This document shows, one piece after another, positions 1 to 60,299 of a stretch of DNA of 60,299 nt. The stretch comes from an uncultured virus (IMG/VR IMGVR_UViG_3300029305_001143) (taxonomy: Duplodnaviria > Heunggongvirae > Uroviricota > Caudoviricetes), in the IMG/VR virus record IMGVR_UViG_3300029305_001143; one strand, 5' to 3'. Numbering within the stretch: the first letter of the stretch is position 1; every line of letters starts with the position of its first letter. The translations under genes were made by a program, and so were the position numbers. Below the pieces are notes generated by a model. That model ran no database searches, had not been told where the DNA came from, and saw nothing but the letters and a program-made list of their open reading frames with translations.

Positions 1-1207
1 AGAAGGGGTTCTTGTAGACAGTCCACTTGTTGGACAGAGTACCGATCTTGTGAGGACCATTGATCTGCTTAGTGCCCAGAGAGTCAGCCTTGAACTCTTC
101 CAGAGTCTCGATGATGTTACACACATTGACACCAGCGATGATGAAGTTAGCTCCAACACGCTTAGTGCTAGTGAAGATCTTGTTGCTCATCTCAGTGAAC
201 ATATCGATGATAGTACGCTTGTACTCCTGGTAGCTCAGAGAAGACTTGGGATTCTGGCAGTCCCACTCGAAGCCAGTGTGAGCAGCCTTAGCATACAGTT
301 CCTTCAGCAGCTCGCCGTCGATCTCGAACTTGATCTCGTTGGACATAGCAGTGACCAGCTCGGACTCAGCGTCGATGCCCTTCATCTTCTGCAGTTCGAA
401 GCCAGCATCAAGCAGCCAACGAGCACGCAGCTTGCGAGGGAAGGCTTCCAGAGACACAGAAGCCAGATCCAGATCGATCTGAGAGAAACCAGTGGTAGTC
501 AGATCCATGTCGTAGCGATAGTCGACAGTGATAGGAGCGTCAGCAGCAGGAGCAGTGGTGAACTGCATGACTAGAGCACCAGTAGCATAGTTGATAGTAC
601 CAGTGACACCAGCACCCTCGATAGCACCCTCGCCATTATCAGTAGCCAGGATACCGCCAGCATTGATAGCCACAGTGCCCTTGCGCAGAGGAGTGTAAGC
701 CAGAGCGACAGAGAACTCGGTCTTAGAGCCATCACCTAGACCAGCAGACTCACCGAAGATTCTGTCATTGGAGAAGTTGAACTCTCCATCCTGACCAGTG
801 AAGGGGTTGTTCAGAGCAGTGCCCTGCTGAACAGTGCCCTTGTTATTACCATACAGATACTGCAGGTAGAAGATAGCACCATGCTTGGCGTTCATAGGCT
901 GAACGGACACGATCTCGTGAGCGATCAGGTTAGGAACAGTAGCGGAGATGACATCGAAGCCATAGTCGATGAAGGTACCCAGGTTAACAGCACGAGTAGT
1001 CTCGTCCATACGAGCAGCGTACTGATAGGTGTTCTCCAGCAGAGTAGCAGTGGTAGCGATGATAGTGTCGGAGATAGAAGTCTTGTTCTTCTCCTGATAT
1101 CCTTCACGGATAGCGACAGTGTAGTCTTTCCATCTACGAGACTCAGACAGATCTAAGCCACGAGCAATGACACTCTCAGCGAGAGTCTTGTTATTACTGA
1201 ACTTCAT
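1..1207 (-). CDS. Major capsid protein, T4 gp23-like (3' end outside window)
   Basis: Not in the ORF track because it has no stop in the window. Hand translation from ATG 1207 (RBS GGAGG): MKFSNNKTLAES...VPNLIAHEIVSVQPM...IFYL...RKLRARW...GIDAESEL...EIKFEIDGE...VYKNPF, which are gp23 motifs. Lies downstream of the prohead protease. Confidence 0.93.
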   Translation of the reverse strand, partial: MKFSNNKTLAESVIARGLDLSESRRWKDYTVAIREGYQEKNKTSISDTIIATTATLLENTYQYAARMDETTRAVNLGTFIDYGFDVISATVPNLIAHEIVSVQPMNAKHGAIFYLQYLYGNNKGTVQQGTALNNPFTGQDGEFNFSNDRIFGESAGLGDGSKTEFSVALAYTPLRKGTVAINAGGILATDNGEGAIEGAGVTGTINYATGALVMQFTTAPAADAPITVDYRYDMDLTTTGFSQIDLDLASVSLEAFPRKLRARWLLDAGFELQKMKGIDAESELVTAMSNEIKFEIDGELLKELYAKAAHTGFEWDCQNPKSSLSYQEYKRTIIDMFTEMSNKIFTSTKRVGANFIIAGVNVCNIIETLEEFKADSLGTKQINGPHKIGTLSNKWTVYKNPF

Positions 1208-1223
1208 TGTGAATTAACCTCCA

Positions 1224-2342
1224 TTATACTTTTGATACTATAGCAGCCAACCCTGACAGCTTTCTATCCTTCTTGAGGATCTCACTCTCAGTCAGAGTTT
1301 GACTCTCAATCTTGATCTTAGCTGGACGAGTTCTACCTAGTGAAGACAGAGAATTCAATCTATTCTCGATTTCTTCGTCAGTAGTCGCTCCTTCTAGCAG
1401 CTCCGATACTTTACTATAAGACATGCCACGCTTTTCAACAGCTAGCTGCTTCTGAGTCTCAATAAGCTTCTCCTGCATCTGATCGTAATCTTCTCTAGTC
1501 AGCGAAGATTCCTTCAGAGAATTGTAAGCTTCTTGGAGCTTGAACATATTCTTGAGTAGCTTCTTGTACTTAGACTCAGACTCTTTTAGCTCTTGCTTCA
1601 GACTCTTGATCTGTTCTCTTGACTTGACTAATAGCTCAGTATCTGATTCGATAGTAGCTTGTGAAGATTCTAATAGACTTCTTAGACTATTGATCTCCAC
1701 TTCTTGTATATTAATCTCTTCGTTAGGAGTAGTCTTCCTCTCGATGAGAGATTCACGGATTCTATGTATCATATCCCGGATAGATTGAGTCTCTACTGCT
1801 TCATTCAAAGGTAGCTTAGACTCGATATAGTGTAAGCTATCAGAGAGCTCAGTAGATTTATCTGGAGATAAGATAGCGCTAGCGAATGATGGATCAGCTA
1901 CTAAGTCATAAGTGATAAGCTTCAACTGAGTAACATCTACTCCATCTCTAACTTGTCTAGTAGCTCCCAGACCTCTGGAAGAGATACCTAAGGGAATGCC
2001 TGCCTTGACTAGTGCTTGAGCTATCAGACCTGCAGGAGTATCTAGTAGTTCGACAGAACCATAGATCTTCTTGACTCCTCCATCTTCCATGATCTCACAG
2101 TCAGTGATAACATGAGAGACATTAGAGAGTCTGATCTCATCATAGTCCATAGGGTGATCCAATTCACCTAGCAGTCTCTTCTCTTTAATTTTAGGTATCA
2201 AGTCTTCATATGCAGGTACATACACCTCTTCAGGATATCTTCTACCATTCTGATTGAAGGTACCTATCTCAGCGAACAGACCTGATAGAGTCTTTTCGTC
2301 TTGAGCTAGCAGAGGATGTAATGAATTTTCTACAAGCTGCAT
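1224..2342 (-). CDS. Prohead protease, T4 gp21-like, with C-terminal coiled-coil extension
   Basis: Motifs NQNGRRYP, GELDHP, SSRGLG, YDLVADPS. ATG 2342 chosen because of the GAGGTG RBS; the track starts at 2354. Confidence 0.92.
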   Translation of the reverse strand: MQLVENSLHPLLAQDEKTLSGLFAEIGTFNQNGRRYPEEVYVPAYEDLIPKIKEKRLLGELDHPMDYDEIRLSNVSHVITDCEIMEDGGVKKIYGSVELLDTPAGLIAQALVKAGIPLGISSRGLGATRQVRDGVDVTQLKLITYDLVADPSFASAILSPDKSTELSDSLHYIESKLPLNEAVETQSIRDMIHRIRESLIERKTTPNEEINIQEVEINSLRSLLESSQATIESDTELLVKSREQIKSLKQELKESESKYKKLLKNMFKLQEAYNSLKESSLTREDYDQMQEKLIETQKQLAVEKRGMSYSKVSELLEGATTDEEIENRLNSLSSLGRTRPAKIKIESQTLTESEILKKDRKLSGLAAIVSKV

Positions 2343-2397
2343 TGAAGTGATCACCTCGTTTCTATTAATAAAGTGTAATATTAGTGGATACTATAGA

Positions 2398-2432
2398 AAT
2401 ACTGAGTGCAGTACTTAACCACACTCAGTATT
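2398..2432 (-). terminator. Inverted repeat, possible terminator
   Basis: AATACTGAGTG-N13-CACTCAGTATT between the core protein and protease genes. Confidence 0.45.
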
Positions 2433-2443
2433 CTACGTTATAT

Positions 2444-4336
2444 TTACTTACCTAGGATAGCTTGAGCCTGAGGATGCAGAGACTCATTGACCTCTTTCTC
2501 CAGCTCCTGCCACTTATCTCTGTATCTACCAACTCCACCAGCATCGGAAGAAGCCATAGTCTTAGTCAGACGATCCTGTTCAGCCTTGCTCATCTTCTCG
2601 AATTCCTTCTTAGTCACCCAAGGAGTACCATCGGCATCGCACATACAGATCTCTTTAGCCTCACGAGCTCTCTTAGCCTTACGCATCTCAGTCAAGTGAC
2701 GCTTCAGCTCAGCTAACTCATCATCAGTGATATCTTCATCATCTTCAGGACTCTCAGGCTCCTCCTCAGGAGTCTCTTCTGACTCAGGCTCCTCAGCAGG
2801 ATCCTCCTCAGGCTCTTCCTCTCCTTCAGGCTCTTCACCAGTGAGCTCAGCGATCTGCTCATCAGTAATGCCTGGTAGATTCAGCACTTCCTCAGTATCC
2901 TTAGCTAGCTGCTCCTGTACTCCAGGATCCTCAGTATCGCCATGCTCATCAGCTAACTCCTTGTGTAACTCGACACGAGCGTCAGCGTACTCCTGATTGA
3001 AGTCTTCCTCTTCCTCAGAGATGATATCACCTTCCTCGTCAGAGATGAAATCATTCTCTTCATCTTCGATAGGAGGTAACTCCTCTTCCTCTTCATCCTC
3101 TAGTAGCAGAGCCTCAGAGAACTTAGCTAGAGACTTCATAGTCTTCTTGCTAGGAGCCTTACCTTCCTTCAGACTACCTAGGACACTCTCGACATCCTTA
3201 GATAATATAGAAGTACACTCTTTGAAGATAGTAATGAACTCAGGATTATGCTCTAACTCAACTGAGAAGTGAGTCATAGCAGAATTAGCAGCCTTGTATA
3301 GATTGATAGCTTCTTGACGAGTCAGAGCATTACCTTCCTTCAGCTTCTCATGCATCTTCTTGAAGGTTTTCATGAAAGCCTTATCCTTCGACTTAGCAGC
3401 AAAATCAGACAGTCCCTTGTAGGACCTAGACTCTGTTACATTCTTAGACTCTCCGAAGAACTCATACTCTCCCTCGACGTAGATATCAGTCAGATCGTCT
3501 TCAATAGAGATCATATCTCCTGCCATATCTAATCCTAAATTTCTTAGAGTAGTAGCTAATGCTGAGATCATCTTAGAGTTACTACCTCCGAAGCTGAGTC
3601 CATAGGAATCAGGATTAGCTTCTGCAGGAAATGCTACATCCATAATTACCTGATAAACTTTAAAGTTACTAGAGTCTTCTTCATTAAGTGTCTTCTCCTT
3701 AGACTCCTCGACAGGAGCCTGAGGCTGAGAAGCTGCAGCTTTGCGTTCCTTACGGATAGTCTCAAGGTGCTTAGTTAGCTCTTCTAGCTCCTCGTCAGTC
3801 AGGTCAGGCTCTTCAGCTTCCTCTAATCCTTTGTAAGCAATCTTAGGATTCCTCTGTCTGAACTCTCTCTGAGCTCTCTCCTCTTGGTCAGCTTTCTCTC
3901 TAGCATCTCTCTTCTGCAGATAGTTAGGATCACTGACTGTACGCTTGATGAATTCTTCCTTTCTCTTCTGAAAGTCTGCCTTAGGATCCTTCTTCTTGAA
4001 GAGACCTTCGTCCATGTCCCCTAGAGCTCTCTCTTCCTTAGGCTCTACCTCATCGTAGCACTTCTCAGGTACCAGATCTTCATCCTTCATCTGACCAGAC
4101 TCTACCAGACTCTTCAGTTCCTTGATAGTACCTAACTGCTTGGAGAGACGATCAGTCTCAGTAGGATGATTCTTTACATCCAGTAAGTGAGCTTCAGCTA
4201 GCTTATATAAACTAGTACCTTTCTCACACTGGAAGGTGAGCTTGTAGCTCTCAGAGACCATATCAGACAGACTGTATCTACGAACAGGATTCTCTGTCAT
4301 CTTCAGATTCTCTAACAAAGATTTATAGTTTCTCAT
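2444..4336 (-). CDS. Acidic prohead core/scaffold-like protein
   Basis: Between portal and protease. Very Glu-rich, with many hydrophobic-x-E(S/A) sites and an internal repeat. Confidence 0.65.
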   Translation of the reverse strand: MRNYKSLLENLKMTENPVRRYSLSDMVSESYKLTFQCEKGTSLYKLAEAHLLDVKNHPTETDRLSKQLGTIKELKSLVESGQMKDEDLVPEKCYDEVEPKEERALGDMDEGLFKKKDPKADFQKRKEEFIKRTVSDPNYLQKRDAREKADQEERAQREFRQRNPKIAYKGLEEAEEPDLTDEELEELTKHLETIRKERKAAASQPQAPVEESKEKTLNEEDSSNFKVYQVIMDVAFPAEANPDSYGLSFGGSNSKMISALATTLRNLGLDMAGDMISIEDDLTDIYVEGEYEFFGESKNVTESRSYKGLSDFAAKSKDKAFMKTFKKMHEKLKEGNALTRQEAINLYKAANSAMTHFSVELEHNPEFITIFKECTSILSKDVESVLGSLKEGKAPSKKTMKSLAKFSEALLLEDEEEEELPPIEDEENDFISDEEGDIISEEEEDFNQEYADARVELHKELADEHGDTEDPGVQEQLAKDTEEVLNLPGITDEQIAELTGEEPEGEEEPEEDPAEEPESEETPEEEPESPEDDEDITDDELAELKRHLTEMRKAKRAREAKEICMCDADGTPWVTKKEFEKMSKAEQDRLTKTMASSDAGGVGRYRDKWQELEKEVNESLHPQAQAILGK

Positions 4337-4368
4337 AACTTACCTCTCTTTACTAATAGTCTTAGTAA

Positions 4369-6048
4369 TTATTCACCATCACCTATACTAGGTAAGAGTG
4401 ATTCTTTGATACGCTCGAAGTTCTCTTCATTTTTACCATCTTTACTAGGATACATTGCTCTTAGATCAGAGTGCTTATAGACATGATGACTCAATACTCT
4501 AGTATTCTCTTCCTTCGATCTATTGAAGATGATATCTAGTGTCTGGTCATCTATCTCCAGATACTCCTTCATGATCTTCTCAGCAGCTACTTCTAGTTGC
4601 AGAGGATTCTCAGATGTAGCATCTAGCATATCCTTCATAGAGGTCAGTAAGTCCCACATATCTCTTGCATTACCTATCTGCCTCTGTTGTTGCTCTGCTC
4701 TAGCTTCTTCGTCTATAGCAGATACAGGAGTCAGTGTAATATCTAGATCTAACTCATCAGGGTCTAATCCTAAGTAAGCTAAGTGGATACTGATGAGTCT
4801 CTTCAGTCCAGATACCATAGTATTCTGGAGCTGTCCTACGGATCTAGCATATCGGATATCTAACTGAATCAGAGTAGATCTTGCATTCAAGTCTTGCTCA
4901 TAGTTCAGATAAGCCTTAGGGATTTTCAGAGCAGCGAATAGCTTGTTGAGCAGATACTCTAAGTCATACTGCTCTTTCATATTCGCATCCCCACCTACGG
5001 ACTCGATACGAACATCATTCTGAGGATCTCCCACTGGGATGAAAATATCCTCGTCATAATTGATAGTATGCTTCGAAGAGGAGTAGATGCCTTCTTCGAT
5101 ATTCATATTGATATCTTTCTTCAGTAGATTAGCGTAGTTACGTATAGTTTCATACGCCTTGTCAGGTGTGACATCACCTACATTGATAAGGAAGATATTT
5201 CTACGGATACTATTAGTCAGGCGAGAGAGTAGTAGCATATTCTCTACGAATCTTAGCTGAGCATATACTTTGATAGCAGGTCGTAAGATAGACTGACCAT
5301 ATGCAGAAGTTAAATTCTTATCAAAAGTATCCTTAGTTAGTCCTAGTCTTGCGTAGCTACTCTCTTCCTTGTAGATATCACCTTTATGTCGGAAATGGAT
5401 GAACTCCCAAGGAGCGTACAAGTCTTCATTAGAGTAGACAGTATTCTGGTTATTAGCGAACGCTACTAACTTGCCATTCATATCTCTACGATCAATGATA
5501 CCTGGATAGATTGTATCATTGATGTAAGTGACACCTTGTTCATAATCTCCGTCGACTCTAACGAATAAGTCTCCGTACTTAGCTACTGCTCTAGCCCACT
5601 TAGCTACCTTATCCTCTAACTCGAACTCTGCTATGAACTCTTCTACTAGAGCAGTAACCTTAGAAGACTCTGAAGTCACATGGATGATGATACCATCCTC
5701 ATCAGCTTGAGTAGCATCATCTGACATGATGTCCAGAGCAGAAGAAATATAAGCAGTACTCTCATCCATCTCATCATAGATCTCATATCTCTGATTTCTA
5801 GTATGAGGAGTATTACCTACAGAGTTAAAGTTAGAAGAACTGAATACTGATCGTAGGAGAGCAAAATAGTCAGTCATAGATTGACTTCTCTCTCCTGCTT
5901 CATTATAGATTTGATTCTTAGCTATAGCAACTAACTGGTCTATATCTGCAGGTTTCAGATTAGCTATGTACTTTAATAGAGCAGCTTCATCAGGACCTTG
6001 AGATACAGGAGTAGGCTCTACAGTATCACTCTTTTTAAATAGTGCCAC
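4369..6048 (-). CDS. Portal protein, T4 gp20-like
   Basis: YDEMD...ISSALDIMSDD, KYGDLF, YGQSILRPA..VYAQLRFVEN.LL.RL, FLINVG, DLEYLLNKLFAALKIPKAYL, DIRYAR; head-module synteny. Confidence 0.92.
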   Translation of the reverse strand: MALFKKSDTVEPTPVSQGPDEAALLKYIANLKPADIDQLVAIAKNQIYNEAGERSQSMTDYFALLRSVFSSSNFNSVGNTPHTRNQRYEIYDEMDESTAYISSALDIMSDDATQADEDGIIIHVTSESSKVTALVEEFIAEFELEDKVAKWARAVAKYGDLFVRVDGDYEQGVTYINDTIYPGIIDRRDMNGKLVAFANNQNTVYSNEDLYAPWEFIHFRHKGDIYKEESSYARLGLTKDTFDKNLTSAYGQSILRPAIKVYAQLRFVENMLLLSRLTNSIRRNIFLINVGDVTPDKAYETIRNYANLLKKDINMNIEEGIYSSSKHTINYDEDIFIPVGDPQNDVRIESVGGDANMKEQYDLEYLLNKLFAALKIPKAYLNYEQDLNARSTLIQLDIRYARSVGQLQNTMVSGLKRLISIHLAYLGLDPDELDLDITLTPVSAIDEEARAEQQQRQIGNARDMWDLLTSMKDMLDATSENPLQLEVAAEKIMKEYLEIDDQTLDIIFNRSKEENTRVLSHHVYKHSDLRAMYPSKDGKNEENFERIKESLLPSIGDGE

Positions 6049-6120
6049 CTCTTCACCTCCTTGCTTACGATATATAGTGAGAGTTCTACTACTATGCTAT
6101 ACGAAAATTAGTATAGTACA

Positions 6121-6513
6121 TCACTCTGACTTCTCGTACTCTAATTTAGATTTGTCCAGCTCATTCAGATGATTCAGTACTGCAAGTACTGCTTGATATA
6201 CTTGGATGATAGTTTCTACGTCAGAGGCAGGCATCTCTCCGTAGCTCTTCATCTTCATGTAGAATGTATCCTCTGCAATCATATGAGTGATATCAGGATG
6301 TCTATAACCTTCCTTGATAGGCTCTATAATTAGCTCTGGAACAGTAGAACCTCCTGAGCTTTGAGGGATCATATCTACTAGTTTATACCCAGCTTTCCTC
6401 AAGAAGATATCTAGCTGGTAAGCATTAGGCTGACCCTGTGGATCCCACTTACTGTTCAATGTCTTCTTAGTATTGAAAGCTTCCTTGATTTTATCTTTCA
6501 TACCCAATCTCAT
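6121..6513 (-). CDS. Hypothetical protein
   Basis: 130-aa ORF with a GGAGG RBS. Confidence 0.7.
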   Translation of the reverse strand: MRLGMKDKIKEAFNTKKTLNSKWDPQGQPNAYQLDIFLRKAGYKLVDMIPQSSGGSTVPELIIEPIKEGYRHPDITHMIAEDTFYMKMKSYGEMPASDVETIIQVYQAVLAVLNHLNELDKSKLEYEKSE

Positions 6514-6536
6514 ACACTCCCTCCTATATTAATATA

Positions 6537-6560
6537 GAAGGGAGGATCACTCCTCCCTTC
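6537..6560 (-). terminator. Rho-independent terminator-like hairpin
   Basis: GAAGGGAGGA-N4-TCCTCCCTTC followed by an AT-rich tail on the minus strand. Confidence 0.55.
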
Positions 6561-6565
6561 ATGAT

Positions 6566-6670
6566 TTAGAGTATATTACAGCCAATAGCTGTAATTATGT
6601 ACAGTTCATCATGGAACTCCTCAGGGATATTCTGAGTATTATCATCGACTTTTAATTTGATATAACCCAT
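6566..6670 (-). CDS. Small hypothetical protein (34 aa)
   Basis: MGYIKLKVDDNTQNIPEEFHDELYIITAIGCNIL with AGGAGG RBS; below the ORF-track cutoff. Confidence 0.4.
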   Translation of the reverse strand: MGYIKLKVDDNTQNIPEEFHDELYIITAIGCNIL

Positions 6671-6691
6671 GACCTATCCTCCTGAATATAA

Positions 6692-8602
6692 TTAGTCTCT
6701 TAATATCCAGTCATCATTCTCCATCTGGGACTTACGAAGATTAGTTAACTTCTGTAAAGCACTCATAGCAGCATTAACATTAGTATTCTGAGCTACGTGA
6801 TTTCCTTTTAGTTTAGAGTAAAACTCTTGAGCATTATAGACTGCACCACATAGTGAGTCGGAGATATCCTTCGAACCAGGACTACCATCATACTTCACTA
6901 TAGGGTGATCTACCTTCTTCGCTTTTCTATCATACTCTAAGTCACGTAATTCCTCTACTACAATACTATTGTAGTACCCTACCAGTCTCTGCTCTAGTAT
7001 ACAAGCTCTAAGATTTAGATAAGGAACATCAGTTCTATCTACAGATAGTAGACCTGCAGGCAATCCAGACATCTGTAAAAGCTGGATACTGTCAGCTGAC
7101 TGGAATCCGTCGTACGTAATCTTCTTGAACTTGTATCCTATATAAGAGCTCAACCAAAGCAGGAACTCACGAATCTTGTAGAGAGGAATCTCACTACCTG
7201 GGATGGCTTTGACACCTAACATCAGGTCAATATCATACACATTCTCAGAGATCTTATCTATAGCTCCCGTAGGTGTGTATCTCTCTACTGTGATCTCCTT
7301 GCTACTATGAACTACCGTGAGTCCTAGTCTGTCTCCTTTCAAGCCAATATCGATATGTGCGAATCTTGGCTTGTTGAGATCTCTTCTCAAGATTGATAGA
7401 TCATCCAAGAAATCTCTAATATCATCTACACTATCCAATCCCATCTGGAATTCTTCTGTGTAGAATGGAGCTCTTCTGCTCTTGTCGAAGCAGACATCAA
7501 TGCGTCCTGCATAAGGTATCAGCTTGCTAGTAGACACAGCAGAGATACCTGCGATGTCCTTTAGAGCTTCATTGATATCTCCCTCGAATGCTACACGATA
7601 CTCTACTGGGACATCAATGATACGATATCCTCTTTCTATCAGCTCAGATATATTATCATTCGCATCAACGATCTTACTTTCCTTAGTCTTATCTCCAACA
7701 GCTACTTGGAATTTAGCTCCTACGTATGTCTCAGGAGGTTTGATATTCCAGATAGGCTCATCTACTACCCAAGTAGTCTTCAGACTCTTGATACTCTGGA
7801 CATACTGTTCCAAGAAGTCTAGCTCCGTATTCTTAGAGGACACTAGCATCAGGATACCAGGAATACGTCCTTGCTTCAAGAATCGAGACTCAAGTCGTCT
7901 ACGGATGTTACGGTACATGTCCATGACAGAGTTCTTAGAACCCTTAGGAGCACTAGAGAAGTTGACCTCGTCTAGCACAGCTCCTAGTACGTTCTTACCG
8001 ATAGTATGAGTAGTCTGAGAACCTGCCATCAGTGCAATGTTCTTAGGGAACTCAATGGAATACTCGTACTTACCTCTAATATCAACTCTCTCACAGAACC
8101 AAGGAGATAATCTGATAGCTTCCACTATCAGAGAATACAATCCTTGGTATGCTAGATCCAGAGTCAAGTTCATGACTACGAATACTATCTGTGAGTTTCC
8201 AGACAATCCATAGAATTTCTGAGGATCCTTTAAGCACATCGTTCTATACATCAAGTAGATCAGAGCTATCGATGCGACAGTTGTCTTGCCAACACCGATA
8301 GCTCCTGTTAGTGCTACTTCGAAAGCTTTGTCTGGATTGTCATGAAAGAAGTTGTGTAAGAAATTTCTCCAATAAGGATAGATATTCTTACCATTATTGT
8401 AGACTTTACCTAGGTAGTAATCATTCTCTAGGAACTCATCTATCGAGACAGGGATCTCTTCATAATCCACTTTATAGAGACTCTCAATAGGAGATAAATC
8501 TAAAGAAGGAGAGTTGTGTGAAGCTGATAGTAATGCATAGAATAATTTACTTTCTTCTTCGTTGAGATTCTGTATCTGAGGTATGCTAGATAAATTATTC
8601 AA
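6692..8602 (-). CDS. terL: Terminase large subunit
   Basis: Walker A GAIGVGKTT, Walker B VLDE, coupling motif VSS, nuclease motifs HIDIG, YDGFQS, KVDHP, SKDISDS. Confidence 0.93.
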   Translation of the reverse strand: MNNLSSIPQIQNLNEEESKLFYALLSASHNSPSLDLSPIESLYKVDYEEIPVSIDEFLENDYYLGKVYNNGKNIYPYWRNFLHNFFHDNPDKAFEVALTGAIGVGKTTVASIALIYLMYRTMCLKDPQKFYGLSGNSQIVFVVMNLTLDLAYQGLYSLIVEAIRLSPWFCERVDIRGKYEYSIEFPKNIALMAGSQTTHTIGKNVLGAVLDEVNFSSAPKGSKNSVMDMYRNIRRRLESRFLKQGRIPGILMLVSSKNTELDFLEQYVQSIKSLKTTWVVDEPIWNIKPPETYVGAKFQVAVGDKTKESKIVDANDNISELIERGYRIIDVPVEYRVAFEGDINEALKDIAGISAVSTSKLIPYAGRIDVCFDKSRRAPFYTEEFQMGLDSVDDIRDFLDDLSILRRDLNKPRFAHIDIGLKGDRLGLTVVHSSKEITVERYTPTGAIDKISENVYDIDLMLGVKAIPGSEIPLYKIREFLLWLSSYIGYKFKKITYDGFQSADSIQLLQMSGLPAGLLSVDRTDVPYLNLRACILEQRLVGYYNSIVVEELRDLEYDRKAKKVDHPIVKYDGSPGSKDISDSLCGAVYNAQEFYSKLKGNHVAQNTNVNAAMSALQKLTNLRKSQMENDDWILRD

Positions 8603-8630
8603 TGCTCCTCCTCCTACCTAATATAATAGA

Positions 8631-9017
8631 TCAATAAAAGTCTGAAGGTTTCATGCCTGCATCAGCATAAGGATCATATCTCACAGGAGATCCTTCGTAC
8701 TCCGTATCCTCTACTCTCATAGCTTCTTTATATAGCTTAGAGACTCTCTGGAGCATCTCCTCTGGGATATAGTCTTCCATAGAGATAAGCTTCATCTCTA
8801 TCTCTTCAAGCTCGTAGTAGAGATCCCCTCTATCACTGTAAGGGATATCTCTCATCTCTTCCTGAATATCATCTATCCGGTACTCGATCTTATTGAGCTC
8901 CTCTTCAAACTGCTCAGACGTATAGTCCTCATAATCCACTGACTCTTTCAGAGGACGTACCACACGATAGCCTGACTTTCTTAGTATCTTCTTAGCTAGT
9001 CTTATATCTTTATCCAA
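8631..9017 (-). CDS. Putative internal head protein (leader AKKILRKSGYRV...LKES)
   Basis: Leader shared with 10165..11301 and 27130..28470; acidic body. Confidence 0.6.
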   Translation of the reverse strand: MDKDIRLAKKILRKSGYRVVRPLKESVDYEDYTSEQFEEELNKIEYRIDDIQEEMRDIPYSDRGDLYYELEEIEMKLISMEDYIPEEMLQRVSKLYKEAMRVEDTEYEGSPVRYDPYADAGMKPSDFY

Positions 9018-9023
9018 GATGAA

Positions 9024-9806
9024 TCACTTTCCTTCTGCGTCGATCTTATTGAGTACACTCTCGAGGACTCGCTTCTCCTCATCAGTGAACTCAATCTCCT
9101 TTGACTCCCGGATCTGCTTAGACTCCTTATAGGACTTACGCATATACTCTGCAAGCTTATCTTTGATACGCTTCAATGTATTTTCTACCTGCTTGTAGGA
9201 CAATCCAGTCACCTCCATAATATCAGCATTCTTATAGCCCTTAGCCTTAAGTCTGACTACTTCCAGTTCCTTAGGAGAGAACTTCTCCCTCATGAACTTC
9301 TCCAGCTCATCAGCACCTTCTTGACCTAGTACTTCCTCCTCAGGACTGAGACCTTTAGAAGCTACTCTATCTCCTACAGTACCAGAATCTCCATCATCGC
9401 CTACTACCTTATCGTCCAAAGAACCTGCCAGATTATTTATCTTACGAACATCGGCATCTTCTTTACGTAGCATATCAGTTAATTTCCTACTCATAATCAG
9501 ATTAGCGTATGCAGAGAATCCATGCTTATGGACTGTAGGATCATAAGAAGATACAGCCTCCCAGAAAGCTATGGAAGCTACCTGCTTCACATCTTCTTGA
9601 TCTCCTGACCCTGCATCAAAGAAATATCTCCTAGCCTGCTTACTTATGAGAGGATCATACTGCACTAATAGTTCTTCGAAGGCTGTCTGATCTCCATCTT
9701 GTGCCATACGGATGAGATCATCATGATCCATATCTTTATAACTTGCTCTAGCTTCTAGGAGTCTATTCTCATTCAATTTCTTGATGATAGAACGAATACT
9801 ATCCAT
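9024..9806 (-). CDS. sigH: SigH-like RNA polymerase sigma factor with N- and C-terminal extensions
   Basis: YKDMDHDDLIRMAQDGDQTAFEELL..Y..LISKQARRYF...DQEDV.Q...FSAYANL...SLD...SPEEEV...FSPKELEVV..KAKGY...YKQVENTLKRIKDKL follows Bacillota SigH along its whole length. Confidence 0.85.
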   Translation of the reverse strand: MDSIRSIIKKLNENRLLEARASYKDMDHDDLIRMAQDGDQTAFEELLVQYDPLISKQARRYFFDAGSGDQEDVKQVASIAFWEAVSSYDPTVHKHGFSAYANLIMSRKLTDMLRKEDADVRKINNLAGSLDDKVVGDDGDSGTVGDRVASKGLSPEEEVLGQEGADELEKFMREKFSPKELEVVRLKAKGYKNADIMEVTGLSYKQVENTLKRIKDKLAEYMRKSYKESKQIRESKEIEFTDEEKRVLESVLNKIDAEGK

Positions 9807-9820
9807 ACTCTACCTCCTTA

Positions 9821-10099
9821 TTATACTTCGACGAACACCTTATTATTCTTGCCAGCTTTGATATCCTTGATGATATTATTAGCATAATGCCAAGGCACTC
9901 CATTGCACACACCACTGAATCCATGATAACCATAGATATTAGGTAGATCATGGTCAATGGCGATAGCGACAGTACCAGCAAGACCAGTGAGGAGTTCCTC
10001 CAGAGTCTTGCCGATATACTTCTTCAGGTCTTCGTCGAACATAGGATCAAAATCTTCGCTCATACGATTCTCCATGAGCTTCTTGACGATACTGTCCAT
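9821..10099 (-). CDS. Putative internal head protein (leader MDSIVKKLMENRMSE)
   Basis: Shared leader; first gene after the class I promoter at 10125. Confidence 0.6.
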   Translation of the reverse strand: MDSIVKKLMENRMSEDFDPMFDEDLKKYIGKTLEELLTGLAGTVAIAIDHDLPNIYGYHGFSGVCNGVPWHYANNIIKDIKAGKNNKVFVEV

Positions 10100-10124
10100 A
10101 ATTAATCTCCTCTCAGATTAATGA

Positions 10125-10162
10125 CTTACATTATTATAATTCGTGATATCTTCTAGAATCCC
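10125..10162 (-). promoter_or_regulatory. Class I (SigH-like) promoter
   Basis: AGGGAT-N14-CGAATTATAATAATGTAAG. Confidence 0.8.
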
Positions 10163-10164
10163 TC

Positions 10165-11301
10165 TTATCCGAGGTACTCAATAGCCCAAGGATGCCGAGG
10201 ATCATTACCTGACCACCAGAACTGACCATAGTAGTCTACTCTGATATCATAAGTATCATAGTAGCCTTCCTCGTCTTCATCCTCAGACTCAACCCAGTCT
10301 TCCGCAGTATCACTACCTGTATCGATGATTCTCTGCTCGAATCCTTCACCCCAACCATCAGACATCTGACCTGTGATCTCCTCTTCGAGCATCTCAATCT
10401 CCTCACGAGATAGCTCCTTCGAAGTAGTTACTGTGATAATACAGTCGATGCCGTCGAAAGACATACTCATATTAGTAACTCCCAGAGACTCTGGAGTATA
10501 CTTATGCATGTCAGACTCATTCCAGTCTTCCATAGCCGTACTCTGCAGTTCCTCCATATAATCCATATGAGGAGGGTACTGATACCATTCATCTACTTCA
10601 CTCTGTACCATCAATCTATACTTGATAGCGAATCGGTACTGATTAGTAGCAGTATCAGTAGCTTCATCATTTCTAGCAGGTCTCATCCAGGCGATACAAG
10701 CCTTACTACCTCTACCATCGACAGTCTTAGTAATCTCGTATCCGTTCTCTCGAGCATACTCGTAAGCCTCATCTTCAGTAGGGAATTCCATAGACTTGTC
10801 TTCATCGAGATTACGAGGAAGCTTAGTCCAAGCCTGGATTAGTTCACCTGTAGAGAGCTTACGAACTTCCTCTTCATTGTAGTCTCCATACTGGACTAAT
10901 TCCTTACGCATATCTTCAGCACTCAATGCACCAGCAGCTTCTTCGATAGAGTATCCATGCTCTTCGAGACCGAAAGTACCAATGAGCTCATTACGAATAT
11001 CCTTAGGTACCTCGAACATCTTATCACGCAGAATTAGCTTAGCACTCTTGAGTCCATCCCAACCATCTACGTGACCGATATACTTCTCAAAATCTTCATC
11101 CTCTACTCTGTCATAGCAGAGGATAGTCATAACTCCCTCAGAGTCAACCTGAATCTTCTTACAGATGAACTCAGCTCCTGTAGGTTCATCTAAGATGAGA
11201 TCCTCAGAGGACTCAGATACAGTATATCCCTGAGACTCCAGGATAGCCTTAGCATCCTCAATTCGTCTCCGCTCATGCAGTCTCTTTACTATAGAATCCA
11301 T
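10165..11301 (-). CDS. Putative multi-module internal head protein
   Basis: Leader MDSIVKRLHERRRIEDAKAILESQGYTVSES; C-terminal module contains GQMSDGWGEGFEQR. Confidence 0.6.
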   Translation of the reverse strand: MDSIVKRLHERRRIEDAKAILESQGYTVSESSEDLILDEPTGAEFICKKIQVDSEGVMTILCYDRVEDEDFEKYIGHVDGWDGLKSAKLILRDKMFEVPKDIRNELIGTFGLEEHGYSIEEAAGALSAEDMRKELVQYGDYNEEEVRKLSTGELIQAWTKLPRNLDEDKSMEFPTEDEAYEYARENGYEITKTVDGRGSKACIAWMRPARNDEATDTATNQYRFAIKYRLMVQSEVDEWYQYPPHMDYMEELQSTAMEDWNESDMHKYTPESLGVTNMSMSFDGIDCIITVTTSKELSREEIEMLEEEITGQMSDGWGEGFEQRIIDTGSDTAEDWVESEDEDEEGYYDTYDIRVDYYGQFWWSGNDPRHPWAIEYLG

Positions 11302-12272
11302 TACATACTCTCCTTCTTACTCTCAAGAGAAAGCTCCTTAGCTTTAGCACTCTTAAGTACATCCTTCACTTTATCTAATACTCCTTGGCTACGGAGAGAC
11401 TTGAATGCTAAGTTACCCGCACCTGTCTCACCATGAGCAGACAAGGAGTCTTTTCTCATCAGATACATCTTATCGACGATATCTTGTAGCTCCTCGATAG
11501 AGCCTACATTCTCTATAGACTGGAGGATCTCATTCTCTATCCTCTCAGCGTCTGCAATCTCTTCCTCAGTAGGCTCAGCTGAAGGAGTAGGTTCCTTGAT
11601 CCACTTATCCATAGTCACGGAGTAAATACCGTTAGACATAGAAGAGGAGTTCACGTCCTCGACGTACAACTCCACATCAATACCTTTGATAGTAATATCA
11701 TAGGAATTATTAAAGTTACTTTTCACACTATCGAAGTACAGTCTAGCGATAGTCTCAGGATCACTCACTTCAGACAAATCAGTCACGATATGTACATCTA
11801 AGTCAGAATACTGATTATAATTATAAGCAGCATTACTACCTACTAGTCTGATATCGAAGATCCTGATATCTACTTCTGCATACTCCAAGAATGCATGGAC
11901 TATCTCGAATATCTTAGCCTGTACTTCAGGCTTTAACTTATCTCCTTCGAATAATGCAGGATTTAACTTAGGAGAGTTCTTCATGTAATCAGACAGTTTC
12001 TCATAGAGAGTGGACTCATAGACACTATGAGTACCAATATCAATTAGATACAATGTCTCTGGGAAGATTTGATATACTACTCGCAGATTGTTATCTAATT
12101 TGAAGGATCTATAATCTTTCATCCTACCATTGAGAGCATGGTCTCTGGCAGCAGGAGGGAGAGTATCACCATTAGCTAAGAGGGTAGTATACTCTTCGAG
12201 CTTCTTGCGATACTTCTTATCTATCTTCTTGTAGCTCTTCTTGAAGGTATTGCTGACGTCAATCTTCTTCAT
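11301..12272 (-). CDS. YafQ/RelE-family RNase domain fused to a Pol-beta-type nucleotidyltransferase
   Basis: N-term FKKSYKK...LPPAARDHALNGRMKDYRSFKL..NLRVVY...IDIGTHS; C-term LVGSN..YNY...SDLDVH, DVELYVE, GNLAFKSLR. Start placed at MKKID (12272), overlapping the upstream small ORF. Confidence 0.8.
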   Translation of the reverse strand: MKKIDVSNTFKKSYKKIDKKYRKKLEEYTTLLANGDTLPPAARDHALNGRMKDYRSFKLDNNLRVVYQIFPETLYLIDIGTHSVYESTLYEKLSDYMKNSPKLNPALFEGDKLKPEVQAKIFEIVHAFLEYAEVDIRIFDIRLVGSNAAYNYNQYSDLDVHIVTDLSEVSDPETIARLYFDSVKSNFNNSYDITIKGIDVELYVEDVNSSSMSNGIYSVTMDKWIKEPTPSAEPTEEEIADAERIENEILQSIENVGSIEELQDIVDKMYLMRKDSLSAHGETGAGNLAFKSLRSQGVLDKVKDVLKSAKAKELSLESKKESM

Positions 12273-12381
12273 CTTCAGCATCCAGGGAATCCAGCATAGA
12301 GAAGAACTCATTCAAAGTCATAGGACCATTGAGTTGACCATAGTCTCTCTCAATAGACTCTCTAATCTTCATCTCATCCAT
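12259..12381 (-). CDS. 40-aa putative mini-antitoxin (DinJ/RelB C-terminus-like)
   Basis: MDEMKIRESIERDYGQLNGPMTLNEFFSMLDSLDAEDEED. AAGGAG RBS, acidic, 14-nt overlap with the toxin start; absent from the ORF track. Confidence 0.6.
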   Translation of the reverse strand: MDEMKIRESIERDYGQLNGPMTLNEFFSMLDSLDAEDEED

Positions 12382-12397
12382 ATCCCATTCTCCTTTC

Positions 12398-12435
12398 CTT
12401 ACATAATTATAATTCGTGATATAAAGGAGAATCCC
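12398..12435 (-). promoter_or_regulatory. Class I (SigH-like) promoter
   Basis: AGGGAT-N14-CGAATTATAATTATGTAAG. Confidence 0.8.
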
Positions 12436-12599
12436 TCTTACTCAGAAATGGAATACTTTCCATGTCTTATTAGCTTCCAGCATAAGCTTATAAGTGATTA
12501 TTATATAATGATAATTATATAATAATAGACCTCTCCTCTTACGGAGTTGCTTATGATTTATGTGCTGCTGATGCAGCATCGGAAGCGAAAGCTTCCAGC

Positions 12600-12630
12600 A
12601 TAAGCAACGTAACAGATCTAGACAATAGGC
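12600..12630 (-). promoter_or_regulatory. Class II promoter
   Basis: GCCTA-N16-CGTTGCTTAT. Confidence 0.6.
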
Positions 12631-12634
12631 GACT

Positions 12635-12946
12635 TTACATCTCTAGATTTAGGACTCTAGTTCTATACTCTGTATCTGTCTCATAGTAGGTACTATGATC
12701 CTCAGGATCTACTATAGGGATACGTATATCTACTGAATACTTCACCTTGACTGTCATGAACTTATCTGTCTTACTGACCATACTAATCTCTTCTACGGAA
12801 GCTCCTGACTCATACAGACCTAGTGAATGATTCAGAGTATCTTCTACTCTTCTATAGACATCATCTGTGATATACTCTGCTCCCTTAGATTCTTGAAGTC
12901 TCTTCATACGATTACGTACGAGAGCATCTGCGATGTAATTACCCAT
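12635..12946 (-). CDS. Putative internal head protein (leader ...RNRMKRLQES)
   Basis: Start at MGNYIA after a GAGGAG RBS; basic leader ending in LQES. Confidence 0.55.
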   Translation of the reverse strand: MGNYIADALVRNRMKRLQESKGAEYITDDVYRRVEDTLNHSLGLYESGASVEEISMVSKTDKFMTVKVKYSVDIRIPIVDPEDHSTYYETDTEYRTRVLNLEM

Positions 12947-12957
12947 ACTATATCTCC

Positions 12958-13473
12958 TCACTTAAAATATTCAATATATTTCTCTACTAGTTTCCTAGTA
13001 TTCTCAGACAAGATCATCTTATCTTTCTGCTTCTCGTACCAGTCATACGCAGTATTGCCATAGTGATTGCCTGCGGACTGCCAGTCACATAGCATCTCTA
13101 CTACATAAGCCTTAGGCATATCTAGTGCCTGTACTTGAGGTTCATCTACATCATTGATAAGGCACCAGTACTGCCAGTGATGAGGGTTATGATTTTGGTG
13201 ATGCATCCAAGCTAAGTTGAAAGCTTCAGAGGATCTAGAATTATGCTCTGGGTCATAGAAGTAGTCTCGGTATGCAGGGAACTCTTCCTGTCCATACTTA
13301 GACTTATCATGCATTTCTATGATACCTTGGATATGGTCTACTTCCTCTTGCGAGATATTCTCTTCTCTCAGGAGAGGTAGCATGATACTCTCGAAAGCTC
13401 TACGTACTCCTTCTGTATGCTTCTTCAGATAAGCATCGTATTGCATACTAGCTCGGATCTTCTCCTTATTCAT
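12958..13473 (-). CDS. HD-fold metal-dependent hydrolase (DUF5662-like)
   Basis: H...HDKSK...HHQNHNPHHWQYW...MP...EMLCDW. Confidence 0.75.
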   Translation of the reverse strand: MNKEKIRASMQYDAYLKKHTEGVRRAFESIMLPLLREENISQEEVDHIQGIIEMHDKSKYGQEEFPAYRDYFYDPEHNSRSSEAFNLAWMHHQNHNPHHWQYWCLINDVDEPQVQALDMPKAYVVEMLCDWQSAGNHYGNTAYDWYEKQKDKMILSENTRKLVEKYIEYFK

Positions 13474-13946
13474 ACATCATCACCTATCTTATATATCTTC
13501 TGATTAGTACTAGCCAAAGGTACACCATAGGAAGAATATGTAGGATCTGTTAGCATCTCATCATACTCTCCGCATTTTACGTACATCTGTTTATACTTTA
13601 GTAATTCTGGATACATAGTACTGAGCTCGCTAATAGTATAGTGCGTGTAAAGAATTACCTCTAGTCCAGCACTGAAAGCTGCATCAATGACAGCTAGTAA
13701 TTCCTCGTACTGTTCAGTCCATTCGAACCCTCCAAGGACGATACCATTAGCGAACTTGTTAGCTAGTACTCTATTGATGAGATCATCTAATTCTTCCTCG
13801 TAGATAGGCATACTATATCTGTCCTGATGGAAGCATCCTGGGCAGTGATGATTACAAGTCTTCGCCCAGATCATGGTACCTAGTCCGAAGGGAGTATCAA
13901 ACCTATCTGAGTAGATTCCTCTATGTTGGATCTTCATATCAGGCAT
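13470..13946 (-). CDS. nrdG: Anaerobic RNR activating radical SAM protein
   Basis: CNHHCPGC, LGGFEW, LYT, VKCGEY, LASTNQKI; nrdD is in the same window. Confidence 0.85.
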   Translation of the reverse strand: MPDMKIQHRGIYSDRFDTPFGLGTMIWAKTCNHHCPGCFHQDRYSMPIYEEELDDLINRVLANKFANGIVLGGFEWTEQYEELLAVIDAAFSAGLEVILYTHYTISELSTMYPELLKYKQMYVKCGEYDEMLTDPTYSSYGVPLASTNQKIYKIGDDV

Positions 13947-14127
13947 TCACCTTCTTGTAGAGTCCACAGTGACACAGACCTTCTGTGGTCTTCTCTCTGA
14001 ACTCCTTGCACATACATTTAGTATCGGGAGTCTTGAACAGCATACAAGGGCAGTATCCCTCATTATTCTTGAGTCCTTCACGGATAGCATTGACTACTTC
14101 CATGTCTTCATTAACTACGATCTTCAT
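13939..14127 (-). CDS. Ferredoxin:thioredoxin reductase catalytic-subunit-like protein
   Basis: GYCPC...CMC...CHCGLY. Confidence 0.8.
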   Translation of the reverse strand: MKIVVNEDMEVVNAIREGLKNNEGYCPCMLFKTPDTKCMCKEFREKTTEGLCHCGLYKKVNA

Positions 14128-14202
14128 TTAAGTAACCTCCTCAGATCTTTCAGTTCAGTTGTATAATATAATGCGGGGAGCTGTCCCCAAAATATAATAA
14201 AA

Positions 14203-14236
14203 CCTCTCCACGAGCCTAGAACAGGCCATGGAGAGG
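14203..14236 (-). terminator. Rho-independent terminator
   Basis: CCTCTCCA...TGGAGAGG followed by TTTTATT on the minus strand. Confidence 0.65.
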
Positions 14237-14240
14237 ATAC

Positions 14241-14465
14241 TCAGCTATATACTTTCTGGAGGATTTCTATAGCTTGAGCGTATGCAAATTCTGTATCATG
14301 ACCTAGCTGCTTATAGAAGTCAGGATACATATGACACTCATAGCCAAGTCTGAGTGCATTACGATGAGCAACATCATCATAGTCCCAGTCCTTACATATC
14401 TGGAGAGCTTTCTTGTACTCTCCTGCTGCTACTAGTCTTCTAACTTGAGCATTCTTAGTCTCCAT
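14241..14465 (-). CDS. Hypothetical protein
   Basis: 74 aa, GGAGG RBS. Confidence 0.7.
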   Translation of the reverse strand: METKNAQVRRLVAAGEYKKALQICKDWDYDDVAHRNALRLGYECHMYPDFYKQLGHDTEFAYAQAIEILQKVYS

Positions 14466-14516
14466 TATTACCTCCTAGGTAGGAGGAGGGATTGCTCCCT
14501 CCTCCGCTAGATATTA

Positions 14517-14843
14517 TTAGTCAGCCCAAGGTACGATGACCAGATCATCGTACTTACGCCAGTCGTACTCATCAGGATCATCTTCCAGCTTGATGCAGAG
14601 AACCTTAGCAACATGCTGGATCTCACCGAACTGACTCAGGTACTCCTGGGTAGGCTCCAGCATCTCCTCAGTACATACGACCTGGACACCATTGCTGTAG
14701 TCGTTAGCGATTCGGATGAGACCTTCCTGAGTCTTCACATTATTGAAGATGTGCAGGAAGTTGATAGCGTACTCCTGGATATTGCCTTCGATCACCACAT
14801 TGACCTCATAGGCAGGGAAGGTGCTCATAGCGTACTTCTTCAT
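14517..14843 (-). CDS. Hypothetical early protein
   Basis: 108 aa, follows a class I promoter and AAGGAGAAATTAACTATG. Confidence 0.75.
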   Translation of the reverse strand: MKKYAMSTFPAYEVNVVIEGNIQEYAINFLHIFNNVKTQEGLIRIANDYSNGVQVVCTEEMLEPTQEYLSQFGEIQHVAKVLCIKLEDDPDEYDWRKYDDLVIVPWAD

Positions 14844-14880
14844 AGTTAATTTCTCCTTTAAAGTAGATTAGGGATTCACC

Positions 14881-14918
14881 CTTACATTATTATAATTCGT
14901 AATGTAAGGGTGAATCCC
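14881..14918 (-). promoter_or_regulatory. Class I promoter inside a perfect 20-bp inverted repeat (14870-14919)
   Basis: AGGGATTCACCCTTACATTA-CGAATTATAA-TAATGTAAGGGTGAATCCCT. Confidence 0.8.
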
Positions 14919-14936
14919 TTCTTATATTTACTTTAT

Positions 14937-15260
14937 TTAGACTCCAAACATCTCCTTGCCGTGAGGAGTAAGCTCATAGATAGGGATCTTCACAAAGCCA
15001 GAGGTGATAGATTCGATAGGTTCTTCCTCGATGAGATTCTCAGAGATCAGCCAGTCAGCCATACCTTCATTCTCAGAGTAGTCCTTCACAGCAATACGAT
15101 CATGGTCGATGTAAATATCAGGATTGACAGTCACTTTAGTGATAGGACCTTCTTCATTACTCCAAATCTCGATAGCCAGATTACCATTAGCGTATTTACC
15201 GATCTGGAAGAAGCAGTTACTATATTCGCTATATCGGCTAGTGTAAGTAAAAGTACTCAT
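14937..15260 (-). CDS. DUF4313-like protein
   Basis: Y.NGNLAI...TVN...VKDYSENEGM..WL....I....SGFV..PIY; start at MSTFTY. Confidence 0.65.
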   Translation of the reverse strand: MSTFTYTSRYSEYSNCFFQIGKYANGNLAIEIWSNEEGPITKVTVNPDIYIDHDRIAVKDYSENEGMADWLISENLIEEEPIESITSGFVKIPIYELTPHGKEMFGV

Positions 15261-15261
15261 A

Positions 15262-15516
15262 TTACTTACCCTCCTTCTTATACAGTTCCTCGATAGTGTA
15301 ATCAAAGGGATGATAGATATTAGTACGGATCCATCCATTACTCTGGAAGACTTCAGTCTTCAGGCAGTCTCCTGCACCATAGTTGACTACATCAAAGATG
15401 ATACGCTCACCATCAGAGGTTTCACCGAACTGGAGCTCTCCTGCTTCATTGATCTTGTCGATCGTACCACAGATGGAGTTCCAGTCGCGAGAGTCGAAGT
15501 TAATCGTATTAGCCAT
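15262..15516 (-). CDS. Hypothetical protein
   Basis: Start at MANTINF fits the RBS spacing. Confidence 0.7.
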   Translation of the reverse strand: MANTINFDSRDWNSICGTIDKINEAGELQFGETSDGERIIFDVVNYGAGDCLKTEVFQSNGWIRTNIYHPFDYTIEELYKKEGK

Positions 15517-15865
15517 CGTTCTCATCCTCCTTAGTCTCTACTTCAATAAGCTTGAAGTAACCGAGCTGGAAGTTCAGAGCCAGATCGAAGATAAGACCAT
15601 CACCACTCTTAGAGAACTGCTCCTCAGCGAGGACACTAGCATTGCGATAGATCAGAGAGCACAGGTAGTCCTTGTCCTTCTTAGTGAGATTCACAAGAGG
15701 ATTACTAGACGTATACATATTGTGATGAGGATTACTCTTGTGGTACGTGATATCCCACTCAGACACAGGCTCAGGAGTAAGGATAGCCTGGAGGATACGC
15801 TCCTGACGATCCATCTTCTCCTTGATCTCGTTATACTCCTGCAGGCTCATACGCAATTCACTCAT
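15509..15865 (-). CDS. Hypothetical early protein
   Basis: 118 aa after a class I promoter. Confidence 0.75.
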   Translation of the reverse strand: MSELRMSLQEYNEIKEKMDRQERILQAILTPEPVSEWDITYHKSNPHHNMYTSSNPLVNLTKKDKDYLCSLIYRNASVLAEEQFSKSGDGLIFDLALNFQLGYFKLIEVETKEDENDG

Positions 15866-15904
15866 AGTTAATTTCTCCTTTATTTAATTTGTTGAGGACT
15901 TACC

Positions 15905-15942
15905 CTCACATCATTATAATTCGTGACAGGAGATAGAATCCC
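15905..15942 (-). promoter_or_regulatory. Class I promoter
   Basis: AGGGAT-N14-CGAATTATAATGATGTGAG. Confidence 0.8.
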
Positions 15943-15963
15943 TCCCTACTGACGGAAAATTTA

Positions 15964-16173
15964 TCAAAGATCGTACGCAGTGTAAGGCATATCCTGAGCT
16001 CGTTCCATAGCAGCCTGAGCTTTAAGCTTTCTGCTTTTGATGCATCCAGGACAGATGTTCTTAGCTTTCGGAGACTTACGCTTCCAGTGAGACAGACTCT
16101 CATATGTCTCCTGACCACAGTTCTTACAGATATAAATACGCTGATTACCTTCAGTTCTACTCTTCTTAATCAT
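15964..16173 (-). CDS. Small zinc-ribbon protein
   Basis: CKNC...CPGC; start at MIKKSR after GGAGG. Confidence 0.6.
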   Translation of the reverse strand: MIKKSRTEGNQRIYICKNCGQETYESLSHWKRKSPKAKNICPGCIKSRKLKAQAAMERAQDMPYTAYDL

Positions 16174-16712
16174 CTTTCTACCTCCTGTAATACTTCGAAG
16201 ATTTGTTCTCTCGTCCTCTGATCTAATATCTCCTGCAATTCTGCGCATAGTTCATGTATCACTTCTACAGGAGTCATCTGCTTATGGATGAGTCTATTCA
16301 TAGCTATGTTAAAGTACTTATTAGTACACATATCCTTGTAGTACTTATCACAGAGAGCGAAGGATGTATACTGGATCTCTCTATCAGCAGGATTGATAGC
16401 CTTGTCATCCAGATAGATATCAGCACCTATCTTACGACAGTCATTACCATACATATCGATACGCCATTGAAGATTCTGATTGATAGCATCAAATTCGAGA
16501 CCTACAGATTTGCATGCTTCTACAGCATCTTCAAGTAACTTACCTTCACGATTAGTCCATAGGATGAGCTGTACTCCTTCAGACTGGATTGTCTTCACAT
16601 AGAAGATATTCTCAGGGATAGGTCTACCTACCTCTGGGAATGCATCCTCAGTGAAGAGAGTACCATCGAAGTCGATAGCAGCTACCTTGACTTCACGACC
16701 ATTAATTACCAT
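16170..16712 (-). CDS. HAD-superfamily hydrolase
   Basis: AIDFDGTL, LWTNR, RKIGADIYLDDKA. Confidence 0.85.
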   Translation of the reverse strand: MVINGREVKVAAIDFDGTLFTEDAFPEVGRPIPENIFYVKTIQSEGVQLILWTNREGKLLEDAVEACKSVGLEFDAINQNLQWRIDMYGNDCRKIGADIYLDDKAINPADREIQYTSFALCDKYYKDMCTNKYFNIAMNRLIHKQMTPVEVIHELCAELQEILDQRTREQIFEVLQEVER

Positions 16713-16917
16713 CTTCCATCATCCTGTCTATAGCAATCTTTAACTTCAGCCAACAGTCCTCACAGATATGAACTTCACCTTTGATAGTAGGATCTTCATA
16801 TCCTGCTGAATCACTACGGAGTGTCACGTAGTACTTGTGAGTACGATAAAAGAGTCCGTATTTGGTAGCTACCTCCTCACCACAGATATTGCATTTCTTA
16901 CATGGATATACTTTCAT
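16702..16917 (-). CDS. Small Cys-containing hypothetical protein
   Basis: CNIC...CEDC; overlaps its neighbours. Confidence 0.6.
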   Translation of the reverse strand: MKVYPCKKCNICGEEVATKYGLFYRTHKYYVTLRSDSAGYEDPTIKGEVHICEDCWLKLKIAIDRMMEDGN

Positions 16918-17137
16918 TAGATGATCTCTCCTTCACCAACAGTTCTTCACCATAGATCTCATGATATCTCTTAATCATACTATGTACGATGAATGCTTGA
17001 GTCTTCAGCTTACGATCGAGACGATTGTATTTATCTACATCTCTTTCGATACTCTTGAGCCATCTTCTCTTGATCCAAAGATTAAAGGTAGATTTAATTA
17101 ATTCCTTCATCTTCATCCTCCTCAGGATTGAATACAT
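16898..17137 (-). CDS. Hypothetical protein (true start probably a later Met)
   Basis: ORF in a tightly packed operon. Confidence 0.55.
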   Translation of the reverse strand: MYSILRRMKMKELIKSTFNLWIKRRWLKSIERDVDKYNRLDRKLKTQAFIVHSMIKRYHEIYGEELLVKERSSNESISM

Positions 17138-17240
17138 CTCTCAGTACTAGATAAATCCACTTGATGAATAGGTAGACACATACAAGACCATAAATCACTA
17201 GACCTAAGAGTAATATACTCGCCAGGATATCCTTCCACAT
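17094..17240 (-). CDS. Small membrane protein (48 aa)
   Basis: MWKDILASILLLGLVIYGLVCVYLFIKWIYLV...; GAGGTG RBS. Confidence 0.5.
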   Translation of the reverse strand: MWKDILASILLLGLVIYGLVCVYLFIKWIYLVLRDVFNPEEDEDEGIN

Positions 17241-17375
17241 ACTATCACCTCAATAGTAGATACTTGAGCCAGTCAGGCATATCAGATCCCATTATCAGAT
17301 TAAAGTACTCCACTCCTAGGTAGAGTATGAACGCTACTAGGAGTAGATAGAATATGTATATTAGAACTTTCACGA

Positions 17376-17582
17376 TCACACCTCGATGACATCTGTCCTA
17401 GTTACATCGACTGTGTAGTTACTCTCATCTCTCATAGGAGCATGAGCATACACAGTCCTCAATACTTTATCCTTGGCTTCCTCTTCACTATGAGCGAGAG
17501 TATAACCTCTCTTATAATTGTGGATAGTATGATTGTCGAAATGACGACTGACGATATAGAAATAGATTTCCATAGTTCTCAC
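17376..17582 (-). CDS. Hypothetical protein
   Basis: 68-aa ORF after a class II-like site. Confidence 0.6.
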   Translation of the reverse strand: MRTMEIYFYIVSRHFDNHTIHNYKRGYTLAHSEEEAKDKVLRTVYAHAPMRDESNYTVDVTRTDVIEV

Positions 17583-17590
17583 CTCACATA

Positions 17591-17621
17591 ATAAGAGACG
17601 TAACAGACTCTATAATTAGCC
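17591..17621 (-). promoter_or_regulatory. Class II promoter, variant
   Basis: GGCTA-N16-CGTCTCTTAT. Confidence 0.45.
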
Positions 17622-17893
17622 TAGCTCTTCAACTTGAGCTCTACTTTATAAAGAGGACAGTTGACTCTATTGAGAGATCCAGGCTCAGGACGATAAGGAC
17701 AATTATGATCGTCACAAGTATTACAATTAGGGAGGCTTCTGATGAAGTCCTCTGATGCTACTTGCTGAGCTTTGAGAGCTTCATATTCAGCTTCTAGTTT
17801 CTTCATAGACTGCTGGAGTAGCTTGTATCTCTTGAGCAGTCTGAAGTACTTGGTATTATCGTTCATGAGGTAGCTCACCTGTCTTTCTATCAT
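17621..17893 (-). CDS. Hypothetical protein with coiled coil and Cys cluster
   Basis: LPNCNTC...C.YRP......NCPLY. Confidence 0.65.
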   Translation of the reverse strand: MIERQVSYLMNDNTKYFRLLKRYKLLQQSMKKLEAEYEALKAQQVASEDFIRSLPNCNTCDDHNCPYRPEPGSLNRVNCPLYKVELKLKS

Positions 17894-18356
17894 AGTTCTC
17901 GTAGTAAGGATCTACCTCGAAGAACTTACATCTGCCATGAGGCGTATCCTCATCATGACAATCCTCCCAGCTAGAATGGATATAATCATCGTTAGTACAT
18001 CCGATACCGAATTCAGCTTGAGGTACATTACCTAGATGCTTGCACTGATAGCAGTTGTACATTCTAGGCATCTTATACGGACACATAGTAGTACCACTGA
18101 AATCTACTCGATGTCTCTGGAAGTACCAAGGGAACTTGATATCAATACCAGTCTTGTGATAGATCCAATTACGGACATTGACACTCCAGTTATGGTACTT
18201 GTACCTAGCACGATACTTACAATCCCTGCCATGAGGACATTCATAGTCATGCTTACAGCAATATCCAGTCTCGAAGATGATACCCTTGATCTTCTTACGC
18301 TTCTCAGGATCCTTATTCATCAGATCATGCTGAAAGAATGCATTGAAGTACTTCAT
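17856..18356 (-). CDS. Cys-rich hypothetical protein
   Basis: 166 aa with many Cys/His residues. Confidence 0.7.
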   Translation of the reverse strand: MKYFNAFFQHDLMNKDPEKRKKIKGIIFETGYCCKHDYECPHGRDCKYRARYKYHNWSVNVRNWIYHKTGIDIKFPWYFQRHRVDFSGTTMCPYKMPRMYNCYQCKHLGNVPQAEFGIGCTNDDYIHSSWEDCHDEDTPHGRCKFFEVDPYYENYDRKTGELPHER

Positions 18357-18359
18357 AGA

Positions 18360-18686
18360 TCATTCCTCACTTCCGAAGATGAGATTATCAGAATCATCCG
18401 ATAATTTATTGAGCCATAGGAGTAGACCTTCATCAGTATCCAGATCTACAACATCGAATAGAGTACCTAAGTACTTAGACCACTGCTGGAATCCTCTGAT
18501 GAATCTAAGCTTATCCTCTGGAGATGTCAGCTCATTCATCCTCTCGTTATTAGTGATAGCTGTCAGGACCATACCAGTATGATGGCACTCCTCACAGCTA
18601 CTACATCCGATAGAGTTCTCACCTATGATGGTAATGAATCCTTTACCATTGCATATAGGACAGGGTCGATCACGATAGATAGCCAT
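18360..18686 (-). CDS. DnaJ-type zinc-finger protein
   Basis: CPICNGKG...CEECHHTG. Confidence 0.65.
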   Translation of the reverse strand: MAIYRDRPCPICNGKGFITIIGENSIGCSSCEECHHTGMVLTAITNNERMNELTSPEDKLRFIRGFQQWSKYLGTLFDVVDLDTDEGLLLWLNKLSDDSDNLIFGSEE

Positions 18687-19003
18687 TATTCTCCTCCTCC
18701 TATTCTTCGCAGTATCTCAGCATACTCCTTGAACCAATCTTCCACATAGCCTACATCCGTTTTGATGATGGTACCGTCCTCACATACATAATCAGAGATA
18801 TTAGACTGTGAGAGTTCTCTCTCAATTCTGGCGATTAATTGCTCTAGCACATCCTTCACTACATCGGAGGTAGGGACATCTTCCAGTACTGCGATACAAG
18901 TTTCTACTCCACGTCTATCTCCTTCATCTTCCTTGGAAACAAGTTGAGGCAACCATCTCTTGTATGTGGCAAGCAACGCTTCTCGCTCAATGTAATCCTT
19001 CAT
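18686..19003 (-). CDS. Hypothetical phage protein
   Basis: MKDYIEREAL...PTSDV pattern, common in Clostridia phages. Confidence 0.7.
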   Translation of the reverse strand: MKDYIEREALLATYKRWLPQLVSKEDEGDRRGVETCIAVLEDVPTSDVVKDVLEQLIARIERELSQSNISDYVCEDGTIIKTDVGYVEDWFKEYAEILRRIGGGE

Positions 19004-19188
19004 AGTCAGCCCTCCTTACTAGGCCACTTAGGACACATCTTAGTACCCTTATAGTTCGCCCATGATGTAGGCAGAGGATAGAATATCTCCTTGAGCTCCT
19101 TGGTCAGCTGAGCACGATAGCATGTCTTCGGACACTTCTTAGGATCATAATCAGCACAGTGAGTAGCATCATGATTCATACTATCACC

Positions 19189-19422
19189 TCACAGCTTATG
19201 GAACTCATCTTCAAGAGCTCTGATCTCAGCATCAACTACCTCGACTAATTTCTTGATGATAGGCTCATCATGGATAGGTACACTATTCACTACATCCAGA
19301 CTATCTGGTTTGACACATCTGAGGATTCTACCTTTGGAGTTCATTAGGACTCCTCGGAGATCCATCAGATGGTTGATCTCAACACGGAGATCAGTAGCTT
19401 TGCTATAAGTTTCAAGAGTCAT
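19189..19422 (-). CDS. Hypothetical protein
   Basis: 77 aa, GGAGG RBS. Confidence 0.7.
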   Translation of the reverse strand: MTLETYSKATDLRVEINHLMDLRGVLMNSKGRILRCVKPDSLDVVNSVPIHDEPIIKKLVEVVDAEIRALEDEFHKL

Positions 19423-19866
19423 TTAGTAGTCCTCCTTATATGTAACGCAAGGAGTATCTCCATACTTCATAGCATAGAGGAGTCCTTTGTATTTCTTGTA
19501 CTTGACAGCATGAGGATACTCTTCACACATCTGCTGGAAGATAGCTTCAGGATCTCCCATCCATCTATGAGCTCTTGCATCGAACTGTAATCCATACTTC
19601 TGGATAATGGCTTCACGATCAGAGGATTTAATAGGGATAGGCTGTCTGCCTTGGAGCATCCTCTCGATATTGAAGATATCAGCAGCAGATACCTTCTCAT
19701 TGTGGATCATACTAGGAATGATCTTCTTCCTAACCTCGAGAGGACCAGCATACTTCTCGGAGTTATAGACTCTACCATCGAGAGTATACTTGCTATGGGG
19801 ATTAGCATTGAGAGAATTCTCTCTAGCTTGAGTAGCTTTAGCGGATTTGATAGACAAAGAGATCAC
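19423..19866 (-). CDS. Hypothetical protein
   Basis: 147 aa after tandem class I and class II promoters. Confidence 0.65.
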   Translation of the reverse strand: MISLSIKSAKATQARENSLNANPHSKYTLDGRVYNSEKYAGPLEVRKKIIPSMIHNEKVSAADIFNIERMLQGRQPIPIKSSDREAIIQKYGLQFDARAHRWMGDPEAIFQQMCEEYPHAVKYKKYKGLLYAMKYGDTPCVTYKEDY

Positions 19867-19874
19867 CTCACATT

Positions 19875-19905
19875 ATAAGTAACGTGACAGAGTCAATGAT
19901 TGAGC
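19875..19905 (-). promoter_or_regulatory. Class II promoter
   Basis: GCTCA-N16-CGTTACTTAT. Confidence 0.65.
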
Positions 19906-19932
19906 TTCCTATATAATATAAAGGGATCCACC

Positions 19933-19970
19933 CTTACATCATTATAATTCGTGACATAAGAGTGGATCCC
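19933..19970 (-). promoter_or_regulatory. Class I promoter inside an inverted repeat (19921-19972)
   Basis: AGGGAT-N14-CGAATTATAATGATGTAAG. Confidence 0.8.
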
Positions 19971-19999
19971 TTCCTAGACTGTATTAAATTTAGATGAAT

Positions 20000-20791
20000 T
20001 TACTCAGCTACTACAGTGTACCAAGTCTCTCCATTATCCTGGGTCTCAGAGATGACAGTGTATCCCTCAGCAACGAAACTGACAGTACCTCCAGGCTCTG
20101 TCTCGCTAGCAGCAGGATTGTAGTCAACGAAGGTACCACCCTTGACAGTGATAGTACTTTCAGTCTTATCGTGCTTGTTCAGAGTCCACTTAGGAGTAGC
20201 ACATCTGAAGAATCCTCCATTGATCTCTAGGTTACTACCATTCTTGATGTAGATTAGATCCATGTGAGAAGGGTCATCAGTAGCAGTAGCTCCCTCGTTA
20301 GTGAAGGTACCACCATTAATAATTACATTACCTCCATCTGCCCAGATAGCCATGTTGTACTCATTCTTACCTGCACCATTGATGTATCCATCTCCGCTGA
20401 TAGTCATAGTACCTCCAGTTACATGGAAGACACCATCACCTACAGTATCCTCAGCGATAGTTAGTCTCTTACCATTTAGATCCAGAGCAACATCCTTATC
20501 GATGACAGCAGCAGTCTCCATATTCATACTAGCAGGTAGGATGATATCTCCTCCCTCACTCAGTGCAGATAATAGCTCTCGCACTAAGTTAGCATTCTTG
20601 AGATCTGCTAGCTCCTTCTCTACTGAAGCTAACTTAGTCTCCAGTACAGTGTTGCATACGTGATCGTCATTGATATTAGGCAGAGCAGACTTAGCCTTCG
20701 CCTCATTCTTGATACGCTCTACTACATTAAGTTCTCTTGGGTCTCTTTCCTTGATGTAGACTACTTCGCCATTATTATAATCATAGCTCAT
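20000..20791 (-). CDS. Beta-helix (pectin-lyase-like) repeat protein, possible virion decoration or adhesin
   Basis: LDLNGK, repeated (I/V)xGG(T/F)F, FVDYNPA, FVAEGYTV. Confidence 0.6.
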   Translation of the reverse strand: MSYDYNNGEVVYIKERDPRELNVVERIKNEAKAKSALPNINDDHVCNTVLETKLASVEKELADLKNANLVRELLSALSEGGDIILPASMNMETAAVIDKDVALDLNGKRLTIAEDTVGDGVFHVTGGTMTISGDGYINGAGKNEYNMAIWADGGNVIINGGTFTNEGATATDDPSHMDLIYIKNGSNLEINGGFFRCATPKWTLNKHDKTESTITVKGGTFVDYNPAASETEPGGTVSFVAEGYTVISETQDNGETWYTVVAE

Positions 20792-20813
20792 ATTACATAC
20801 CTCCTATAATATA

Positions 20814-20860
20814 ATAGTCCTCCACTAAGGACATATTCTATCCATAAAGTGGAGGACTAT
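20814..20860 (-). terminator. Inverted repeat, possible terminator
   Basis: ATAGTCCTCCACT...AGTGGAGGACTAT. Confidence 0.55.
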
Positions 20861-20891
20861 CTTCTATAGTAGATACTGAATCACTATGATA

Positions 20892-21083
20892 CTATTCTTC
20901 CATGTCTCTTTCTTTGAGGCACAGAGCAATGTCACAGATCTTGACATCACCTACTACAATCTGATTGACACAGAGAGCACAACCACAGAGATGATATCCT
21001 ACTGACCTTACACCTGAGCACTCAGTAGGGCATTCATCTCCAGGACCTACCTTACACTCGAAGAACTTACAATTCTTAATCAT
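20892..21083 (-). CDS. Small Cys-rich protein
   Basis: 63 aa, overlaps the upstream stop. Confidence 0.55.
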   Translation of the reverse strand: MIKNCKFFECKVGPGDECPTECSGVRSVGYHLCGCALCVNQIVVGDVKICDIALCLKERDMEE

Positions 21084-21402
21084 CTTCAGTCACCACAGCC
21101 AGACAGTAAGGACATACCTTCCACTCATCAGGATCACCACCGAAGAAGGTACCACATTTATGACAGCAGTACATACCCATCTCCACACGATAGATCTTAG
21201 TAGTGCCATAATGCTTCTGGAGATTGAGGAGTGCTAGTACCTTATCCGTAGCTTCCCTAGTCTCAGTGAGGATGATATCATTCTTCTCAGTAGTCCACCA
21301 CTCACCATTGATGTCGATGTACTCTACAGAGTCACCGATCACTTTAAGACTATCAGCTACGTAGAGGATAGACTTACCATTGACAATAGCATAGTTGTAC
21401 AT
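21076..21402 (-). CDS. Hypothetical protein with C-terminal zinc ribbon
   Basis: CHKC...CPYC. Confidence 0.7.
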   Translation of the reverse strand: MYNYAIVNGKSILYVADSLKVIGDSVEYIDINGEWWTTEKNDIILTETREATDKVLALLNLQKHYGTTKIYRVEMGMYCCHKCGTFFGGDPDEWKVCPYCLAVVTEDD

Positions 21403-21414
21403 AATATTACCTCC

Positions 21415-21765
21415 TCAATATCTAGTGTGGGCGAAGTAAGCGATCTCTTCGAGAGCAGCATTCAAGACATTCTCCCAAGAGGACTGCCAGCTATGCTCGA
21501 GTACCTCAGTAGCGAAGTATCCTTCGATCATATTATCCTGAGGAGTACGAGCAGTGATGAAGCTGTCATCGTCCATATCAAGAGCATCCATGAGACGGAG
21601 GGAGAAGCAGTTGTCCTTCTCTTCACAGTAGTCCAGATAAGACCACTGGATAGATACCAGATAGCTACCGAAGGACTTAATACTCCAAGTCCAGTTAGAA
21701 TCCTTCTCGTTGATCTCCTTGACCTTATTACGAATCAGATCCTCATAATCTCTAAAGTTCTTCAT
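21415..21765 (-). CDS. Hypothetical early protein, paralogue of 22144..22485
   Basis: Colinear similarity over the full length. Confidence 0.8.
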   Translation of the reverse strand: MKNFRDYEDLIRNKVKEINEKDSNWTWSIKSFGSYLVSIQWSYLDYCEEKDNCFSLRLMDALDMDDDSFITARTPQDNMIEGYFATEVLEHSWQSSWENVLNAALEEIAYFAHTRY

Positions 21766-21791
21766 AGTTAATTTCCTCCTTATTGGGGTTG

Positions 21792-21829
21792 CTTACATTA
21801 TTATAATTCGTGATAAGATCTATAATCCC
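21792..21829 (-). promoter_or_regulatory. Class I promoter
   Basis: AGGGAT-N14-CGAATTATAATAATGTAAG. Confidence 0.8.
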
Positions 21830-21830
21830 T

Positions 21831-22130
21831 TCAATAAAGATAGTAAGTTAAAAATTCCAAGATCTCATCACTAGGGATATCTTCAGGATAGATATAAGCT
21901 TTGCATCTGAAGAATGCTTCACTATGGTCATATGACTCCTCCACAAGATCTTCTTCCAGAGCTACCTCACATACGAGGATCTCATCATAGCCACGGATAC
22001 GAAGGAACTTGGTAGCATCGACAGGGTCAGTGGTCAGATAGACATATCCATCCTGACCTCTGAGGATACCTTTCTCGATGATAGAAGGTAGATTCTCATA
22101 AGGAGTAGCATGATAATAAGTCTTAGTCAT
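21831..22130 (-). CDS. ADP-ribosyltransferase-fold (Tpt1/KptA-like) small protein
   Basis: YYHAT...NLPSIIEKGI...YVYLT; start at MTKTYY. Confidence 0.6.
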   Translation of the reverse strand: MTKTYYHATPYENLPSIIEKGILRGQDGYVYLTTDPVDATKFLRIRGYDEILVCEVALEEDLVEESYDHSEAFFRCKAYIYPEDIPSDEILEFLTYYLY

Positions 22131-22143
22131 AGCTCTACCTCCC

Positions 22144-22485
22144 TTAATAAACGTCGTGAGCATAGCTAGCCAACTCGCAGATAGATCTAATGATGGCGTC
22201 CTCCCAGGACTCTTGCAGGCTCCAGGCTACTTCATCAGACACGAAGTGACCTTCGATCATATTATCATGAGGATCTCTACAGGTGATGAAGTATTCACCG
22301 AAGTCGATAGGAGGAGCTAGACGAAGGAGGAAGCAGTCATTCCTCTCCCACTTCAGATAGCTCCAATAGATACATACTCGATACTCATCGATGGATCTCA
22401 CAGACCAGTTGTAGTCAGGATCCTGCTCATTGATCTCGGAGACACACTCACGGATGAGAGTCTCATAGTCCTTAAAGGTCTTCAT
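22144..22485 (-). CDS. Hypothetical early protein, paralogue of 21415..21765
   Basis: Colinear similarity over the full length. Confidence 0.8.
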   Translation of the reverse strand: MKTFKDYETLIRECVSEINEQDPDYNWSVRSIDEYRVCIYWSYLKWERNDCFLLRLAPPIDFGEYFITCRDPHDNMIEGHFVSDEVAWSLQESWEDAIIRSICELASYAHDVY

Positions 22486-22522
22486 AGTTAATTTCTCCTT
22501 TAAAGTAGATTAGGGATTCACC

Positions 22523-22560
22523 ATTACATTATTATAATTCGTGATAGTAGTAAGAATCCC
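22523..22560 (-). promoter_or_regulatory. Class I promoter
   Basis: AGGGAT-N14-CGAATTATAATAATGTAAT; downstream leader nearly identical to that of the 14881 copy. Confidence 0.8.
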
Positions 22561-22588
22561 TCCTAATATAAAAGAAAAGAGGGTGAAA

Positions 22589-23068
22589 TTAATCACCCTC
22601 TCTATACTGCACATCACAGTCTACATATTGTCTGAGGTCTCCTCGGAGGATCACATCTTCAGTGAGCTTGAGAGTATGACCGAGTCTCGTAGACTGGTAA
22701 TGCTCATCCTCGTCATTCACCTCATAGTTACTACCGAGATGATACTCCTTACAGATCTTATCGACTGCCTGAGGATTATTCAGCTTCTTGTCCAGATAGA
22801 TGATAGACTTCCGACTAGTCTTGTCGAATACTACACGACCTCTAGGGAAGTCATCATACTCGTAATTCTTCAGCTTAGGGTAGGATCTACAGAGTGCCTT
22901 CCACAGATCCCAGTGAGAAGAGTAGTTAATGAATCCACCATACTCATCTCCATCAGAGAGCTTGACACTATTGGAGAGTAGATTGTCTCCTACCATATAG
23001 AAGGCACCTACATCAGACTCATTCAGTCTACTCTCCTGCAGCTTATGCACGATAGTCTCGATACTCAA
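22589..23068 (-). CDS. Putative internal head protein (leader MSIETIVHKLQESRLNES)
   Basis: TTG start at 23068 after GGAGGA; body contains H..LW...EYDDFPRGRVVFD...DEHY. Confidence 0.6.
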   Translation of the reverse strand: MSIETIVHKLQESRLNESDVGAFYMVGDNLLSNSVKLSDGDEYGGFINYSSHWDLWKALCRSYPKLKNYEYDDFPRGRVVFDKTSRKSIIYLDKKLNNPQAVDKICKEYHLGSNYEVNDEDEHYQSTRLGHTLKLTEDVILRGDLRQYVDCDVQYREGD

Positions 23069-23069
23069 C

Positions 23070-23357
23070 TTAATCCTCCTTAGCTGCTTTCTCGATAGCT
23101 CGATTGATCTTCTTGATAACATTGTAGTACTCAGGATGCTTACCAGAGATATTCACCAGATTCATGAAGTTCTCATCAGCCAGCAGACCCTTCAGAGTCT
23201 CATAGAATCCACAGTACCAGTTAGCAGCCTTGTAAGCTTCCAGAGCAGCCTTACCTGCATCATTCAGATAAGCAGGAGAGATATCCATCAGCTTAGCGAT
23301 TTCCTTATCCAGGATGGACTCAAGGTCCTTAACATTCTCCATCATCAACATAATCAT
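23070..23357 (-). CDS. Hypothetical protein
   Basis: 95 aa, AAGGAGG RBS. Confidence 0.7.
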   Translation of the reverse strand: MIMLMMENVKDLESILDKEIAKLMDISPAYLNDAGKAALEAYKAANWYCGFYETLKGLLADENFMNLVNISGKHPEYYNVIKKINRAIEKAAKED

Positions 23358-23370
23358 TACCTCCTTATAA

Positions 23371-23595
23371 TTAACCCATCACAATGATGTTCTGCATCTC
23401 GATCATAGCGGGGATCTCATCCTTGGTGAGCCCGTCAGCCTTACATGCATTCAGCAAATCCACGATGGTGAAGAAGCTCTCAGCATCGTAATTACGGTAG
23501 AAGTGGTTGATGGTCTCTCGGATCTTCTGATTGATCTTATCCAGAGTCTCCTGAGTCATCTTACTGAAGCCATAGTACTTAGTCATAGTTAACAT
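23371..23595 (-). CDS. Hypothetical early protein
   Basis: Follows a class I promoter; start probably MTKYY. Confidence 0.65.
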   Translation of the reverse strand: MLTMTKYYGFSKMTQETLDKINQKIRETINHFYRNYDAESFFTIVDLLNACKADGLTKDEIPAMIEMQNIIVMG

Positions 23596-23625
23596 CTCCT
23601 TAGTTATTATGGTGTTTCTTTCACC

Positions 23626-23663
23626 CTTACATTATTATAATTCGTGACTAGTACTATAATCCC
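23626..23663 (-). promoter_or_regulatory. Class I promoter
   Basis: AGGGAT-N14-CGAATTATAATAATGTAAG. Confidence 0.8.
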
Positions 23664-23671
23664 TCTCTAAT

Positions 23672-24292
23672 TTAGAAATAATTTTCGAATATTTCGTCTA
23701 GCATTTCTTTCCTATCTTCCAGACTGTCAGGGAGTAGGATGACTCCTGGATGTGAGAAAAACTCCTTATCGAACAGAGAAAGCTCCAGTGATCTTCTATT
23801 GATAAGGGACATAGGTCTGAATCCATCCTGCTCTACTTCATCAGAGAATGGTCTAGTAAAGAACATCTTAGGATCATGATTCAGGAAGTCATCGATACAT
23901 CTACGCACATAGGCTGCAGCCTTACGATACTCATACCTGATATTAGAATCATCCAGATAAGGAGCTACATTCATGTACATGTAGATGTTGATATCGATAG
24001 GACATCTGTCAAAGATGAGGATATCAGTACGAGTATCTGAGCTCCAGAGTACATCATTGAACTTCCTAGCAGTATCCTTGTGTAGCTGGATGATGTCTAA
24101 CGGATCTCCCTGGAGCAGATCAGCGAAGCTCTCATACTTAGAGCTATACTTCTCATCGAACATAGTTCTAATGAATTCTTCATAGAAATGGACATAGTCC
24201 CAGCAGTAACCTTTCTGCTTGACTATGTCCTTGATATATTCTAATATAGTTGTCTTACCTGTGCATGCTGCACCTGATACTGTTATAATCAT
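23672..24292 (-). CDS. P-loop nucleotide kinase (AAA_28/dNMP kinase-like)
   Basis: IITVSGAACTGKTT, E..R, LIFDRCPID, EQDGFR. Confidence 0.75.
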   Translation of the reverse strand: MIITVSGAACTGKTTILEYIKDIVKQKGYCWDYVHFYEEFIRTMFDEKYSSKYESFADLLQGDPLDIIQLHKDTARKFNDVLWSSDTRTDILIFDRCPIDINIYMYMNVAPYLDDSNIRYEYRKAAAYVRRCIDDFLNHDPKMFFTRPFSDEVEQDGFRPMSLINRRSLELSLFDKEFFSHPGVILLPDSLEDRKEMLDEIFENYF

Positions 24293-24309
24293 ACTTCTCC
24301 TCCTACAGG

Positions 24310-24492
24310 TCAATATCTATCTTCTAGTTGTCTGATGAGGAGCTCTACTTCCTCATCACTGAGTTCATTAATGAGTGCTTGTAATCTTGCATGACTATCA
24401 TCGATCAGCTTAGTCCTGCCATGTATGTGGCAGACGTACTGATTCTTCCATTCATGCTTAGTCATGGAAGTACCACATACACATCTCTTCAT
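24310..24492 (-). CDS. Small hypothetical protein
   Basis: 60 aa, coupled to the upstream stop. Confidence 0.55.
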   Translation of the reverse strand: MKRCVCGTSMTKHEWKNQYVCHIHGRTKLIDDSHARLQALINELSDEEVELLIRQLEDRY

Positions 24493-24749
24493 CAGTCATC
24501 CTCTCCCTCGCATGGTCTGAATACATACCTAGGATTATCTGGGATGACACACTTATCGAATACGTATCTTCTAACTCTAGCTGGACGATGAAAGTGATCC
24601 CAGTACTTATGACCTTCATCGATACCGAAGTACCTACGTACCTCATCATCAGATAATGCAAAGTTAGGTTCGATGATAGCTTCCAGAGTACATCCTGTCT
24701 TCAGGTAGGTACCTTCTTTCTTATCATAAATATCATACAGCATAGGCAC
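24492..24749 (-). CDS. Hypothetical protein
   Basis: 85 aa. Confidence 0.6.
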   Translation of the reverse strand: MPMLYDIYDKKEGTYLKTGCTLEAIIEPNFALSDDEVRRYFGIDEGHKYWDHFHRPARVRRYVFDKCVIPDNPRYVFRPCEGEDD

Positions 24750-25208
24750 CTCTCAATAGGCAATCTTATTAATAGAGATAACATGATAACCAGAATCATG
24801 ACATCTGCGAGCGAACATCAGAGCATCATTGAAGTCATCTCTGATAGCAGTACATACTTGCTCACTCAAGCTAGCACTACCTACGATTACATAGACTACT
24901 ACATACATTTAAGTTGCCTCCTCAATTCTATCGATCGCAGTGATACGGATATCCTTATCATGAATCCACTCCTCAGCTTCTTGCTGAGTATTGAACTTGA
25001 CACAGTAAGGTCCCTTTTCCTCCACCATATAAGTAATGTAGATCTTAGTGGTCATTATACATTACCTCCTCAATATGGATGATCTTGTTAGGATCTCCAG
25101 GGAACTTCTCCCTAGCTTCCTCAGGAGTGTTAGCTCTGACATACTTATCAGTACGGATGCTATTGAACCTGTAGATGATCCTGAATAATTTCATTAGTAA
25201 TTACCTCC

Positions 25209-25592
25209 TCAGAAATTCACAGGCTCACCGAGATCCAGCTTGTACATGATATTCTTCTCACCAGTCACCATATCTTTGATCTCAATGTTACCAGCAGGAG
25301 GATCCTTACGGATCTTAGCATACTCACGCTCAGCCTCAGCTCCATCGTCAGCATGGATCCAGATACCTTCTTCAACATAATGATAACGATACCGCTTGAT
25401 CCCTCTACGCTTAGTGATAGCTCCTGCGACCTGCTGTTCCAGATCCTTCTTGATATCGATCAGATACTGGGAGATACCACGAGCATCCAGATAGCCTATA
25501 TGATCACCAGGAACCTCACCGATCAGATTGATATACTTCTTGAGCTCCTCGATACGAGCCAGCTTACCATCAACAGAGTTATAGTTATACAT
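25209..25592 (-). CDS. Hypothetical early protein
   Basis: 127 aa after a class I promoter. Confidence 0.75.
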   Translation of the reverse strand: MYNYNSVDGKLARIEELKKYINLIGEVPGDHIGYLDARGISQYLIDIKKDLEQQVAGAITKRRGIKRYRYHYVEEGIWIHADDGAEAEREYAKIRKDPPAGNIEIKDMVTGEKNIMYKLDLGEPVNF

Positions 25593-25634
25593 AGTTCATT
25601 CTCCTTCAAGTTAAATTCTCATTAGGGACTTACC

Positions 25635-25672
25635 CTTACATTATTATAATTCGTGATAGGAGTATGAATCCC
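25635..25672 (-). promoter_or_regulatory. Class I promoter
   Basis: AGGGAT-N14-CGAATTATAATAATGTAAG. Confidence 0.8.
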
Positions 25673-25686
25673 TCCCTAGTAGAGGA

Positions 25687-26403
25687 TTAATTTAGCTTTT
25701 TAGTCTCACCTAATCTCTTGTGAGTCTGGAAGCTATTGCCATCCTCATATCCCTTATCATAGTAGCTACGATCAGTGAAGTTACCAGCACCGAGTCCGAA
25801 GTCTACCTTATTGAGATTGATCTTGAAATCCTGAGCTTCCTGAGGTACTACGAGTACCAATCCCCACTCCTGATTCTTCTCTTTCTGAGCTTCGAGTGCA
25901 TCCTTGAGTCCATCCAGATAGCCATCGATGTATCCAGTCTTCAGAGGATTGAAGTACTTAGCAGGGAGATAGTCGAGGTCATACTCCTGACATGCCTCAC
26001 GATACACTCGATTGTATCCTTTGATGATATATGTATTAGCTGCATGGAGCACTTCCTCTGCGATATCCACATCATCCTTGAGTCCCATGAAGCAGATGTA
26101 GTGAGACTGAGTACCATGAGGAGTAGAGATATAATTAATACAACAGAAGTTACGAGCGATGACTGCAGCCAGATCATTCAGATAATGGTCAGAGGATCTG
26201 GTGGTATACTTCAGAGTAGTCTTCCTCTGCACACACTCCTGCTTCTTAGCATCCTCAGGACTAACCTCACCAGCTTCGATCTTATACCGAGCCATAAGCT
26301 CCTGAGCTTTCTGGAGAGCAGAGTAGGATTCAGCCTCAGAGGGATTGTCAGCAGACAGAGCCAGGAGCTTACGGATCTTATCCTTGATATTCTCGATACT
26401 CAT
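25687..26403 (-). CDS. DUF2786-domain protein
   Basis: KIRKLLALS....EAE...ALQKAQELMARYKI; F.G...D; Y..GY. Confidence 0.8.
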   Translation of the reverse strand: MSIENIKDKIRKLLALSADNPSEAESYSALQKAQELMARYKIEAGEVSPEDAKKQECVQRKTTLKYTTRSSDHYLNDLAAVIARNFCCINYISTPHGTQSHYICFMGLKDDVDIAEEVLHAANTYIIKGYNRVYREACQEYDLDYLPAKYFNPLKTGYIDGYLDGLKDALEAQKEKNQEWGLVLVVPQEAQDFKINLNKVDFGLGAGNFTDRSYYDKGYEDGNSFQTHKRLGETKKLN

Positions 26404-26417
26404 TATCTCATCCTCCC

Positions 26418-27008
26418 TCACATCACTCGGTAGCAGTGACCATTGTAGTTGATGTAGTAAGCAGTATGGTGGCCATCACGAGAGTAGTTCTTATTGATGC
26501 CGATCTTATCACGAGAGACTCGCTGATATCCGAGCTTACGCTTCAGGTACTTGACTGCGATATCCTTGGTAGCCTCACTAGTGATACTATCGGAGGTGAT
26601 GATGCTATGCTTGTAGTAACGATCACGATGGAGATTCTGGATAGTGACTGCCTCTTCCTCAGTCTCGACATACCAGTCATTGCTGATCTCATAGAAGGTT
26701 CTTTCACAGATGACATCGAGAGCACTCATCCACACGATACTGCCACGGATGTAAGCATCCTTAGCAGGATGATTCCAACGACCGATACGGAGCACCATAG
26801 TGTAGCCGTGCCATCTGTCACGCTCTCCCCAGAGCTTAGAGGACTCATGCTCAATCCAGATACGGATGAGCTCATCTCCCTTATAGAGATCAACCTTAGC
26901 GACCTCGCCCTGAGAGCCACCCAGAGACTGAGTGTTAATCATATAGCCTTCTTCGAGATAAGCCTGGACATAGAGACTGAATTCCTTGTTGATTTCGTGA
27001 TACTTCAT
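26418..27008 (-). CDS. Hypothetical early protein
   Basis: 196 aa, GY.IN..S.GGSQGE.AKVDL. Confidence 0.8.
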   Translation of the reverse strand: MKYHEINKEFSLYVQAYLEEGYMINTQSLGGSQGEVAKVDLYKGDELIRIWIEHESSKLWGERDRWHGYTMVLRIGRWNHPAKDAYIRGSIVWMSALDVICERTFYEISNDWYVETEEEAVTIQNLHRDRYYKHSIITSDSITSEATKDIAVKYLKRKLGYQRVSRDKIGINKNYSRDGHHTAYYINYNGHCYRVM

Positions 27009-27045
27009 AGTTATTTCCTCCTTTAGAGAGGGAGTTTCCTTCTCC

Positions 27046-27083
27046 CTTACATCTATATAATTCGGTATAAGTATAGAAATCCC
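27046..27083 (-). promoter_or_regulatory. Class I promoter; its -35 overlaps a terminator-like hairpin (27078-27112)
   Basis: AGGGAT-N14-CGAATTATATAGATGTAAG. Confidence 0.75.
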
Positions 27084-27129
27084 TCCCTTAATTTATCGTA
27101 AAGGGAGGGATTTTATTAGATATATTTAA

Positions 27130-28470
27130 TTAGAACTTCTTGAACAGAGTGATGTATCCATACTGATTCTGATAGACGAACTGTCCCATACCTGGAACCT
27201 CTACTAAGATATTATATCCTCTTCCAGGCATGTGCACTGTCTTGATATCCTCACGATCCATGTCATGGAAGATCTCCATGACATCTCCTGCACCTCCATC
27301 ATCCTCAGAGATCATGTAAACATTATCATAATCTCCACCTAGCAACTCACAGGGAATATCTAATTCCTCAGTACCATCTCTCTCTTGACTGAATAGATCT
27401 AATCCACCATAGTCCCTGAGTAACTGAGAGATAGGATACATCTGACTCTTCAGATACTCTAAGCTACCTGCGATATCTTCATCATCAGCTAAGTAGTTAT
27501 CATTCTTATTGACCTTGACTCCTGCATCTTCCGTAACTTGACCAGACTGCTCTCCATAGATAGCAGAGATACTATCATTGAAGATATAAGCAGAAATCTC
27601 ATTATCCTTAATGACCTTGTGTCCCTCTAAGTCATATACTTGGAATCCTCCGAATGTAGAGACAGGGGATGATCCTGCTAACTTCTTATCGAAGAATGCA
27701 TAAGCAGGACCTCTATCATCTTTCATGCAAGTGAAGATATGGTAAGGATCATTACCTAGAGTCTTCATGATCTTGTTAAAGACAGACATACTACCGAAAT
27801 ACTCGATGATATCTGACTTACTACTACGGAACATAGGATCTTCGAAGTACATGACGTCACTAGCATTTAGGATAGCAGGCTTGCTGCTATCAGACTCTTC
27901 CAGACTCTTAGACTCCTGCAGATCTGAACCCTGTAGCTTAGCTACTAGCTTCAATCTAGAATTCTCAGGGATATAGTAGACTGAATTACCCCACTCGTAA
28001 GCCTTCAAGAACTTACCAAGAGGAGAGATGATCTTAATATAATGTCTAGAAGGAATATGAGGGAAGTCTTGGTCAGCTCCGTACTTCACATCTACACTAC
28101 TACCTCCTGTGATTTCTTCTAAGTTATTATAGAGGTAGACTTCAGCTTCATCACTAATGATATCAAGATCATAGACAGCACTCTCACGATCCATGATGTA
28201 GATGGTAGAGTCCTCGAAGAAGTTCTTCAGCTCTTCCAGGAAATCAGGATCCTCGTCATAGTCAGCAGGACTATCTACTAGATCTCTATAATACTGGTCA
28301 TGTCCCTGCTCCTTCAGAGACTGCAAGAAGTTCACAATCTCTTCTCTATGCTGATCGAGATCTTCAGACTCCTGTAGTCCCTTAGTTACCTTGTATCCAG
28401 CACTTTCCAGGATACTCTTAGCTAACTCAATTTGTCTATTCTCATGTAACTTGTTGACAATTTCTTTCAT
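27130..28470 (-). CDS. Putative multi-module internal head protein
   Basis: Leader MKEIVNKLHENRQIELAKSILESAGYKVTKGLQES; internal LQESKSLEES and VTED. Confidence 0.6.
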   Translation of the reverse strand: MKEIVNKLHENRQIELAKSILESAGYKVTKGLQESEDLDQHREEIVNFLQSLKEQGHDQYYRDLVDSPADYDEDPDFLEELKNFFEDSTIYIMDRESAVYDLDIISDEAEVYLYNNLEEITGGSSVDVKYGADQDFPHIPSRHYIKIISPLGKFLKAYEWGNSVYYIPENSRLKLVAKLQGSDLQESKSLEESDSSKPAILNASDVMYFEDPMFRSSKSDIIEYFGSMSVFNKIMKTLGNDPYHIFTCMKDDRGPAYAFFDKKLAGSSPVSTFGGFQVYDLEGHKVIKDNEISAYIFNDSISAIYGEQSGQVTEDAGVKVNKNDNYLADDEDIAGSLEYLKSQMYPISQLLRDYGGLDLFSQERDGTEELDIPCELLGGDYDNVYMISEDDGGAGDVMEIFHDMDREDIKTVHMPGRGYNILVEVPGMGQFVYQNQYGYITLFKKF

Positions 28471-28500
28471 AGTTGACTCTCCTTATTATTACTGGAGTTG

Positions 28501-28538
28501 CTTACATTATTATAATTCGTGGTATTATCTATGATCAC
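28501..28538 (-). promoter_or_regulatory. Class I promoter (-35 variant)
   Basis: AGTGAT-N14-CGAATTATAATAATGTAAG. Confidence 0.75.
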
Positions 28539-28541
28539 TTC

Positions 28542-29600
28542 TTATATGAAGTGTATTGATTGTAACTTATTAGGTACCCACTCGAATATCATGAATCTCT
28601 TGTGAGCTCCAACATATCCTTCATTCTCTGACCACTCATCTGTAGGTACTGAGGTAGATAGTCTTCTGACTGTCACTCCATATAGATCAGAAGCTTCCTC
28701 ATGATGCAGATGACCTGTATGTATCTCACGTACCTTAGCACTAGCGAACTCCTGAGGATACTCTACAGTGAAGATACTACGCAGACTCTTAGGATCATTA
28801 TTCTTCTTTGTATATCCATGAGTAATACCTATGAAGCATCCATACCAAGAGATACACTTTCTCTGCTTCAGGCTATCATCTACATGTAGATTAGGGAACA
28901 TACACTCTAATCTCTGTACGAATGCCCATGCTAGTGACTCATCATGATTACCTTTAGAGTAGATAAGATTAACTCTATTAGCATGCTTCAATGCATGATA
29001 GATGACATTGTACCAGAATGACTCTGCCATCCTCCAAGCTAGTACCATATCTACTTTCTCAATAGATCTACCTGAAGATGTTCTACCTCTAAAGTCATCA
29101 TTATGGAATAGATCCTGTCCTATGATCAGATTGATCTCATCATAGTGACATCTATCAATGATAGTAATCAGTTCTTCTAATGTATCTCTGTAAGATGAGC
29201 TGGGGAAGTGCATATCATACAGAGGAATCTCTAACATCCTACGTGATGACTTATCAATCTTAGTATCTATCAGAGTAGGATGAGTATTCTCTTTAATGAA
29301 TGTAGTTAGCTCATCCATATTGACTGAGCTACTATGCTGACGTACCCATGCTTGTACTACTTCTCCGTCTCTATTAACCTGGACAGTGGCACCATAGGCT
29401 TCGAAGTTAGGATAGGTACCATATTGTAGAGTCATGGGATCTGCATATAGCTTATCTCTCCACTTACGGAGAGCTCTACGGAATGTCTCATACGTACAGC
29501 TAGCATACTTACTCTTGTAGAACTCTTCATATATCTGACGAGTTGTCTTACCTGAGGTCAGTAATTCTAGACAGTATATCTTGTCTTTGATATCTATCAT
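28542..29600 (-). CDS. Calcineurin-like metallophosphoesterase with N-terminal HTH-like region
   Basis: DMH, GQDLFH, GNHD, THG, GHLHH. Confidence 0.85.
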   Translation of the reverse strand: MIDIKDKIYCLELLTSGKTTRQIYEEFYKSKYASCTYETFRRALRKWRDKLYADPMTLQYGTYPNFEAYGATVQVNRDGEVVQAWVRQHSSSVNMDELTTFIKENTHPTLIDTKIDKSSRRMLEIPLYDMHFPSSSYRDTLEELITIIDRCHYDEINLIIGQDLFHNDDFRGRTSSGRSIEKVDMVLAWRMAESFWYNVIYHALKHANRVNLIYSKGNHDESLAWAFVQRLECMFPNLHVDDSLKQRKCISWYGCFIGITHGYTKKNNDPKSLRSIFTVEYPQEFASAKVREIHTGHLHHEEASDLYGVTVRRLSTSVPTDEWSENEGYVGAHKRFMIFEWVPNKLQSIHFI

Positions 29601-29853
29601 AAGATACCTCCTATGTTGATGAATCCACCACCATCACCATCGAAGATATTAAGTAGAGGAGCTTGAGTCCGCCTTCTCATTACTCTATCCGAGATCATCT
29701 ACTCCCCAATAGATGATTGATAGCTACCTCCTCTAAGAGATAATCAATATTACAGGTATCCTACACATCTCATGATGTTGTACTATACCACGTTATCCAT
29801 GATATTATATGCTAATATCTTATTAGATTTCAATCAGATGATAGTACAGTACA

Positions 29854-31644
29854 TTAGATTTTAATCTGTTTACGATCATGGAACTCAGCATACTTACCTG
29901 GATTGAACTGAGATACCTTTCTGATGTATCCTGTAATTCTCTGATAGAGTTCTGTCTCCTTACCACAGATAGGACACTCTGTATAAGATCTCATCAGTAG
30001 TCCATGCTCAGGGCAGATAGCATTGAGTGGTGATAGAGATACATAAGGAGCAGAGTATTCATTCATGACAGTACGTATGATCTGCTTAGCTTGCTTAGCT
30101 GTGATAGGTCCTTCGAGATAGCAGTGGATGACTGTACCTCCTGTGAATAGAGTCTGTAGATCATTCTGATGATCGAATAGCTGCTGGATAGATTCTACAT
30201 TCTTGACTGGCATGTGACAAGAATTAGTGTAGTAAGGAGCATCTATTGTACCCTGAGAGATGATTTGATCACCGAACTCTAGTTTATCGAGACGAGCTAA
30301 TCTATAACATGTAGATTCAGCAGGAGTAGCTTCTAGATTGAAGAGCTGATGTGTCTCTTCCTGATAATCAGAGAGCTTATCTCTCATGAAGTTGAGTACA
30401 TCGATACAGAATTGATGAGCTTCATGATCTAAGATATCCTTACCTAATAGGTTGAGGCACATCTCATTCATACCTACTAGTCCGATAGTATTGAAGTGAT
30501 TATCTAATGTACCTACATATTCTTCGAAGGCAGGTAGCATATGTCCATCTAAGATAACTTTCTGTAGGAAGTCTCTCTTGATGACTAGAGAATCTTTGGC
30601 TAGATCCATATACTCTTCTAGATCGATATAGAACTGAGCGATAGGATCAAGATAAGATGTCTTAGTCTTAGCTAGGTAAGCTAGTCTGGGTAGATTGATA
30701 GTGACTACTCCGATAGATCCTGTAGAGTCACCAGAGCCAAAGAGACCTCCATACTTCTTAGAGAGCTCTCTCATGTCTAGTCTGAGTCTGCAGCACATGG
30801 AACGAGCATCTTCTGGATCCATATCAGAGTTAATGAAGTTAGCGAAGTAGGGGATACCGTACTTACCTGTCATCTCCCAAAGTAATTCATTATTAGGATT
30901 GTCCCAGTCGAATCTCTCAGAGATATTGTAGGTAGGAATAGGATAGGGGAAGGACTTACCAGATGCATCTCCAGAGATCATGATCTCACAGAATGCTCTA
31001 TTGAACATATCGATCTCAGGCTGACAATCTTTATAAGTGAAGTCCTGCTCTACTCCTGCTATGACAGCTTTCTTATCGAGCATGTACTTATCAGGAGTTA
31101 AGTCTAATGTAATATTAGAGAATGCAGGTTCAGCTCCAGCACGAGAGTTAGAGTTGATAGAGTAGATGAAGTTCTGCATATGCTGCTTGACTTCCTTGAA
31201 TGTCAGCTGATCCTTCTTGATATAAGGAGCTAATAGTGTATCTACATTAGAGAATGCCACAGCTCCCATGATCTCATTCTGGAAGATAGATGTTAGATTG
31301 ACTAACTGATTCAGAGCAGACATGAAGTGGCTCGCAGGAGAGGATACAGGAATGTTCGATACACCCCTTACACCCTTTTCAAGGATCTCTCGCAGAGAGT
31401 ATCCGCAGCAATAGAGAGTCGGTACACCTGAAAGATCGTGGATGTGGAAGTAACCTTCGAGGTGAGCCTGCACAATCTTAGGATTATGCTGTGAATAGAC
31501 TTCACGTAGCCAGTAGTCTTTACCTACCTCACCTATCATATGCTTACCAAGAGCACCGATACTCTTGATGTTATTACTATTCTCTTTGACTCTCCAATCC
31601 TCCTCGCTCAGGTAGGACTCTATAATTTCTTTACTAGTTTTCAT
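29854..31644 (-). CDS. nrdD: Anaerobic (class III) ribonucleoside-triphosphate reductase
   Basis: HIHDL, SMCCRL, GSIGVVTINLPR, ATPAES, TGG, CPEH..CPIC, glycyl-radical motif RITGY. Confidence 0.95.
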   Translation of the reverse strand: MKTSKEIIESYLSEEDWRVKENSNNIKSIGALGKHMIGEVGKDYWLREVYSQHNPKIVQAHLEGYFHIHDLSGVPTLYCCGYSLREILEKGVRGVSNIPVSSPASHFMSALNQLVNLTSIFQNEIMGAVAFSNVDTLLAPYIKKDQLTFKEVKQHMQNFIYSINSNSRAGAEPAFSNITLDLTPDKYMLDKKAVIAGVEQDFTYKDCQPEIDMFNRAFCEIMISGDASGKSFPYPIPTYNISERFDWDNPNNELLWEMTGKYGIPYFANFINSDMDPEDARSMCCRLRLDMRELSKKYGGLFGSGDSTGSIGVVTINLPRLAYLAKTKTSYLDPIAQFYIDLEEYMDLAKDSLVIKRDFLQKVILDGHMLPAFEEYVGTLDNHFNTIGLVGMNEMCLNLLGKDILDHEAHQFCIDVLNFMRDKLSDYQEETHQLFNLEATPAESTCYRLARLDKLEFGDQIISQGTIDAPYYTNSCHMPVKNVESIQQLFDHQNDLQTLFTGGTVIHCYLEGPITAKQAKQIIRTVMNEYSAPYVSLSPLNAICPEHGLLMRSYTECPICGKETELYQRITGYIRKVSQFNPGKYAEFHDRKQIKI

Positions 31645-31750
31645 AATGATCTCCTCCTTCTGATTTCTGAGCGGAATATAATATAAGTCATGGCGGATGA
31701 CTCATAATACAAGATATCTACTAGGGTACCTCATAGTCTATATACAAGAA

Positions 31751-31783
31751 AAGGAAGGACTAAACGCATGGCAGTCCTTCCTT
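31751..31783 (-). terminator. Rho-independent terminator
   Basis: AAGGAAGGACT-N11-AGTCCTTCCTT then TTCTT on the minus strand. Confidence 0.6.
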
Positions 31784-31836
31784 CATAGTATGCTATTCTC
31801 TTTGATGTTGATGATAATCATGTAGTTAATCTCCTA

Positions 31837-32334
31837 TCACTTAGTTACTTTTGATTTCTTCTCCCTCAAGAGATTCTCTTTGTGACTCATGACTGTTGTC
31901 ACTATTCTATTCGAGGACATTTTATTGATCTCAAACTCATAACCAAAGAAGTCCTCTTCTATATCCTCAGACAGAGTGATGAGGTAGTCGTAGTTGCAGT
32001 TAGATACTCTACCACTTTCTACTAACAATGTAGGCATGCCTAAGAAGTATTGACTTTCTAAGTGTTGTCTATTTGATTCAGGTAACTGCTTCATCAATGC
32101 TCTCATGTCTTCTGTTATCTTAGGTACAGACTTCACTATCATGAATGAAGCTAACTTACTAGGAGACAAGAACCAATCGACATCTCCTAACTCTTTGAAC
32201 TCTAAGTAAGCATCTCTTAGCATTTCAGCTATTAGCAGTGCCATATTGTTAGGATGAGCATCTGAGTGTTGATAGAGTACAATCTCTCTTCTACTTGATT
32301 CATTACGGAATACAATATTTGCTTTAGTTGACAT
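31837..32334 (-). CDS. Hypothetical protein
   Basis: MSTKANI...LYQHSDAHP...YDYLI, a recurrent phage pattern. Confidence 0.75.
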   Translation of the reverse strand: MSTKANIVFRNESSRREIVLYQHSDAHPNNMALLIAEMLRDAYLEFKELGDVDWFLSPSKLASFMIVKSVPKITEDMRALMKQLPESNRQHLESQYFLGMPTLLVESGRVSNCNYDYLITLSEDIEEDFFGYEFEINKMSSNRIVTTVMSHKENLLREKKSKVTK

Positions 32335-32350
32335 AGGTTAATCTCTCCTT

Positions 32351-33023
32351 TTAATCGAGATCGTCGCCTATGATGGTGTGTATGACAGAGGTAGTGGATT
32401 CTTCAGTAGACTTACGACCTTCTGGTATCTTCCAATAAGGTATTCTAACTTTATGATCTACTGGCATTAGTTTCTTTATATTAGAGATCTTAGCTGTAGA
32501 TTCATGAAGTAATTCTATGACTCCTTCATAGACATCTTCTTCATCTACCCAGACTACTAATGTACCTTCCTCATACTCCTCTTTCTTGAATATAGGACCA
32601 TCAGATACATAGAGTATATCTTTCATCTCATGAGTACCGATATACTCTCCGTAAGATGTTACTAGTCCTACTCTGTTAGTCTCTCGATAGACTGCTACTA
32701 CTTGATATATGCAAGGCTCTCCTAACTTATCAGTCACAGGTAGCCTGAGCTCATCTAAGATGTAGACTATATTCCCTGCTGATACATCTACGGAGGAATG
32801 ATGCATATGCTCTTCTTTACATATTAGAGCTTCCTCATAACTATAGAAGATGTAGATATAAGATACTATATGACGCAGACTACTACCCTCTGCAGCTATC
32901 TCTTGTAGTACTTTATATCTTCTCCTATGATCGTCTGCATACCCTTCGATGATACCTTCTATGATCTCATTTAGAGATGTAGAATAGATATATACTCTAT
33001 CTCCTATTGCTGGGTCTCTTCAC
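32351..33023 (-). CDS. Tandem SH3/KOW-like protein with a +1 frame discontinuity at codon 4
   Basis: The frame of track ORF 32351..32806 stays open to about 33019. The RBS-backed GTG at 33023 is one base out of frame. Confidence 0.55.
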
Positions 33024-33322
33024 TATATCTCACCTCCCTTCAGCTCAATACAATACTCTACTATCATATCTGTATCACTAGAAGTCGAAGCATAGTCTTC
33101 CCAGTATACGTAATCCTCATCAAGCTCTACTCTGCCAGAGATATCATAGATAGTACCATTTATCTCTGTAGCAAAATGAACTTGATGAGGATCGTACACT
33201 ATATGAGAATCAGTGAATCTACTTTGCAGTATATGAGCGAACCAGTAACAAGCACAGTCATGGAATAATCTCTCGTTGGAAGGAGATTGGAATACTTGGA
33301 TGAATGATAATATCTCCTTCAT
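33023..33322 (-). CDS. Small Cys-His-Asp (papain/transglutaminase-like) protein, paralogue of 35208..35537
   Basis: CYWFAHIL..RF...YDP..VHF...YDISG. Confidence 0.65.
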   Translation of the reverse strand: MKEILSFIQVFQSPSNERLFHDCACYWFAHILQSRFTDSHIVYDPHQVHFATEINGTIYDISGRVELDEDYVYWEDYASTSSDTDMIVEYCIELKGGEI

Positions 33323-33337
33323 TAGGATCTCCTAATA

Positions 33338-33625
33338 TTAATTGAATTGTCTAGACTCTGCTACCTTCTTTCGAGCGATAGCCTGCTGGAGAGCTTTCAG
33401 CTTTCCTACATTCTGACGATAATACTTCATCTCTCGGATGAAAGTGTAGCCTACGATCTCTTCTCCAGTCTCTTTGTGAGTCAGGAGAGCATAGGTAGTA
33501 TGAGCACCGATATTACCGAACTCTACATTATAACCCATATTATTGACTTCAGTCAGCTGATTCTCCAGCAGAGTATCGACCTCTGTAGTCTTATAGTTCT
33601 TGACCTCAGTTCTGATATTAGACAT
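33338..33625 (-). CDS. Hypothetical protein
   Basis: 95 aa, AAGGAG RBS. Confidence 0.7.
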   Translation of the reverse strand: MSNIRTEVKNYKTTEVDTLLENQLTEVNNMGYNVEFGNIGAHTTYALLTHKETGEEIVGYTFIREMKYYRQNVGKLKALQQAIARKKVAESRQFN

Positions 33626-33665
33626 AATATATCTCCTTATTATTAATTTAGAGATGATGGCTGCA

Positions 33666-34559
33666 TCAAGCAGCCACCACCAAATTCATGAATTCATTCA
33701 TAGTGGAGGGACTCAGACTATTCAGGAATCGATTAGTCTCCCAACGAGGAGTCTTACGGACATAATCCTCATGAGTGATAAGATCGCTGTAAGCATTGAT
33801 GATACCCCACTTAGTACCTTTGAAGTTCTGGTTGTCATCAGCATTGTAGGCTGCTACGAAGTTCTCTCGACGATCAATGATGTAATTCTTCGTACGATCA
33901 GAGACATCTTCAGGGATAGCGAAGAATCCCTCGACGATCTGATTGAACTTCTTAGGAGTAACTTTCTTGACTGCCAACTCCTGAGCCACAGCATCATAAT
34001 TCTTCACATAATCGTAGACTCCCTGCATAGTCTGACGAGCTACCAGCAACTTCTCATCCAGATCACCCTGGTGACGGATATTAATAGTAGCAGGGGAATC
34101 TTTAAAGGAAGAAACGAACTGATTCTGACAGACGATACGCAGCATGCAGATCGTAGTCTTGATAGAACAACTTCCATCGTGACTGTTCTGGAAGATCAGA
34201 TGAGGCTCGATACTATCACCGAGCACAGTCACCTCAGGGAGCTTACCGATCATCCAGATCATACCACCAGAGGATCCAGCATTCAGGAGCTGGACATCAG
34301 GGAGATGATCCACGAAATCGAGAGCTTCACGATTCTGACAGAGCTGATATCTATCAGATACTACTCCGAAGACTTCTTTAGTGTCTGCTCGAAGGATAGC
34401 CTTCTTATTAGGTACCAGGATCTCAGTACCTTCATGCTTGATCATCAGATCCTCAGCTACCACATCATAATCAAGATCAGCAGACTTCAGCAGATCCATG
34501 TAATTACTGACACCATTAGCTTTAGTGCCGATGTTCTCCCAAGTACTCATTCTAGTCAT
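33666..34559 (-). CDS. DUF932-family protein
   Basis: ADLDYDV, GVVSDRYQ..QN.EA, NSHDGS, RIVCQN, IRH.G, GTKWG.INAY.D. Confidence 0.85.
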   Translation of the reverse strand: MTRMSTWENIGTKANGVSNYMDLLKSADLDYDVVAEDLMIKHEGTEILVPNKKAILRADTKEVFGVVSDRYQLCQNREALDFVDHLPDVQLLNAGSSGGMIWMIGKLPEVTVLGDSIEPHLIFQNSHDGSCSIKTTICMLRIVCQNQFVSSFKDSPATINIRHQGDLDEKLLVARQTMQGVYDYVKNYDAVAQELAVKKVTPKKFNQIVEGFFAIPEDVSDRTKNYIIDRRENFVAAYNADDNQNFKGTKWGIINAYSDLITHEDYVRKTPRWETNRFLNSLSPSTMNEFMNLVVAA

Positions 34560-34606
34560 AATTCATTTCTCCTTCAAGTTAAATTTTCACTAGTAAGAGT
34601 TTCACC

Positions 34607-34644
34607 CTTACATTATTATAATTCGTGATGAGAGTTGAAATCCC
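34607..34644 (-). promoter_or_regulatory. Class I promoter
   Basis: AGGGAT-N14-CGAATTATAATAATGTAAG. Confidence 0.8.
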
Positions 34645-34825
34645 TTCTTTTATTATTTCTTTTTATCAAATAATCGTCGAATTCTTTACTCTTACGTATC
34701 TGAGCTTTATCCTCTTCATACTTGATCTTCTCATCATGATAATCTTTACAATTACTATGACAGGTATCTGTCTTAGTGACCCATCTCTTAGTACATCCGT
34801 GACAACAGTGAATTCCTATACCCAT
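34616..34825 (-). CDS. Small Cys/His protein
   Basis: C.GC.KR.....CH..C..Y. Confidence 0.6.
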   Translation of the reverse strand: MGIGIHCCHGCTKRWVTKTDTCHSNCKDYHDEKIKYEEDKAQIRKSKEFDDYLIKRNNKRRDFNSHHEL

Positions 34826-34838
34826 AAGATGATACCTC

Positions 34839-35090
34839 TTAGATATTACCTAACTCTAAGAAGATATCATCACCTGTGATAACTACTACATCATTATTCT
34901 CTCTATAGATAATGAACGCAGGAGCTTTCTTTACCTGATGAGCAGTCAGGATCTCTATAATATCTGGAGTTGCTTCTTGTAAATGATAATAGAAGAACTC
35001 TATACCTTTCTCGGTACAGTGTTCTTCTACTACAGGCTTTATACTCTTGCATCTGTGACACACAGGAGTACCTAACATGATTACTCTCAT
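34839..35090 (-). CDS. Glutaredoxin/NrdH-like redoxin
   Basis: CHRC and cis-Pro motif KKAP. Confidence 0.75.
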   Translation of the reverse strand: MRVIMLGTPVCHRCKSIKPVVEEHCTEKGIEFFYYHLQEATPDIIEILTAHQVKKAPAFIIYRENNDVVVITGDDIFLELGNI

Positions 35091-35132
35091 ATTAACACCA
35101 CACTATTCAGTTGATATGTAGATAATCTACGA

Positions 35133-35207
35133 TGGCTGGGGTGGGTGGATTTGAACCATCGATGTGGGAGTCAAAGTCCCATGCCTTAACCGCTTGGCTA
35201 CACCCCA
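35133..35207 (-). tRNA. tRNA-Gln(TTG)
   Basis: Cloverleaf, loop CTTTGAC, CCA. Confidence 0.92.
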
Positions 35208-35537
35208 TTATATTTCATAAGTCTTACCATCCTTCAGGATGACTCCTCTTATGATTCTACCATTCTTCATCCAATATGTCTTCGGTTGGAGGATAGACCA
35301 GTCATACTTATTAGTTACCTCACCTGTGATATCATACAGGTGAATACCGAAGTAGTCGTCGAGGATACGAGTTACGAAGTGTCCTTCAATAGGATCATAG
35401 AGGATCTCTCCTCCGAATCTCTCCTGGAGGATGATAGCGAAGTAGTAACAGTATCCATTAGTGAATGTCCTATGCAGTACATCTCCCTGCTCGTACTGCT
35501 TGAACTTCTCAATGAACTCTAATACTTCATTATCCAC
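35208..35537 (-). CDS. Small Cys-His-Asp protein, paralogue of 33023..33322
   Basis: GYCYYFAIIL.ERF...YDP..GHF...YDITG. Confidence 0.7.
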   Translation of the reverse strand: MDNEVLEFIEKFKQYEQGDVLHRTFTNGYCYYFAIILQERFGGEILYDPIEGHFVTRILDDYFGIHLYDITGEVTNKYDWSILQPKTYWMKNGRIIRGVILKDGKTYEI

Positions 35538-35565
35538 TATATCACAACCTATGTTGATTAAAATC

Positions 35566-35641
35566 TGGTGGAGATTGAGGGACTCGAACCCACGACCCCA
35601 TCCTTGTAAGGGATGTGCTCTCCCAGCTGAGCTAAACCTCC
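35566..35641 (-). tRNA. tRNA-Val(TAC)
   Basis: CATCC-CTTACAA-GGATG, CCA. Confidence 0.93.
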
Positions 35642-35727
35642 AGATATAACACTGTGAACCAGTTTACACGCTATAGGACTGAGAACTCTGGCAAACTCTC
35701 CTATCCAGCTGTATCTCACAATGTCTA

Positions 35728-35818
35728 TGGCGGAGAGTGAGGGATTCGAACCCTCGCTACGATCACTCGTACTGTCTGCTTAGTAGGCAGATCCCTTCAA
35801 CCTCTTGGGTAACTCTCC
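35728..35818 (-). tRNA. tRNA-Ser(ACT)
   Basis: TCTGC-CTACTAA-GCAGA, long variable arm, G73, CCA. Confidence 0.88.
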
Positions 35819-35821
35819 TTG

Positions 35822-35896
35822 TGGTGATCGGTACGGGAGTCGAACCCGTGTTACCTCCGTGAAAGGGAGGTGTCTTGACCACTTGACCAACCGACC
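35822..35896 (-). tRNA. tRNA-Glu(TTC)
   Basis: CCTCC-CTTTCAC-GGAGG, CCA. Confidence 0.93.
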
Positions 35897-35900
35897 ATTA

Positions 35901-35977
35901 TGGCGACTCCGACGGGACTCGAACCCGTGACCTCTAGCGTGACAGGCTAGCGTTCTAACCTACTGAACTACGGAGCC
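35901..35977 (-). tRNA. tRNA-Asp(GTC)
   Basis: CTAGC-CTGTCAC-GCTAG, CCA. Confidence 0.94.
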
Positions 35978-35980
35978 ATA

Positions 35981-36067
35981 TGGCGCAGAGGGAGGGATTC
36001 GAACCCTCGGTCCTTTCGGATCACTAGTTTTCAAGACTAGCTCTTTAAACCTCTCAGACACCTCTGC
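35981..36067 (-). tRNA. tRNA-Ser(TGA)
   Basis: CTAGT-CTTGAAA-ACTAG, long variable arm, CCA. Confidence 0.92.
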
Positions 36068-36071
36068 ATAT

Positions 36072-36156
36072 TGGTGCGGATATGGGGATTCGAACCCCAA
36101 CGCATTTCTGCACGAGAACCTAAATCTCGCATGTCTACCAATTCCATCATATCCGC
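36072..36156 (-). tRNA. tRNA-Leu(TAG)
   Basis: CGAGA-TTTAGGT-TCTCG, CCA. Confidence 0.92.
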
Positions 36157-36162
36157 ATAAAG

Positions 36163-36234
36163 CGAGGTAGGTTGGATTCGAACCAACGCATAAATACTTC
36201 ATCAGCACTTGCCTTACCTCTTGGCTACTACCTC
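36163..36234 (-). tRNA. Aberrant tRNA (nominal anticodon ATG, G33, no encoded CCA)
   Basis: Acceptor GAGGTAG/CTACCTC, D and T arms intact, loop TGATGAA. Confidence 0.55.
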
Positions 36235-36237
36235 ATA

Positions 36238-36312
36238 TGGAGCTACCGAGGAATTTCGAAATCCTGACCTGTGGATTACAAATCCACTGCTCTGCCTCTG
36301 AGCTACGGTAGC
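36238..36312 (-). tRNA. tRNA-Thr(TGT)
   Basis: GTGGA-TTTGTAA-TCCAC, CCA. Confidence 0.9.
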
Positions 36313-36833
36313 TTATTGAATCTTTTCTTCCACTTATAATTCTCAGTGAAAGAGTGACAATTAGGGCATAGAGCTTCTAGATTATCCAGTAGATTGTCCT
36401 CATGCTCTCCATTCTTATGGTGTAACTCTAAGTTAATCTTAGAACCTAGCCACTCAGTTAGTCCGCATCTTTCACACTTCCACTCTTTGATACCATAGAA
36501 TACTAAATACTCCAGGAGTCTATTACCTACATAATAGGTATGTCTTCCTTCGACAGTATCTACTAATCTCTCCCTACACTTCTCAGTATTGAGAGCTGTC
36601 ATATGCTCAGAGAAAGCTTTTCTTCTTTCATCTGTCCAGTAGCCTTCTGCAGAACAACCTGACCTACGCTTACCTGGAGGGTTGAGATTTTTCTTACCCT
36701 TCTCAACCTTTCTAGCTTTAGCTTCAGGAGATTGATTGAGAGCTACCCACTTATTAGAGCAACTTCTACAGCAGAATCTACCAGAGCCGAAAGTACCATC
36801 ATGTTCTTTACCACATTGTTCACAGATAGCCAT
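36303..36833 (-). CDS. HNH homing endonuclease
   Basis: CERCG..EW....LELHHKNG...DN..DNL..LCPNCHS; N-terminal C..CG...GRFC..SC module. Confidence 0.88.
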   Translation of the reverse strand: MAICEQCGKEHDGTFGSGRFCCRSCSNKWVALNQSPEAKARKVEKGKKNLNPPGKRRSGCSAEGYWTDERRKAFSEHMTALNTEKCRERLVDTVEGRHTYYVGNRLLEYLVFYGIKEWKCERCGLTEWLGSKINLELHHKNGEHEDNLLDNLEALCPNCHSFTENYKWKKRFNKLP

Positions 36834-36929
36834 TAGATTAACCTCCTTAGTAGTTTCACTAATAAAGTTAATCGAACCTGTGAGTTGCTTGAACCTATAG
36901 TATCATACTACCAACTGAGCTATAGCATA

Positions 36930-37139
36930 TTATCTCTTAGGATTATACAATGTCTTATTCTGATTGTACTCTTTGTTGTAGCACTCAGTATGCAGGAACT
37001 TAGTCTTCTGCTTGAATGACTTCTTAGTTCCTTTAGATCCTTTGATAGTGATAGTCTCATAATTACCGTAGGTGATAGACTTACCACAGATCATGCATCT
37101 CTGGTGGTATGCTTTCTGAAGAGCAGAATCACAATACAT
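36930..37139 (-). CDS. Small zinc-binding hypothetical protein
   Basis: Start at MYCDS after GGAG; CMICG...HTEC. Confidence 0.6.
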   Translation of the reverse strand: MYCDSALQKAYHQRCMICGKSITYGNYETITIKGSKGTKKSFKQKTKFLHTECYNKEYNQNKTLYNPKR

Positions 37140-37157
37140 ACTATCATCTCCTAAGAG

Positions 37158-37233
37158 TGGTCCAAGTGGGGAGACTCGAACTCCCAGCTTCATGCTCCCA
37201 AAGCATGCCGTCTGCCAATTGACTTACACCTGG
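37158..37233 (-). tRNA. tRNA-Pro(TGG)
   Basis: CATGC-TTTGGGA-GCATG, C1-G72, A73, CCA. Confidence 0.9.
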
Positions 37234-37323
37234 ATGTTCCGTGGACTTATTGTCATCGCCACGGAGATAGTCTATCCTTTATGATAGACCACAACGCTTA
37301 CATTACTGTAACGTCCATTTTCA

Positions 37324-37372
37324 CATGATGTCCAGAGTCGAACTGGCTTGTATCTCCCACAAGTACATCATG
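37324..37372 (-). ncRNA. D-armless mini tRNA-like element
   Basis: CATGATGT/ACATCATG stem, CTTGT-N7-ACAAG, CCAG-TTCGACT-CTGG. Confidence 0.45.
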
Positions 37373-37473
37373 ATATGTAGAGTAAGATTATCGTACTTAC
37401 TCTAGTCATGTAACAGCTCTACCTACTACATGACACGATGGGCTAAGACCATAGGATGGTTGAGCATCCTGCT

Positions 37474-37550
37474 TGGACCAGACGATAGGACTCGAACCTA
37501 CTACCTTGTGCTCCCTATATCGGCACACGCTCTCCCAGAGCTACATCTGG
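37474..37550 (-). tRNA. tRNA-like RNA with an 11-nt anticodon loop (Pro-like)
   Basis: CCAGATG/CGTCTGG-TCCA; TGTGC-CGATATAGGGA-GCACA; canonical T arm. Confidence 0.6.
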
Positions 37551-37552
37551 AT

Positions 37553-37635
37553 AGGTGAGAGATAGAGGAGTCGAACCTCTGCAGACTACCTTAGTTAAGT
37601 GGAATCGAACCACACGCACACCACTGCATCTCTCA
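37553..37635 (-). ncRNA. tRNA-like RNA with two T-loop arms
   Basis: GAGAGAT/ATCTCTC stem; GTGG-TTCGATT-CCAC and AGAGG-TTCGACT-CCTCT. Confidence 0.5.
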
Positions 37636-37740
37636 TATGTAGGGAGCTCTCCACATCTTACGATGCTCACCTCGTCACAGAGCTCCCATGAGGCGATACA
37701 CAGACGAAAGGACAAAGGCGAAAAGCAAGAAACACCTTTG

Positions 37741-37827
37741 TGGTGCCGAGGATCGGACTCGAACCGACATGGTATCACTACCGAGAGATTTTAAGTCTCT
37801 TGTGTCTACCCATTCCACCACCTCGGC
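37741..37827 (-). tRNA. tRNA-Leu(TAA)
   Basis: AGAGA-CTTAAAA-TCTCT, CCA. Confidence 0.93.
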
Positions 37828-37830
37828 ATA

Positions 37831-37905
37831 TGGAGCAAGTGATGGGAGTCGAACCCACGCTTACTGCTTGGAAGGCAGTCGTACTAGCCGTTATACTACA
37901 CCTGC
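37831..37905 (-). tRNA. tRNA-Gly(TCC)
   Basis: ACTGC-CTTCCAA-GCAGT, U73, CCA. Confidence 0.93.
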
Positions 37906-37907
37906 AT

Positions 37908-38385
37908 ATGCGGGACAGTTCTTACCTCGATCAACTAGTTGCTCGCAGAGGGAGCGATGTATGGATGGGAGTTGATCTTATCCTGGAGATTAAGGACTCT
38001 GAACTGACAAGGGATGCACAATACTACCGCACGCAGAGTCAGCATTTACTCTACTTGAACACTATCGTAGTCCCCGACGTCCTCATAGCGATCATCAGAT
38101 TAATCCTCGTGGTAGCTAATCACGATTGATCCTTAATCACTAAGAGGATCTGAGCGTTAGATGAGCCATGCGCATCGTCTGGAGGAATCTCTCCTGCCTT
38201 TGACACTCATCTGTCGGAATCGTACCGACCCACCACAATCCGTACAGTATCGACTAGTACCCTGCGCACCCTAGCTCGTACTCGGCATCGGGAAGTACTA
38301 TCGCCCTCGGTGAATTATGAATCGAACCTCGCTGATTGTCACTTTGATACCGAGCTCGTCAGCTCTCGGGAGTTGACATCTCCCC
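37908..38385 (-). ncRNA. Candidate large structured ncRNA (~480 nt) between tRNA-Asn and tRNA-Gly
   Basis: No minus-strand ORF in the track, visibly GC-richer than coding regions, many local and long-range complementary segments. Confidence 0.55.
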
Positions 38386-38461
38386 TGGCTCCTGATGTAG
38401 GACTCGAACCTACGACCGATCGGTTAACAGCCGATTGCTCTACCTACTGAGCTAATCAGGA
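38386..38461 (-). tRNA. tRNA-Asn(GTT)
   Basis: ATCGG-CTGTTAA-CCGAT, CCA. Confidence 0.94.
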
Positions 38462-38518
38462 ATATCGACTCAGCTTGACGGACTGAGCATGAAGACTAAG
38501 TCTACCGTCATGAGAGGA

Positions 38519-38595
38519 TGGTGGATCCTGTCGGGATTGAACCGACGACCTGGAGATTATGAGTCAACTGCTCTGACCAACTGAGCTAAGGATCC
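38519..38595 (-). tRNA. tRNA(CAT), probably Ile2 (or elongator Met)
   Basis: Loop CTCATAA, CCA; the anticodon stem GTTGA/TCTCC has two mismatches. Confidence 0.75.
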
Positions 38596-38598
38596 ATG

Positions 38599-38675
38599 TG
38601 GCACTCCATACAAGACTCGAACTTGTGACCTACCGCTTAGAAGGCGGTTGCTCTATCCAACTGAGCTAATGGAGC
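38599..38675 (-). tRNA. tRNA-Arg(TCT)
   Basis: ACCGC-CTTCTAA-GCGGT, CCA. Confidence 0.94.
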
Positions 38676-38683
38676 ATGTGAGA

Positions 38684-38845
38684 TTATCTATTATCTACTA
38701 ACTCTTCCGCTACTCCAAGGAGCTCAGCCATGAGGAATCCAGCAGCGAGATAATGTACATCCTTCTGCCAGAGACATACGATACATGCTACGATACGGAA
38801 TGCAGACTTGATAGCAGAAAGAACAAGATGACCCATACTATTCAT
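38684..38845 (-). CDS. Small membrane protein (53 aa)
   Basis: MNSMGHLVLSAIKSAFRIVACIV...LMAELLGVAEELVDNR; GAGGTG RBS; below the track cutoff. Confidence 0.65.
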   Translation of the reverse strand: MNSMGHLVLSAIKSAFRIVACIVCLWQKDVHYLAAGFLMAELLGVAEELVDNR

Positions 38846-38859
38846 AGCAACACCTCATA

Positions 38860-39060
38860 TCAATGATACTCAGTAGCTACTAGCTTAGCCTGCTCGTAGA
38901 GACTGTTCAACTTAGACATAGCAATCCCCACTTTCTTAATAGCTAGATCAAGAAACTGACTACTAGCGAGCTGCTCATCCTGACGTGCGAGTGCAAGATC
39001 AATCTTAGCTTCATTGATCTGCTGCAGGATTTCATCATACTTAGAGTTAACTTTCTTCAT
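38860..39060 (-). CDS. YaaL/DUF2508-like helical protein
   Basis: I.EAK.....A......S...LD.AI........L.EQAK pattern. Confidence 0.5.
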   Translation of the reverse strand: MKKVNSKYDEILQQINEAKIDLALARQDEQLASSQFLDLAIKKVGIAMSKLNSLYEQAKLVATEYH

Positions 39061-39093
39061 GATCTTTCATATCCTTCCCTTGCTCTCACATTA

Positions 39094-39124
39094 ATAAGTA
39101 ACGTGCAGAGGATTAATGATAGGC
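39094..39124 (-). promoter_or_regulatory. Class II promoter (tRNA operon)
   Basis: GCCTA-N16-CGTTACTTAT. Confidence 0.7.
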
Positions 39125-39146
39125 GACTTTTTCTTAAGAGGAGTCC

Positions 39147-39184
39147 CTCACATAGATATAATTCGTGATAAGAAGTATGATCCC
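39147..39184 (-). promoter_or_regulatory. Class I promoter (tRNA operon)
   Basis: AGGGAT-N14-CGAATTATATCTATGTGAG. Confidence 0.75.
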
Positions 39185-39188
39185 TTCC

Positions 39189-39977
39189 TTATACTCCGAA
39201 AATTTCTCTAATTTCATCTCCGTGCATCTTGACAATATCGATAACTGATCTCAAGATTCTACCTATCTGAGGTTGGGATTTACCATACTTCCTAGACAGA
39301 TCCAGTTGAGTAATATTCTCTCCTGCTAAGACTGAATACATCCATTCTTCTGCGATATCCCTATGGATAGGTTTGATATAGAGGAGGACTTTATCGATAG
39401 CTTGCTCAATCTCATCTTCATCCAGATGAGTATCAGGAGGTATGATAGATCTGTCAGGGATCATATCTCCTAAAGTGGTATCACTATCATCGCTCATTAG
39501 TCTATCCAGTGAATGAATCTCAGGCTCTGCGTAATCCATGATCTGAGCTCGAGAGAATTTACCTTCACTAACTAGCACATCAATCTCTTCATCAGATAGA
39601 GGGAGAGTGAATCCGTGACTAATCAAGGTGGATCTCATATCTTTGAACCATCTAGGAGTATGCAGAGCTTCACAGTCACGGAGACCTCTTAATATCTGAC
39701 CTTGTATCATAGGTACTGCATAGGTAGAGAATTCGAACCCTCTATCCTCATCGAAGCTCAGGCAGGATTTCCACAATCCTTCATAAGCCATTTGAAGAAT
39801 GTCTTCTTGATCGATTACTCCATCCCGTGATCCTACGAACTTACGAGCAATATGATTAGCTAGTCTGATATTATTACGAAATCTGATAGTAGCTTTTACT
39901 CTTGGGTCATCTTCATCATAAGACCTTGCACATAGTTCTTCATAGAGTAGTACCTGGTCTTCTTTGATATATTCCAT
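39189..39977 (-). CDS. SigB/SigF/SigG-type sigma factor
   Basis: NIRLANHIARKF, EDILQMAYEGLWK...FDEDRGFEFSTYAVPMIQGQILR.LRD, PR, SLD...TLGD.I, TQ.DLS...G.SQPQIGRI. Confidence 0.9.
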   Translation of the reverse strand: MEYIKEDQVLLYEELCARSYDEDDPRVKATIRFRNNIRLANHIARKFVGSRDGVIDQEDILQMAYEGLWKSCLSFDEDRGFEFSTYAVPMIQGQILRGLRDCEALHTPRWFKDMRSTLISHGFTLPLSDEEIDVLVSEGKFSRAQIMDYAEPEIHSLDRLMSDDSDTTLGDMIPDRSIIPPDTHLDEDEIEQAIDKVLLYIKPIHRDIAEEWMYSVLAGENITQLDLSRKYGKSQPQIGRILRSVIDIVKMHGDEIREIFGV

Positions 39978-40795
39978 TTATCCATCACCTGTTTCATAGG
40001 CAAGTTATCAGCATCCTGGAGGAATTCCTGACACTTATCTTGAGTCCATCTGATACGAGGAGTCTTAGCAGTGGCAGCATCCTCCTTAGTATCAGCAGGT
40101 ACATCCCAGACTCTCTTCTCTACCTTAGGAGTATCTTCTTCATCATACTCAGGACGGATATAGTAAGGTTTGATGATGGATGTTGTAGACTCATGCACTG
40201 CATAGTTATTATCTCCAGACTCTAAAGAGACCTCCATACGAGTAGTACTAAAACTCTTATCGAAGTCCTCCACTCTAGTAGCATCTGATGCGAGCATCTT
40301 AAGCTTCTCAGCGAAGTTCAGCACATCATCGTCAGTAAACTTAGGCTCCTCAGCTTTTGCTTGCATATGACCTACACTCTTAATAATAGCTTCCATGGAC
40401 TCATAGAGTTTGTTGAGAGTGATAGGAGAGTAATGCATTCCTAAGTGAATAGAAAGAGCAACATCAACTCTCTCCATGATATCATCAGAGAGCACTCCCA
40501 TGAACTCAAGGATATAAGCTCCAGAACTATAATCGAATGTGCGAATATTCTCACAGAGGATGACATTCTTAGTACCTCTATCATTCGTGAACACCACTTG
40601 AGCAGGAGTGCGGATATAGTCTCTAGTAGTGATAGGAGCAGCAGTGATCATACCAGAAGACTTATTGAACTTACCTACAGACAAGATTAGCCAAGGTCTA
40701 TCCTTCTGCTGCTCATGTCCTACGCACTCATTAGGATATTTGAATCTGATCATCCAGATTTGACCTCGTTCGAACTTCACGATATCATAAGACAT
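39896..40795 (-). CDS. PemK/MazF-family RNase domain with a long C-terminal extension (HTH-like end)
   Basis: ERGQIW......VGHEQQKDRPWLILS...N...ITAAPITT, ILCENIRT.D, VDVAL..HLG. Confidence 0.85.
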   Translation of the reverse strand: MSYDIVKFERGQIWMIRFKYPNECVGHEQQKDRPWLILSVGKFNKSSGMITAAPITTRDYIRTPAQVVFTNDRGTKNVILCENIRTFDYSSGAYILEFMGVLSDDIMERVDVALSIHLGMHYSPITLNKLYESMEAIIKSVGHMQAKAEEPKFTDDDVLNFAEKLKMLASDATRVEDFDKSFSTTRMEVSLESGDNNYAVHESTTSIIKPYYIRPEYDEEDTPKVEKRVWDVPADTKEDAATAKTPRIRWTQDKCQEFLQDADNLPMKQVMDKWNISKKTRYYSMKNYVQGLMMKMTQE

Positions 40796-40831
40796 AGAAA
40801 TATCTCCCATCTTCAGTTAATTTTCATATAC

Positions 40832-41224
40832 TTAGTATCCTCTATTCCTGGCAGCTCTCACCAGATCATCCCACTGATTAGGAGTATAGTGAGGACGGAC
40901 ATTGTAGATGTCTTTGAATACATCACTATATGCATCGTAGTCATCGTGGAAGGCACAGAGATCAAGATAGAGAGTATCAAGGATATGCTCCCAGCTACCA
41001 GCAGAAGTCTTCAGGAGATCGTAGTAATAGTTACCGAACGCATTATGTACGAAGACTTCCAGACAAGGACGAGTATCTCCAACCTTAGTAGCTACGATGC
41101 GATTGCGATCAGATACTCGCTCCTGGCTAGTACCTCCCTTGATATCACGGAAGTAACTCTGGAACTCCACAGAGTATTCCTCATTCTTCAGAGTCTTCCT
41201 TACCTTCCACGTACCAGTACTCAT
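40832..41224 (-). CDS. Hypothetical early protein
   Basis: 130 aa, first gene after a class I promoter. Confidence 0.75.
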   Translation of the reverse strand: MSTGTWKVRKTLKNEEYSVEFQSYFRDIKGGTSQERVSDRNRIVATKVGDTRPCLEVFVHNAFGNYYYDLLKTSAGSWEHILDTLYLDLCAFHDDYDAYSDVFKDIYNVRPHYTPNQWDDLVRAARNRGY

Positions 41225-41319
41225 AATATGTACTCCTTCAAGTTAAATTTCATCGGCAAGAGTTGAGGAGGTCTGCACTCACACTCCGTAGGAGATCTTC
41301 TCGCATATCTTCCTCAACC

Positions 41320-41357
41320 CTTACATTATTATAATTCGTGATATAATCTTAAATCCC
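41320..41357 (-). promoter_or_regulatory. Class I promoter (would drive the MazF-like and SigF/G-like genes)
   Basis: AGGGAT-N14-CGAATTATAATAATGTAAG. Confidence 0.8.
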
Positions 41358-41930
41358 TTCCTGTAGTGCAGGAATTTTACGGTAGTCAGCTACTATGTAT
41401 TTCTGGTATGCATCTGGACGATTCAGTATATACTCTCTAGTCATCTTAGCTAAGTGGTATGCGTCCGCTATATCATTCACAGAGTGCTCAGATATATCTC
41501 TACGTATGGACTTGATATGGTTACCATTCACTGCAGCTATCATGTCTTCCTTAGTAGCTTTTCCATTACCAGTAGCGAATGTCTTTATATCTTGAGCAGG
41601 TATGCTGAGTACTAGTGGAGGGTTAGCTAACTGCACTATACTCTGATAGATAGCTAGTTTCCATACTCCAACATTCTCTGCTAGAGATATCAGACTACCT
41701 GCACTATAGGAGAATCTCATCTGTTGATTCTGTGCTTCGAATGCTATGTAGCTAATATCCCTGTAGGTAGAGAGTATATTTAAGTACCTGTGATAGTTAT
41801 AGTTCAGTCTCTCCATACCTTCTCTATCAGAGGACACACTCTCATAATGAACTGGAGTACCTTTGTCTAAATTCATGACTACTATACCGCTGGAGTTCAG
41901 TGACAAGTCTCCTGCTAATATCAGGCTCAT
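41349..41930 (-). CDS. ruvC: RuvC-like Holliday junction resolvase
   Basis: GDLSLNSSG, IAFE, K.FATGNGKATKEDM, DIADAY. Confidence 0.88.
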   Translation of the reverse strand: MSLILAGDLSLNSSGIVVMNLDKGTPVHYESVSSDREGMERLNYNYHRYLNILSTYRDISYIAFEAQNQQMRFSYSAGSLISLAENVGVWKLAIYQSIVQLANPPLVLSIPAQDIKTFATGNGKATKEDMIAAVNGNHIKSIRRDISEHSVNDIADAYHLAKMTREYILNRPDAYQKYIVADYRKIPALQEGI

Positions 41931-42139
41931 GAATTCTCCTCCTTCTGGAGGATACTCAGGACTTCTTCATAATTCACATGAGTAGTCCTTCTATTATCTC
42001 CAGGAGCTTTGAACTCAGCTATACGTAACTTACCCTTGGAGATTAGTCTCCGGACATCTTCCTCACTGATATTGAATCTATCAGGGAAGTCAGTGACTGG
42101 TATATACTTCTCTCTTAGGATCTCCAGAGGTAACTTCAT
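41927..42139 (-). CDS. Excisionase-like HTH protein
   Basis: ISEEDVRRLISKGKL. Confidence 0.6.
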   Translation of the reverse strand: MKLPLEILREKYIPVTDFPDRFNISEEDVRRLISKGKLRIAEFKAPGDNRRTTHVNYEEVLSILQKEENS

Positions 42140-42450
42140 AGGATATCCTCTCCTAGTTGATCGTAATACTCCTCTATCTTTCTATACAGTATATCCTCCA
42201 TAGTCAGCTTCAGCTTGTACTTTCTGCTACTCTTGTAAGACACACCTCTCAAGACATGCACTCGGTCCAGCAACTTAACTACTTCTATGATCATACCATT
42301 ACTTAACTCAACATGTCCTGTGTCAAGGAGTACGTCCAATATGATTTCATTGTATGAATTCAGTATTCCTTCCACATATTCTCTCTTGAGTCCTAGACTC
42401 TTGATCTTAGGACTACTCATCAGAGAATCAAGGATCTTATCATTCTTCAT
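42136..42450 (-). CDS. HU/IHF-like DNA-binding protein (divergent)
   Basis: GL.RE.V..IL......I...L...G.VEL.N. Confidence 0.5.
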   Translation of the reverse strand: MKNDKILDSLMSSPKIKSLGLKREYVEGILNSYNEIILDVLLDTGHVELSNGMIIEVVKLLDRVHVLRGVSYKSSRKYKLKLTMEDILYRKIEEYYDQLGEDIL

Positions 42451-43132
42451 CCTCTACCTCCTCATCTAGTACATCAATGACTTCTCCTTCCTCAGAAGCT
42501 ACCTGATGTAATAGAGCATCGAATGCATCTCTTATCTTATCTCTGGAAGCTCCAGACAACTTCAGTATCTCTTCTGCTTTCATGTCTGTAGCAGGAGAAG
42601 AACCTGTACTGATATTAACAGATCTAGCATCTATCCACATCTGAAGATCAGCTAACTTAGTATCAGGATTGACTAACTTCATGATGAATGTCAAGTCATT
42701 GTTCATGGAATGATTCAGTTCTGAGAGGAGTCGAATAGCTTGTGAGGGAGCCATAGCTTGTAGAGTTTCTCTTTCTCCTAAACGATCTAGTACTGTATCC
42801 ACGATATCTACCATCTTGATGATAGATTTGATCTTCCTACGTGCGATGCCTACGATCAGTACTTTATATCTATTCTCGTAATCAGACAGTATCCTATCTA
42901 CTGCAGTATTGATACTATTCTCTAGTAGTAACTGTCCTTCTGTGTCTTCATCCATGTACTGGATTAGTAATGATAAATCATCTGCATCCTTAGTCCCTGC
43001 TTCTAAGAAAGAAGAACAATCTTTGACAGCTTCTCTTCCATACTCTCCAGGGAGCTGTTCATGTACTCTGCAGAGCAGTTCTCCTTTATCAAAGTTCACA
43101 CATATATTACATTGACTAGGTATCTTAGACAT
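42440..43132 (-). CDS. Hypothetical protein with N-terminal Cys motif
   Basis: 230 aa, CNIC...C...C. Confidence 0.75.
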   Translation of the reverse strand: MSKIPSQCNICVNFDKGELLCRVHEQLPGEYGREAVKDCSSFLEAGTKDADDLSLLIQYMDEDTEGQLLLENSINTAVDRILSDYENRYKVLIVGIARRKIKSIIKMVDIVDTVLDRLGERETLQAMAPSQAIRLLSELNHSMNNDLTFIMKLVNPDTKLADLQMWIDARSVNISTGSSPATDMKAEEILKLSGASRDKIRDAFDALLHQVASEEGEVIDVLDEEVEDEE

Positions 43133-43144
43133 AATCTCACCTTC

Positions 43145-44149
43145 TTAAGATTCATACTTGATAGCTTTATTGTAAATACGAGCTAATGCTCTGTACGGTA
43201 GATGATACTCGTCTGCTACAGTATAGAGATTAGACTTATCTCCATTAGCTAGAGATACTACTACTCCTCCTAGCAAGTCATCGCAGAATTCTTTGTAGTC
43301 AGGAACCACTACTGTCCTACCACTGAAAGTTCTTACAAACTTCTTAGCTATATCTGCTCCGAACTCTGCATATATCTCAGGGATGATACTATCATAATAA
43401 TGTACTGAAAGCATCTTATATGTGATATCTTCGAACCTACTGATAGTACCAGATAGTCGGTCTATCATCTTCTGCTTACCTCCTAGCTGAGCGTATTGAT
43501 AATTGTAGGATAACTTATAGACATAATCTACGTGCTCACAGTAAAAATTAAAAAGAGTATTAGAGATGCCTAAGACTCTAACTCTAGATCTTAGGCTCTC
43601 TAATCCCTTCTTGTCTACATATTTGCACTTCAGTATATTCAGCAGCAAGTTAGTATTTACTGCTCGACACTTCAATATCCTATTCGCAGTATCAACGATA
43701 TTCTTACGAACAGCTTCTCTCATCATATGTAGCTCTATGGCATCATATGCACTGAGAACTTCGTCTGTTGCTTGTAATCCTTCCATATCAATATCTTCTT
43801 TAGCGTAATAGTTGTGATAGCCGTGTACCAAACCTATCATGCCATTACGAAGAATAGTACTATAATATTCATAGTAGGACTCAATCCTGATATACTTATC
43901 CCACCTCAGAGTCATATCCTGATACAATCTTAGGATAGCATCTGAGATTAAGTCTTCCTTAGCATACTCTCTATCGTCCAGGTGACGGATATACTTATAA
44001 TATACGATACTAGCTAGAGGTAGTATAGCTACTATGAGATCATCTACTCTATCCAGATGACCTTCTACGAATACTACCTTGCTTAGACGTACTATCTCCT
44101 CTGGGTCACACTGCCTGTTGAGACAGTCGTGATAAGGTGTATGGTCCAT
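43145..44149 (-). CDS. Putative transcription factor: sigma region 2-like N-terminus plus Mor-like C-terminus
   Basis: LPLA.IV..KY.....EDLISDAIL.L....Y..ILRNGM; FGADIAKKFVRTFSGRTVVVP...NL..VADEY.L..RAL.RI. Confidence 0.5.
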   Translation of the reverse strand: MDHTPYHDCLNRQCDPEEIVRLSKVVFVEGHLDRVDDLIVAILPLASIVYYKYIRHLDDREYAKEDLISDAILRLYQDMTLRWDKYIRIESYYEYYSTILRNGMIGLVHGYHNYYAKEDIDMEGLQATDEVLSAYDAIELHMMREAVRKNIVDTANRILKCRAVNTNLLLNILKCKYVDKKGLESLRSRVRVLGISNTLFNFYCEHVDYVYKLSYNYQYAQLGGKQKMIDRLSGTISRFEDITYKMLSVHYYDSIIPEIYAEFGADIAKKFVRTFSGRTVVVPDYKEFCDDLLGGVVVSLANGDKSNLYTVADEYHLPYRALARIYNKAIKYES

Positions 44150-44166
44150 CCAAGATAGATACCTCC

Positions 44167-45216
44167 TTAGTCAGTGGCTATCTCAGTAGCTATACGGCTA
44201 GTACTCAGATACTCTCCAAGAAGTTCTCTGATAGCTGCGTACTCTACAGCAGGAGCACACAACTCATTCAGGATAGTTATAGTCATACGGATCAACTCAT
44301 CGATAGAAGTTCCCTCTACTGCAGTACATCTCCAGATATAAGAGGACTTCTGCTCGTCGATCTTAATATACTTCCTCTCGAAATTCTCATACTTACTAAC
44401 TAGCTTCTCAAGACAGCTATTATCTTCAATCACAGTAGGGATACGACGCATAGTCTTCAGTACATTGTTATACTCTTCGTAGGTAGACAGTACATACTTG
44501 TTCGCTCTGTAACGATAATGGAAATCATAGATCTTGTTATACATCTCATTCTCTCTGAGATCTTCAATGATCTTTAAGACCAGAACTTCCAGAGCTTCCG
44601 CAGCATCACTAGTGGACCTCTTGAATCTAGAACTAGTAGCGCTATAGTAGGACGCAGGTAGATAAAGAGGTTGATTGTCAATATAGAGTACTAGTCTACT
44701 ATAAGTAGTACTCAACTCATCATTCACGACTAGGATACCGATATTGTACTCAAAAGACTTAGAAGGCTTCCCTTCATACTTTTCTTCAATGATAATAGGA
44801 GCTACCTTCTTAATGATGACTGATGCTGTAGTATCTTCTGGATGATAGTTCTTCTCTGCTACCTGCACTTCGCTACTAGCCTCTACTATACTAGAGACTC
44901 TCTTCAGAAAATCACTATTTAATAGAGGAGTTCGAGGAGACTCTAAGGAATATCCTAGTACAGAGTCCTTACCTAAGAGGAGAGTGATCTCCTTATGATT
45001 AGACTGCTGGCTCATAGAAGCTACTAGACTATCTGCAGCAGAAGGAGCTATATTCAACATAGTGAGGTAAAGATCATAAGAGAATCCTAAATCTTTAGAG
45101 AGCTTACGCAGAATATCAGTAGATACCGCATACTTCTCTTGATAATACCCTCTGAAGATGCTAGCATCGGATACTAGATCATAGACAGCATAAGACTTGT
45201 TCGTAGAGGTATCCAT
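44167..45216 (-). CDS. Hypothetical protein
   Basis: 349-aa ORF in an operon. Confidence 0.8.
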   Translation of the reverse strand: MDTSTNKSYAVYDLVSDASIFRGYYQEKYAVSTDILRKLSKDLGFSYDLYLTMLNIAPSAADSLVASMSQQSNHKEITLLLGKDSVLGYSLESPRTPLLNSDFLKRVSSIVEASSEVQVAEKNYHPEDTTASVIIKKVAPIIIEEKYEGKPSKSFEYNIGILVVNDELSTTYSRLVLYIDNQPLYLPASYYSATSSRFKRSTSDAAEALEVLVLKIIEDLRENEMYNKIYDFHYRYRANKYVLSTYEEYNNVLKTMRRIPTVIEDNSCLEKLVSKYENFERKYIKIDEQKSSYIWRCTAVEGTSIDELIRMTITILNELCAPAVEYAAIRELLGEYLSTSRIATEIATD

Positions 45217-45221
45217 ACTAT

Positions 45222-45602
45222 TTACTCCTTCTCAATCTTCACTTCAATAGTATCAACTTTAGCAGAGACATTAGGATGCGTCTCTGCTACTTCATCCTCA
45301 TTGTGCTTACCGATCATACCATTAACCTTCTCAGCTTGTGCGATATAAAGCTCTCTGAATCTCTCCTCAGAGATCAAGCCTGACTCGAACAACATACTCT
45401 TCAAGACTTCGATCTGGATAGACTGAGCCATCTGCACAGGAGCGACTCTGCGGTGGTAATCTTCTAAGACATCCTCTGATGTAGCTCTAGAGATCTGTAC
45501 TGCTTCTGCTAGAGTACAAGGACTCTGGAATTGCTGCAGTCTGTCTACTGTCTCCTTAGAAGCTCCCTGCTTCATATAAGATCTTCTCTCTTCTCTGTTC
45601 AT
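45222..45602 (-). CDS. Hypothetical protein
   Basis: 126 aa, MNREERR start. Confidence 0.75.
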   Translation of the reverse strand: MNREERRSYMKQGASKETVDRLQQFQSPCTLAEAVQISRATSEDVLEDYHRRVAPVQMAQSIQIEVLKSMLFESGLISEERFRELYIAQAEKVNGMIGKHNEDEVAETHPNVSAKVDTIEVKIEKE

Positions 45603-46186
45603 ATACTAGCACCTTCCTTAATATCAGTACTACCAAATCCACCATTCCGTAGTCTAGTAGTTTCATCATTATCAACTGTGAAGTACTGTAGGATGATAGC
45701 TTGAGCCATACCATCACCCTTCTTCACTGAGATACTCTTACCTGACTTACTATCGTTAGTCAACTTGAGCATGATATGTCCTTCATTCTCAGAATCAGAA
45801 TAATCAGCATCAATAATACCTAAAGTATTGTCAAGCTGGATTCTTGCTTTGAATCCATGACCACTACGAGGAGCACACATCAGGAATTTATCATCATCCA
45901 GGATTACTCTAATACCTGTAGCAATCTTCATAGTCTGTCCTGGAGAGAGTGTGAAATCGTAAGGAGCGAATATATCATATCCTGCTGATTTCTTAGTAGC
46001 TCTCTGAGGGAGTTTGATATCATTATAGATATCTACTACACTCATACCTTCCATAGACTTGAAGCTACCCAACTTAGTACTACCCTTCAAGATATCCCCA
46101 ATATAATATTCACGACCTCCCCAGAACAGGAAATCACCTTCGATATCTTTTGAATACTGAGATATACTAACTTTCTCGAATCGCAT
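45599..46186 (-). CDS. dut: Trimeric dUTPase
   Basis: SAGYD, PRSG, GIIDADY, AQ, RNGGFGST; start at MRFEK. Confidence 0.93.
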   Translation of the reverse strand: MRFEKVSISQYSKDIEGDFLFWGGREYYIGDILKGSTKLGSFKSMEGMSVVDIYNDIKLPQRATKKSAGYDIFAPYDFTLSPGQTMKIATGIRVILDDDKFLMCAPRSGHGFKARIQLDNTLGIIDADYSDSENEGHIMLKLTNDSKSGKSISVKKGDGMAQAIILQYFTVDNDETTRLRNGGFGSTDIKEGASI

Positions 46187-46206
46187 ATTACACTCCTCCT
46201 TACACA

Positions 46207-46237
46207 ATAAGTAACGTGCTGTACTCTAGTACTAGGC
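46207..46237 (-). promoter_or_regulatory. Class II promoter
   Basis: GCCTA-N16-CGTTACTTAT. Confidence 0.7.
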
Positions 46238-46246
46238 TACTTTTAC

Positions 46247-47965
46247 TTAAATTAATTTCGAATTTCCATCCATACCTTTATAGACAGTAACTACCTGATC
46301 GAATTTACTCTTGAGTGAGCTATTATGAGTAATCACGTAGATACTCTTCAGCTGGCAGTAATCTAACTTCATACGGAGTACATCAATGATATTTTCTACT
46401 CCGACATCATCCAGAGTATCCAGTATCTCGTCAATAAATACAGTATCCAACTTCATACCACAGTATGTGTGTACATAATCATGAAGAGCAAATTGGATAC
46501 TGATATCTAGTCTTCTCTTCTCACCATTTGAGAGTGACTGGTAACTAGATCCTTTATTATCTATCAGAGAAATCTTACCTTTAACGAAACTTAGCTGATA
46601 GTCTTTCTCCAGGAGTACCCCAGAATACTTAGCTAGACGAGTATTGATATACTCAATAGCATCAGACAAGATATTCACAACGATACCTGTAGGACTGAAT
46701 AGAGTATAGAAGTATTCGTACCTTTCTATATCTAGGAGGAGCTCTGACTCCTTCTGCTTACGCTCCGCTAGCTTACTCTGACTGTCCATAGAGTCTCTAA
46801 TCATAGACTCACTAGTCTCTATTTCCTTCTCTGACTTAGCTATCTTCACTTGATACTCGTTGATCTCTTGTAGGAGAGTACGAGAAGTTGTAATCTTCTC
46901 ATCATATTCTCTAGTTAGAGTATCTAATTTCAATCGTAGCGTAGGTTGGTCTGGTAGATGTGATAGCTGATCAGAGATTGTCTGCATAGTCTCGATGTTC
47001 TCTTTAATTTTCTGATTATAAGTCTCGAGCACACTACTCAGAGACTCGTGAGAACTCAAAGGTTGGTGGCACATAGAGCAGATAGGAGTCTGTGTACTAG
47101 TGATACTATCTCTTTCTGCTTGATATTGACCATTACTCTGCATGAGATCAGTATACTGTTTAGCTAATACCTCAGACTTATGAAGAGTCTCTCGGAGTAG
47201 ATTAATCTTGGGATTGATAGCATAACTCTCTTTCACTACAAAGTCATACTTCTCTTCTAACTCTGCGATAGTCTTCTTATAGATATCAAGACACTGTCGT
47301 TCATCATATATAGCATCTTGTAGAAGATCAATATCTGTATCGATGAGAGACTCCAGCGTAGTGATCTCACCTTTAATAGTAGCAGCTTCTAGTCTCAATC
47401 TCTTCAGCTCATTATTAGCTTTCTCTCTGATCTTGGACATATCATAGCTCAGATTCAGAGTAGATTCGATAAGAGCTTTCTTCTCAGGATCAGACAGTTG
47501 TGTGAACCTGGAAGATAGTCCTTCTCCTAGCAAGACAGTACTCACTAGTACTTTGTAGGAGATACCTAAGATATCTTCTAGTGACTTCTGAGTTTCCTTA
47601 TTTACTCTCTTGGAGATATCCTCTCCATTCTTGTGGAGGACTAGAGAATCTCCATAGACATGATCCTTACGATATCTAGATACCTGGAACTGATCTTGTC
47701 CTTTCTGAAAGTTTAAGGATACTTTAGTATCTTTCTTTACATTCCTATTGATGACATCATTCACAGATACTCCTCTCAGAGTATCACCAGTCAGTGCATA
47801 TACGATACCCTCCAATAGAGAGGATTTACCTGAACCATTGGAGGAGTAGTGACCTTCTGCTGTCTGACCTTCTATCAACACCAGACCATCATACTTATCT
47901 AAGTTGAGAGAAGTAGATAGATGAGACAAGAAATTCTGTAATTCTAGATGAGATAACTTAATCAT
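46247..47965 (-). CDS. sbcC: SbcC/Rad50 (gp46-like) ATPase
   Basis: NGSGKSS, zinc hook CSMC, LSNGEKRR, FIDE..D.LD, ITH. Confidence 0.92.
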   Translation of the reverse strand: MIKLSHLELQNFLSHLSTSLNLDKYDGLVLIEGQTAEGHYSSNGSGKSSLLEGIVYALTGDTLRGVSVNDVINRNVKKDTKVSLNFQKGQDQFQVSRYRKDHVYGDSLVLHKNGEDISKRVNKETQKSLEDILGISYKVLVSTVLLGEGLSSRFTQLSDPEKKALIESTLNLSYDMSKIREKANNELKRLRLEAATIKGEITTLESLIDTDIDLLQDAIYDERQCLDIYKKTIAELEEKYDFVVKESYAINPKINLLRETLHKSEVLAKQYTDLMQSNGQYQAERDSITSTQTPICSMCHQPLSSHESLSSVLETYNQKIKENIETMQTISDQLSHLPDQPTLRLKLDTLTREYDEKITTSRTLLQEINEYQVKIAKSEKEIETSESMIRDSMDSQSKLAERKQKESELLLDIERYEYFYTLFSPTGIVVNILSDAIEYINTRLAKYSGVLLEKDYQLSFVKGKISLIDNKGSSYQSLSNGEKRRLDISIQFALHDYVHTYCGMKLDTVFIDEILDTLDDVGVENIIDVLRMKLDYCQLKSIYVITHNSSLKSKFDQVVTVYKGMDGNSKLI

Positions 47966-48945
47966 GATAGCAACTCCAATCCAGTAGAGATATACTTTTC
48001 GATACTATCGATATTGATAGTAGGATCTTTCTTAATATACTCTACTAAGTAATTCTTCATATCGAAGTTCCTATCATGTACTACAGTCTCTCCTGTACTC
48101 TCGATAGACCCTAACTTCTTCTTCCAACTAGTATGAGCAGTATTAATCCATGCGTCAGGGATTTCACCTGCATACTCCACACGTAGTACACAATTCATCT
48201 GATCATATGTATGTACGATCTTACCTCCCTCGCTCTCATCAATAGTGAGATAGATAAGAGAATGTTCATTATTATATACCTGGTACTCTGCAGTATTAGT
48301 ATCGAGTATATAATATGACGGGAAGTCTCCTAACTTCAGCTCACCTTGCTGACTAGTCAGGAGACTACCTGCATTGATAATATTAGGAGCAGGTTTAGAC
48401 TTCAGATGCACATGACCATTCATGACTAATTTAGCACCTATGAATATCTCAGGATTCAGTCCGAAGAATGCTTTGGTCTTACCTCCTGCTAACTCTGATC
48501 CATATATATCGTGATGTGTGAATACTATATGACCTCTCATATAATCTGAAGCTCCTTCTGGATCTTCATTGTATGGTATGAATAGCATATGCTCTACTCC
48601 TGTGAGACTAGTGACAGGTATGATATTCTCATACATAGATAAGAAGTCTAGGATATTCGAGTCATCACTATCAATCTCGTGATTACCTAGCAATAGGTAC
48701 GTAGGATATGTCCTCTCATTAATATACTTAAGGATAGGGAGTACTAACTGCATATGCTTAGCTTCTATCACAGGCTTGTCGAAGAAATCACCTAAGCATA
48801 CTGCAGACTCTACGTTCATCTCATCGAACTTATCGTACATATAATAGATAGATTTAGAAGCTGTAACTTCCCACTGACTCTGCATAGATCTCATATTCTT
48901 AGTCAAGTGAGGATCTGCATATACTCCGACTAACATATCATACAC
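47962..48945 (-). CDS. sbcD: SbcD/Mre11 (gp47-like) nuclease
   Basis: ADPH, LGDFFD, GNHE, THH, GHVH. Confidence 0.9.
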   Translation of the reverse strand: MYDMLVGVYADPHLTKNMRSMQSQWEVTASKSIYYMYDKFDEMNVESAVCLGDFFDKPVIEAKHMQLVLPILKYINERTYPTYLLLGNHEIDSDDSNILDFLSMYENIIPVTSLTGVEHMLFIPYNEDPEGASDYMRGHIVFTHHDIYGSELAGGKTKAFFGLNPEIFIGAKLVMNGHVHLKSKPAPNIINAGSLLTSQQGELKLGDFPSYYILDTNTAEYQVYNNEHSLIYLTIDESEGGKIVHTYDQMNCVLRVEYAGEIPDAWINTAHTSWKKKLGSIESTGETVVHDRNFDMKNYLVEYIKKDPTINIDSIEKYISTGLELLS

Positions 48946-49972
48946 CTCCCATCATGACTGACTTGATGTAATCTTTATTGATGAGGAGATTCAGAGGATA
49001 TTCAGACATAGCAGGGAGTCTAGTTAACATACCTCTCATAGTATTCTCACTGAACTCCAAGACTCCTAACAGCTTATTCACCATCTCAATATTAGGATAG
49101 TGGTGCTTCTCCAACTCATCGGACAAAGATTTTAACTGGAATACATCGAACTTCTCTCTGGAGATATCTACTAGATCCAAGTTTCTAATGATATTTCCTG
49201 TACCTGCTGTGACTAACTTCATACAACGGGAGTTACCAATAGTAGCTGCTTCCTTCAGTATCCTATCAGGAGAAATCTCACTAGGATTCTCAATCCTTTC
49301 CAGTATACTCAAGATAGTCTTTTCACCTACTCCCTTTACTACAGATGGAATATTATCAGAACCATCACCTATCATAACCTTACCATACAAGTAATGAGTA
49401 GGAGAAGGATACCCACCAGAGAGATCCTTGAAATTATTCAGATCAACATACTCTTTCTTCACAGGACGATATACTGAGATATCATCAGATATCAGAGCAT
49501 AGAAGTCTCTATCCTCAGAGATAATAATTTTACGACCATTCAGGAGATGAGCTGCTTGATAGAGTACATCGTCACCTTCTTTTCCTTCTACTCTCAATTG
49601 ATGTACTCCTAAGCATTCAAGGATTTTCTGGATCCAAGATAACTGATGTACATAATACTCATAGTCTGTGTATCCATTTACATCACGCTCAGGCTCTTCT
49701 TCATAATCTCTATGCTTGTACTGATCGTATACTTGCAATCTTCTCTCAGAGTGTCCACCTTCCCAACACACTACCACAGAACTAGCACTCATAGAAGTTA
49801 CAGCTGCTTTCAGTATATTCAAGAATCCATAGATAGCTCCAGTAGGCATACCTCTGGAATTAGATAATTCCCTCAGATTACCTGCGTACATACTGCGTCT
49901 CAGTGCATGAGCTCCGTCTATAAGAAGAATTGTAGGTCTAGTATCTACACTATAAGTCTGCATTGACTCCAC
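48938..49972 (-). CDS. 5'-3' exonuclease / flap endonuclease (PolI N-terminal or T4 RNase H-like)
   Basis: LIDG, PTGAIYGF, YK..R, EGDD, SEDRDF, GDGSDNIP...GVGEKT. Confidence 0.92.
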   Translation of the reverse strand: MESMQTYSVDTRPTILLIDGAHALRRSMYAGNLRELSNSRGMPTGAIYGFLNILKAAVTSMSASSVVVCWEGGHSERRLQVYDQYKHRDYEEEPERDVNGYTDYEYYVHQLSWIQKILECLGVHQLRVEGKEGDDVLYQAAHLLNGRKIIISEDRDFYALISDDISVYRPVKKEYVDLNNFKDLSGGYPSPTHYLYGKVMIGDGSDNIPSVVKGVGEKTILSILERIENPSEISPDRILKEAATIGNSRCMKLVTAGTGNIIRNLDLVDISREKFDVFQLKSLSDELEKHHYPNIEMVNKLLGVLEFSENTMRGMLTRLPAMSEYPLNLLINKDYIKSVMMGGV

Positions 49973-49983
49973 CTCCGCCAGTA

Positions 49984-50021
49984 GTTACATTATTATAATT
50001 CGTGAATAATGACGAAATCAC
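49984..50021 (-). promoter_or_regulatory. Class I promoter (-35 variant)
   Basis: AGTGAT-N14-CGAATTATAATAATGTAAC. Confidence 0.75.
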
Positions 50022-50027
50022 TTCACA

Positions 50028-50058
50028 ATAAGAAACGCAAGGAAAGTAGATGTTAAGC
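50028..50058 (-). promoter_or_regulatory. Class II promoter overlapping a terminator-like hairpin (50035-50072)
   Basis: GCTTA-N16-CGTTTCTTAT. Confidence 0.65.
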
Positions 50059-50086
50059 TACCTTCCTTGCGTACTATACTGATTAT

Positions 50087-51328
50087 TTAATCTGCACTGA
50101 GAGATACAATCTCTTCCTCATCAGGCATAGCAGATGTCTCATTCATACAAGCCTGCAGGATCTTAGATACATCTACATCCTTCAGGGACTGATTGAATGG
50201 GAACTTCTCTACGAACTGTCCTTTAATCTGAGCACAAAGATACTCGAACAATTCAGGACGCTTACCTATCAGGTCATAGAAGTTGCCTCTCTGGAGACTG
50301 ATCTCTTCTGTCTCAAGTACTTCACCTGTCTCAGGATCTACCTTAGTATAATCAAACTTCTTCCACGAGCCAGCAGATCTGAACCACTGGATATTCCAGA
50401 GGTACTCTAGGACAGAGGTAGCTCCTATGAATCCTCTAGACTTAGAGAAGATGACAGGGAAGGATGCAATAACAGGAGTCACCTTGTTCTTAGTCAGCGA
50501 GATCATCACATAGTCAGTGACCTTGAAGTTGTCAGCATCTTTCTCACCAGAGCCAGACTTCTTAACATAGATAGCCAGATGCTTACCATGTCTGAGTCCT
50601 CTACCACCAGGAGTAGTAAAGGCAGGTCCGTACATATCACCAATATTATCGATAACCTGATTGATTAGGATCATACCGATATGCTCACAACCTACTACAG
50701 CTACCTGATATCTTGACAAGAATGACTTAATGAGTCGAGCTCTGTAAGCCATACCTGAAGAGTACTCAGAGTTCTCCTCCGCTACTGACTTCACAGGAGA
50801 TGCTGCCAAGCTATCCCATACGATGATATGAGGAGGAGCGTTCTCCTCCATATAACTCTTGATAGCTTCGATGTTAGTCACACCTACTCCTGCAGCTTGT
50901 GCGTCCTGAGCAGAGGGTTTCCATTTAGTATCAACTAACCAAGGGAGGTATCTCTCCTTGTATAGACGAATATCGCTGATGATGATATCCATAGCAGCTT
51001 CCATATAAGGAGGACGGTAAGGAATGACCTTATCGACATTAAGTCCTTGTACAGATGCCCACTCTCTACTGTAGCTCACCTCAGAGTCTACCCATGTGAC
51101 ATAACCTTCAGCTATGTCAGTACATTTCTTACACATACGATAGGAGAGAGTAGTCTTACCATGAGACTCTTCTCCATATACTTCGATAATAGATCCATTC
51201 AGAGGTACTCCTCCAGCCAAGGCAATATCTAGAGTGATAATGCCTGTAGGTAACTTACTGGAGAATCCTCCTCCTTTGTAAAGGTACTCTTGACTACTAG
51301 TCAATTTACTTATATCAAAATTCTCCAT
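50087..51328 (-). CDS. recA: RecA/UvsX recombinase
   Basis: PTG...LDIALAGGVP, EVYGEESHGKTT, VDSE, VWDSLAA, INQ, TPGGRGL, KNK. Confidence 0.93.
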   Translation of the reverse strand: MENFDISKLTSSQEYLYKGGGFSSKLPTGIITLDIALAGGVPLNGSIIEVYGEESHGKTTLSYRMCKKCTDIAEGYVTWVDSEVSYSREWASVQGLNVDKVIPYRPPYMEAAMDIIISDIRLYKERYLPWLVDTKWKPSAQDAQAAGVGVTNIEAIKSYMEENAPPHIIVWDSLAASPVKSVAEENSEYSSGMAYRARLIKSFLSRYQVAVVGCEHIGMILINQVIDNIGDMYGPAFTTPGGRGLRHGKHLAIYVKKSGSGEKDADNFKVTDYVMISLTKNKVTPVIASFPVIFSKSRGFIGATSVLEYLWNIQWFRSAGSWKKFDYTKVDPETGEVLETEEISLQRGNFYDLIGKRPELFEYLCAQIKGQFVEKFPFNQSLKDVDVSKILQACMNETSAMPDEEEIVSLSAD

Positions 51329-51343
51329 CAGTACTACCTCCTA

Positions 51344-52480
51344 TTAACCTTTAGATCTAGCACAATCCATCTCCACAGGGCAGACTACACAGTTCACATT
51401 TCCTGCATCATACTGACCATAGCACTTAGGCATGCTAGGGTTAGCAGTAGGAGCAGGAGCTGCAGGAACCTGCCAAGGAGGAGTCTGCTGCTGAGGAGCA
51501 GCAGGAGCAGTAGGCATACTAGGAGCAGCAGTAGCGAATGGACTAGCAGGAGCTCCCATAGGAGCAGGACTAGTTCCTCCGAACTGAGGAGCCATGCTAG
51601 GCATGCCAGTACTCGGAGCAGACATAGGATTATTCATAGGAGGATATCCTGTACTCTGCTGAGGAGCAGGAGATGCAGGAGTCATACCTCCAAACTGAGG
51701 AGGCATTCCATAGTTCTGAATAGGAGCCTGAGTATAACCAGCCATCTGGTTCACTGCATTACCTACAGCATTACCCATGGCTCCTGCTGACTTTTTTAGA
51801 TGATTCACCAACTCATCGATCTGCTTCTGGTCGAATCCTGCAGAGAAGATATCATCCAGATCATAGAGAGCAGTGATCTTCTCCAGATACTCCTGAGGGA
51901 TGGCAGTTCTACCATTAGGAGACAAAGTCATATTATACTCAGTACCCAGACCCTGACCCTTCTTAGTCACGAAGATATCGATACCATTATCAACTCTGGT
52001 GATATCTCCGATCATAGGATTAGTGATCTGTGCGATAACCCAATCATAAAATGTCTTAGGAGCTTTCATCAGCACATGAGTACCAGGAGCTACTCCCTTA
52101 CCCTTCTGATCATAGGTAGGATCCTGCATGATGATAGCATTGAAGTAATACTGTCGTCTGCTAGCTTCCCAATTGCTGGTATCAACTCCAGCAGCAGAGA
52201 GACCTGCCAGTCCTTCGCAGATAGGACAAGGCTTACTGAAAGTTCTATTCACGCAAGTCCAATTGTACTTAGTGAAAGACATACCCTCACCTTTATACTC
52301 GATAGGATGCATGTAGACAGGGAGAGCTACACGACCAGATGGATCCCATGGAGGCAGGATACGGACAGAGGACATACCTGCAGGGATACTCCACCAATTA
52401 GGACCATCTCCACTTCTCTCACTTTCCTGAGAGAGATACTGTTGCATGTTTTCTAAGTTAGGCTGATGATACTGGAACAT
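51344..52480 (-). CDS. Single-stranded DNA-binding protein (gp32-like) with Pro/Ala-rich tail
   Basis: VRILPP, H, C...CPIC, DIT...NG.D..VTK.G.G..TEY; adjacent to recA. Confidence 0.8.
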   Translation of the reverse strand: MFQYHQPNLENMQQYLSQESERSGDGPNWWSIPAGMSSVRILPPWDPSGRVALPVYMHPIEYKGEGMSFTKYNWTCVNRTFSKPCPICEGLAGLSAAGVDTSNWEASRRQYYFNAIIMQDPTYDQKGKGVAPGTHVLMKAPKTFYDWVIAQITNPMIGDITRVDNGIDIFVTKKGQGLGTEYNMTLSPNGRTAIPQEYLEKITALYDLDDIFSAGFDQKQIDELVNHLKKSAGAMGNAVGNAVNQMAGYTQAPIQNYGMPPQFGGMTPASPAPQQSTGYPPMNNPMSAPSTGMPSMAPQFGGTSPAPMGAPASPFATAAPSMPTAPAAPQQQTPPWQVPAAPAPTANPSMPKCYGQYDAGNVNCVVCPVEMDCARSKG

Positions 52481-52560
52481 ACTGATTCTCCTTTTCTTGA
52501 GCTCTACAAGAGCTGATATGATGACTACGATGAGTCGTTCTAGAAGGAATTACCTTCATT

Positions 52561-52591
52561 ATAAGAAACGCAAGTACCTACAACATTGAGC
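52561..52591 (-). promoter_or_regulatory. Class II promoter (ssb-recA)
   Basis: GCTCA-N16-CGTTTCTTAT. Confidence 0.7.
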
Positions 52592-52603
52592 CACTTATAT
52601 AAG

Positions 52604-52636
52604 AAGAGCCTTAGGAGGGCGAATCCTAAGGCTCTT
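52604..52636 (-). terminator. Rho-independent terminator
   Basis: AAGAGCCTTAGGA-N7-TCCTAAGGCTCTT. Confidence 0.7.
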
Positions 52637-52662
52637 AATGAGTAGTTTAGGGGACTAGAGTA

Positions 52663-53865
52663 TTATACAATATGCGCTCTACGGAAGTCAAGAGTAATTG
52701 TACGAGCTGTACCTCCGACAGGGATCTGCATCTGAGCATCTATATCCTCATCTGCAGCTCCTACGACTACATACTCAGCATTAGAATCTAGTACGTAGTA
52801 GCCTAAGTCTTCGATATCAGCTACTAGCTCCGAGAGCCTAGTCCAGAATTCTCCTTCTAAGGACTTCTCCAGAGGGAAGAAGATACTAAGATCCTCATCA
52901 TCTTCTGAAGATTCTGATATTCTATTAGCTCCCCATCCTTTTATATAAGCTTTTACAGAATCAGAGTTGTGATTACTATGATTACCATATTCATCATGAA
53001 TAGAATAGCTATTATCTCCTGTTCTATAAATATGAACTGGTTTACCATCCACTTCATAATCTCCTGCTAAATCTTCTACAGCAGATTCACTCATACTAGA
53101 TCTCTTAAAAGCTTTTCTGATATTCTCACTAATATTAGGTCTATTAGCTGTACTTACAGGATGCTGTTCAGCTCTGATAATATTCTTCTTTTTCTTATCC
53201 TGAGACAAGACAGTGAGATTACTATTCTCTCTGAGAGGTCTGCCACAGTTATCACATACCAGAGAGTTACTTTCATTCACGTACTTAGTACAACCGCATA
53301 AGCACTTACTCTCCTTGACTCCCTTAACTAAGCTAGTCAGTGCAATATCAGTCAGACCATTTATGATCATACCGCTAGCTAGCTTAATACGATAGAATCC
53401 CTCACCATCATATCCTTCGATAGTGGCTTCAGCATCTGTAGCTGTACCGTCAGAGTAAGCAATAGCTACTCTCTCACCTAGTCCGAATTTCACAGCATAT
53501 TGATTGTCAAGAGGATTAGAGTGATCTTTCTGTTCATCATCTTCGATCTCCATAGTATCCTCTTCCTCAGGCATATCCTCATCGGAAGATCCAGAAGGCA
53601 TACTAGGAGAACCTCCACCAGAACTAGAGGAAGGCATAGGTCCTTGCTCTGGAGCACTATCTTGCTCATCAGGATCTACTTCTTCATCGTCTGGCATGTC
53701 CTCAGGCATATCTTCTTCTGATGTACTCTCTTCAGAATCCAGCTCCTCGTCCTCGATACCCTCCTCTTCTTCCTCCACCTCACCGTCGGCAGGGAGACTA
53801 TCTTTAAGGAATCTCAAGGACTCCTGAGATCTACTACGTAGTCTTCTTACGATTTCATCGCTCAT
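52663..53865 (-). CDS. Acidic putative head/core protein
   Basis: Leader MSDEIVRRLRSRSQES; VKES, VNES, LREN, ISEN, MSES, ISES sites; Glu/Asp-rich. Confidence 0.55.
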   Translation of the reverse strand: MSDEIVRRLRSRSQESLRFLKDSLPADGEVEEEEEGIEDEELDSEESTSEEDMPEDMPDDEEVDPDEQDSAPEQGPMPSSSSGGGSPSMPSGSSDEDMPEEEDTMEIEDDEQKDHSNPLDNQYAVKFGLGERVAIAYSDGTATDAEATIEGYDGEGFYRIKLASGMIINGLTDIALTSLVKGVKESKCLCGCTKYVNESNSLVCDNCGRPLRENSNLTVLSQDKKKKNIIRAEQHPVSTANRPNISENIRKAFKRSSMSESAVEDLAGDYEVDGKPVHIYRTGDNSYSIHDEYGNHSNHNSDSVKAYIKGWGANRISESSEDDEDLSIFFPLEKSLEGEFWTRLSELVADIEDLGYYVLDSNAEYVVVGAADEDIDAQMQIPVGGTARTITLDFRRAHIV

Positions 53866-53938
53866 ATATGAACCTCCTTATAGATGAATTAGCTACTATT
53901 ATAGTTACAGATACGAATAGTACATATCTGGCTTACTA

Positions 53939-55531
53939 CTACAGTACATCATGAATTTGACCGAGATGAGAGAGTTCATACTGGTTCATACTGACTTGAC
54001 TGACGATGCTATCGATCTTACTATCTCCAATACCTCTCAGCTTAGCATTGACCAGATCTTCCTTGGAGATATGCAGGATATCACTATAAGTGAACTTAGT
54101 CAATACAGTATCCCAGATCTTCCTACCGAGATCCAGGAAAGGATAAGCAGTCAAGAGCTCAGCAGGAGACAGGCTCTTCTCCTGTAACTGCTTCCACTTC
54201 TCTACAGCAGACTGACCCTGACGAGGGATATTCAGGATGACTTCAGCATCCATACGATAGATATCCAGGATAGACTTGATGTACTTTGCATCGATCAATC
54301 CACGGATAAGCTTATCACCAATACCCTTGATACCTACAGCTCTCGCATACTGACTAATCTGCAGTCTCAGAAGCTCAGGACAAGACTTGTTAGTACAGTG
54401 AGGCTCCTTGCCATCATACTTCAGGACAGATCCACAATGAGGACAATTAGTCAGATTGCCTACTACCTCACCAGACTCGTTGATCAGATTGAGCTGCTCG
54501 ATGTAAGGGATGATATCACCTCTGCGAGAGACTTCGATGATACTACCAATAGTCATGCCATCGAACTCATTAGCAAGACGAGTCATATTACCGAGAGATG
54601 CTCTAGTTAAAGAAGCTCCCTGGAACTCGACAGAGTCGAAGATACCGATAGGAGTAAAGTATCCAGTAAGTCCCATCTGGTACTCGATGTCTCTCAGGAC
54701 AGTAGTCCTACGATTACTCTTATACTTCCAAGCGATCATATGAGAGGGATTTAACAGATCATCTTCCTTAATGATAGCAGTCTTCAGGACTACACCATCA
54801 AGCTCATACTGATAAGATCCATCTCTCAGTTTCTCTCTAATATCCTGCATTACATCCATATCACAGAAATCTACAATCTGGAAGTCTTCGACGATGAAAT
54901 CATCCTTGTAGTAGAATCTCTGCGTAGGTCTGTAAGTACGTCCATCAATGAACTCATAGGCTACGAAATCCACCAAGCCAAGAGCATCAGCTCGATTAGA
55001 ACGAACAATACCAGGTACTGCATTACGCATAGCCTGATAGCCTAACTGCTTAGCTGCTTCATGATTCTTGACAGGGATGATAGCCTCACCTCTGACGATC
55101 ACATAGTCCTTCACGTAGTTAGACAGCTGGATAGGGACACTAGATACTCTCATCATAGCAGAGAGGACATCCTCACCTACATTACCATCTCCACGAGTAC
55201 TAGCAGAGATCAGATGACCTTTCTCGTAGATGAGCTCTACAGCGAAGCCATCATATTTAGGAGCAATCAGGATTTCTCCCTGCTCAGCATCTAACCACTT
55301 CTTGACCTCTTCATCCGTGTGATACTTAGACAGAGTACCCATAGGCACTACTCGACCTACTTTATCAGACTTAACCTTAGCTCCTACCTTAGACAGGTAA
55401 GGACTCTTAGGATCCAATTTACGGAGAGTCTCTACCATAGCATCATAGGTAGCATCACTCACAATAGGATTCGTGCTATTGTAGTAAGCATCGTCACACT
55501 TCTGCAGATACTCAACCAACTGAACAATCAT
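53939..55531 (-). CDS. ligA: NAD-dependent DNA ligase (no BRCT)
   Basis: DAYYN...SDATYD, KYDG, TRGDG..GED, VRGE, DGVV, AWK, GDIIP, CPHC..C....C. Confidence 0.94.
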   Translation of the reverse strand: MIVQLVEYLQKCDDAYYNSTNPIVSDATYDAMVETLRKLDPKSPYLSKVGAKVKSDKVGRVVPMGTLSKYHTDEEVKKWLDAEQGEILIAPKYDGFAVELIYEKGHLISASTRGDGNVGEDVLSAMMRVSSVPIQLSNYVKDYVIVRGEAIIPVKNHEAAKQLGYQAMRNAVPGIVRSNRADALGLVDFVAYEFIDGRTYRPTQRFYYKDDFIVEDFQIVDFCDMDVMQDIREKLRDGSYQYELDGVVLKTAIIKEDDLLNPSHMIAWKYKSNRRTTVLRDIEYQMGLTGYFTPIGIFDSVEFQGASLTRASLGNMTRLANEFDGMTIGSIIEVSRRGDIIPYIEQLNLINESGEVVGNLTNCPHCGSVLKYDGKEPHCTNKSCPELLRLQISQYARAVGIKGIGDKLIRGLIDAKYIKSILDIYRMDAEVILNIPRQGQSAVEKWKQLQEKSLSPAELLTAYPFLDLGRKIWDTVLTKFTYSDILHISKEDLVNAKLRGIGDSKIDSIVSQVSMNQYELSHLGQIHDVL

Positions 55532-55543
55532 ATTATCTCCTCC

Positions 55544-55702
55544 TTATTTGAAAGCTACTACGAAGAAGTTCCAAGGCAGATAGTTATGAGGCACTTCCAT
55601 ATTATGAGCTACGATATCCCACCAAGAGATAACGACCCAGAGGAAAAGAGCGAGGAAGGCAACACAGGCAACGAACTTAAACAACTTCAGGAACATCTTC
55701 AT
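55544..55702 (-). CDS. Small membrane protein (52 aa)
   Basis: MKMFLKLFKFVACVAFLALFLWVVISWWDIVAHN...WNFF; after a class I promoter and a strong RBS. Confidence 0.65.
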   Translation of the reverse strand: MKMFLKLFKFVACVAFLALFLWVVISWWDIVAHNMEVPHNYLPWNFFVVAFK

Positions 55703-55738
55703 AGTTAATTTCTCCTTAAACTAAATTAGGGACTCACC

Positions 55739-55776
55739 CTTACATTATTATAATTCGTAATGCAAAGGTGAATCCC
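55739..55776 (-). promoter_or_regulatory. Class I promoter inside an inverted repeat (55728-55777)
   Basis: AGGGAT-N14-CGAATTATAATAATGTAAG. Confidence 0.8.
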
Positions 55777-55779
55777 TCC

Positions 55780-56472
55780 TTAAATTTCATAAGGATTACT
55801 CAGATTCCAATCCCAGATATTGCTTTGATCATAGTCCTTATACTTATTCCTGAATATATTATGAGCATCCTGAGGATTCTCATACCAAGTACCTAAGAAC
55901 CACAAATAGTCACTAGGTAGCACCCTACCTACATCCTCTTCACCTAATTTCTCACGTACCCATCTAGTCAGCACATCTACGACCAAGGAGTAATTCTTAT
56001 CCAATACAGGATGAGAAGGATTGTAACCTGTGAACTGAGTAGGGAATGTTACTACATATTCAATAGATACTCCACAGGCATAACCTGTAGTGTCGTATCG
56101 ATTAAGTACGCACCATATAACGGCAGCTCTTTCCATATCGGACTTGATACCTGAGGCTTCTCCATGTAGTAACTTAGATAGCATTATGATATCGTCTTCA
56201 GTGAAGTAATCATATATATTGACAAGATCCTCTACTACAGGTTCTTCACTAGGTATAATCTCAGGAGGTACAGTATCCTCTACTTCAGGAGTAGGTAATA
56301 CCTCAGTCTGCTGAGGAGTAGGACTGGCAGTGATCTCAGGAGTAGGGACTATTTCATCTTCCTGACTCTCCAAGGAGTAGATGAAAATATTCAGATAAAT
56401 ATTCAGTAGAAGAGCTATAATAAGTAAGACTTCTACTGCAAGACTGATTACTAGCCATACTTTTGTTCTCAT
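55780..56472 (-). CDS. Membrane-anchored SleB/Hydrolase_2-like cell wall hydrolase
   Basis: N-terminal TM, Pro/Thr linker, LSKLLHGEA.G...AAV.WCVLNR, VVT.P.QF.GY. Confidence 0.8.
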   Translation of the reverse strand: MRTKVWLVISLAVEVLLIIALLLNIYLNIFIYSLESQEDEIVPTPEITASPTPQQTEVLPTPEVEDTVPPEIIPSEEPVVEDLVNIYDYFTEDDIIMLSKLLHGEASGIKSDMERAAVIWCVLNRYDTTGYACGVSIEYVVTFPTQFTGYNPSHPVLDKNYSLVVDVLTRWVREKLGEEDVGRVLPSDYLWFLGTWYENPQDAHNIFRNKYKDYDQSNIWDWNLSNPYEI

Positions 56473-56529
56473 AATGACCTCTCATGCTAAATATAATGGA
56501 GACCCCATCTCTGGAGTCTCCATCTCTCG

Positions 56530-56925
56530 TTACAGACTCTGAAGCTTATCCTTATAATCACAGAGGAGATCTGCCAAAGTTGCATCATCCTTAGCCAGTA
56601 GCTCATAGAGAGCAGTCTCCTGGAGGGATTTAACTCGCATATCCATAGCTCGCTTGATAGCAAGGATCTCTTTCTCCTTCTCCTCGACCTCTCTGTATCG
56701 ATCCATATTGACTTTCTGGACCAGATACTTAGTAGCCTTCTTCTGCAGAGAAGGATCTTCGACATCAGCACAGACGACCAGTGCGAGATTCAGTCCGACA
56801 GTGGAAGTGTCTACAACGACCTGATCACCTGCTTCGACCTCGAAGAAAGTCTTGTAGTAATAATCCTTGCTATTGTAGACAGAAGAACCATTACTCTTGA
56901 ACTTGACAGTGACTACTTTAACCAT
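56530..56925 (-). CDS. Hypothetical phage protein
   Basis: VKF...K.Y.Y....GD.VVV.T; 131 aa. Confidence 0.75.
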   Translation of the reverse strand: MVKVVTVKFKSNGSSVYNSKDYYYKTFFEVEAGDQVVVDTSTVGLNLALVVCADVEDPSLQKKATKYLVQKVNMDRYREVEEKEKEILAIKRAMDMRVKSLQETALYELLAKDDATLADLLCDYKDKLQSL

Positions 56926-56954
56926 GATGTAATTCCTCCTAGTTGAATTTAAAG

Positions 56955-57233
56955 TTAATCTACCAAGAATCTGCGGGACTCAGAAACTACTTTGAACTGC
57001 TCGAAGAGATCAGGATGAGCTTCCTTGAACAGTTTCTGACTGAATCGATTGGAAGCTACCATATTCCAGCTAACCTGCCAGTCATCACCTTGAAGCTCAT
57101 AGATATGCTTGGAATCCATGAACTCCTTGATCTCATTCTCCAGTCTCTCAATCTTCCGATCGAGAGTATCTCGTTCCAGCCTCAGCTGACGCAGTGCTTT
57201 GACATTCGCTTCGATGACACTCAGACTTACCAT
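56955..57233 (-). CDS. Hypothetical early protein
   Basis: 92 aa, coiled coil then F..K.FK..HPDL; after a class I promoter. Confidence 0.75.
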   Translation of the reverse strand: MVSLSVIEANVKALRQLRLERDTLDRKIERLENEIKEFMDSKHIYELQGDDWQVSWNMVASNRFSQKLFKEAHPDLFEQFKVVSESRRFLVD

Positions 57234-57268
57234 GATGCACTCTCCTTTAAGTTAAATTCCACGATGAG

Positions 57269-57306
57269 CTTACATCCATATAATTCGTGAAGAGTATCAG
57301 GATCCC
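57269..57306 (-). promoter_or_regulatory. Class I promoter
   Basis: AGGGAT-N14-CGAATTATATGGATGTAAG. Confidence 0.75.
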
Positions 57307-57312
57307 TCCTAA

Positions 57313-60276
57313 TTATTTCAAAATTTTAGGCATCCATCTAATCTTCCTAGTCATCATATTGAATGTCTTATCATCGAAACTCAAGTTGAGTGCACGTCGA
57401 GCTACAAGATCACCAGCTCTATTGAAGAACTCTTCTTCCTCTAGGATATCATCTTCCACTATATCATAAGAGAATCGAGACTCTTCCATGATATCTTCGA
57501 TGATATAATCGTAGCCCTTCAAGATGAATGTTCTAGATCCATCCTCATGTACTATCATATCTTTTACAGCTACGGTATCTCCCATAGAAGTAGCTAATTC
57601 TACGTCGATACCTAGAGGAGCTGTAATCCAATTCTCAGCTTCATTCAGATCCTTCATAGAATACTTCAGAGCATCATATGCTTGGAACCACTCTCCTGGT
57701 GCTGCATCCAATTCGATAGAGTCGTGAATGAATCCTACAATCTGAGAATCTAATTTATTCTCTTTAAAGTAATCGTTCATCCATACGATAGACTGGAATG
57801 ATAGATCAGAACCTGAACTCTGAATGATACCATTCTGTGCTTGTCTCAGAGCTGCAGAGTACTTGCCTCTATCGTTAGGATTCTGTGCTGCTAGTACATA
57901 TTTGATGCGTCCCATAGGTGTACGTACGCATCCGTACTGCCTTGCATAGTCATGAGTAGATTCGATATATTGCTTGATACCTGGGAATGCTGCATAGAAT
58001 GACTCGAATAAGTCATGCACTTCCTCAGGAGTTCTACCTGTACTCTCTGCTACAGACTTCTCAGAAGAACCATACAATAGAGAGAAGGAGATAGTCTTAG
58101 CGAATCTACGTTCTGAATCTACAATATCCTCTTCAGGACGAGCAAATACCTTAGATGCATTGAATCGGTGAATGTCCTTGCCTTGTCTATAAGCGTCAGC
58201 TAGACTAGGGTCTCCATAGTATCTCTCAATGATAGAAGCCAGTACTCGTAACTCCAACTGAGATTGGTCAGCTGTGACGATGAGTCCTCCTCTATCTTTC
58301 CAATGAGACACGAACAATCTCTTAATATCACTACCTGCAGGTACAGTATGAAGACTGGGATCTCGAGAAGCTACTCGTCCAGTTTCTACAGTATGGAGTA
58401 GATATCCTGGATGGATATGCAGATCCTGCTGACCTTCAGGTACTTCCACGTACTTACACTCTCTCCCATCGAAAGCATCATTATGATGCATGAACTTACG
58501 TAGTCCTACGAGATAAGCTGTCATCAACTTCTTCAGTTTCTTGTACTCTCTGAAGGTATTTAGGAATTCTAGCTTCCTCTCTTCTCCCTCTTTCTCTCGA
58601 TACTCCTTAATGAGGTCGATAAGTACAGTCTCCGAAGTACTAGGATCACCCTTACCTGTTGTTCCCTTCACAGGGAATCTAAACTTGCTGTAGAATACCT
58701 CTGTGTTATGCTTAGCAGATGCAGGATTGAACTCTACATTATTCTCTCTTTCGAACTCCTGCACTTCTCTGAAGTTCCTCAGAACCTCTAGATTGTGGTC
58801 CATCTTCTCCTGATAGATTTTAGTCCATCTATCAATATCTACGATACGAAGACCCTTAAGCTCCATATTTGCGAAAGCTTCAGCACCTTTGATCATCATC
58901 TCATAAGCTCTCAATAGTCCAGCATCAGACTCAATCAGAGGTCTGAATACCTCTCTCAGCTTGTAGGTAGCTATAGCATCCATACCTGCATAGTCATTCA
59001 TGATACGAGCAGGTACCATCCACATTAGTACGTCATTATCGTCAGATTCTTCTTGTTTGATATAATAGTCAGGATCTTTGATGATATCCCAGAATCTATG
59101 GATATCTTCAGCAGTCACTCCTAGATGATCTTTATACTCATATACTAACTCTTCTACTTTATCCTCTGATAGATACTTCCTACGCTTCAGAGCTGCGAAT
59201 ATATCCTTATAATCATCCATATACTCTTCCCAAGGAGGCATAGCTAAGAATCTACCTGCTAAGAATTTCAAGCCATGCTTGATACCTGGATAGGCTAAGA
59301 AGAGAATATAAGACATATACATCGTATCATCTACGATATTTGGAGTGAATCCCCACAGCACTTTAGCATATCTATGCTCATGCTTCGCATGATGAGCCAC
59401 TACTTTCTTAGTAGTTAATAACTTCTTAGCTGCAGCTACCATACGAGATCTATCTTCATCAGTAATCTCAGGAAGCTCTGGATGATACATGAAGATATTA
59501 TATCCTGTGAGTCCATCTACGCATAGAGAGAATGAAGTAATCTTAGCTCCTTTAATTAAAGGATTCAATCCATTCGACTCAGTATCGAATCCTACATACT
59601 CGATACTAGGATTATTACACCAGATATCTACAATACGCTCTAATTGATTCACATTGATCGTGATAGACTTATACTTACCCTCACTACGACCTGCCATAGC
59701 ATGACGACAAGCATATACGATATCTTCTATGAAACGATTATAAACCTGCTCGTTCTCAACATTAGCAATATAAGAAGGATGATAAGTCGCTAGGAACTTA
59801 CAGAAGTGACCTCTAGTCTCTAAGGTATGAGATCTTTCTCTAAACTTCTTGATATCGTTCTCAGTCTTGACTTCAGTATCAATAACATAACCATTATATA
59901 CTAGAACATCCAGAGAAGCTTGACCTAAAGCTAGGACACACTTAGGTCTCAGCTTAGAGATATCTTCCTCGAACTTCTCTTTCAAACAAGTAGTATATTC
60001 GAGTAACTCAGGTTTACGATATCTCCTGGAATACTTGTCGATAGGGATACATCTAATCAGGTCGGTTACTTGAAATTTTACACCTACCTGATTCAGTAAG
60101 TCCCACAAGAAACCGTATTGATCTCCAGAGAGAGGATACCCTGTAACATCATCATCTGCTCTAGGATAATCAGATACTATCAGGAGCTCACACTCTTCAG
60201 GAGCACAATTACCACTAGTTTTTATCTGTTGGTAAGAACACTCTGAGAGATTACACGCTACACATCTCTGCATCAT
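57313..60276 (-). CDS. polA: Family A DNA polymerase with N-terminal UDG-like domain and 3'-5' exonuclease
   Basis: C..C.L, RC.P, LG..S, ATYHPSY (UDG); FDTESNG, YAGMDA (exo); TGR..S..P, DQSQLELR, R..AK...F..LYG, IHDS. Confidence 0.94.
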   Translation of the reverse strand: MMQRCVACNLSECSYQQIKTSGNCAPEECELLIVSDYPRADDDVTGYPLSGDQYGFLWDLLNQVGVKFQVTDLIRCIPIDKYSRRYRKPELLEYTTCLKEKFEEDISKLRPKCVLALGQASLDVLVYNGYVIDTEVKTENDIKKFRERSHTLETRGHFCKFLATYHPSYIANVENEQVYNRFIEDIVYACRHAMAGRSEGKYKSITINVNQLERIVDIWCNNPSIEYVGFDTESNGLNPLIKGAKITSFSLCVDGLTGYNIFMYHPELPEITDEDRSRMVAAAKKLLTTKKVVAHHAKHEHRYAKVLWGFTPNIVDDTMYMSYILFLAYPGIKHGLKFLAGRFLAMPPWEEYMDDYKDIFAALKRRKYLSEDKVEELVYEYKDHLGVTAEDIHRFWDIIKDPDYYIKQEESDDNDVLMWMVPARIMNDYAGMDAIATYKLREVFRPLIESDAGLLRAYEMMIKGAEAFANMELKGLRIVDIDRWTKIYQEKMDHNLEVLRNFREVQEFERENNVEFNPASAKHNTEVFYSKFRFPVKGTTGKGDPSTSETVLIDLIKEYREKEGEERKLEFLNTFREYKKLKKLMTAYLVGLRKFMHHNDAFDGRECKYVEVPEGQQDLHIHPGYLLHTVETGRVASRDPSLHTVPAGSDIKRLFVSHWKDRGGLIVTADQSQLELRVLASIIERYYGDPSLADAYRQGKDIHRFNASKVFARPEEDIVDSERRFAKTISFSLLYGSSEKSVAESTGRTPEEVHDLFESFYAAFPGIKQYIESTHDYARQYGCVRTPMGRIKYVLAAQNPNDRGKYSAALRQAQNGIIQSSGSDLSFQSIVWMNDYFKENKLDSQIVGFIHDSIELDAAPGEWFQAYDALKYSMKDLNEAENWITAPLGIDVELATSMGDTVAVKDMIVHEDGSRTFILKGYDYIIEDIMEESRFSYDIVEDDILEEEEFFNRAGDLVARRALNLSFDDKTFNMMTRKIRWMPKILK

Positions 60277-60299
60277 CTAAATCCTGCACCTCCATATCC

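Follow-up and report, generated by a model that had tools for sequence, protein, structure and literature searches.

Does the SigH-like sigma factor gene beside the large terminase gene of an uncultured tailed virus encode an ordinary phage sigma, made and used inside the infected cell, or one that rides in the virion and would start transcription on injection, as the first-pass annotation of this DNA had proposed? The stretch concerned (IMG/VR record IMGVR_UViG_3300029305_001143, Caudoviricetes; 60,299 nucleotides, hereafter the window) comes from a T4-like gut phage that is uncultured and known from metagenome assemblies only; a second IMG/VR record, L001, is the same phage, with 10,166 of 10,168 bases identical. 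The sigma gene in question and a second one used for comparison are located as follows:

9024-9806, minus strand: SigH-like sigma-70 family gene (260 aa, ATG start; Pfam, PHROG, NCBIfam and PDB matches, AlphaFold2 model).
39189-39977, minus strand: second phage sigma, SigB/F/G-like (PHROG/NCBIfam) and leaderless, the internal control for the leader.

The gene at 9024-9806 encodes a real sigma-70 family protein, with SigH as the nearest type. Region 2 matched Pfam Sigma70_r2 (E 2.5e-9, 37.2 bits, cut-off 24), Sigma70_ECF spanned residues 30-223 (E 5.1e-8, 33.5 bits, cut-off 21.1), NCBIfam TIGR02937 scored 78.7 bits against a cut-off of 42.9, and the protein was assigned to PHROG 351, "RNA polymerase sigma factor" (E 1.2e-23). 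For region 4, the Pfam models stayed just below their cut-offs (GerE 22.1 versus 23.5 bits; Sigma70_r4_2 17.2 versus 25.7 bits), and the closest solved structure, 3mzy_A "RNA polymerase sigma-H factor" (E 3.2e-21), aligned through its sigma-4 domain. AlphaFold2 modelled a leader helix (residues 3-24), a sigma-2 domain (28-129), a disordered linker (121-151), a helical sigma-4 domain (155-226), a disordered segment (227-236) and a terminal helix (242-259). The best specific NCBIfam models were SigH equivalogs (TIGR02859, NF006148) at 65-76.5 bits, far below their cut-offs of 208-414, so that the protein is SigH-like and not a SigH orthologue. In the AlphaFold2 model it shares a two-domain architecture with Bacillota SigH, the nearest among sigma models and solved structures alike, but identity to a bacterial SigH is ~30% over residues 22-118, and the bacterial protein has neither the leader nor the C-terminal tail.

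Around the sigma gene lie an operon promoter, the terminase gene and a T4-type head module:

10125-10163, minus strand: class I promoter of the sigma operon (AGGGATT at 10157-10163, an 11-nt spacer, CACGAATTATAATAATGTAAG at 10125-10145).
8631-9017, minus strand: 128-aa ORF in frame with the sigma gene, from which one TGA stop and two codons separate it.
6692-8602, minus strand: large terminase gene terL (PHROG 2, E 4.2e-7), directly downstream of the sigma gene and the 128-aa ORF.
4369-6048, minus strand: T4 gp20-type portal (Portal_T4, E 1.3e-42).
2444-4336, minus strand: scaffold-like acidic protein of 630 aa, N-terminus MRNYKSLLE↓N (the arrow marks the cut after L-x-E, a predicted one in this phage), with L-x-E at residues 7-9.
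1224-2354, minus strand: prohead protease of the T4 gp21 family (Peptidase_S77, E 1.1e-13, 51.6 bits, cut-off 27), N-terminus (M)ITSMQLVE↓N.
2-1207, minus strand: T4 gp23-type major capsid protein (Gp23, E 3.5e-41), its C-terminus cut by the window end.

Behind the one class I promoter, the 92-aa ORF at 9821-10099, the sigma gene, the 128-aa ORF and terL form an apparent operon; we found no convincing terminator between the promoter and terL. The capsid protein was tried as an anchor for the specificity of the protease and rejected: its LLE58↓N and the T4 gp23 site LTE65↓A fail to align, the latter falling opposite a deletion in the window protein in the N-terminal alignment, and the specificity of this S77 protease is therefore not anchored.

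What sets this sigma apart is its N-terminus, which recurs on other proteins of the same phage:

9753-9806, minus strand: N-terminal leader of the sigma, MDSIRSIIKKLNENRLLE (codons 1-18), in which L-x-E occurs at residues 11-13 and again at 16-18.
9821-10099, minus strand: leader-bearing ORF of 92 aa, N-terminus MDSIVKKLMENRMSE, the first gene behind promoter 10125-10163.
10165-11301, minus strand: acidic ORF of 378 aa with the full leader module MDSIVKRLHERRRIEDAKAILESQGYTVSES (N-terminal comparison, leader HMM).
27130-28470, minus strand: acidic ORF of 446 aa that follows the class I promoter at 28501-28521 and carries the full leader module MKEIVNKLHENRQIELAKSILESAGYKVTKGLQES.
52663-53865, minus strand: acidic ORF of 400 aa whose N-terminus, MSDEIVRRLRSRSQES, resembles the leader only weakly (E 0.0017 among 81 N-termini).

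The window thus holds four clear leader bearers and a weak one. The three adjacent ORFs at 9024-9806, 9821-10099 and 10165-11301 all begin with MDSI, and the N-terminus of ORF 27130-28470 reads MKEIVNKLHENR. When residues 1-25 of the sigma were compared with the 80 other N-termini, the best local alignments were those to ORFs 9821-10099, 10165-11301 and 27130-28470, which scored 45, 43 and 41; in 300 shuffles the 95th percentile of the top score was 36, and one shuffle reached 45. The sigma and ORF 9821-10099 have 11 of 15 aligned leader residues in common, five of these 11 encoded by different codons, and all six sigma homologues (46-65% identity) keep MDSSRxIIKKLRENRLL, as does the sigma of a relative in IMG/VR (G001; 112 kb, portal 75% identical, estimated 69% complete). 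The L-x-E sites at residues 11 and 16/17 are likewise kept in 7 of 7 sigma sequences. By these comparisons the leader is conserved and under selection at the protein level. It is also, as judged by alignment, an add-on to a SigH-type protein: the bacterial SigH (186 aa) has no counterpart of the first 18-24 residues and starts at about residue 19, and the second sigma of the window has no leader. The first-pass annotation had described a SigH-like sigma with a shared leader, beside terL among leader-bearing genes and downstream of a class I promoter, and the sigma models, the 3mzy match, the N-terminal alignments and the map bear this description out.

The leader belongs to a larger family. 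A profile built from six window N-termini and searched against 1.84 billion representatives (E ≤ 1e-3) recovered 107 clusters, ~101 of which carry the module at the extreme N-terminus, ahead of unrelated cargo 53-515 aa long. The module is 35-40 aa long, and the sigma carries only its first third; against the family-wide 48-column HMM the sigma scored E 1.9, so that the case for its homology depends on the local leader variant. Among the 96 full-module members, [LIVM]xE has three fixed positions, occupied in 94, 94 and 86 members, and its density is 4.07 per 45 aa in the module versus 0.85 in the cargo; these three sites are conserved columns of one family and do not count as independent events. 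In a Pfam and PHROG scan of 56 of the 107 clusters, none passed a Pfam cut-off and the module itself had no PHROG; the match of P0028 to PHROG 1064 "prohead" (E 0.0096 among 56 proteins) was at chance level and was set aside. Comparison of the 40-aa module with GenBank phages gave no match.

Several observations connect the leader with the head. In the relative, leader-HMM matches (E < 1e-3) were found in 4 of 14 head-module ORFs versus 2 of 127 elsewhere (hypergeometric p ~8e-4, hand arithmetic), the four being the sigma, a protein like the 378-aa ORF, an ORF of 166 aa and, located between the scaffold and protease genes, an HNH protein. A further leader-like protein there, of 315 aa, adjoins terL and matches PHROG 16619 "minor head protein" (E 6.2e-9). 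By eye this protein had looked like an R-S-ExE ADP-ribosyltransferase, a candidate that we dropped: there was no Pfam and no PDB sequence match, the AlphaFold2 model (pLDDT 49) was too poor for a fold search, and hhalign against T4 Alt gave a probability of 0.1%. In the window, [LI]xEN lies within the first 14 residues of five proteins, including the protease and the scaffold-like protein (22 occurrences in 17,490 residues). Against this connection, genes with the full module also occur elsewhere, interspersed with replication and nucleotide genes (window, 27130-28470; relative, 23968 and 24362), and these too sit behind class I promoters.

Among the closest known parallels is the T4 capsid targeting sequence (CTS) of the internal proteins IPI-III, together with the propeptides that gp21 removes from Alt, gp24, gp22 and gp21. 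T4 gp21 cuts after L/I-x-E, and in IPIII the first 10 residues are enough to direct it to the head (PMC9026906). The window phage likewise has a gp20/gp21-S77/gp23 head, and in both systems a short N-terminal peptide is common to unrelated proteins with hypervariable cargo. T4 ipII/ipIII (MKTYQEFIAE↓A) and gp24 (MAKINELLRE↓S) begin with ~10 residues that end in L/I-x-E and have a hydrophobic residue 4, as does the window consensus MDSIVKKLxE↓N (hydrophobic residue 4, L at 8, E at 10). The systems differ in that the full module here is 35-40 aa long with three L-x-E sites, the cargo is acidic and a sigma is among it. An hmmsearch of the leader HMM against T4 gp20, 67, 68, 21, 22, 23 and 24 returned nothing significant, which makes the link to T4 one of pattern and analogy, and a complex prediction for the scaffold-like protein with the leader (score 0.00) counts neither for nor against it. 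By this analogy, the best reading of the leader, and a mildly probable one, is that of a head-targeting propeptide like the T4 CTS.

It is also quite possible that the sigma is never packaged, and that the leader instead serves a partner, stability or turnover. The protein would then be a middle-gene product that diverts host RNA polymerase to class I promoters and boosts its own synthesis, as might be expected of phage-encoded sigma factors, which are common and normally cytoplasmic (PMC7824862; T4 gp55, for instance, is a minimal sigma without region 4, according to the same source). That the sigma has no more than the first part of the module fits this account. Yet the account offers no reason for the single N-terminal peptide, conserved at the protein level, that is common in the head module to the sigma, several orphans, a methyltransferase-like protein and an HNH protein, and it leaves the conserved L-x-E of the leader, next to a gp21-family protease, unexplained, as it does the absence of a leader from the second sigma.

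The other end of the protein was mapped as well:

9027-9131, minus strand: C-terminal tail of the sigma, residues 226-260, with YKES, IRES and VLES; kept in all homologues.

The candidate protease sites that the first-pass annotation had pointed to in this tail are indeed present, YKES at residues 226-229, IRES at 232-235 and VLES at 247-250, the first two inside the segment modelled as disordered (residues 227-236, pLDDT under 50). With the L-x-E sites of the leader, candidate sites flank the sigma core at both ends. T4 Alt is cleaved at both ends by the gp21 rule (PMC9026906), a pattern that the candidate sites of the window sigma resemble. The same leader and protease evidence, with sites on both sides of the core, would equally suit a sink or switch, in which the leader takes the sigma to the protease and head so that its late removal or inactivation ends class I transcription, and any ejected sigma has no role. 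We consider this highly improbable: the literature that we searched held no precedent, and by our own reasoning a few capsids would make a weak sink for a cytoplasmic protein.

The promoters bear on the question as well. The class I element, AGGGATT-N11-CACGAATTATAAT, occurs in 17 near-identical copies in the window. A search for its downstream part at ≤3 mismatches returned 15 copies, all on the minus strand, with 0 expected from 100 shuffles, and two more diverged copies at 27046-27066 and 39147-39167 complete the set. The copy at 10125-10163 lies upstream of ORF 9821-10099 and the sigma gene. None of the class I promoters has a TTGACA-type -35, and SigA-type promoters are not enriched (7 versus 10.3 expected on the coding strand of the window; 24 versus 33 expected in the relative). 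Hairpins were considered as a general feature of class I promoters and ruled out, since only 4 of the 17 have at least seven complementary arm bases.

SigH promoters have a -35 of AGGA and a -10 of GAAT with a 17-18 nt spacer (PMC12456013), and the geometry of the class I element (AGGG, 17 nt, GAAT overlapping a TATAAT) fits them. The relative carries 18 class I copies, in 16 of which GTAT replaces GAAT while TATAAT is kept, which leaves the -10 assignment unsettled; the element may not be read in the SigH manner. Where the first-pass annotation spoke of 17 SigH-like promoters without a TTGACA-type -35, the count and the missing -35 thus stand, and the SigH-type -10 does not stand as settled. 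One copy in the relative lies directly before its leader-bearing sigma. We think it moderately probable that the sigma at 9024-9806 pairs with class I promoters.

An alternative pairing would make this sigma a late-gene regulator that reads another promoter class, for example the TATTATATTATA-type elements, with class I promoters left to host SigH, the second phage sigma or an outside factor. The gene does directly precede the genes for packaging and the head, where late regulators are classically found. Moreover, the window holds no class I copy in positions 1-10,124, where A/T-rich TATA-like elements precede several head genes and those of the TATTATATTATA type follow hairpins before the portal gene, the protease gene and 6121-6513. 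This reading is unlikely in light of the relative, in which a class I copy (38087) lies within the structural module ahead of genes leading to the portal, more copies follow further downstream, and 18 copies accompany a single sigma region-2 match in 112 kb. In addition, a -35 is normally required by sigmas with two domains including region 4; class I has one and the TATA-like elements have none.

We tentatively favour the following account as a whole, which falls short of being probable. The phage's own SigH-type sigma would bind host core RNA polymerase and direct it to the 17 class I promoters, including the one at 10125-10163 that would drive the sigma's own operon, so that the sigma would feed back positively on itself. 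The leader would bind the prohead core and carry the protein into the head, where the gp21-family protease would clip it at L-x-E. Some of the sigma molecules would thereby travel inside the capsid and reach the next cell along with the DNA. Packaging in the capsid is plausible, if not to be presumed; that the injected sigma starts transcription is more doubtful. Such an injected sigma would explain how the first promoters fire in a genome that has no SigA-type ones. For an unpackaged sigma, the first molecules could come from host SigH, an equally simple alternative, or another host sigma acting on class I, which has SigH geometry and whose sites host SigH could plausibly recognise given that the phage sigma is SigH-derived, or transcription could read through from an early promoter, since all window genes are co-oriented and read-through into the sigma operon is possible. 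Both genome records are moreover incomplete (a 60-kb window and a relative at 69%), and the missing parts may contain a further sigma, or an early region that has host promoters.

Several known systems can be compared with delivery of a sigma by the virion. Sigma cascades are encoded by T4 (gp55) and SPO1 (gp28 and gp33/34), in which a phage sigma replaces that of the host on the host core and switches the promoter class. To our knowledge, T4 gp55 and SPO1 gp28 and gp33/34 are made after infection and are not known from the virion. Virion RNA polymerases of N4-like and phiKZ-like phages make early transcription independent of host promoter recognition (PMC7824862); those phages deliver catalytic polymerases, and the virion here would bring in nothing more than the specificity subunit for the host core. 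No RNA polymerase was found among the 73 ORFs of the 60-kb window scanned with PHROGs. The remark in the first-pass annotation that it knew of no described packaged sigma factor needs qualifying: Gp10 of Salmonella phage Arash, "RNA polymerase sigma factor RpoS", was detected in purified particles by 24 unique peptides and 467 spectra (PMC10585845). The Arash sigma is packaged beside the phage's own beta and beta' RNA polymerase subunits (PMC10585845) and hence need not act on the host core, and its authors also allow for carry-over of abundant proteins. The accessible part of that paper describes no leader or CTS on Gp10, and Arash is absent from the three tblastn matches of the window region. 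Besides Arash, our literature search found no paper on a sigma as head cargo.

If the favoured account is true, it would represent a minimal takeover of transcription at injection, in which the promoter-specificity subunit alone is delivered, unlike the polymerases of N4 and phiKZ and unlike T4 Alt, an enzyme that modifies host polymerase. It would explain how a phage of more than 100 kb can do without host-type promoters, independently of host growth phase, and would extend the T4 principle of capsid targeting to a regulatory protein and to a previously unnamed leader family of ~100 clusters from uncultured phages. The leader might, in addition, serve to tag foreign proteins for loading into capsids of phages with Bacillota-like hosts. 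Were the sigma not packaged, what remained would be a phage sigma of the ordinary kind whose shared N-terminal helix lacks an explanation.

Relatives of the region were sparse in the collections searched. At the DNA and protein level, GenBank phages yielded none except three distant sigma matches (tblastn), of which MT835476.1 (H3) proved to be a bacterial SigH locus and was used as a cellular comparison only; 115 pattern stretches in JGI metagenome contigs and 85 in GTDB genome contigs included no relative, and IMG/VR yielded just L001 and G001.

The sigma relatives also speak to the 128-aa ORF. Its body is the same C-terminal domain that three of six homologues, and likewise the relative G001, carry as a fusion to their sigma; the latter half of the leader module stands at its own N-terminus (LAKKILRKSGYRVVRPLKES), and what is the tail in the window sigma is the linker to this further domain in fused relatives. 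A C-terminal domain that is fused or in frame, together with promoters that mostly read GTAT and not GAAT in G001, distinguishes these phage sigmas from Bacillota SigH. One may speculate, with considerable reserve, that a lineage of T4-type gut phages has been freed from host sigmas by an injected SigH-derived sigma that self-primes 17-18 promoters, its C-terminal domain being releasable by the protease at L-x-E↓S in the relatives and encoded as a separate ORF in the window. An ESM Atlas search with the 128-aa ORF gave no usable lead. Recoding of the TGA at the sigma stop was ruled out, 29 of 81 window genes ending in TGA. The sequencing runs with the phage were six DNA runs from animal faeces metagenomes, with no RNA run among those listed; four of the six showed no variant at the junction between the sigma gene and the 128-aa ORF, and one contig covering 8600-10035 had 0 differences.

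The stretch covers 60 kb of a large phage (G+C 41.5%) with essentially all genes on the - strand. Along transcription, the order runs from replication and nucleotide genes (including DNA polymerase, ligase, SSB, UvsX, SbcCD, and NrdD/G) through a block of 15 tRNAs to a packaging and head module that is, by its protein matches, T4-type. The loci considered here are:

2-1207: gp23-type capsid protein (E 3.5e-41)
1224-2354: prohead protease of the T4 gp21 family (Pfam Peptidase_S77, E 1.1e-13, 51.6 bits vs cut-off 27)
2444-4336: acidic scaffold-like protein, 630 aa
4369-6048: portal (Pfam Portal_T4, E 1.3e-42)
6692-8602: large terminase (terL)
8631-9017, - strand: 128-aa ORF with a TTG start at 9017, window counterpart of a C-terminal domain fused to the sigma elsewhere
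9024-9806, - strand: sigma-70 family gene, 260 aa, with Pfam, PHROG, NCBIfam, and PDB matches
10125-10163, - strand: class I promoter copy ahead of the 92-aa ORF (9821-10099), sigma, 128-aa ORF, and terL
39189-39977, - strand: second sigma, SigB/F/G-like (TIGR02980, E 2.5e-21, under its cut-off)

A tblastn search with the portal returned 956 records, every one at <60% identity; the best few matches, at ~30%, included Bacillus phage SP-15, a B. cereus phage, a Listeria phage, and a Streptococcus phage. The portal comparison puts the phage within the T4 superfamily, as a distant member, and no close relative was found in GenBank. The same phage is present in an IMG/VR contig (10,166 of 10,168 bases identical) and in metagenome runs from animal faeces. 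The 15-tRNA cluster (35133-38675, - strand) is broken by an HNH endonuclease gene (36303-36833).

That the ORF at 9024-9806 encodes a sigma factor is close to certain. Pfam Sigma70_r2 and Sigma70_ECF exceed their cut-offs, with region-4 models just under theirs; the NCBIfam superfamily model also exceeds its cut-off, PHROG 351 matches at E 1.2e-23, and the closest solved structure is 3mzy_A, “RNA polymerase sigma-H factor” (E 3.2e-21). The best specific NCBIfam models are SigH equivalogs, at 65–76.5 bits vs cut-offs of 208–414, and the protein called a SigH homologue in the first-pass annotation is therefore SigH-like rather than a SigH orthologue. An AlphaFold2 model (alignment of 7 rows, mean pLDDT 71) places the three tail motifs picked out there as follows:

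residues 3-24: helix
residues 28-129: sigma-2 domain, then a disordered acidic linker
residues 155-226: sigma-4 domain
residues 227-236: disordered, with YKES and IRES
residues 242-259: last helix, with VLES

A bacterial SigH of 186 aa aligns from about residue 19 of the phage sigma onward, so that the leader, the N-terminal peptide preceding this point, is an addition. This SigH was taken from a typical cellular locus inside a GenBank record titled “Bacteriophage sp.” (MT835476.1), in which positions 39062-57343 (alanyl- and prolyl-tRNA synthetases, SSB, ribosomal proteins, and the cellular SigH) appear bacterial, not viral. No leader was found on the second window sigma. Just upstream of the latter lies a gene for a 304-aa protein with a MazF/PemK-like domain (39896-40810, - strand, E 5.2e-18).

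The leader is common to the sigma and its neighbors, as the first-pass annotation had it. Three adjoining genes, 9024-9806, 9821-10099 (92 aa), and 10165-11301 (378 aa), share the start MDSI, and 27130-28470 (446 aa) has the N-terminus MKEIVNKLHENR. When sigma residues 1–25 were aligned with 80 other window N-termini, the other three scored highest (45, 43, and 41), while the 95th percentile of best scores in 300 shuffles was 36 and a single shuffle got 45. Set side by side in the same register, sigma and 92-aa ORF agree at 11 of 15 residues, with different codons at 5 of these; the resemblance has therefore been maintained in the protein and does not stem from a recent DNA copy. Both leader and tail are kept in all six sigma homologues found among 5.8 billion proteins (46–65% identity), and all 7 sigma sequences compared retain L-x-E at residues 11-13 and 16-19. 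The gene at 11301-12311 (- strand) joins a YafQ/RelE-like toxin domain (Pfam E 1.4e-16) to a nucleotidyltransferase-like region (PHROG 36119).

Six window N-termini were combined into a profile, which matched 107 clusters at E ≤ 1e-3 among 1.84 billion representatives, ~101 of them at the very first residues. The full module, 35–40 aa long with consensus MKEIVxRLHENRQIELAKSILESxGYKVxKKLxES, precedes cargo proteins of 53–515 aa that are unrelated to one another and mostly acidic. None of the 56 clusters scanned (of 107) reached a Pfam cut-off, no PHROG covers the module, and no match to it was found in GenBank phages. [LIVM]-x-E recurs at three fixed positions (94, 94, and 86 of 96 full-length members), which are conserved columns of one family and hence not independent events, and its density is 4.07 per 45 residues in the module vs 0.85 in the cargo attached to it. 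Full-module bearers in the window include 27130-28470 and 10165-11301, and 8631-9017 also carries module sequence. The sigma has the first third of the module only (family-wide HMM E 1.9); an HMM restricted to columns 1–17 does score it, with the sigma itself among the training sequences.

These features invite comparison with T4 (PMC9026906). Head proteins there are cleaved by gp21 on the C-terminal side of L/I-x-E, with Alt trimmed at both ends. To bring a foreign protein into the T4 head, IPIII residues 1–10 are reported to be enough; positions 4 and 7 play a part in targeting, and positions 8 and 10 in processing. The T4 record gives the following N-termini (arrow, position after E):

ipII and ipIII: MKTYQEFIAE↓A
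gp24: MAKINELLRE↓S
gp22: MLKEQLIAE↓A
gp21: MNEPQLLIE

The window leaders, MDSIVKKLxE↓N, resemble this pattern with I at 4, L at 8, and E at 10; the window protease starts (M)ITSMQLVE↓N and the scaffold-like protein MRNYKSLLE↓N. Among 17,490 window residues, [LI]xEN occurs 22 times, and the 5 occurrences within the first 14 residues fall exactly in leader-bearing proteins, the protease, and the scaffold-like protein. No sequence homology of the leader to the T4 peptides was found, and LLE58↓N of the capsid protein is out of line with the T4 gp23 cleavage site; the analogy is therefore one of pattern and context only. On that analogy, a head-targeting propeptide is the best reading of the leader and one we moderately favor. 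The principle would be that of the T4 capsid targeting sequence (CTS), but both the tag and the type of cargo, a sigma, would be new. Two small acidic paralogues (21415-21765 and 22144-22485, - strand), each with a class I promoter ahead, start MKNFRDYEDLIRN and MKTFKDYETLIRE and resemble the T4 internal-protein leaders MKTFKEF (ipI) and MKTYQEFIAE (ipII/III); no counterpart was found in the relative G001, so this likeness may be chance.

G001, a 112-kb IMG/VR contig estimated to be 69% complete, has the same gene order and a portal 75% identical to that of the window. Its head module, counted as 14 ORFs from the NrdG-side genes through the capsid protein, includes four leader-HMM matches (E < 1e-3):

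sigma, 369 aa, the only sigma region-2 match in the 112 kb
ORF-378-like protein
166-aa ORF
128-aa HNH protein, between scaffold and protease

Outside, 2 of 127 ORFs match, both full-module genes in the HMM training set (hypergeometric p ~8e-4 for the enrichment, hand arithmetic). Weaker leader-like N-termini are seen on a methyltransferase-like ORF, a scaffold-like protein, and a 315-aa protein that adjoins terL and matches PHROG 16619 “minor head protein” (E 6.2e-9); the impression that the latter is a T4 Alt-like ADP-ribosyltransferase could not be confirmed. No counterpart of the second window sigma was found within these 112 kb.

In three of the six homologues and in G001, the sigma runs on into an acidic domain of ~110 aa (ending ...DPYxxxGMxxSDF[YVM]) across L/M/I-x-E↓S junctions; the other three stop at the same place as the window sigma. 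The 128-aa ORF is in frame with the latter, across one TGA (9024-9026) and two codons, and consists of an inserted leader-module half, LAKKILRKSGYRVVRPLKES (HMM E 5.6e-10), followed by the fused domain as its body. Starting with this piece, the separated domain has then gained a leader piece of its own, as would be expected of an address tag. The IMG/VR contig and a run contig both show the same sigma stop. Recoding of this TGA was rejected, TGA being an ordinary stop that ends 29 of 81 genes.

Class I promoters, AGGGATT followed across an 11-nt spacer by CACGAATTATAATAATGTAAG, total 17 as first counted: 15 copies of the 21-mer at ≤3 mismatches, always on the - strand (0 expected), and two diverged ones. 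The resulting AGGG, 17 nt, GAAT is the geometry reported for Bacillota SigH promoters (-35 AGGA, -10 GAAT, spacer 17–18 nt; PMC12456013). Co-occurrence in relatives, raised in the first-pass annotation, extends to G001, whose coding strand pairs the leader-bearing sigma with 18 class I-type copies, one directly 5' of it. GTAT replaces GAAT in 16 of these 18 (CACGTAT vs CACGAAT in the window) and the overlapping TATAAT is retained; GAAT is therefore only a candidate -10 element. This one-base change, found genome-wide in G001 (e.g., at contig positions 32523 and 38087), could be compared with changes in the sigma. SigA-type promoters (TTGACA, 16–18 nt, TATAAT, ≤2 mismatches, coding strand) were not enriched, with 7 vs 10.3 expected in the window and 24 vs 33 in G001. 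Overall, we consider it probable that the sigma pairs with class I promoters.

The sigma does lie beside terL and downstream of a class I promoter (10125-10163), with no convincing terminator found between this copy and terL. Since class I promoters are the only ones ahead of both window sigma genes, something must read them before any phage sigma: host SigH, read-through from an early region outside the known sequence, or a sigma arriving with the DNA. For the last, a leader-tagged sigma would enter the head in the manner of a T4 CTS protein and, once delivered, allow class I promoters to be read before phage sigma synthesis; packaging would thus solve the first-promoter problem. In favor of packaging, the leader is a conserved module with many copies of the protease motif, and it is concentrated in the T4-type head module of two phages. 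However, the sigma bears the short leader form only, full-module genes also lie among early and middle genes, the protease specificity lacks an anchor in a capsid protein site, both genomes are incomplete, and host SigH is a simple alternative starter. We therefore regard a capsid-packaged sigma as a serious possibility that falls a little short of probable, and initiation of transcription by the injected sigma as unlikely. The first-pass annotation knew of no packaged sigma, yet one report exists: the sigma Gp10 of Salmonella phage Arash was detected in purified particles (24 unique peptides, 467 spectra), together with beta and beta' subunits encoded by Arash itself, and the authors allow for carry-over of abundant proteins (PMC10585845). 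Literature searches turned up neither a sigma that is packaged and acts on the core polymerase of the host nor a sigma with a CTS.

Other intergenic elements recur. A motif of roughly the form CTGTnACGTTACTTATAATGTGAG is a candidate second class of promoter, which the second sigma might read:

12382-12634: CTGTnACGTTACTTATAATGTGAG-like motif
17583-17620: same
19867-19999: same
39061-39188: same
46208-46246: same
49973-50086: same
52481-52662: same

G+C-rich hairpins directly followed by TATTATATTATA-like A/T elements, several ahead of head genes, look like a terminator joined to a late promoter and recall late promoters that have a -10 element only:

2355-2443: hairpin and TATTATATTATA-like element
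6049-6120: same
6514-6691: same
14128-14240: same
20792-20891: same
31645-31836: same
56473-56529: same

Finally, 3–4 of the 17 class I copies carry a long inverted repeat (≤19 bp, co-varying arms) that pairs the -35 region with the transcript start and leaves the whole promoter core in a loop. The resulting hairpin is strong (MFE -30 to -33 kcal/mol) and absent from the other copies:

14881-14936: class I inverted repeat
19933-19999: same
55739-55779: same

What the first reader, a model, noticed from the sequence alone, without database searches (positions are those of the whole stretch)
37908..38385. Candidate ~480-nt ornate ncRNA bracketed by two tRNAs
Seen: it starts right after the CCA of tRNA-Asn and ends just before tRNA-Gly, so tRNA processing would release it. 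Minus-strand helices include GGGAG/CTCCC, GAGCT-GACG-AGCTC, GTCGG-TACGATT-CCGAC (T-loop-like), AGATGAG/CTCATCT around two hairpins, GATCCT/AGGATC, TCGTG/CACGA, long-range CCCGATG/CGTCGGG, GACTCTG/CAGAGTC and GATCAACT/AGTTGATC, plus two TGCGCA palindromes. It lacks tmRNA and RNase P hallmarks. Known: GOLLD and ROOL are large RNAs found beside tRNAs in Bacillota phages, and GOLLD can embed tRNAs. Inference: a member of those classes or a new one, possibly extending into the hairpins at 37238-37740.
Basis: partly seen in the sequence, partly recalled or inferred. Interest (0 to 1): 0.75.

Follow-up and report, generated by a model that had tools for sequence, protein, structure and literature searches.

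The report
Large structured phage RNA among tRNAs
The 480-base gap between two tRNA genes of this uncultured phage encodes a real, intricately folded non-coding RNA whose middle matches a little-studied catalogued family (RAGATH-36), and comparison with relatives shows that family to be two to three times larger than catalogued.

Summary
On the minus strand, 37906-38385 lies between tRNA-Asn and tRNA-Gly in a phage tRNA array and has no credible ORF. It is not GOLLD or ROOL. Its centre (38054-38232) matches Rfam RAGATH-36 (RF03104) over the full model at 59.5 bits, E 1.7e-11. That is below the curated cut-off of 70 because of two long insertions.

Comparison with about 65 viral contigs shows the 128-position Rfam model is only the middle of a larger RNA of at least 250 nt (about 425 nt here). 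The extra parts are a 5' conserved block closing a four-way junction and a 3' pseudoknotted domain.

A covariance model of that 3' domain, built without the window, hits the window once, at 37907-38057 (44.1 bits, E 7e-8). On 46 distinct sequences, 19 of 20 pairs show compensatory changes.

The 3' helix ends 3 nt before tRNA-Gly. In 13 related loci the same RNA sits directly after a ROOL RNA.

Function is unknown. My best reading is a stable RNA cut out of the tRNA precursor by tRNA-processing enzymes and acting in trans. Verdict: a new variant of a known but uncharacterised family; interest is moderate to high.

The parts
37906..38385 (-). Whole inter-tRNA RNA candidate (480 nt). The family-conserved part is about 37909-38333 (425 nt).
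   Evidence: Bracketing tRNAs. Rfam core. 3'-domain model. 5' domain architecture.
38386..38461 (-). tRNA-Asn(gtt), upstream neighbour. CCA is encoded at 38386-38388.
   Evidence: sequence read.
38334..38385 (-). Lineage-specific leader with two small hairpins (38368-38385 and 38352-38365). It is not conserved in the family.
   Evidence: Sequence; absent from the alignments; untested by covariation.
38321..38333 (-). 5' conserved block: 5' strand of helix P1 (38330-38333) plus a junction with a T-loop-like sequence (38321-38329). It lies outside the Rfam model.
   Evidence: The 11-nt block, with at most one substitution, is found within 300 nt upstream in 66 of 92 sequences including the window. 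The architecture regex matched 54 of 54 distinct sequences.
38233..38320 (-). P2, a variable hairpin. Here it is a branched insert of about 89 nt closed by a 9-bp stem; in relatives it is 11-119 nt.
   Evidence: Closing stem checked by eye.
38213..38232 (-). 3-nt junction plus P3, a T-arm-like hairpin (5-bp stem, 7-nt loop). This is the start of the Rfam RAGATH-36 match.
   Evidence: 5 of 5 pairs in 54 of 54 distinct sequences, with 7 types of outer two pairs.
38159..38212 (-). P4 hairpin, carrying a 40-nt insertion relative to the Rfam model.
38150..38158 (-). Conserved block holding the 3' strand of P1 (38153-38156), which closes the four-way junction P1-P4.
   Evidence: The P1 core never varies, so covariation can neither support nor refute it.
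38079..38149 (-). P5 long stem with internal loops, carrying a 30-nt insertion relative to the Rfam model.
38055..38078 (-). Junction plus P6, a GNRA-tetraloop hairpin (38057-38073). The Rfam RAGATH-36 match ends at 38054.
38033..38054 (-). P7 hairpin (7 bp) with a conserved 8-nt loop (38040-38047). Loop bases 38042-38045 form pseudoknot PK1.
   Evidence: (helix 1: 7 of 7 pairs with two-sided changes, 95.6% paired).
38027..38031 (-). Helix A, 5' strand. It pairs with 37909-37913.
   Evidence: helix 2: 6 of 6 pairs with two-sided changes, 90.2% paired.
38012..38019 (-). Conserved single strand. Bases 38014-38017 pair with the P7 loop (PK1).
   Evidence: 98.4% paired; 3 of 4 pairs changed on both sides in 11 of 46 rows (one clade).
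38001..38006 (-). Helix B, 5' strand. It pairs with 37916-37921.
   Evidence: helix 3: 6 of 7 pairs with two-sided changes, 77.1% paired.
37929..37996 (-). Variable peripheral hairpins: a small hairpin at 37981-37996 and P10 at 37929-37977. They are treated as an insertion by the model.
37909..37928 (-). Conserved purine-rich junction (37922-37928), helix B' (37916-37921) and terminal helix A' (37909-37913).
37906..37908 (-). 3-nt spacer between terminal helix A' and the first base of tRNA-Gly.
37831..37905 (-). tRNA-Gly(tcc), downstream neighbour. RNase P cleavage at its 5' end would create the 3' end of the RNA.
   Evidence: The cleavage is inferred, not shown.

Best explanation
The spacer encodes a stable structured non-coding RNA of about 425-480 nt. 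It is a long, insertion-rich member of the phage RNA family whose central third is catalogued as RAGATH-36.

The fold has two halves. The 5' half is a four-way junction (P1-P4). It carries a T-arm-like hairpin and a second T-loop-like sequence in a junction, followed by the long P5 stem and a GNRA hairpin. The 3' half is compact and pseudoknotted: a hairpin whose loop pairs with a conserved single strand, and two nested long-range helices (A and B) that bring the 3' end back to the core.

It is transcribed with the tRNAs Arg-Met-Asn-[RNA]-Gly-Leu. It is released from the precursor by the host's tRNA-processing enzymes: RNase P at tRNA-Gly, 3 nt after the terminal helix, and 3' trimming of tRNA-Asn on the other side.

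Once released, it most likely acts in trans during infection as a folded RNA that presents tRNA-like (T-loop) surfaces to a tRNA-binding partner.

Shown: the identity, the extent and the fold. Inferred: co-transcription and excision. Conjecture: the trans-acting tRNA-mimic or tRNA-docking role.
For: Identity:
- Full-length match to RF03104: 59.5 bits, E 1.7e-11 on the region and 2.2e-9 for the whole window against all families.
- All 20 related loci tested also match. 8 are at or above the cut-off of 70 and 12 are below it. The architecture-closest locus, L038, scores 61.5.

Extent:
- The 5' block and three 3' blocks recur outside the Rfam model in relatives and in the window.
- Model R1 of the 3' domain was built from 23 loci without the window. 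It gives one hit in 60 kb, at 37907-38057, full length, 44.1 bits, E 7.3e-8.
- R1 hits 69 of 100 sources at E<=1e-3.

Fold:
- On 46 distinct rows, 87.5% of cells are paired against 65.2% in shuffles (0 of 500 shuffles as high).
- 19 of 20 pairs change on both sides. The covariation score is 0.615 against 0.223. Slid controls give 42-52% paired.
- The pseudoknot is 98.4% paired, with 3 of 4 pairs switched in one clade.
- An alignment-free check gives cognate helices of 6.1 and 6.4 bp against 4.4 and 4.9 bp for non-cognate pairs.
- The 5' junction architecture is met in 54 of 54 distinct sequences.

Excision:
- In 11 of 69 hits a same-strand tRNA starts within -1 to +4 nt of the model end, with 7 different anticodons.
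- 33 of 69 have a same-strand tRNA within about 1 kb. None has an opposite-strand tRNA.
- No terminator-like site lies on the minus strand between the two tRNAs. One lies just after tRNA-Leu, at 37747-37731.

Non-coding:
- No minus-strand ORF above 36 aa lies in the region, and no credible Pfam or PHROG match was found.
Against: - No transcript evidence. The only good holders are DNA runs with identical sequence at depth 4-6.
- The Rfam score is below the curated cut-off.
- The fold energy of the single sequence is not unusual (z -1.40).
- Alignment A3 is fitted to the model, which favours the structure. Many of its rows are related, and the pseudoknot switch is essentially one clade-level event.
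- P1 never varies, so it is unsupported by covariation.
- A tRNA-elbow-like contact between the junction and the T-arm-like loop is not supported. The third loop base changes in 4 loci (L032, L059, L069, L121) without any change in the junction block.
- In 36 of 69 hits no tRNA was detected within the flanks held (about 1 kb in most loci, about 0.3 kb in the shortest). In most of these the RNA sits between two ORFs, so tRNA-linked release cannot be the universal route.
- A promoter-like match at 38342-38314 (minus strand) would start a transcript inside P2. It is a consensus match only.
Confidence: 0.6

Rival explanations
1. A cis-acting 5' element for whatever lies downstream. The RNA stays attached to, or acts on, the next unit (tRNA or ORF). 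It would serve as a processing signal, a block to 5'-to-3' exonuclease, or a regulator of ribosome or RNase P access.
For: - Its 3' terminal helix always abuts the next unit. The tRNA lies within 1-6 nt in 11 loci, or an ORF start with a Shine-Dalgarno-like sequence lies about 13-24 nt downstream in canonical loci.
- In 5 of 20 loci a twister-like ribozyme match lies upstream on the same strand. That would leave a 5'-OH end open to exonuclease (inference from recalled knowledge of RNase J).
- The pyrimidine-rich 3' strands could pair with the downstream Shine-Dalgarno sequence in some loci (by eye).
Against: - Simple stabilisers or occluders do not need 250-430 nt with many invariant junction bases.
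- Downstream units are unrelated to one another: 7 tRNA anticodons, a lipoprotein-like ORF, a 42-aa ORF and others, none with a Pfam or PHROG family.
- The proposed Shine-Dalgarno pairing is absent in at least one locus (L053) and impossible before tRNAs.
- In ROOL-adjacent loci the next tRNA-like gene is 86-295 nt away.
Confidence: 0.2
2. A ribozyme or other catalytic or ligand-sensing RNA, for example one that cleaves itself or acts on tRNA. Its activity would have been missed because the catalogued motif is only a fragment.
For: - It has a complex pseudoknotted core with near-invariant unpaired bases and freely variable peripheral hairpins.
- It shares genomic neighbourhoods with twister-like ribozyme matches.
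- There is a precedent for a RAGATH motif being a piece of a larger functional RNA. The Rfam RAGATH-18 model corresponds to nucleotides 51-123 of the guide RNA chain in a solved TnpB complex (passages of PMC13085918; abstract of PMC11061315).
Against: - No match to any known ribozyme or riboswitch family.
- No conserved cleavage-site signature could be identified.
- No consistent regulated gene class lies downstream.
- Nothing here tests activity.
Confidence: 0.12
3. A member of ROOL or GOLLD, or a 3' extension of such an RNA.
For: - The context is the same (phage tRNA arrays).
- In 13 of 14 loci of one clade the family lies 15-20 nt after a ROOL RNA.
Against: - No ROOL or GOLLD match in the region at E<=10 or in the window at E<=0.05.
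- The family occurs without ROOL in most loci: 56 of 69 hits, including the window. Only 40 loci were scanned with Rfam.
Confidence: 0.02
4. Decayed tRNA genes or non-functional spacer, or a small protein-coding gene.
For: - T-arm-like sequences are present.
- The neighbouring gap 37234-37740 does hold degenerate tRNA-like elements.
- Short ORFs of 32-46 aa exist.
Against: - Compensatory changes in 19 of 20 tested pairs and conservation across divergent phages.
- ARAGORN and the Rfam tRNA model find no tRNA inside the region.
- The ORFs have no family support beyond one weak match to a family of unknown function on the strand antisense to tRNA-Asn.
Confidence: 0.03

Closest known systems
RAGATH-36 RNA (Rfam RF03104)
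   Same: The window matches all 128 model positions, with the T-arm-like first hairpin, the conserved single-stranded block, the long third stem and the GNRA hairpin. Canonical members in viral contigs share the same 5' and 3' flanking blocks as the window.
   Different: - The score is 59.5, below the cut-off of 70, because of 40-nt and 30-nt insertions.
- The window copy sits in a tRNA array, not between ORFs, and no twister or hammerhead match is in the 60-kb window.
- The family as I reconstruct it is 250-430 nt, with a closing helix, a four-way junction and a pseudoknotted 3' domain that the Rfam model does not contain.
- I found no paper that mentions RAGATH-36 (0 papers). The 2017 paper on 224 candidate RNAs has 0 occurrences of 'RAGATH' in its main text. 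I could not see the original description or its supplements.
ROOL and GOLLD large phage RNAs
   Same: Large, ornate, function-unknown RNAs of phages and prophages that lie near or within tRNA arrays (passages of PMC5737381, PMC12990946 and the Kretsch preprint). This family is a direct neighbour of ROOL in 13 loci.
   Different: There is no sequence or structure match. It is smaller. Nothing is known here about multimer formation.
Stable non-tRNA RNAs of the phage T4 tRNA cluster (species 1 and 2; recalled, no call)
   Same: Small stable RNAs encoded among phage tRNA genes, co-transcribed with them and cut out by tRNA-processing enzymes, with no assigned function. This is the closest analogue for how I think the window RNA is made.
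   Different: No sequence relation was tested. The T4 RNAs are much shorter. This comparison rests on memory only.
tRNA and tRNA-like structures (T-arm; double T-loop modules that dock tRNA elbows)
   Same: P3 has the 5-bp stem and 7-nt loop geometry of a T-arm, and the junction before P2 carries a canonical T-loop-like sequence. A double T-loop stacking on the tRNA elbow is described for T-box Stem I in passages of PMC12990946.
   Different: It is not a tRNA by ARAGORN or the Rfam tRNA model. There is no anticodon arm or acceptor end. The one testable elbow-like contact showed no covariation.

Membership tests
RAGATH-36 (RF03104) | Score at or above Rfam's curated gathering threshold (70 bits) | tested here: not met
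   59.5 bits. 12 of the 20 related loci tested are also below 70, among them 4 of the 5 tested loci whose copy directly abuts a tRNA.
RAGATH-36 (RF03104) | Statistically significant, full-length alignment to the covariance model | tested here: met
   Model positions 1-128 of 128. E 1.7e-11 on the region and 2.2e-9 for the whole window against 4227 families.
RAGATH-36 (RF03104) | Conserved hairpins and single-stranded blocks of the consensus: T-arm-like hairpin, conserved linker block, GNRA hairpin with its 3' trinucleotide | tested here: met
   The alignment shows the upper-case consensus positions matched, with posterior probability mostly at the maximum.
RAGATH-36 (RF03104) | Shares the family's flanking sequence outside the Rfam model (my own criterion, derived here) | tested here: met
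   3' domain: model R1, built without the window, gives 44.1 bits, E 7.3e-8, as the single hit. 5' block and junction architecture.
RAGATH-36 (RF03104) | Neighbourhood of twister or hammerhead ribozymes (origin of the name, as expanded in passages of PMC13346280) | tested here: not met
   No twister or hammerhead match at E<=0.05 in the 60-kb window. Twister-like matches lie upstream in 5 of 20 related loci.
ROOL (RF03087) | Match to the ROOL covariance model | tested here: not met
   None at E<=10 in 37906-38385 or at E<=0.05 in the window. The positive control works: 280-314 bits in 13 loci.
GOLLD | Match to the Rfam GOLLD covariance model | tested here: not met
   No match.
tmRNA / RNase P RNA | Detection by ARAGORN (tmRNA) or by Rfam models | tested here: not met
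tRNA | Cloverleaf detected by ARAGORN or the Rfam tRNA model | tested here: not met
   No tRNA inside 37906-38385. Only a T-arm-like hairpin is present.

The most novel reading that the evidence does not exclude
The enlarged RAGATH-36 family is a new class of large functional phage RNA. It would use paired T-loop modules and a pseudoknotted core to dock or act on tRNAs or pre-tRNAs. Possible actions are controlling their maturation, shielding phage tRNAs from host tRNA-targeting defences, or catalysing a step itself. It would work together with ROOL nanocages in the phages where the two genes are adjacent. Earlier tests, if any, would have used only the catalogued fragment and so missed the activity.
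Probability: 0.12. Interest if true: 0.85.

Novelty: new variant of a known kind. Interest (0 to 1): 0.6.

Why it matters
Phage tRNA arrays carry several large RNAs (GOLLD, ROOL) whose functions are still unknown, according to the 2024-2026 texts I read in part. This work adds three things.

- It adds a third such RNA to that set.
- It shows that a catalogued motif is only the centre of a pseudoknotted RNA of 250-430 nt. The curated threshold misses every copy tested that lies next to tRNAs or ROOL, apart from two (L055, L075).
- It reveals a conserved gene order, ROOL then this RNA then tRNAs, that links the families.

This gives experimenters full-length constructs for self-cleavage assays, probing, cryo-EM and pull-downs, and it gives database curators a reason to rebuild the model.

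RAGATH-18 is a precedent. Its Rfam motif proved to be part of a guide RNA for TnpB nucleases.

Tried and rejected
Classes and coding readings rejected:
- GOLLD, ROOL, tmRNA and RNase P: no matches.
- Protein-coding reading: the ORFs have no family support. The 129-aa plus-strand ORF runs antisense through two tRNA genes.
- Extension into 37238-37740: rejected.

Searches that found nothing:
- Cultured-phage relatives: blastn of the region, of 15 kb around it, and of a canonical family member found only tRNA matches or nothing.
- Relatives of the phage through its sigma-factor gene: none.
- Flanking ORFs of related loci have no Pfam or PHROG family. One search failed on wrong coordinates, which I corrected.

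Expression:
- The best holders are 3 DNA runs from animal feces metagenomes with identical sequence.
- One RNA-library run (X20) held only small parts. One of its contigs skips two of the window's variable hairpins, so it comes from a relative.
- This is not evidence of transcription.

Ideas dropped:
- Single-sequence folding energy as evidence: z -1.40, not significant.
- My first idea that a conserved three-base 'start codon' precedes the tRNA. Its last base is the first base of the tRNA, an off-by-one in my slicing that one search corrected.
The distance is 86-295 nt.
- An elbow-like junction-to-loop base pair: no covariation.
- Sequestration of the Shine-Dalgarno sequence by the 3' strand: inconsistent between loci (by eye).
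- A guide-RNA reading like RAGATH-18: no nuclease gene is adjacent in the window or in the flanks I hold.

Steps not completed:
- RNAalifold on the raw MAFFT alignment recovered only P7, because helix registers differ. A covariance model was needed.
- A script that would have located the elements by typed pieces was not run. The coordinates were read from the ruler and may be off by one.
- Further pattern scans for window-like relatives were left out. The leader hairpins and the P2 insert therefore remain untested by comparison.

Full report
Setting.
The window is part of an uncultured large phage. All large ORFs lie on the minus strand. They include portal, terminase, anaerobic ribonucleotide reductase, a sigma factor, SbcC-like, UvsX-like, NAD-ligase and DNA polymerase genes. 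No cultured phage is close: only tRNA-sized matches were found. ARAGORN and Rfam find 15 tRNA genes on the minus strand between 35133 and 38675. The finding is the 480-nt gap between tRNA-Asn (38386-38461, CCA encoded) and tRNA-Gly (37831-37905).

What the region matches.
At Rfam's curated thresholds only tRNAs are reported. With E-value reporting, one family stands out. RAGATH-36 (RF03104) matches 38054-38232 on the minus strand over all 128 model positions, at 59.5 bits against a cut-off of 70. The E-value is 1.7e-11 for the region and 2.2e-9 for the whole window. The shortfall comes from a 40-nt insertion in the second hairpin and a 30-nt insertion in the third stem. There is no GOLLD, ROOL, RNase P or tmRNA signal. 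The ORFs in the region are short or antisense to tRNAs and have no family support.

Relatives.
- A degenerate pattern for the first hairpin found 91 stretches in viral contigs.
- Of these 91 loci plus the window (92 sequences), 66 carry a conserved 11-nt block within 300 nt upstream of the hairpin, with at most one substitution. They form 54 distinct sequences. The other 26 look like chance matches or remote variants and were not used.
- Rfam on 20 of these loci gave a RAGATH-36 match in all 20. 8 were at or above 70 bits (up to 151.2) and 12 were below. Among those below is L038 (61.5 bits), whose layout between two tRNAs is closest to the window.
- 5 of the 20 loci had a twister-like match upstream on the same strand.
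- A scan of one genome per prokaryote species gave 104 pattern matches, but only 8 passed a motif filter. 5 of those 8 were confirmed by my model. They are metagenome-assembled genomes labelled Ruminococcus, Oscillospiraceae (two), Clostridiales and Prevotella.
- The DNA runs that hold the window's sequence are animal feces metagenomes.

The family is larger than its Rfam model.
Alignments show conserved blocks on both sides of the 128-position core, in canonical members and in the window alike.
- 5' side. An invariant short strand pairs with the conserved block that follows the second hairpin. This closes a four-way junction: P1, a variable hairpin P2, the T-arm-like P3, and P4. The architecture is met in 54 of 54 distinct sequences. 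P3 is fully paired in all of them, with seven types of outer pairs. P2 ranges from 11 to 119 nt and is 89 nt in the window, closed by 9 pairs. The core of P1 never varies, so it is plausible but unproven.
- 3' side. After the GNRA hairpin come a 7-bp hairpin P7 with a conserved 8-nt loop and then the 5' strand of helix A. Next are a conserved single strand, the 5' strand of helix B and a conserved purine junction. One or more variable hairpins follow, then a second purine-rich junction, and finally the 3' strands of B and A, which end the RNA.

Formal tests of the 3' domain.
- RNAalifold on a raw MAFFT alignment recovered only P7, because the registers differ.
- I therefore built covariance model R1 (121 positions, 20 pairs) from 23 loci, leaving out the window and L038.
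- R1 finds exactly one match in the 60-kb window, at 37907-38057(-). It is full length, at 44.1 bits and E 7.3e-8, and nothing else appears up to E 10.
- Over 100 sources R1 finds 69 matches at E<=1e-3.
- On the resulting alignment (46 distinct rows), 87.5% of cells are standard pairs against 65.2% after shuffling (0 of 500 shuffles as high). 19 of 20 pairs show changes on both sides. The covariation score is 0.615 against 0.223. Sliding the partners by 1-3 columns drops pairing to 42-52%.
- The alignment is fitted to the model, which favours the structure. An alignment-free check agrees: each sequence's own strands form longer helices than strands swapped between sequences, 6.1 against 4.4 bp for A and 6.4 against 4.9 bp for B across 29 sequences. 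By eye there are about 11 different A helices and 13 different B helices.
- Four bases of the P7 loop pair with four bases of the conserved single strand. They are 98.4% paired, and three of the four pairs are switched together in the 11 rows of one clade. A second, different switch is visible by eye in L025 and L087, which are not in that alignment.

Map in the window.
Coordinates were read and may be off by one.

| Element | Coordinates (minus strand) |
|---|---|
| Leader hairpins | 38368-38385 and 38352-38365 |
| P1 | 38330-38333 with 38153-38156 |
| Junction | 38321-38329 |
| P2 | 38233-38320 |
| P3 | 38213-38229 |
| P4 | 38159-38212 |
| P5 | 38079-38149 |
| P6 | 38057-38073 |
| P7 | 38033-38054 |
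| Helix A | 38027-38031 with 37909-37913 |
| Pseudoknot | 38042-38045 with 38014-38017 |
| Helix B | 38001-38006 with 37916-37921 |
| Variable hairpins | 37981-37996 and 37929-37977 |
| Spacer before tRNA-Gly | 37906-37908 |

The conserved RNA is thus about 425 nt. The first ~50 nt after tRNA-Asn are specific to this lineage and untested.

Context and likely biogenesis.
- Among the 69 matches, a same-strand tRNA starts within -1 to +4 nt of the model end in 11. These are Gly-tcc four times including the window, Glu twice, and Lys, Met, Ile, Gln and Leu-taa once each.
- 33 of the 69 have a same-strand tRNA within about 1 kb, and none has an opposite-strand tRNA.
- No terminator-like site lies between the flanking tRNAs on the minus strand. 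One lies right after tRNA-Leu. The likely unit is therefore Arg-Met-Asn-RNA-Gly-Leu.
- RNase P cleavage at tRNA-Gly would leave the RNA ending 3 nt after its terminal helix. This step is inferred from established tRNA processing and is not shown.
- In the canonical clade the RNA lies between two ORFs. A conserved 38-aa ORF is open in 19 of 19 variants, with variability highest at third codon positions (0.354, against 0.232 and 0.132). Its stop codon falls in the loop of P2. A downstream ORF starts about 13-24 nt after the terminal helix.
- In a third clade the RNA follows a ROOL RNA by 15-20 nt in 13 of 14 loci. The 14th locus is too short to tell.

Function.
Nothing here measures function. 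I found no paper that mentions RAGATH-36, and the texts I read in part say ROOL and GOLLD remain without known function.

The anatomy resembles that of RNAs that fold into a specific three-dimensional body: invariant junction bases, a pseudoknot, a GNRA loop, two T-loop-like elements and freely variable peripheral hairpins.

I commit, at about 35-40% for this step, to a stable RNA excised from the tRNA precursor that acts in trans and presents tRNA-like surfaces to a tRNA-binding partner. The main rival is a cis-acting element serving the downstream unit (about 20%), followed by a ribozyme or sensor whose activity needs the full length (about 12%). One specific idea failed its only available test: a base pair between the junction and the T-arm-like loop, as in a tRNA elbow, showed no covariation.

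Verdict.
It is wrong on class, since the RNA is neither ROOL nor GOLLD nor wholly new, and on the proposed extension into the next gap. The new points are the long tRNA-array variant, the enlarged architecture of the family and its adjacency to ROOL.

Noticed in passing
window 37234-37740 (minus strand): The next inter-tRNA gap holds three atypical tRNA-like elements. One at about 37474-37550 scores 44.6 bits on the Rfam tRNA model with an 11-nt anticodon loop, and standard ARAGORN and the gathering-threshold scan both missed it. One is at about 37554-37634, with a weak tRNA-Sec-like match. One is at about 37322-37436, with a 25-nt insertion in the anticodon loop.
   Followed up: partly
L005, L011, L014, L015, L036, L043, L048, L057, L063, L066, L068, L076, L079 (each about 370-1320 in the oriented locus): Conserved gene order in one phage clade: a ROOL RNA (280-314 bits), then 15-20 nt later a variant of this RNA family, then a tRNA array that begins with an odd 86-88-nt tRNA-like gene 86-295 nt further on.
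   Followed up: partly
L001, L003, L004, L008, L012, L019, L030, L037, L044, L047, L049, L051, L067, L083, L085, L090, L126, L128, L156 (about 95 nt upstream of the RNA to about 20 nt inside it): A conserved ORF of about 38 aa overlaps the 5' end of the RNA, and its stop codon lies in the tetraloop of P2. The frame is open in 19 of 19 variants, and third codon positions vary most. It has no Pfam or PHROG family.
   Followed up: partly
L021 about 860-900 (oriented), upstream of its full copy: A fragment resembling only the helix-B part of the 3' domain lies between tRNA-Leu and the full RNA copy. This suggests a partial duplication or a recombination scar.
   Followed up: no
window 36162-36234 and 35728-35818 (minus strand): Two phage tRNAs are called with A at the first anticodon position, His(atg) and Ser(act). 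This is unusual for bacterial-type tRNAs.
   Followed up: no
window 36303-36833 (minus strand): An HNH endonuclease gene (PHROG E 7e-19) sits inside the tRNA array. An 87-aa cysteine-rich ORF follows it at 36930-37193.
   Followed up: no
window 39896-40810 (minus strand): A 304-aa ORF has an N-terminal MazF-like domain (PHROG 1936, E 7e-21). It overlaps the end of the sigma-factor gene.
   Followed up: no
L022 and L053, about 20-50 nt upstream of the RNA: A shared hairpin with a conserved purine-rich loop precedes the RNA in two otherwise different loci. It may be another small RNA motif.
   Followed up: no
window 37731-37747 (minus strand): A terminator-like hairpin plus T-run uses the 3' end of tRNA-Leu as part of its stem. 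It may mark the end of the tRNA-RNA transcription unit.
   Followed up: no
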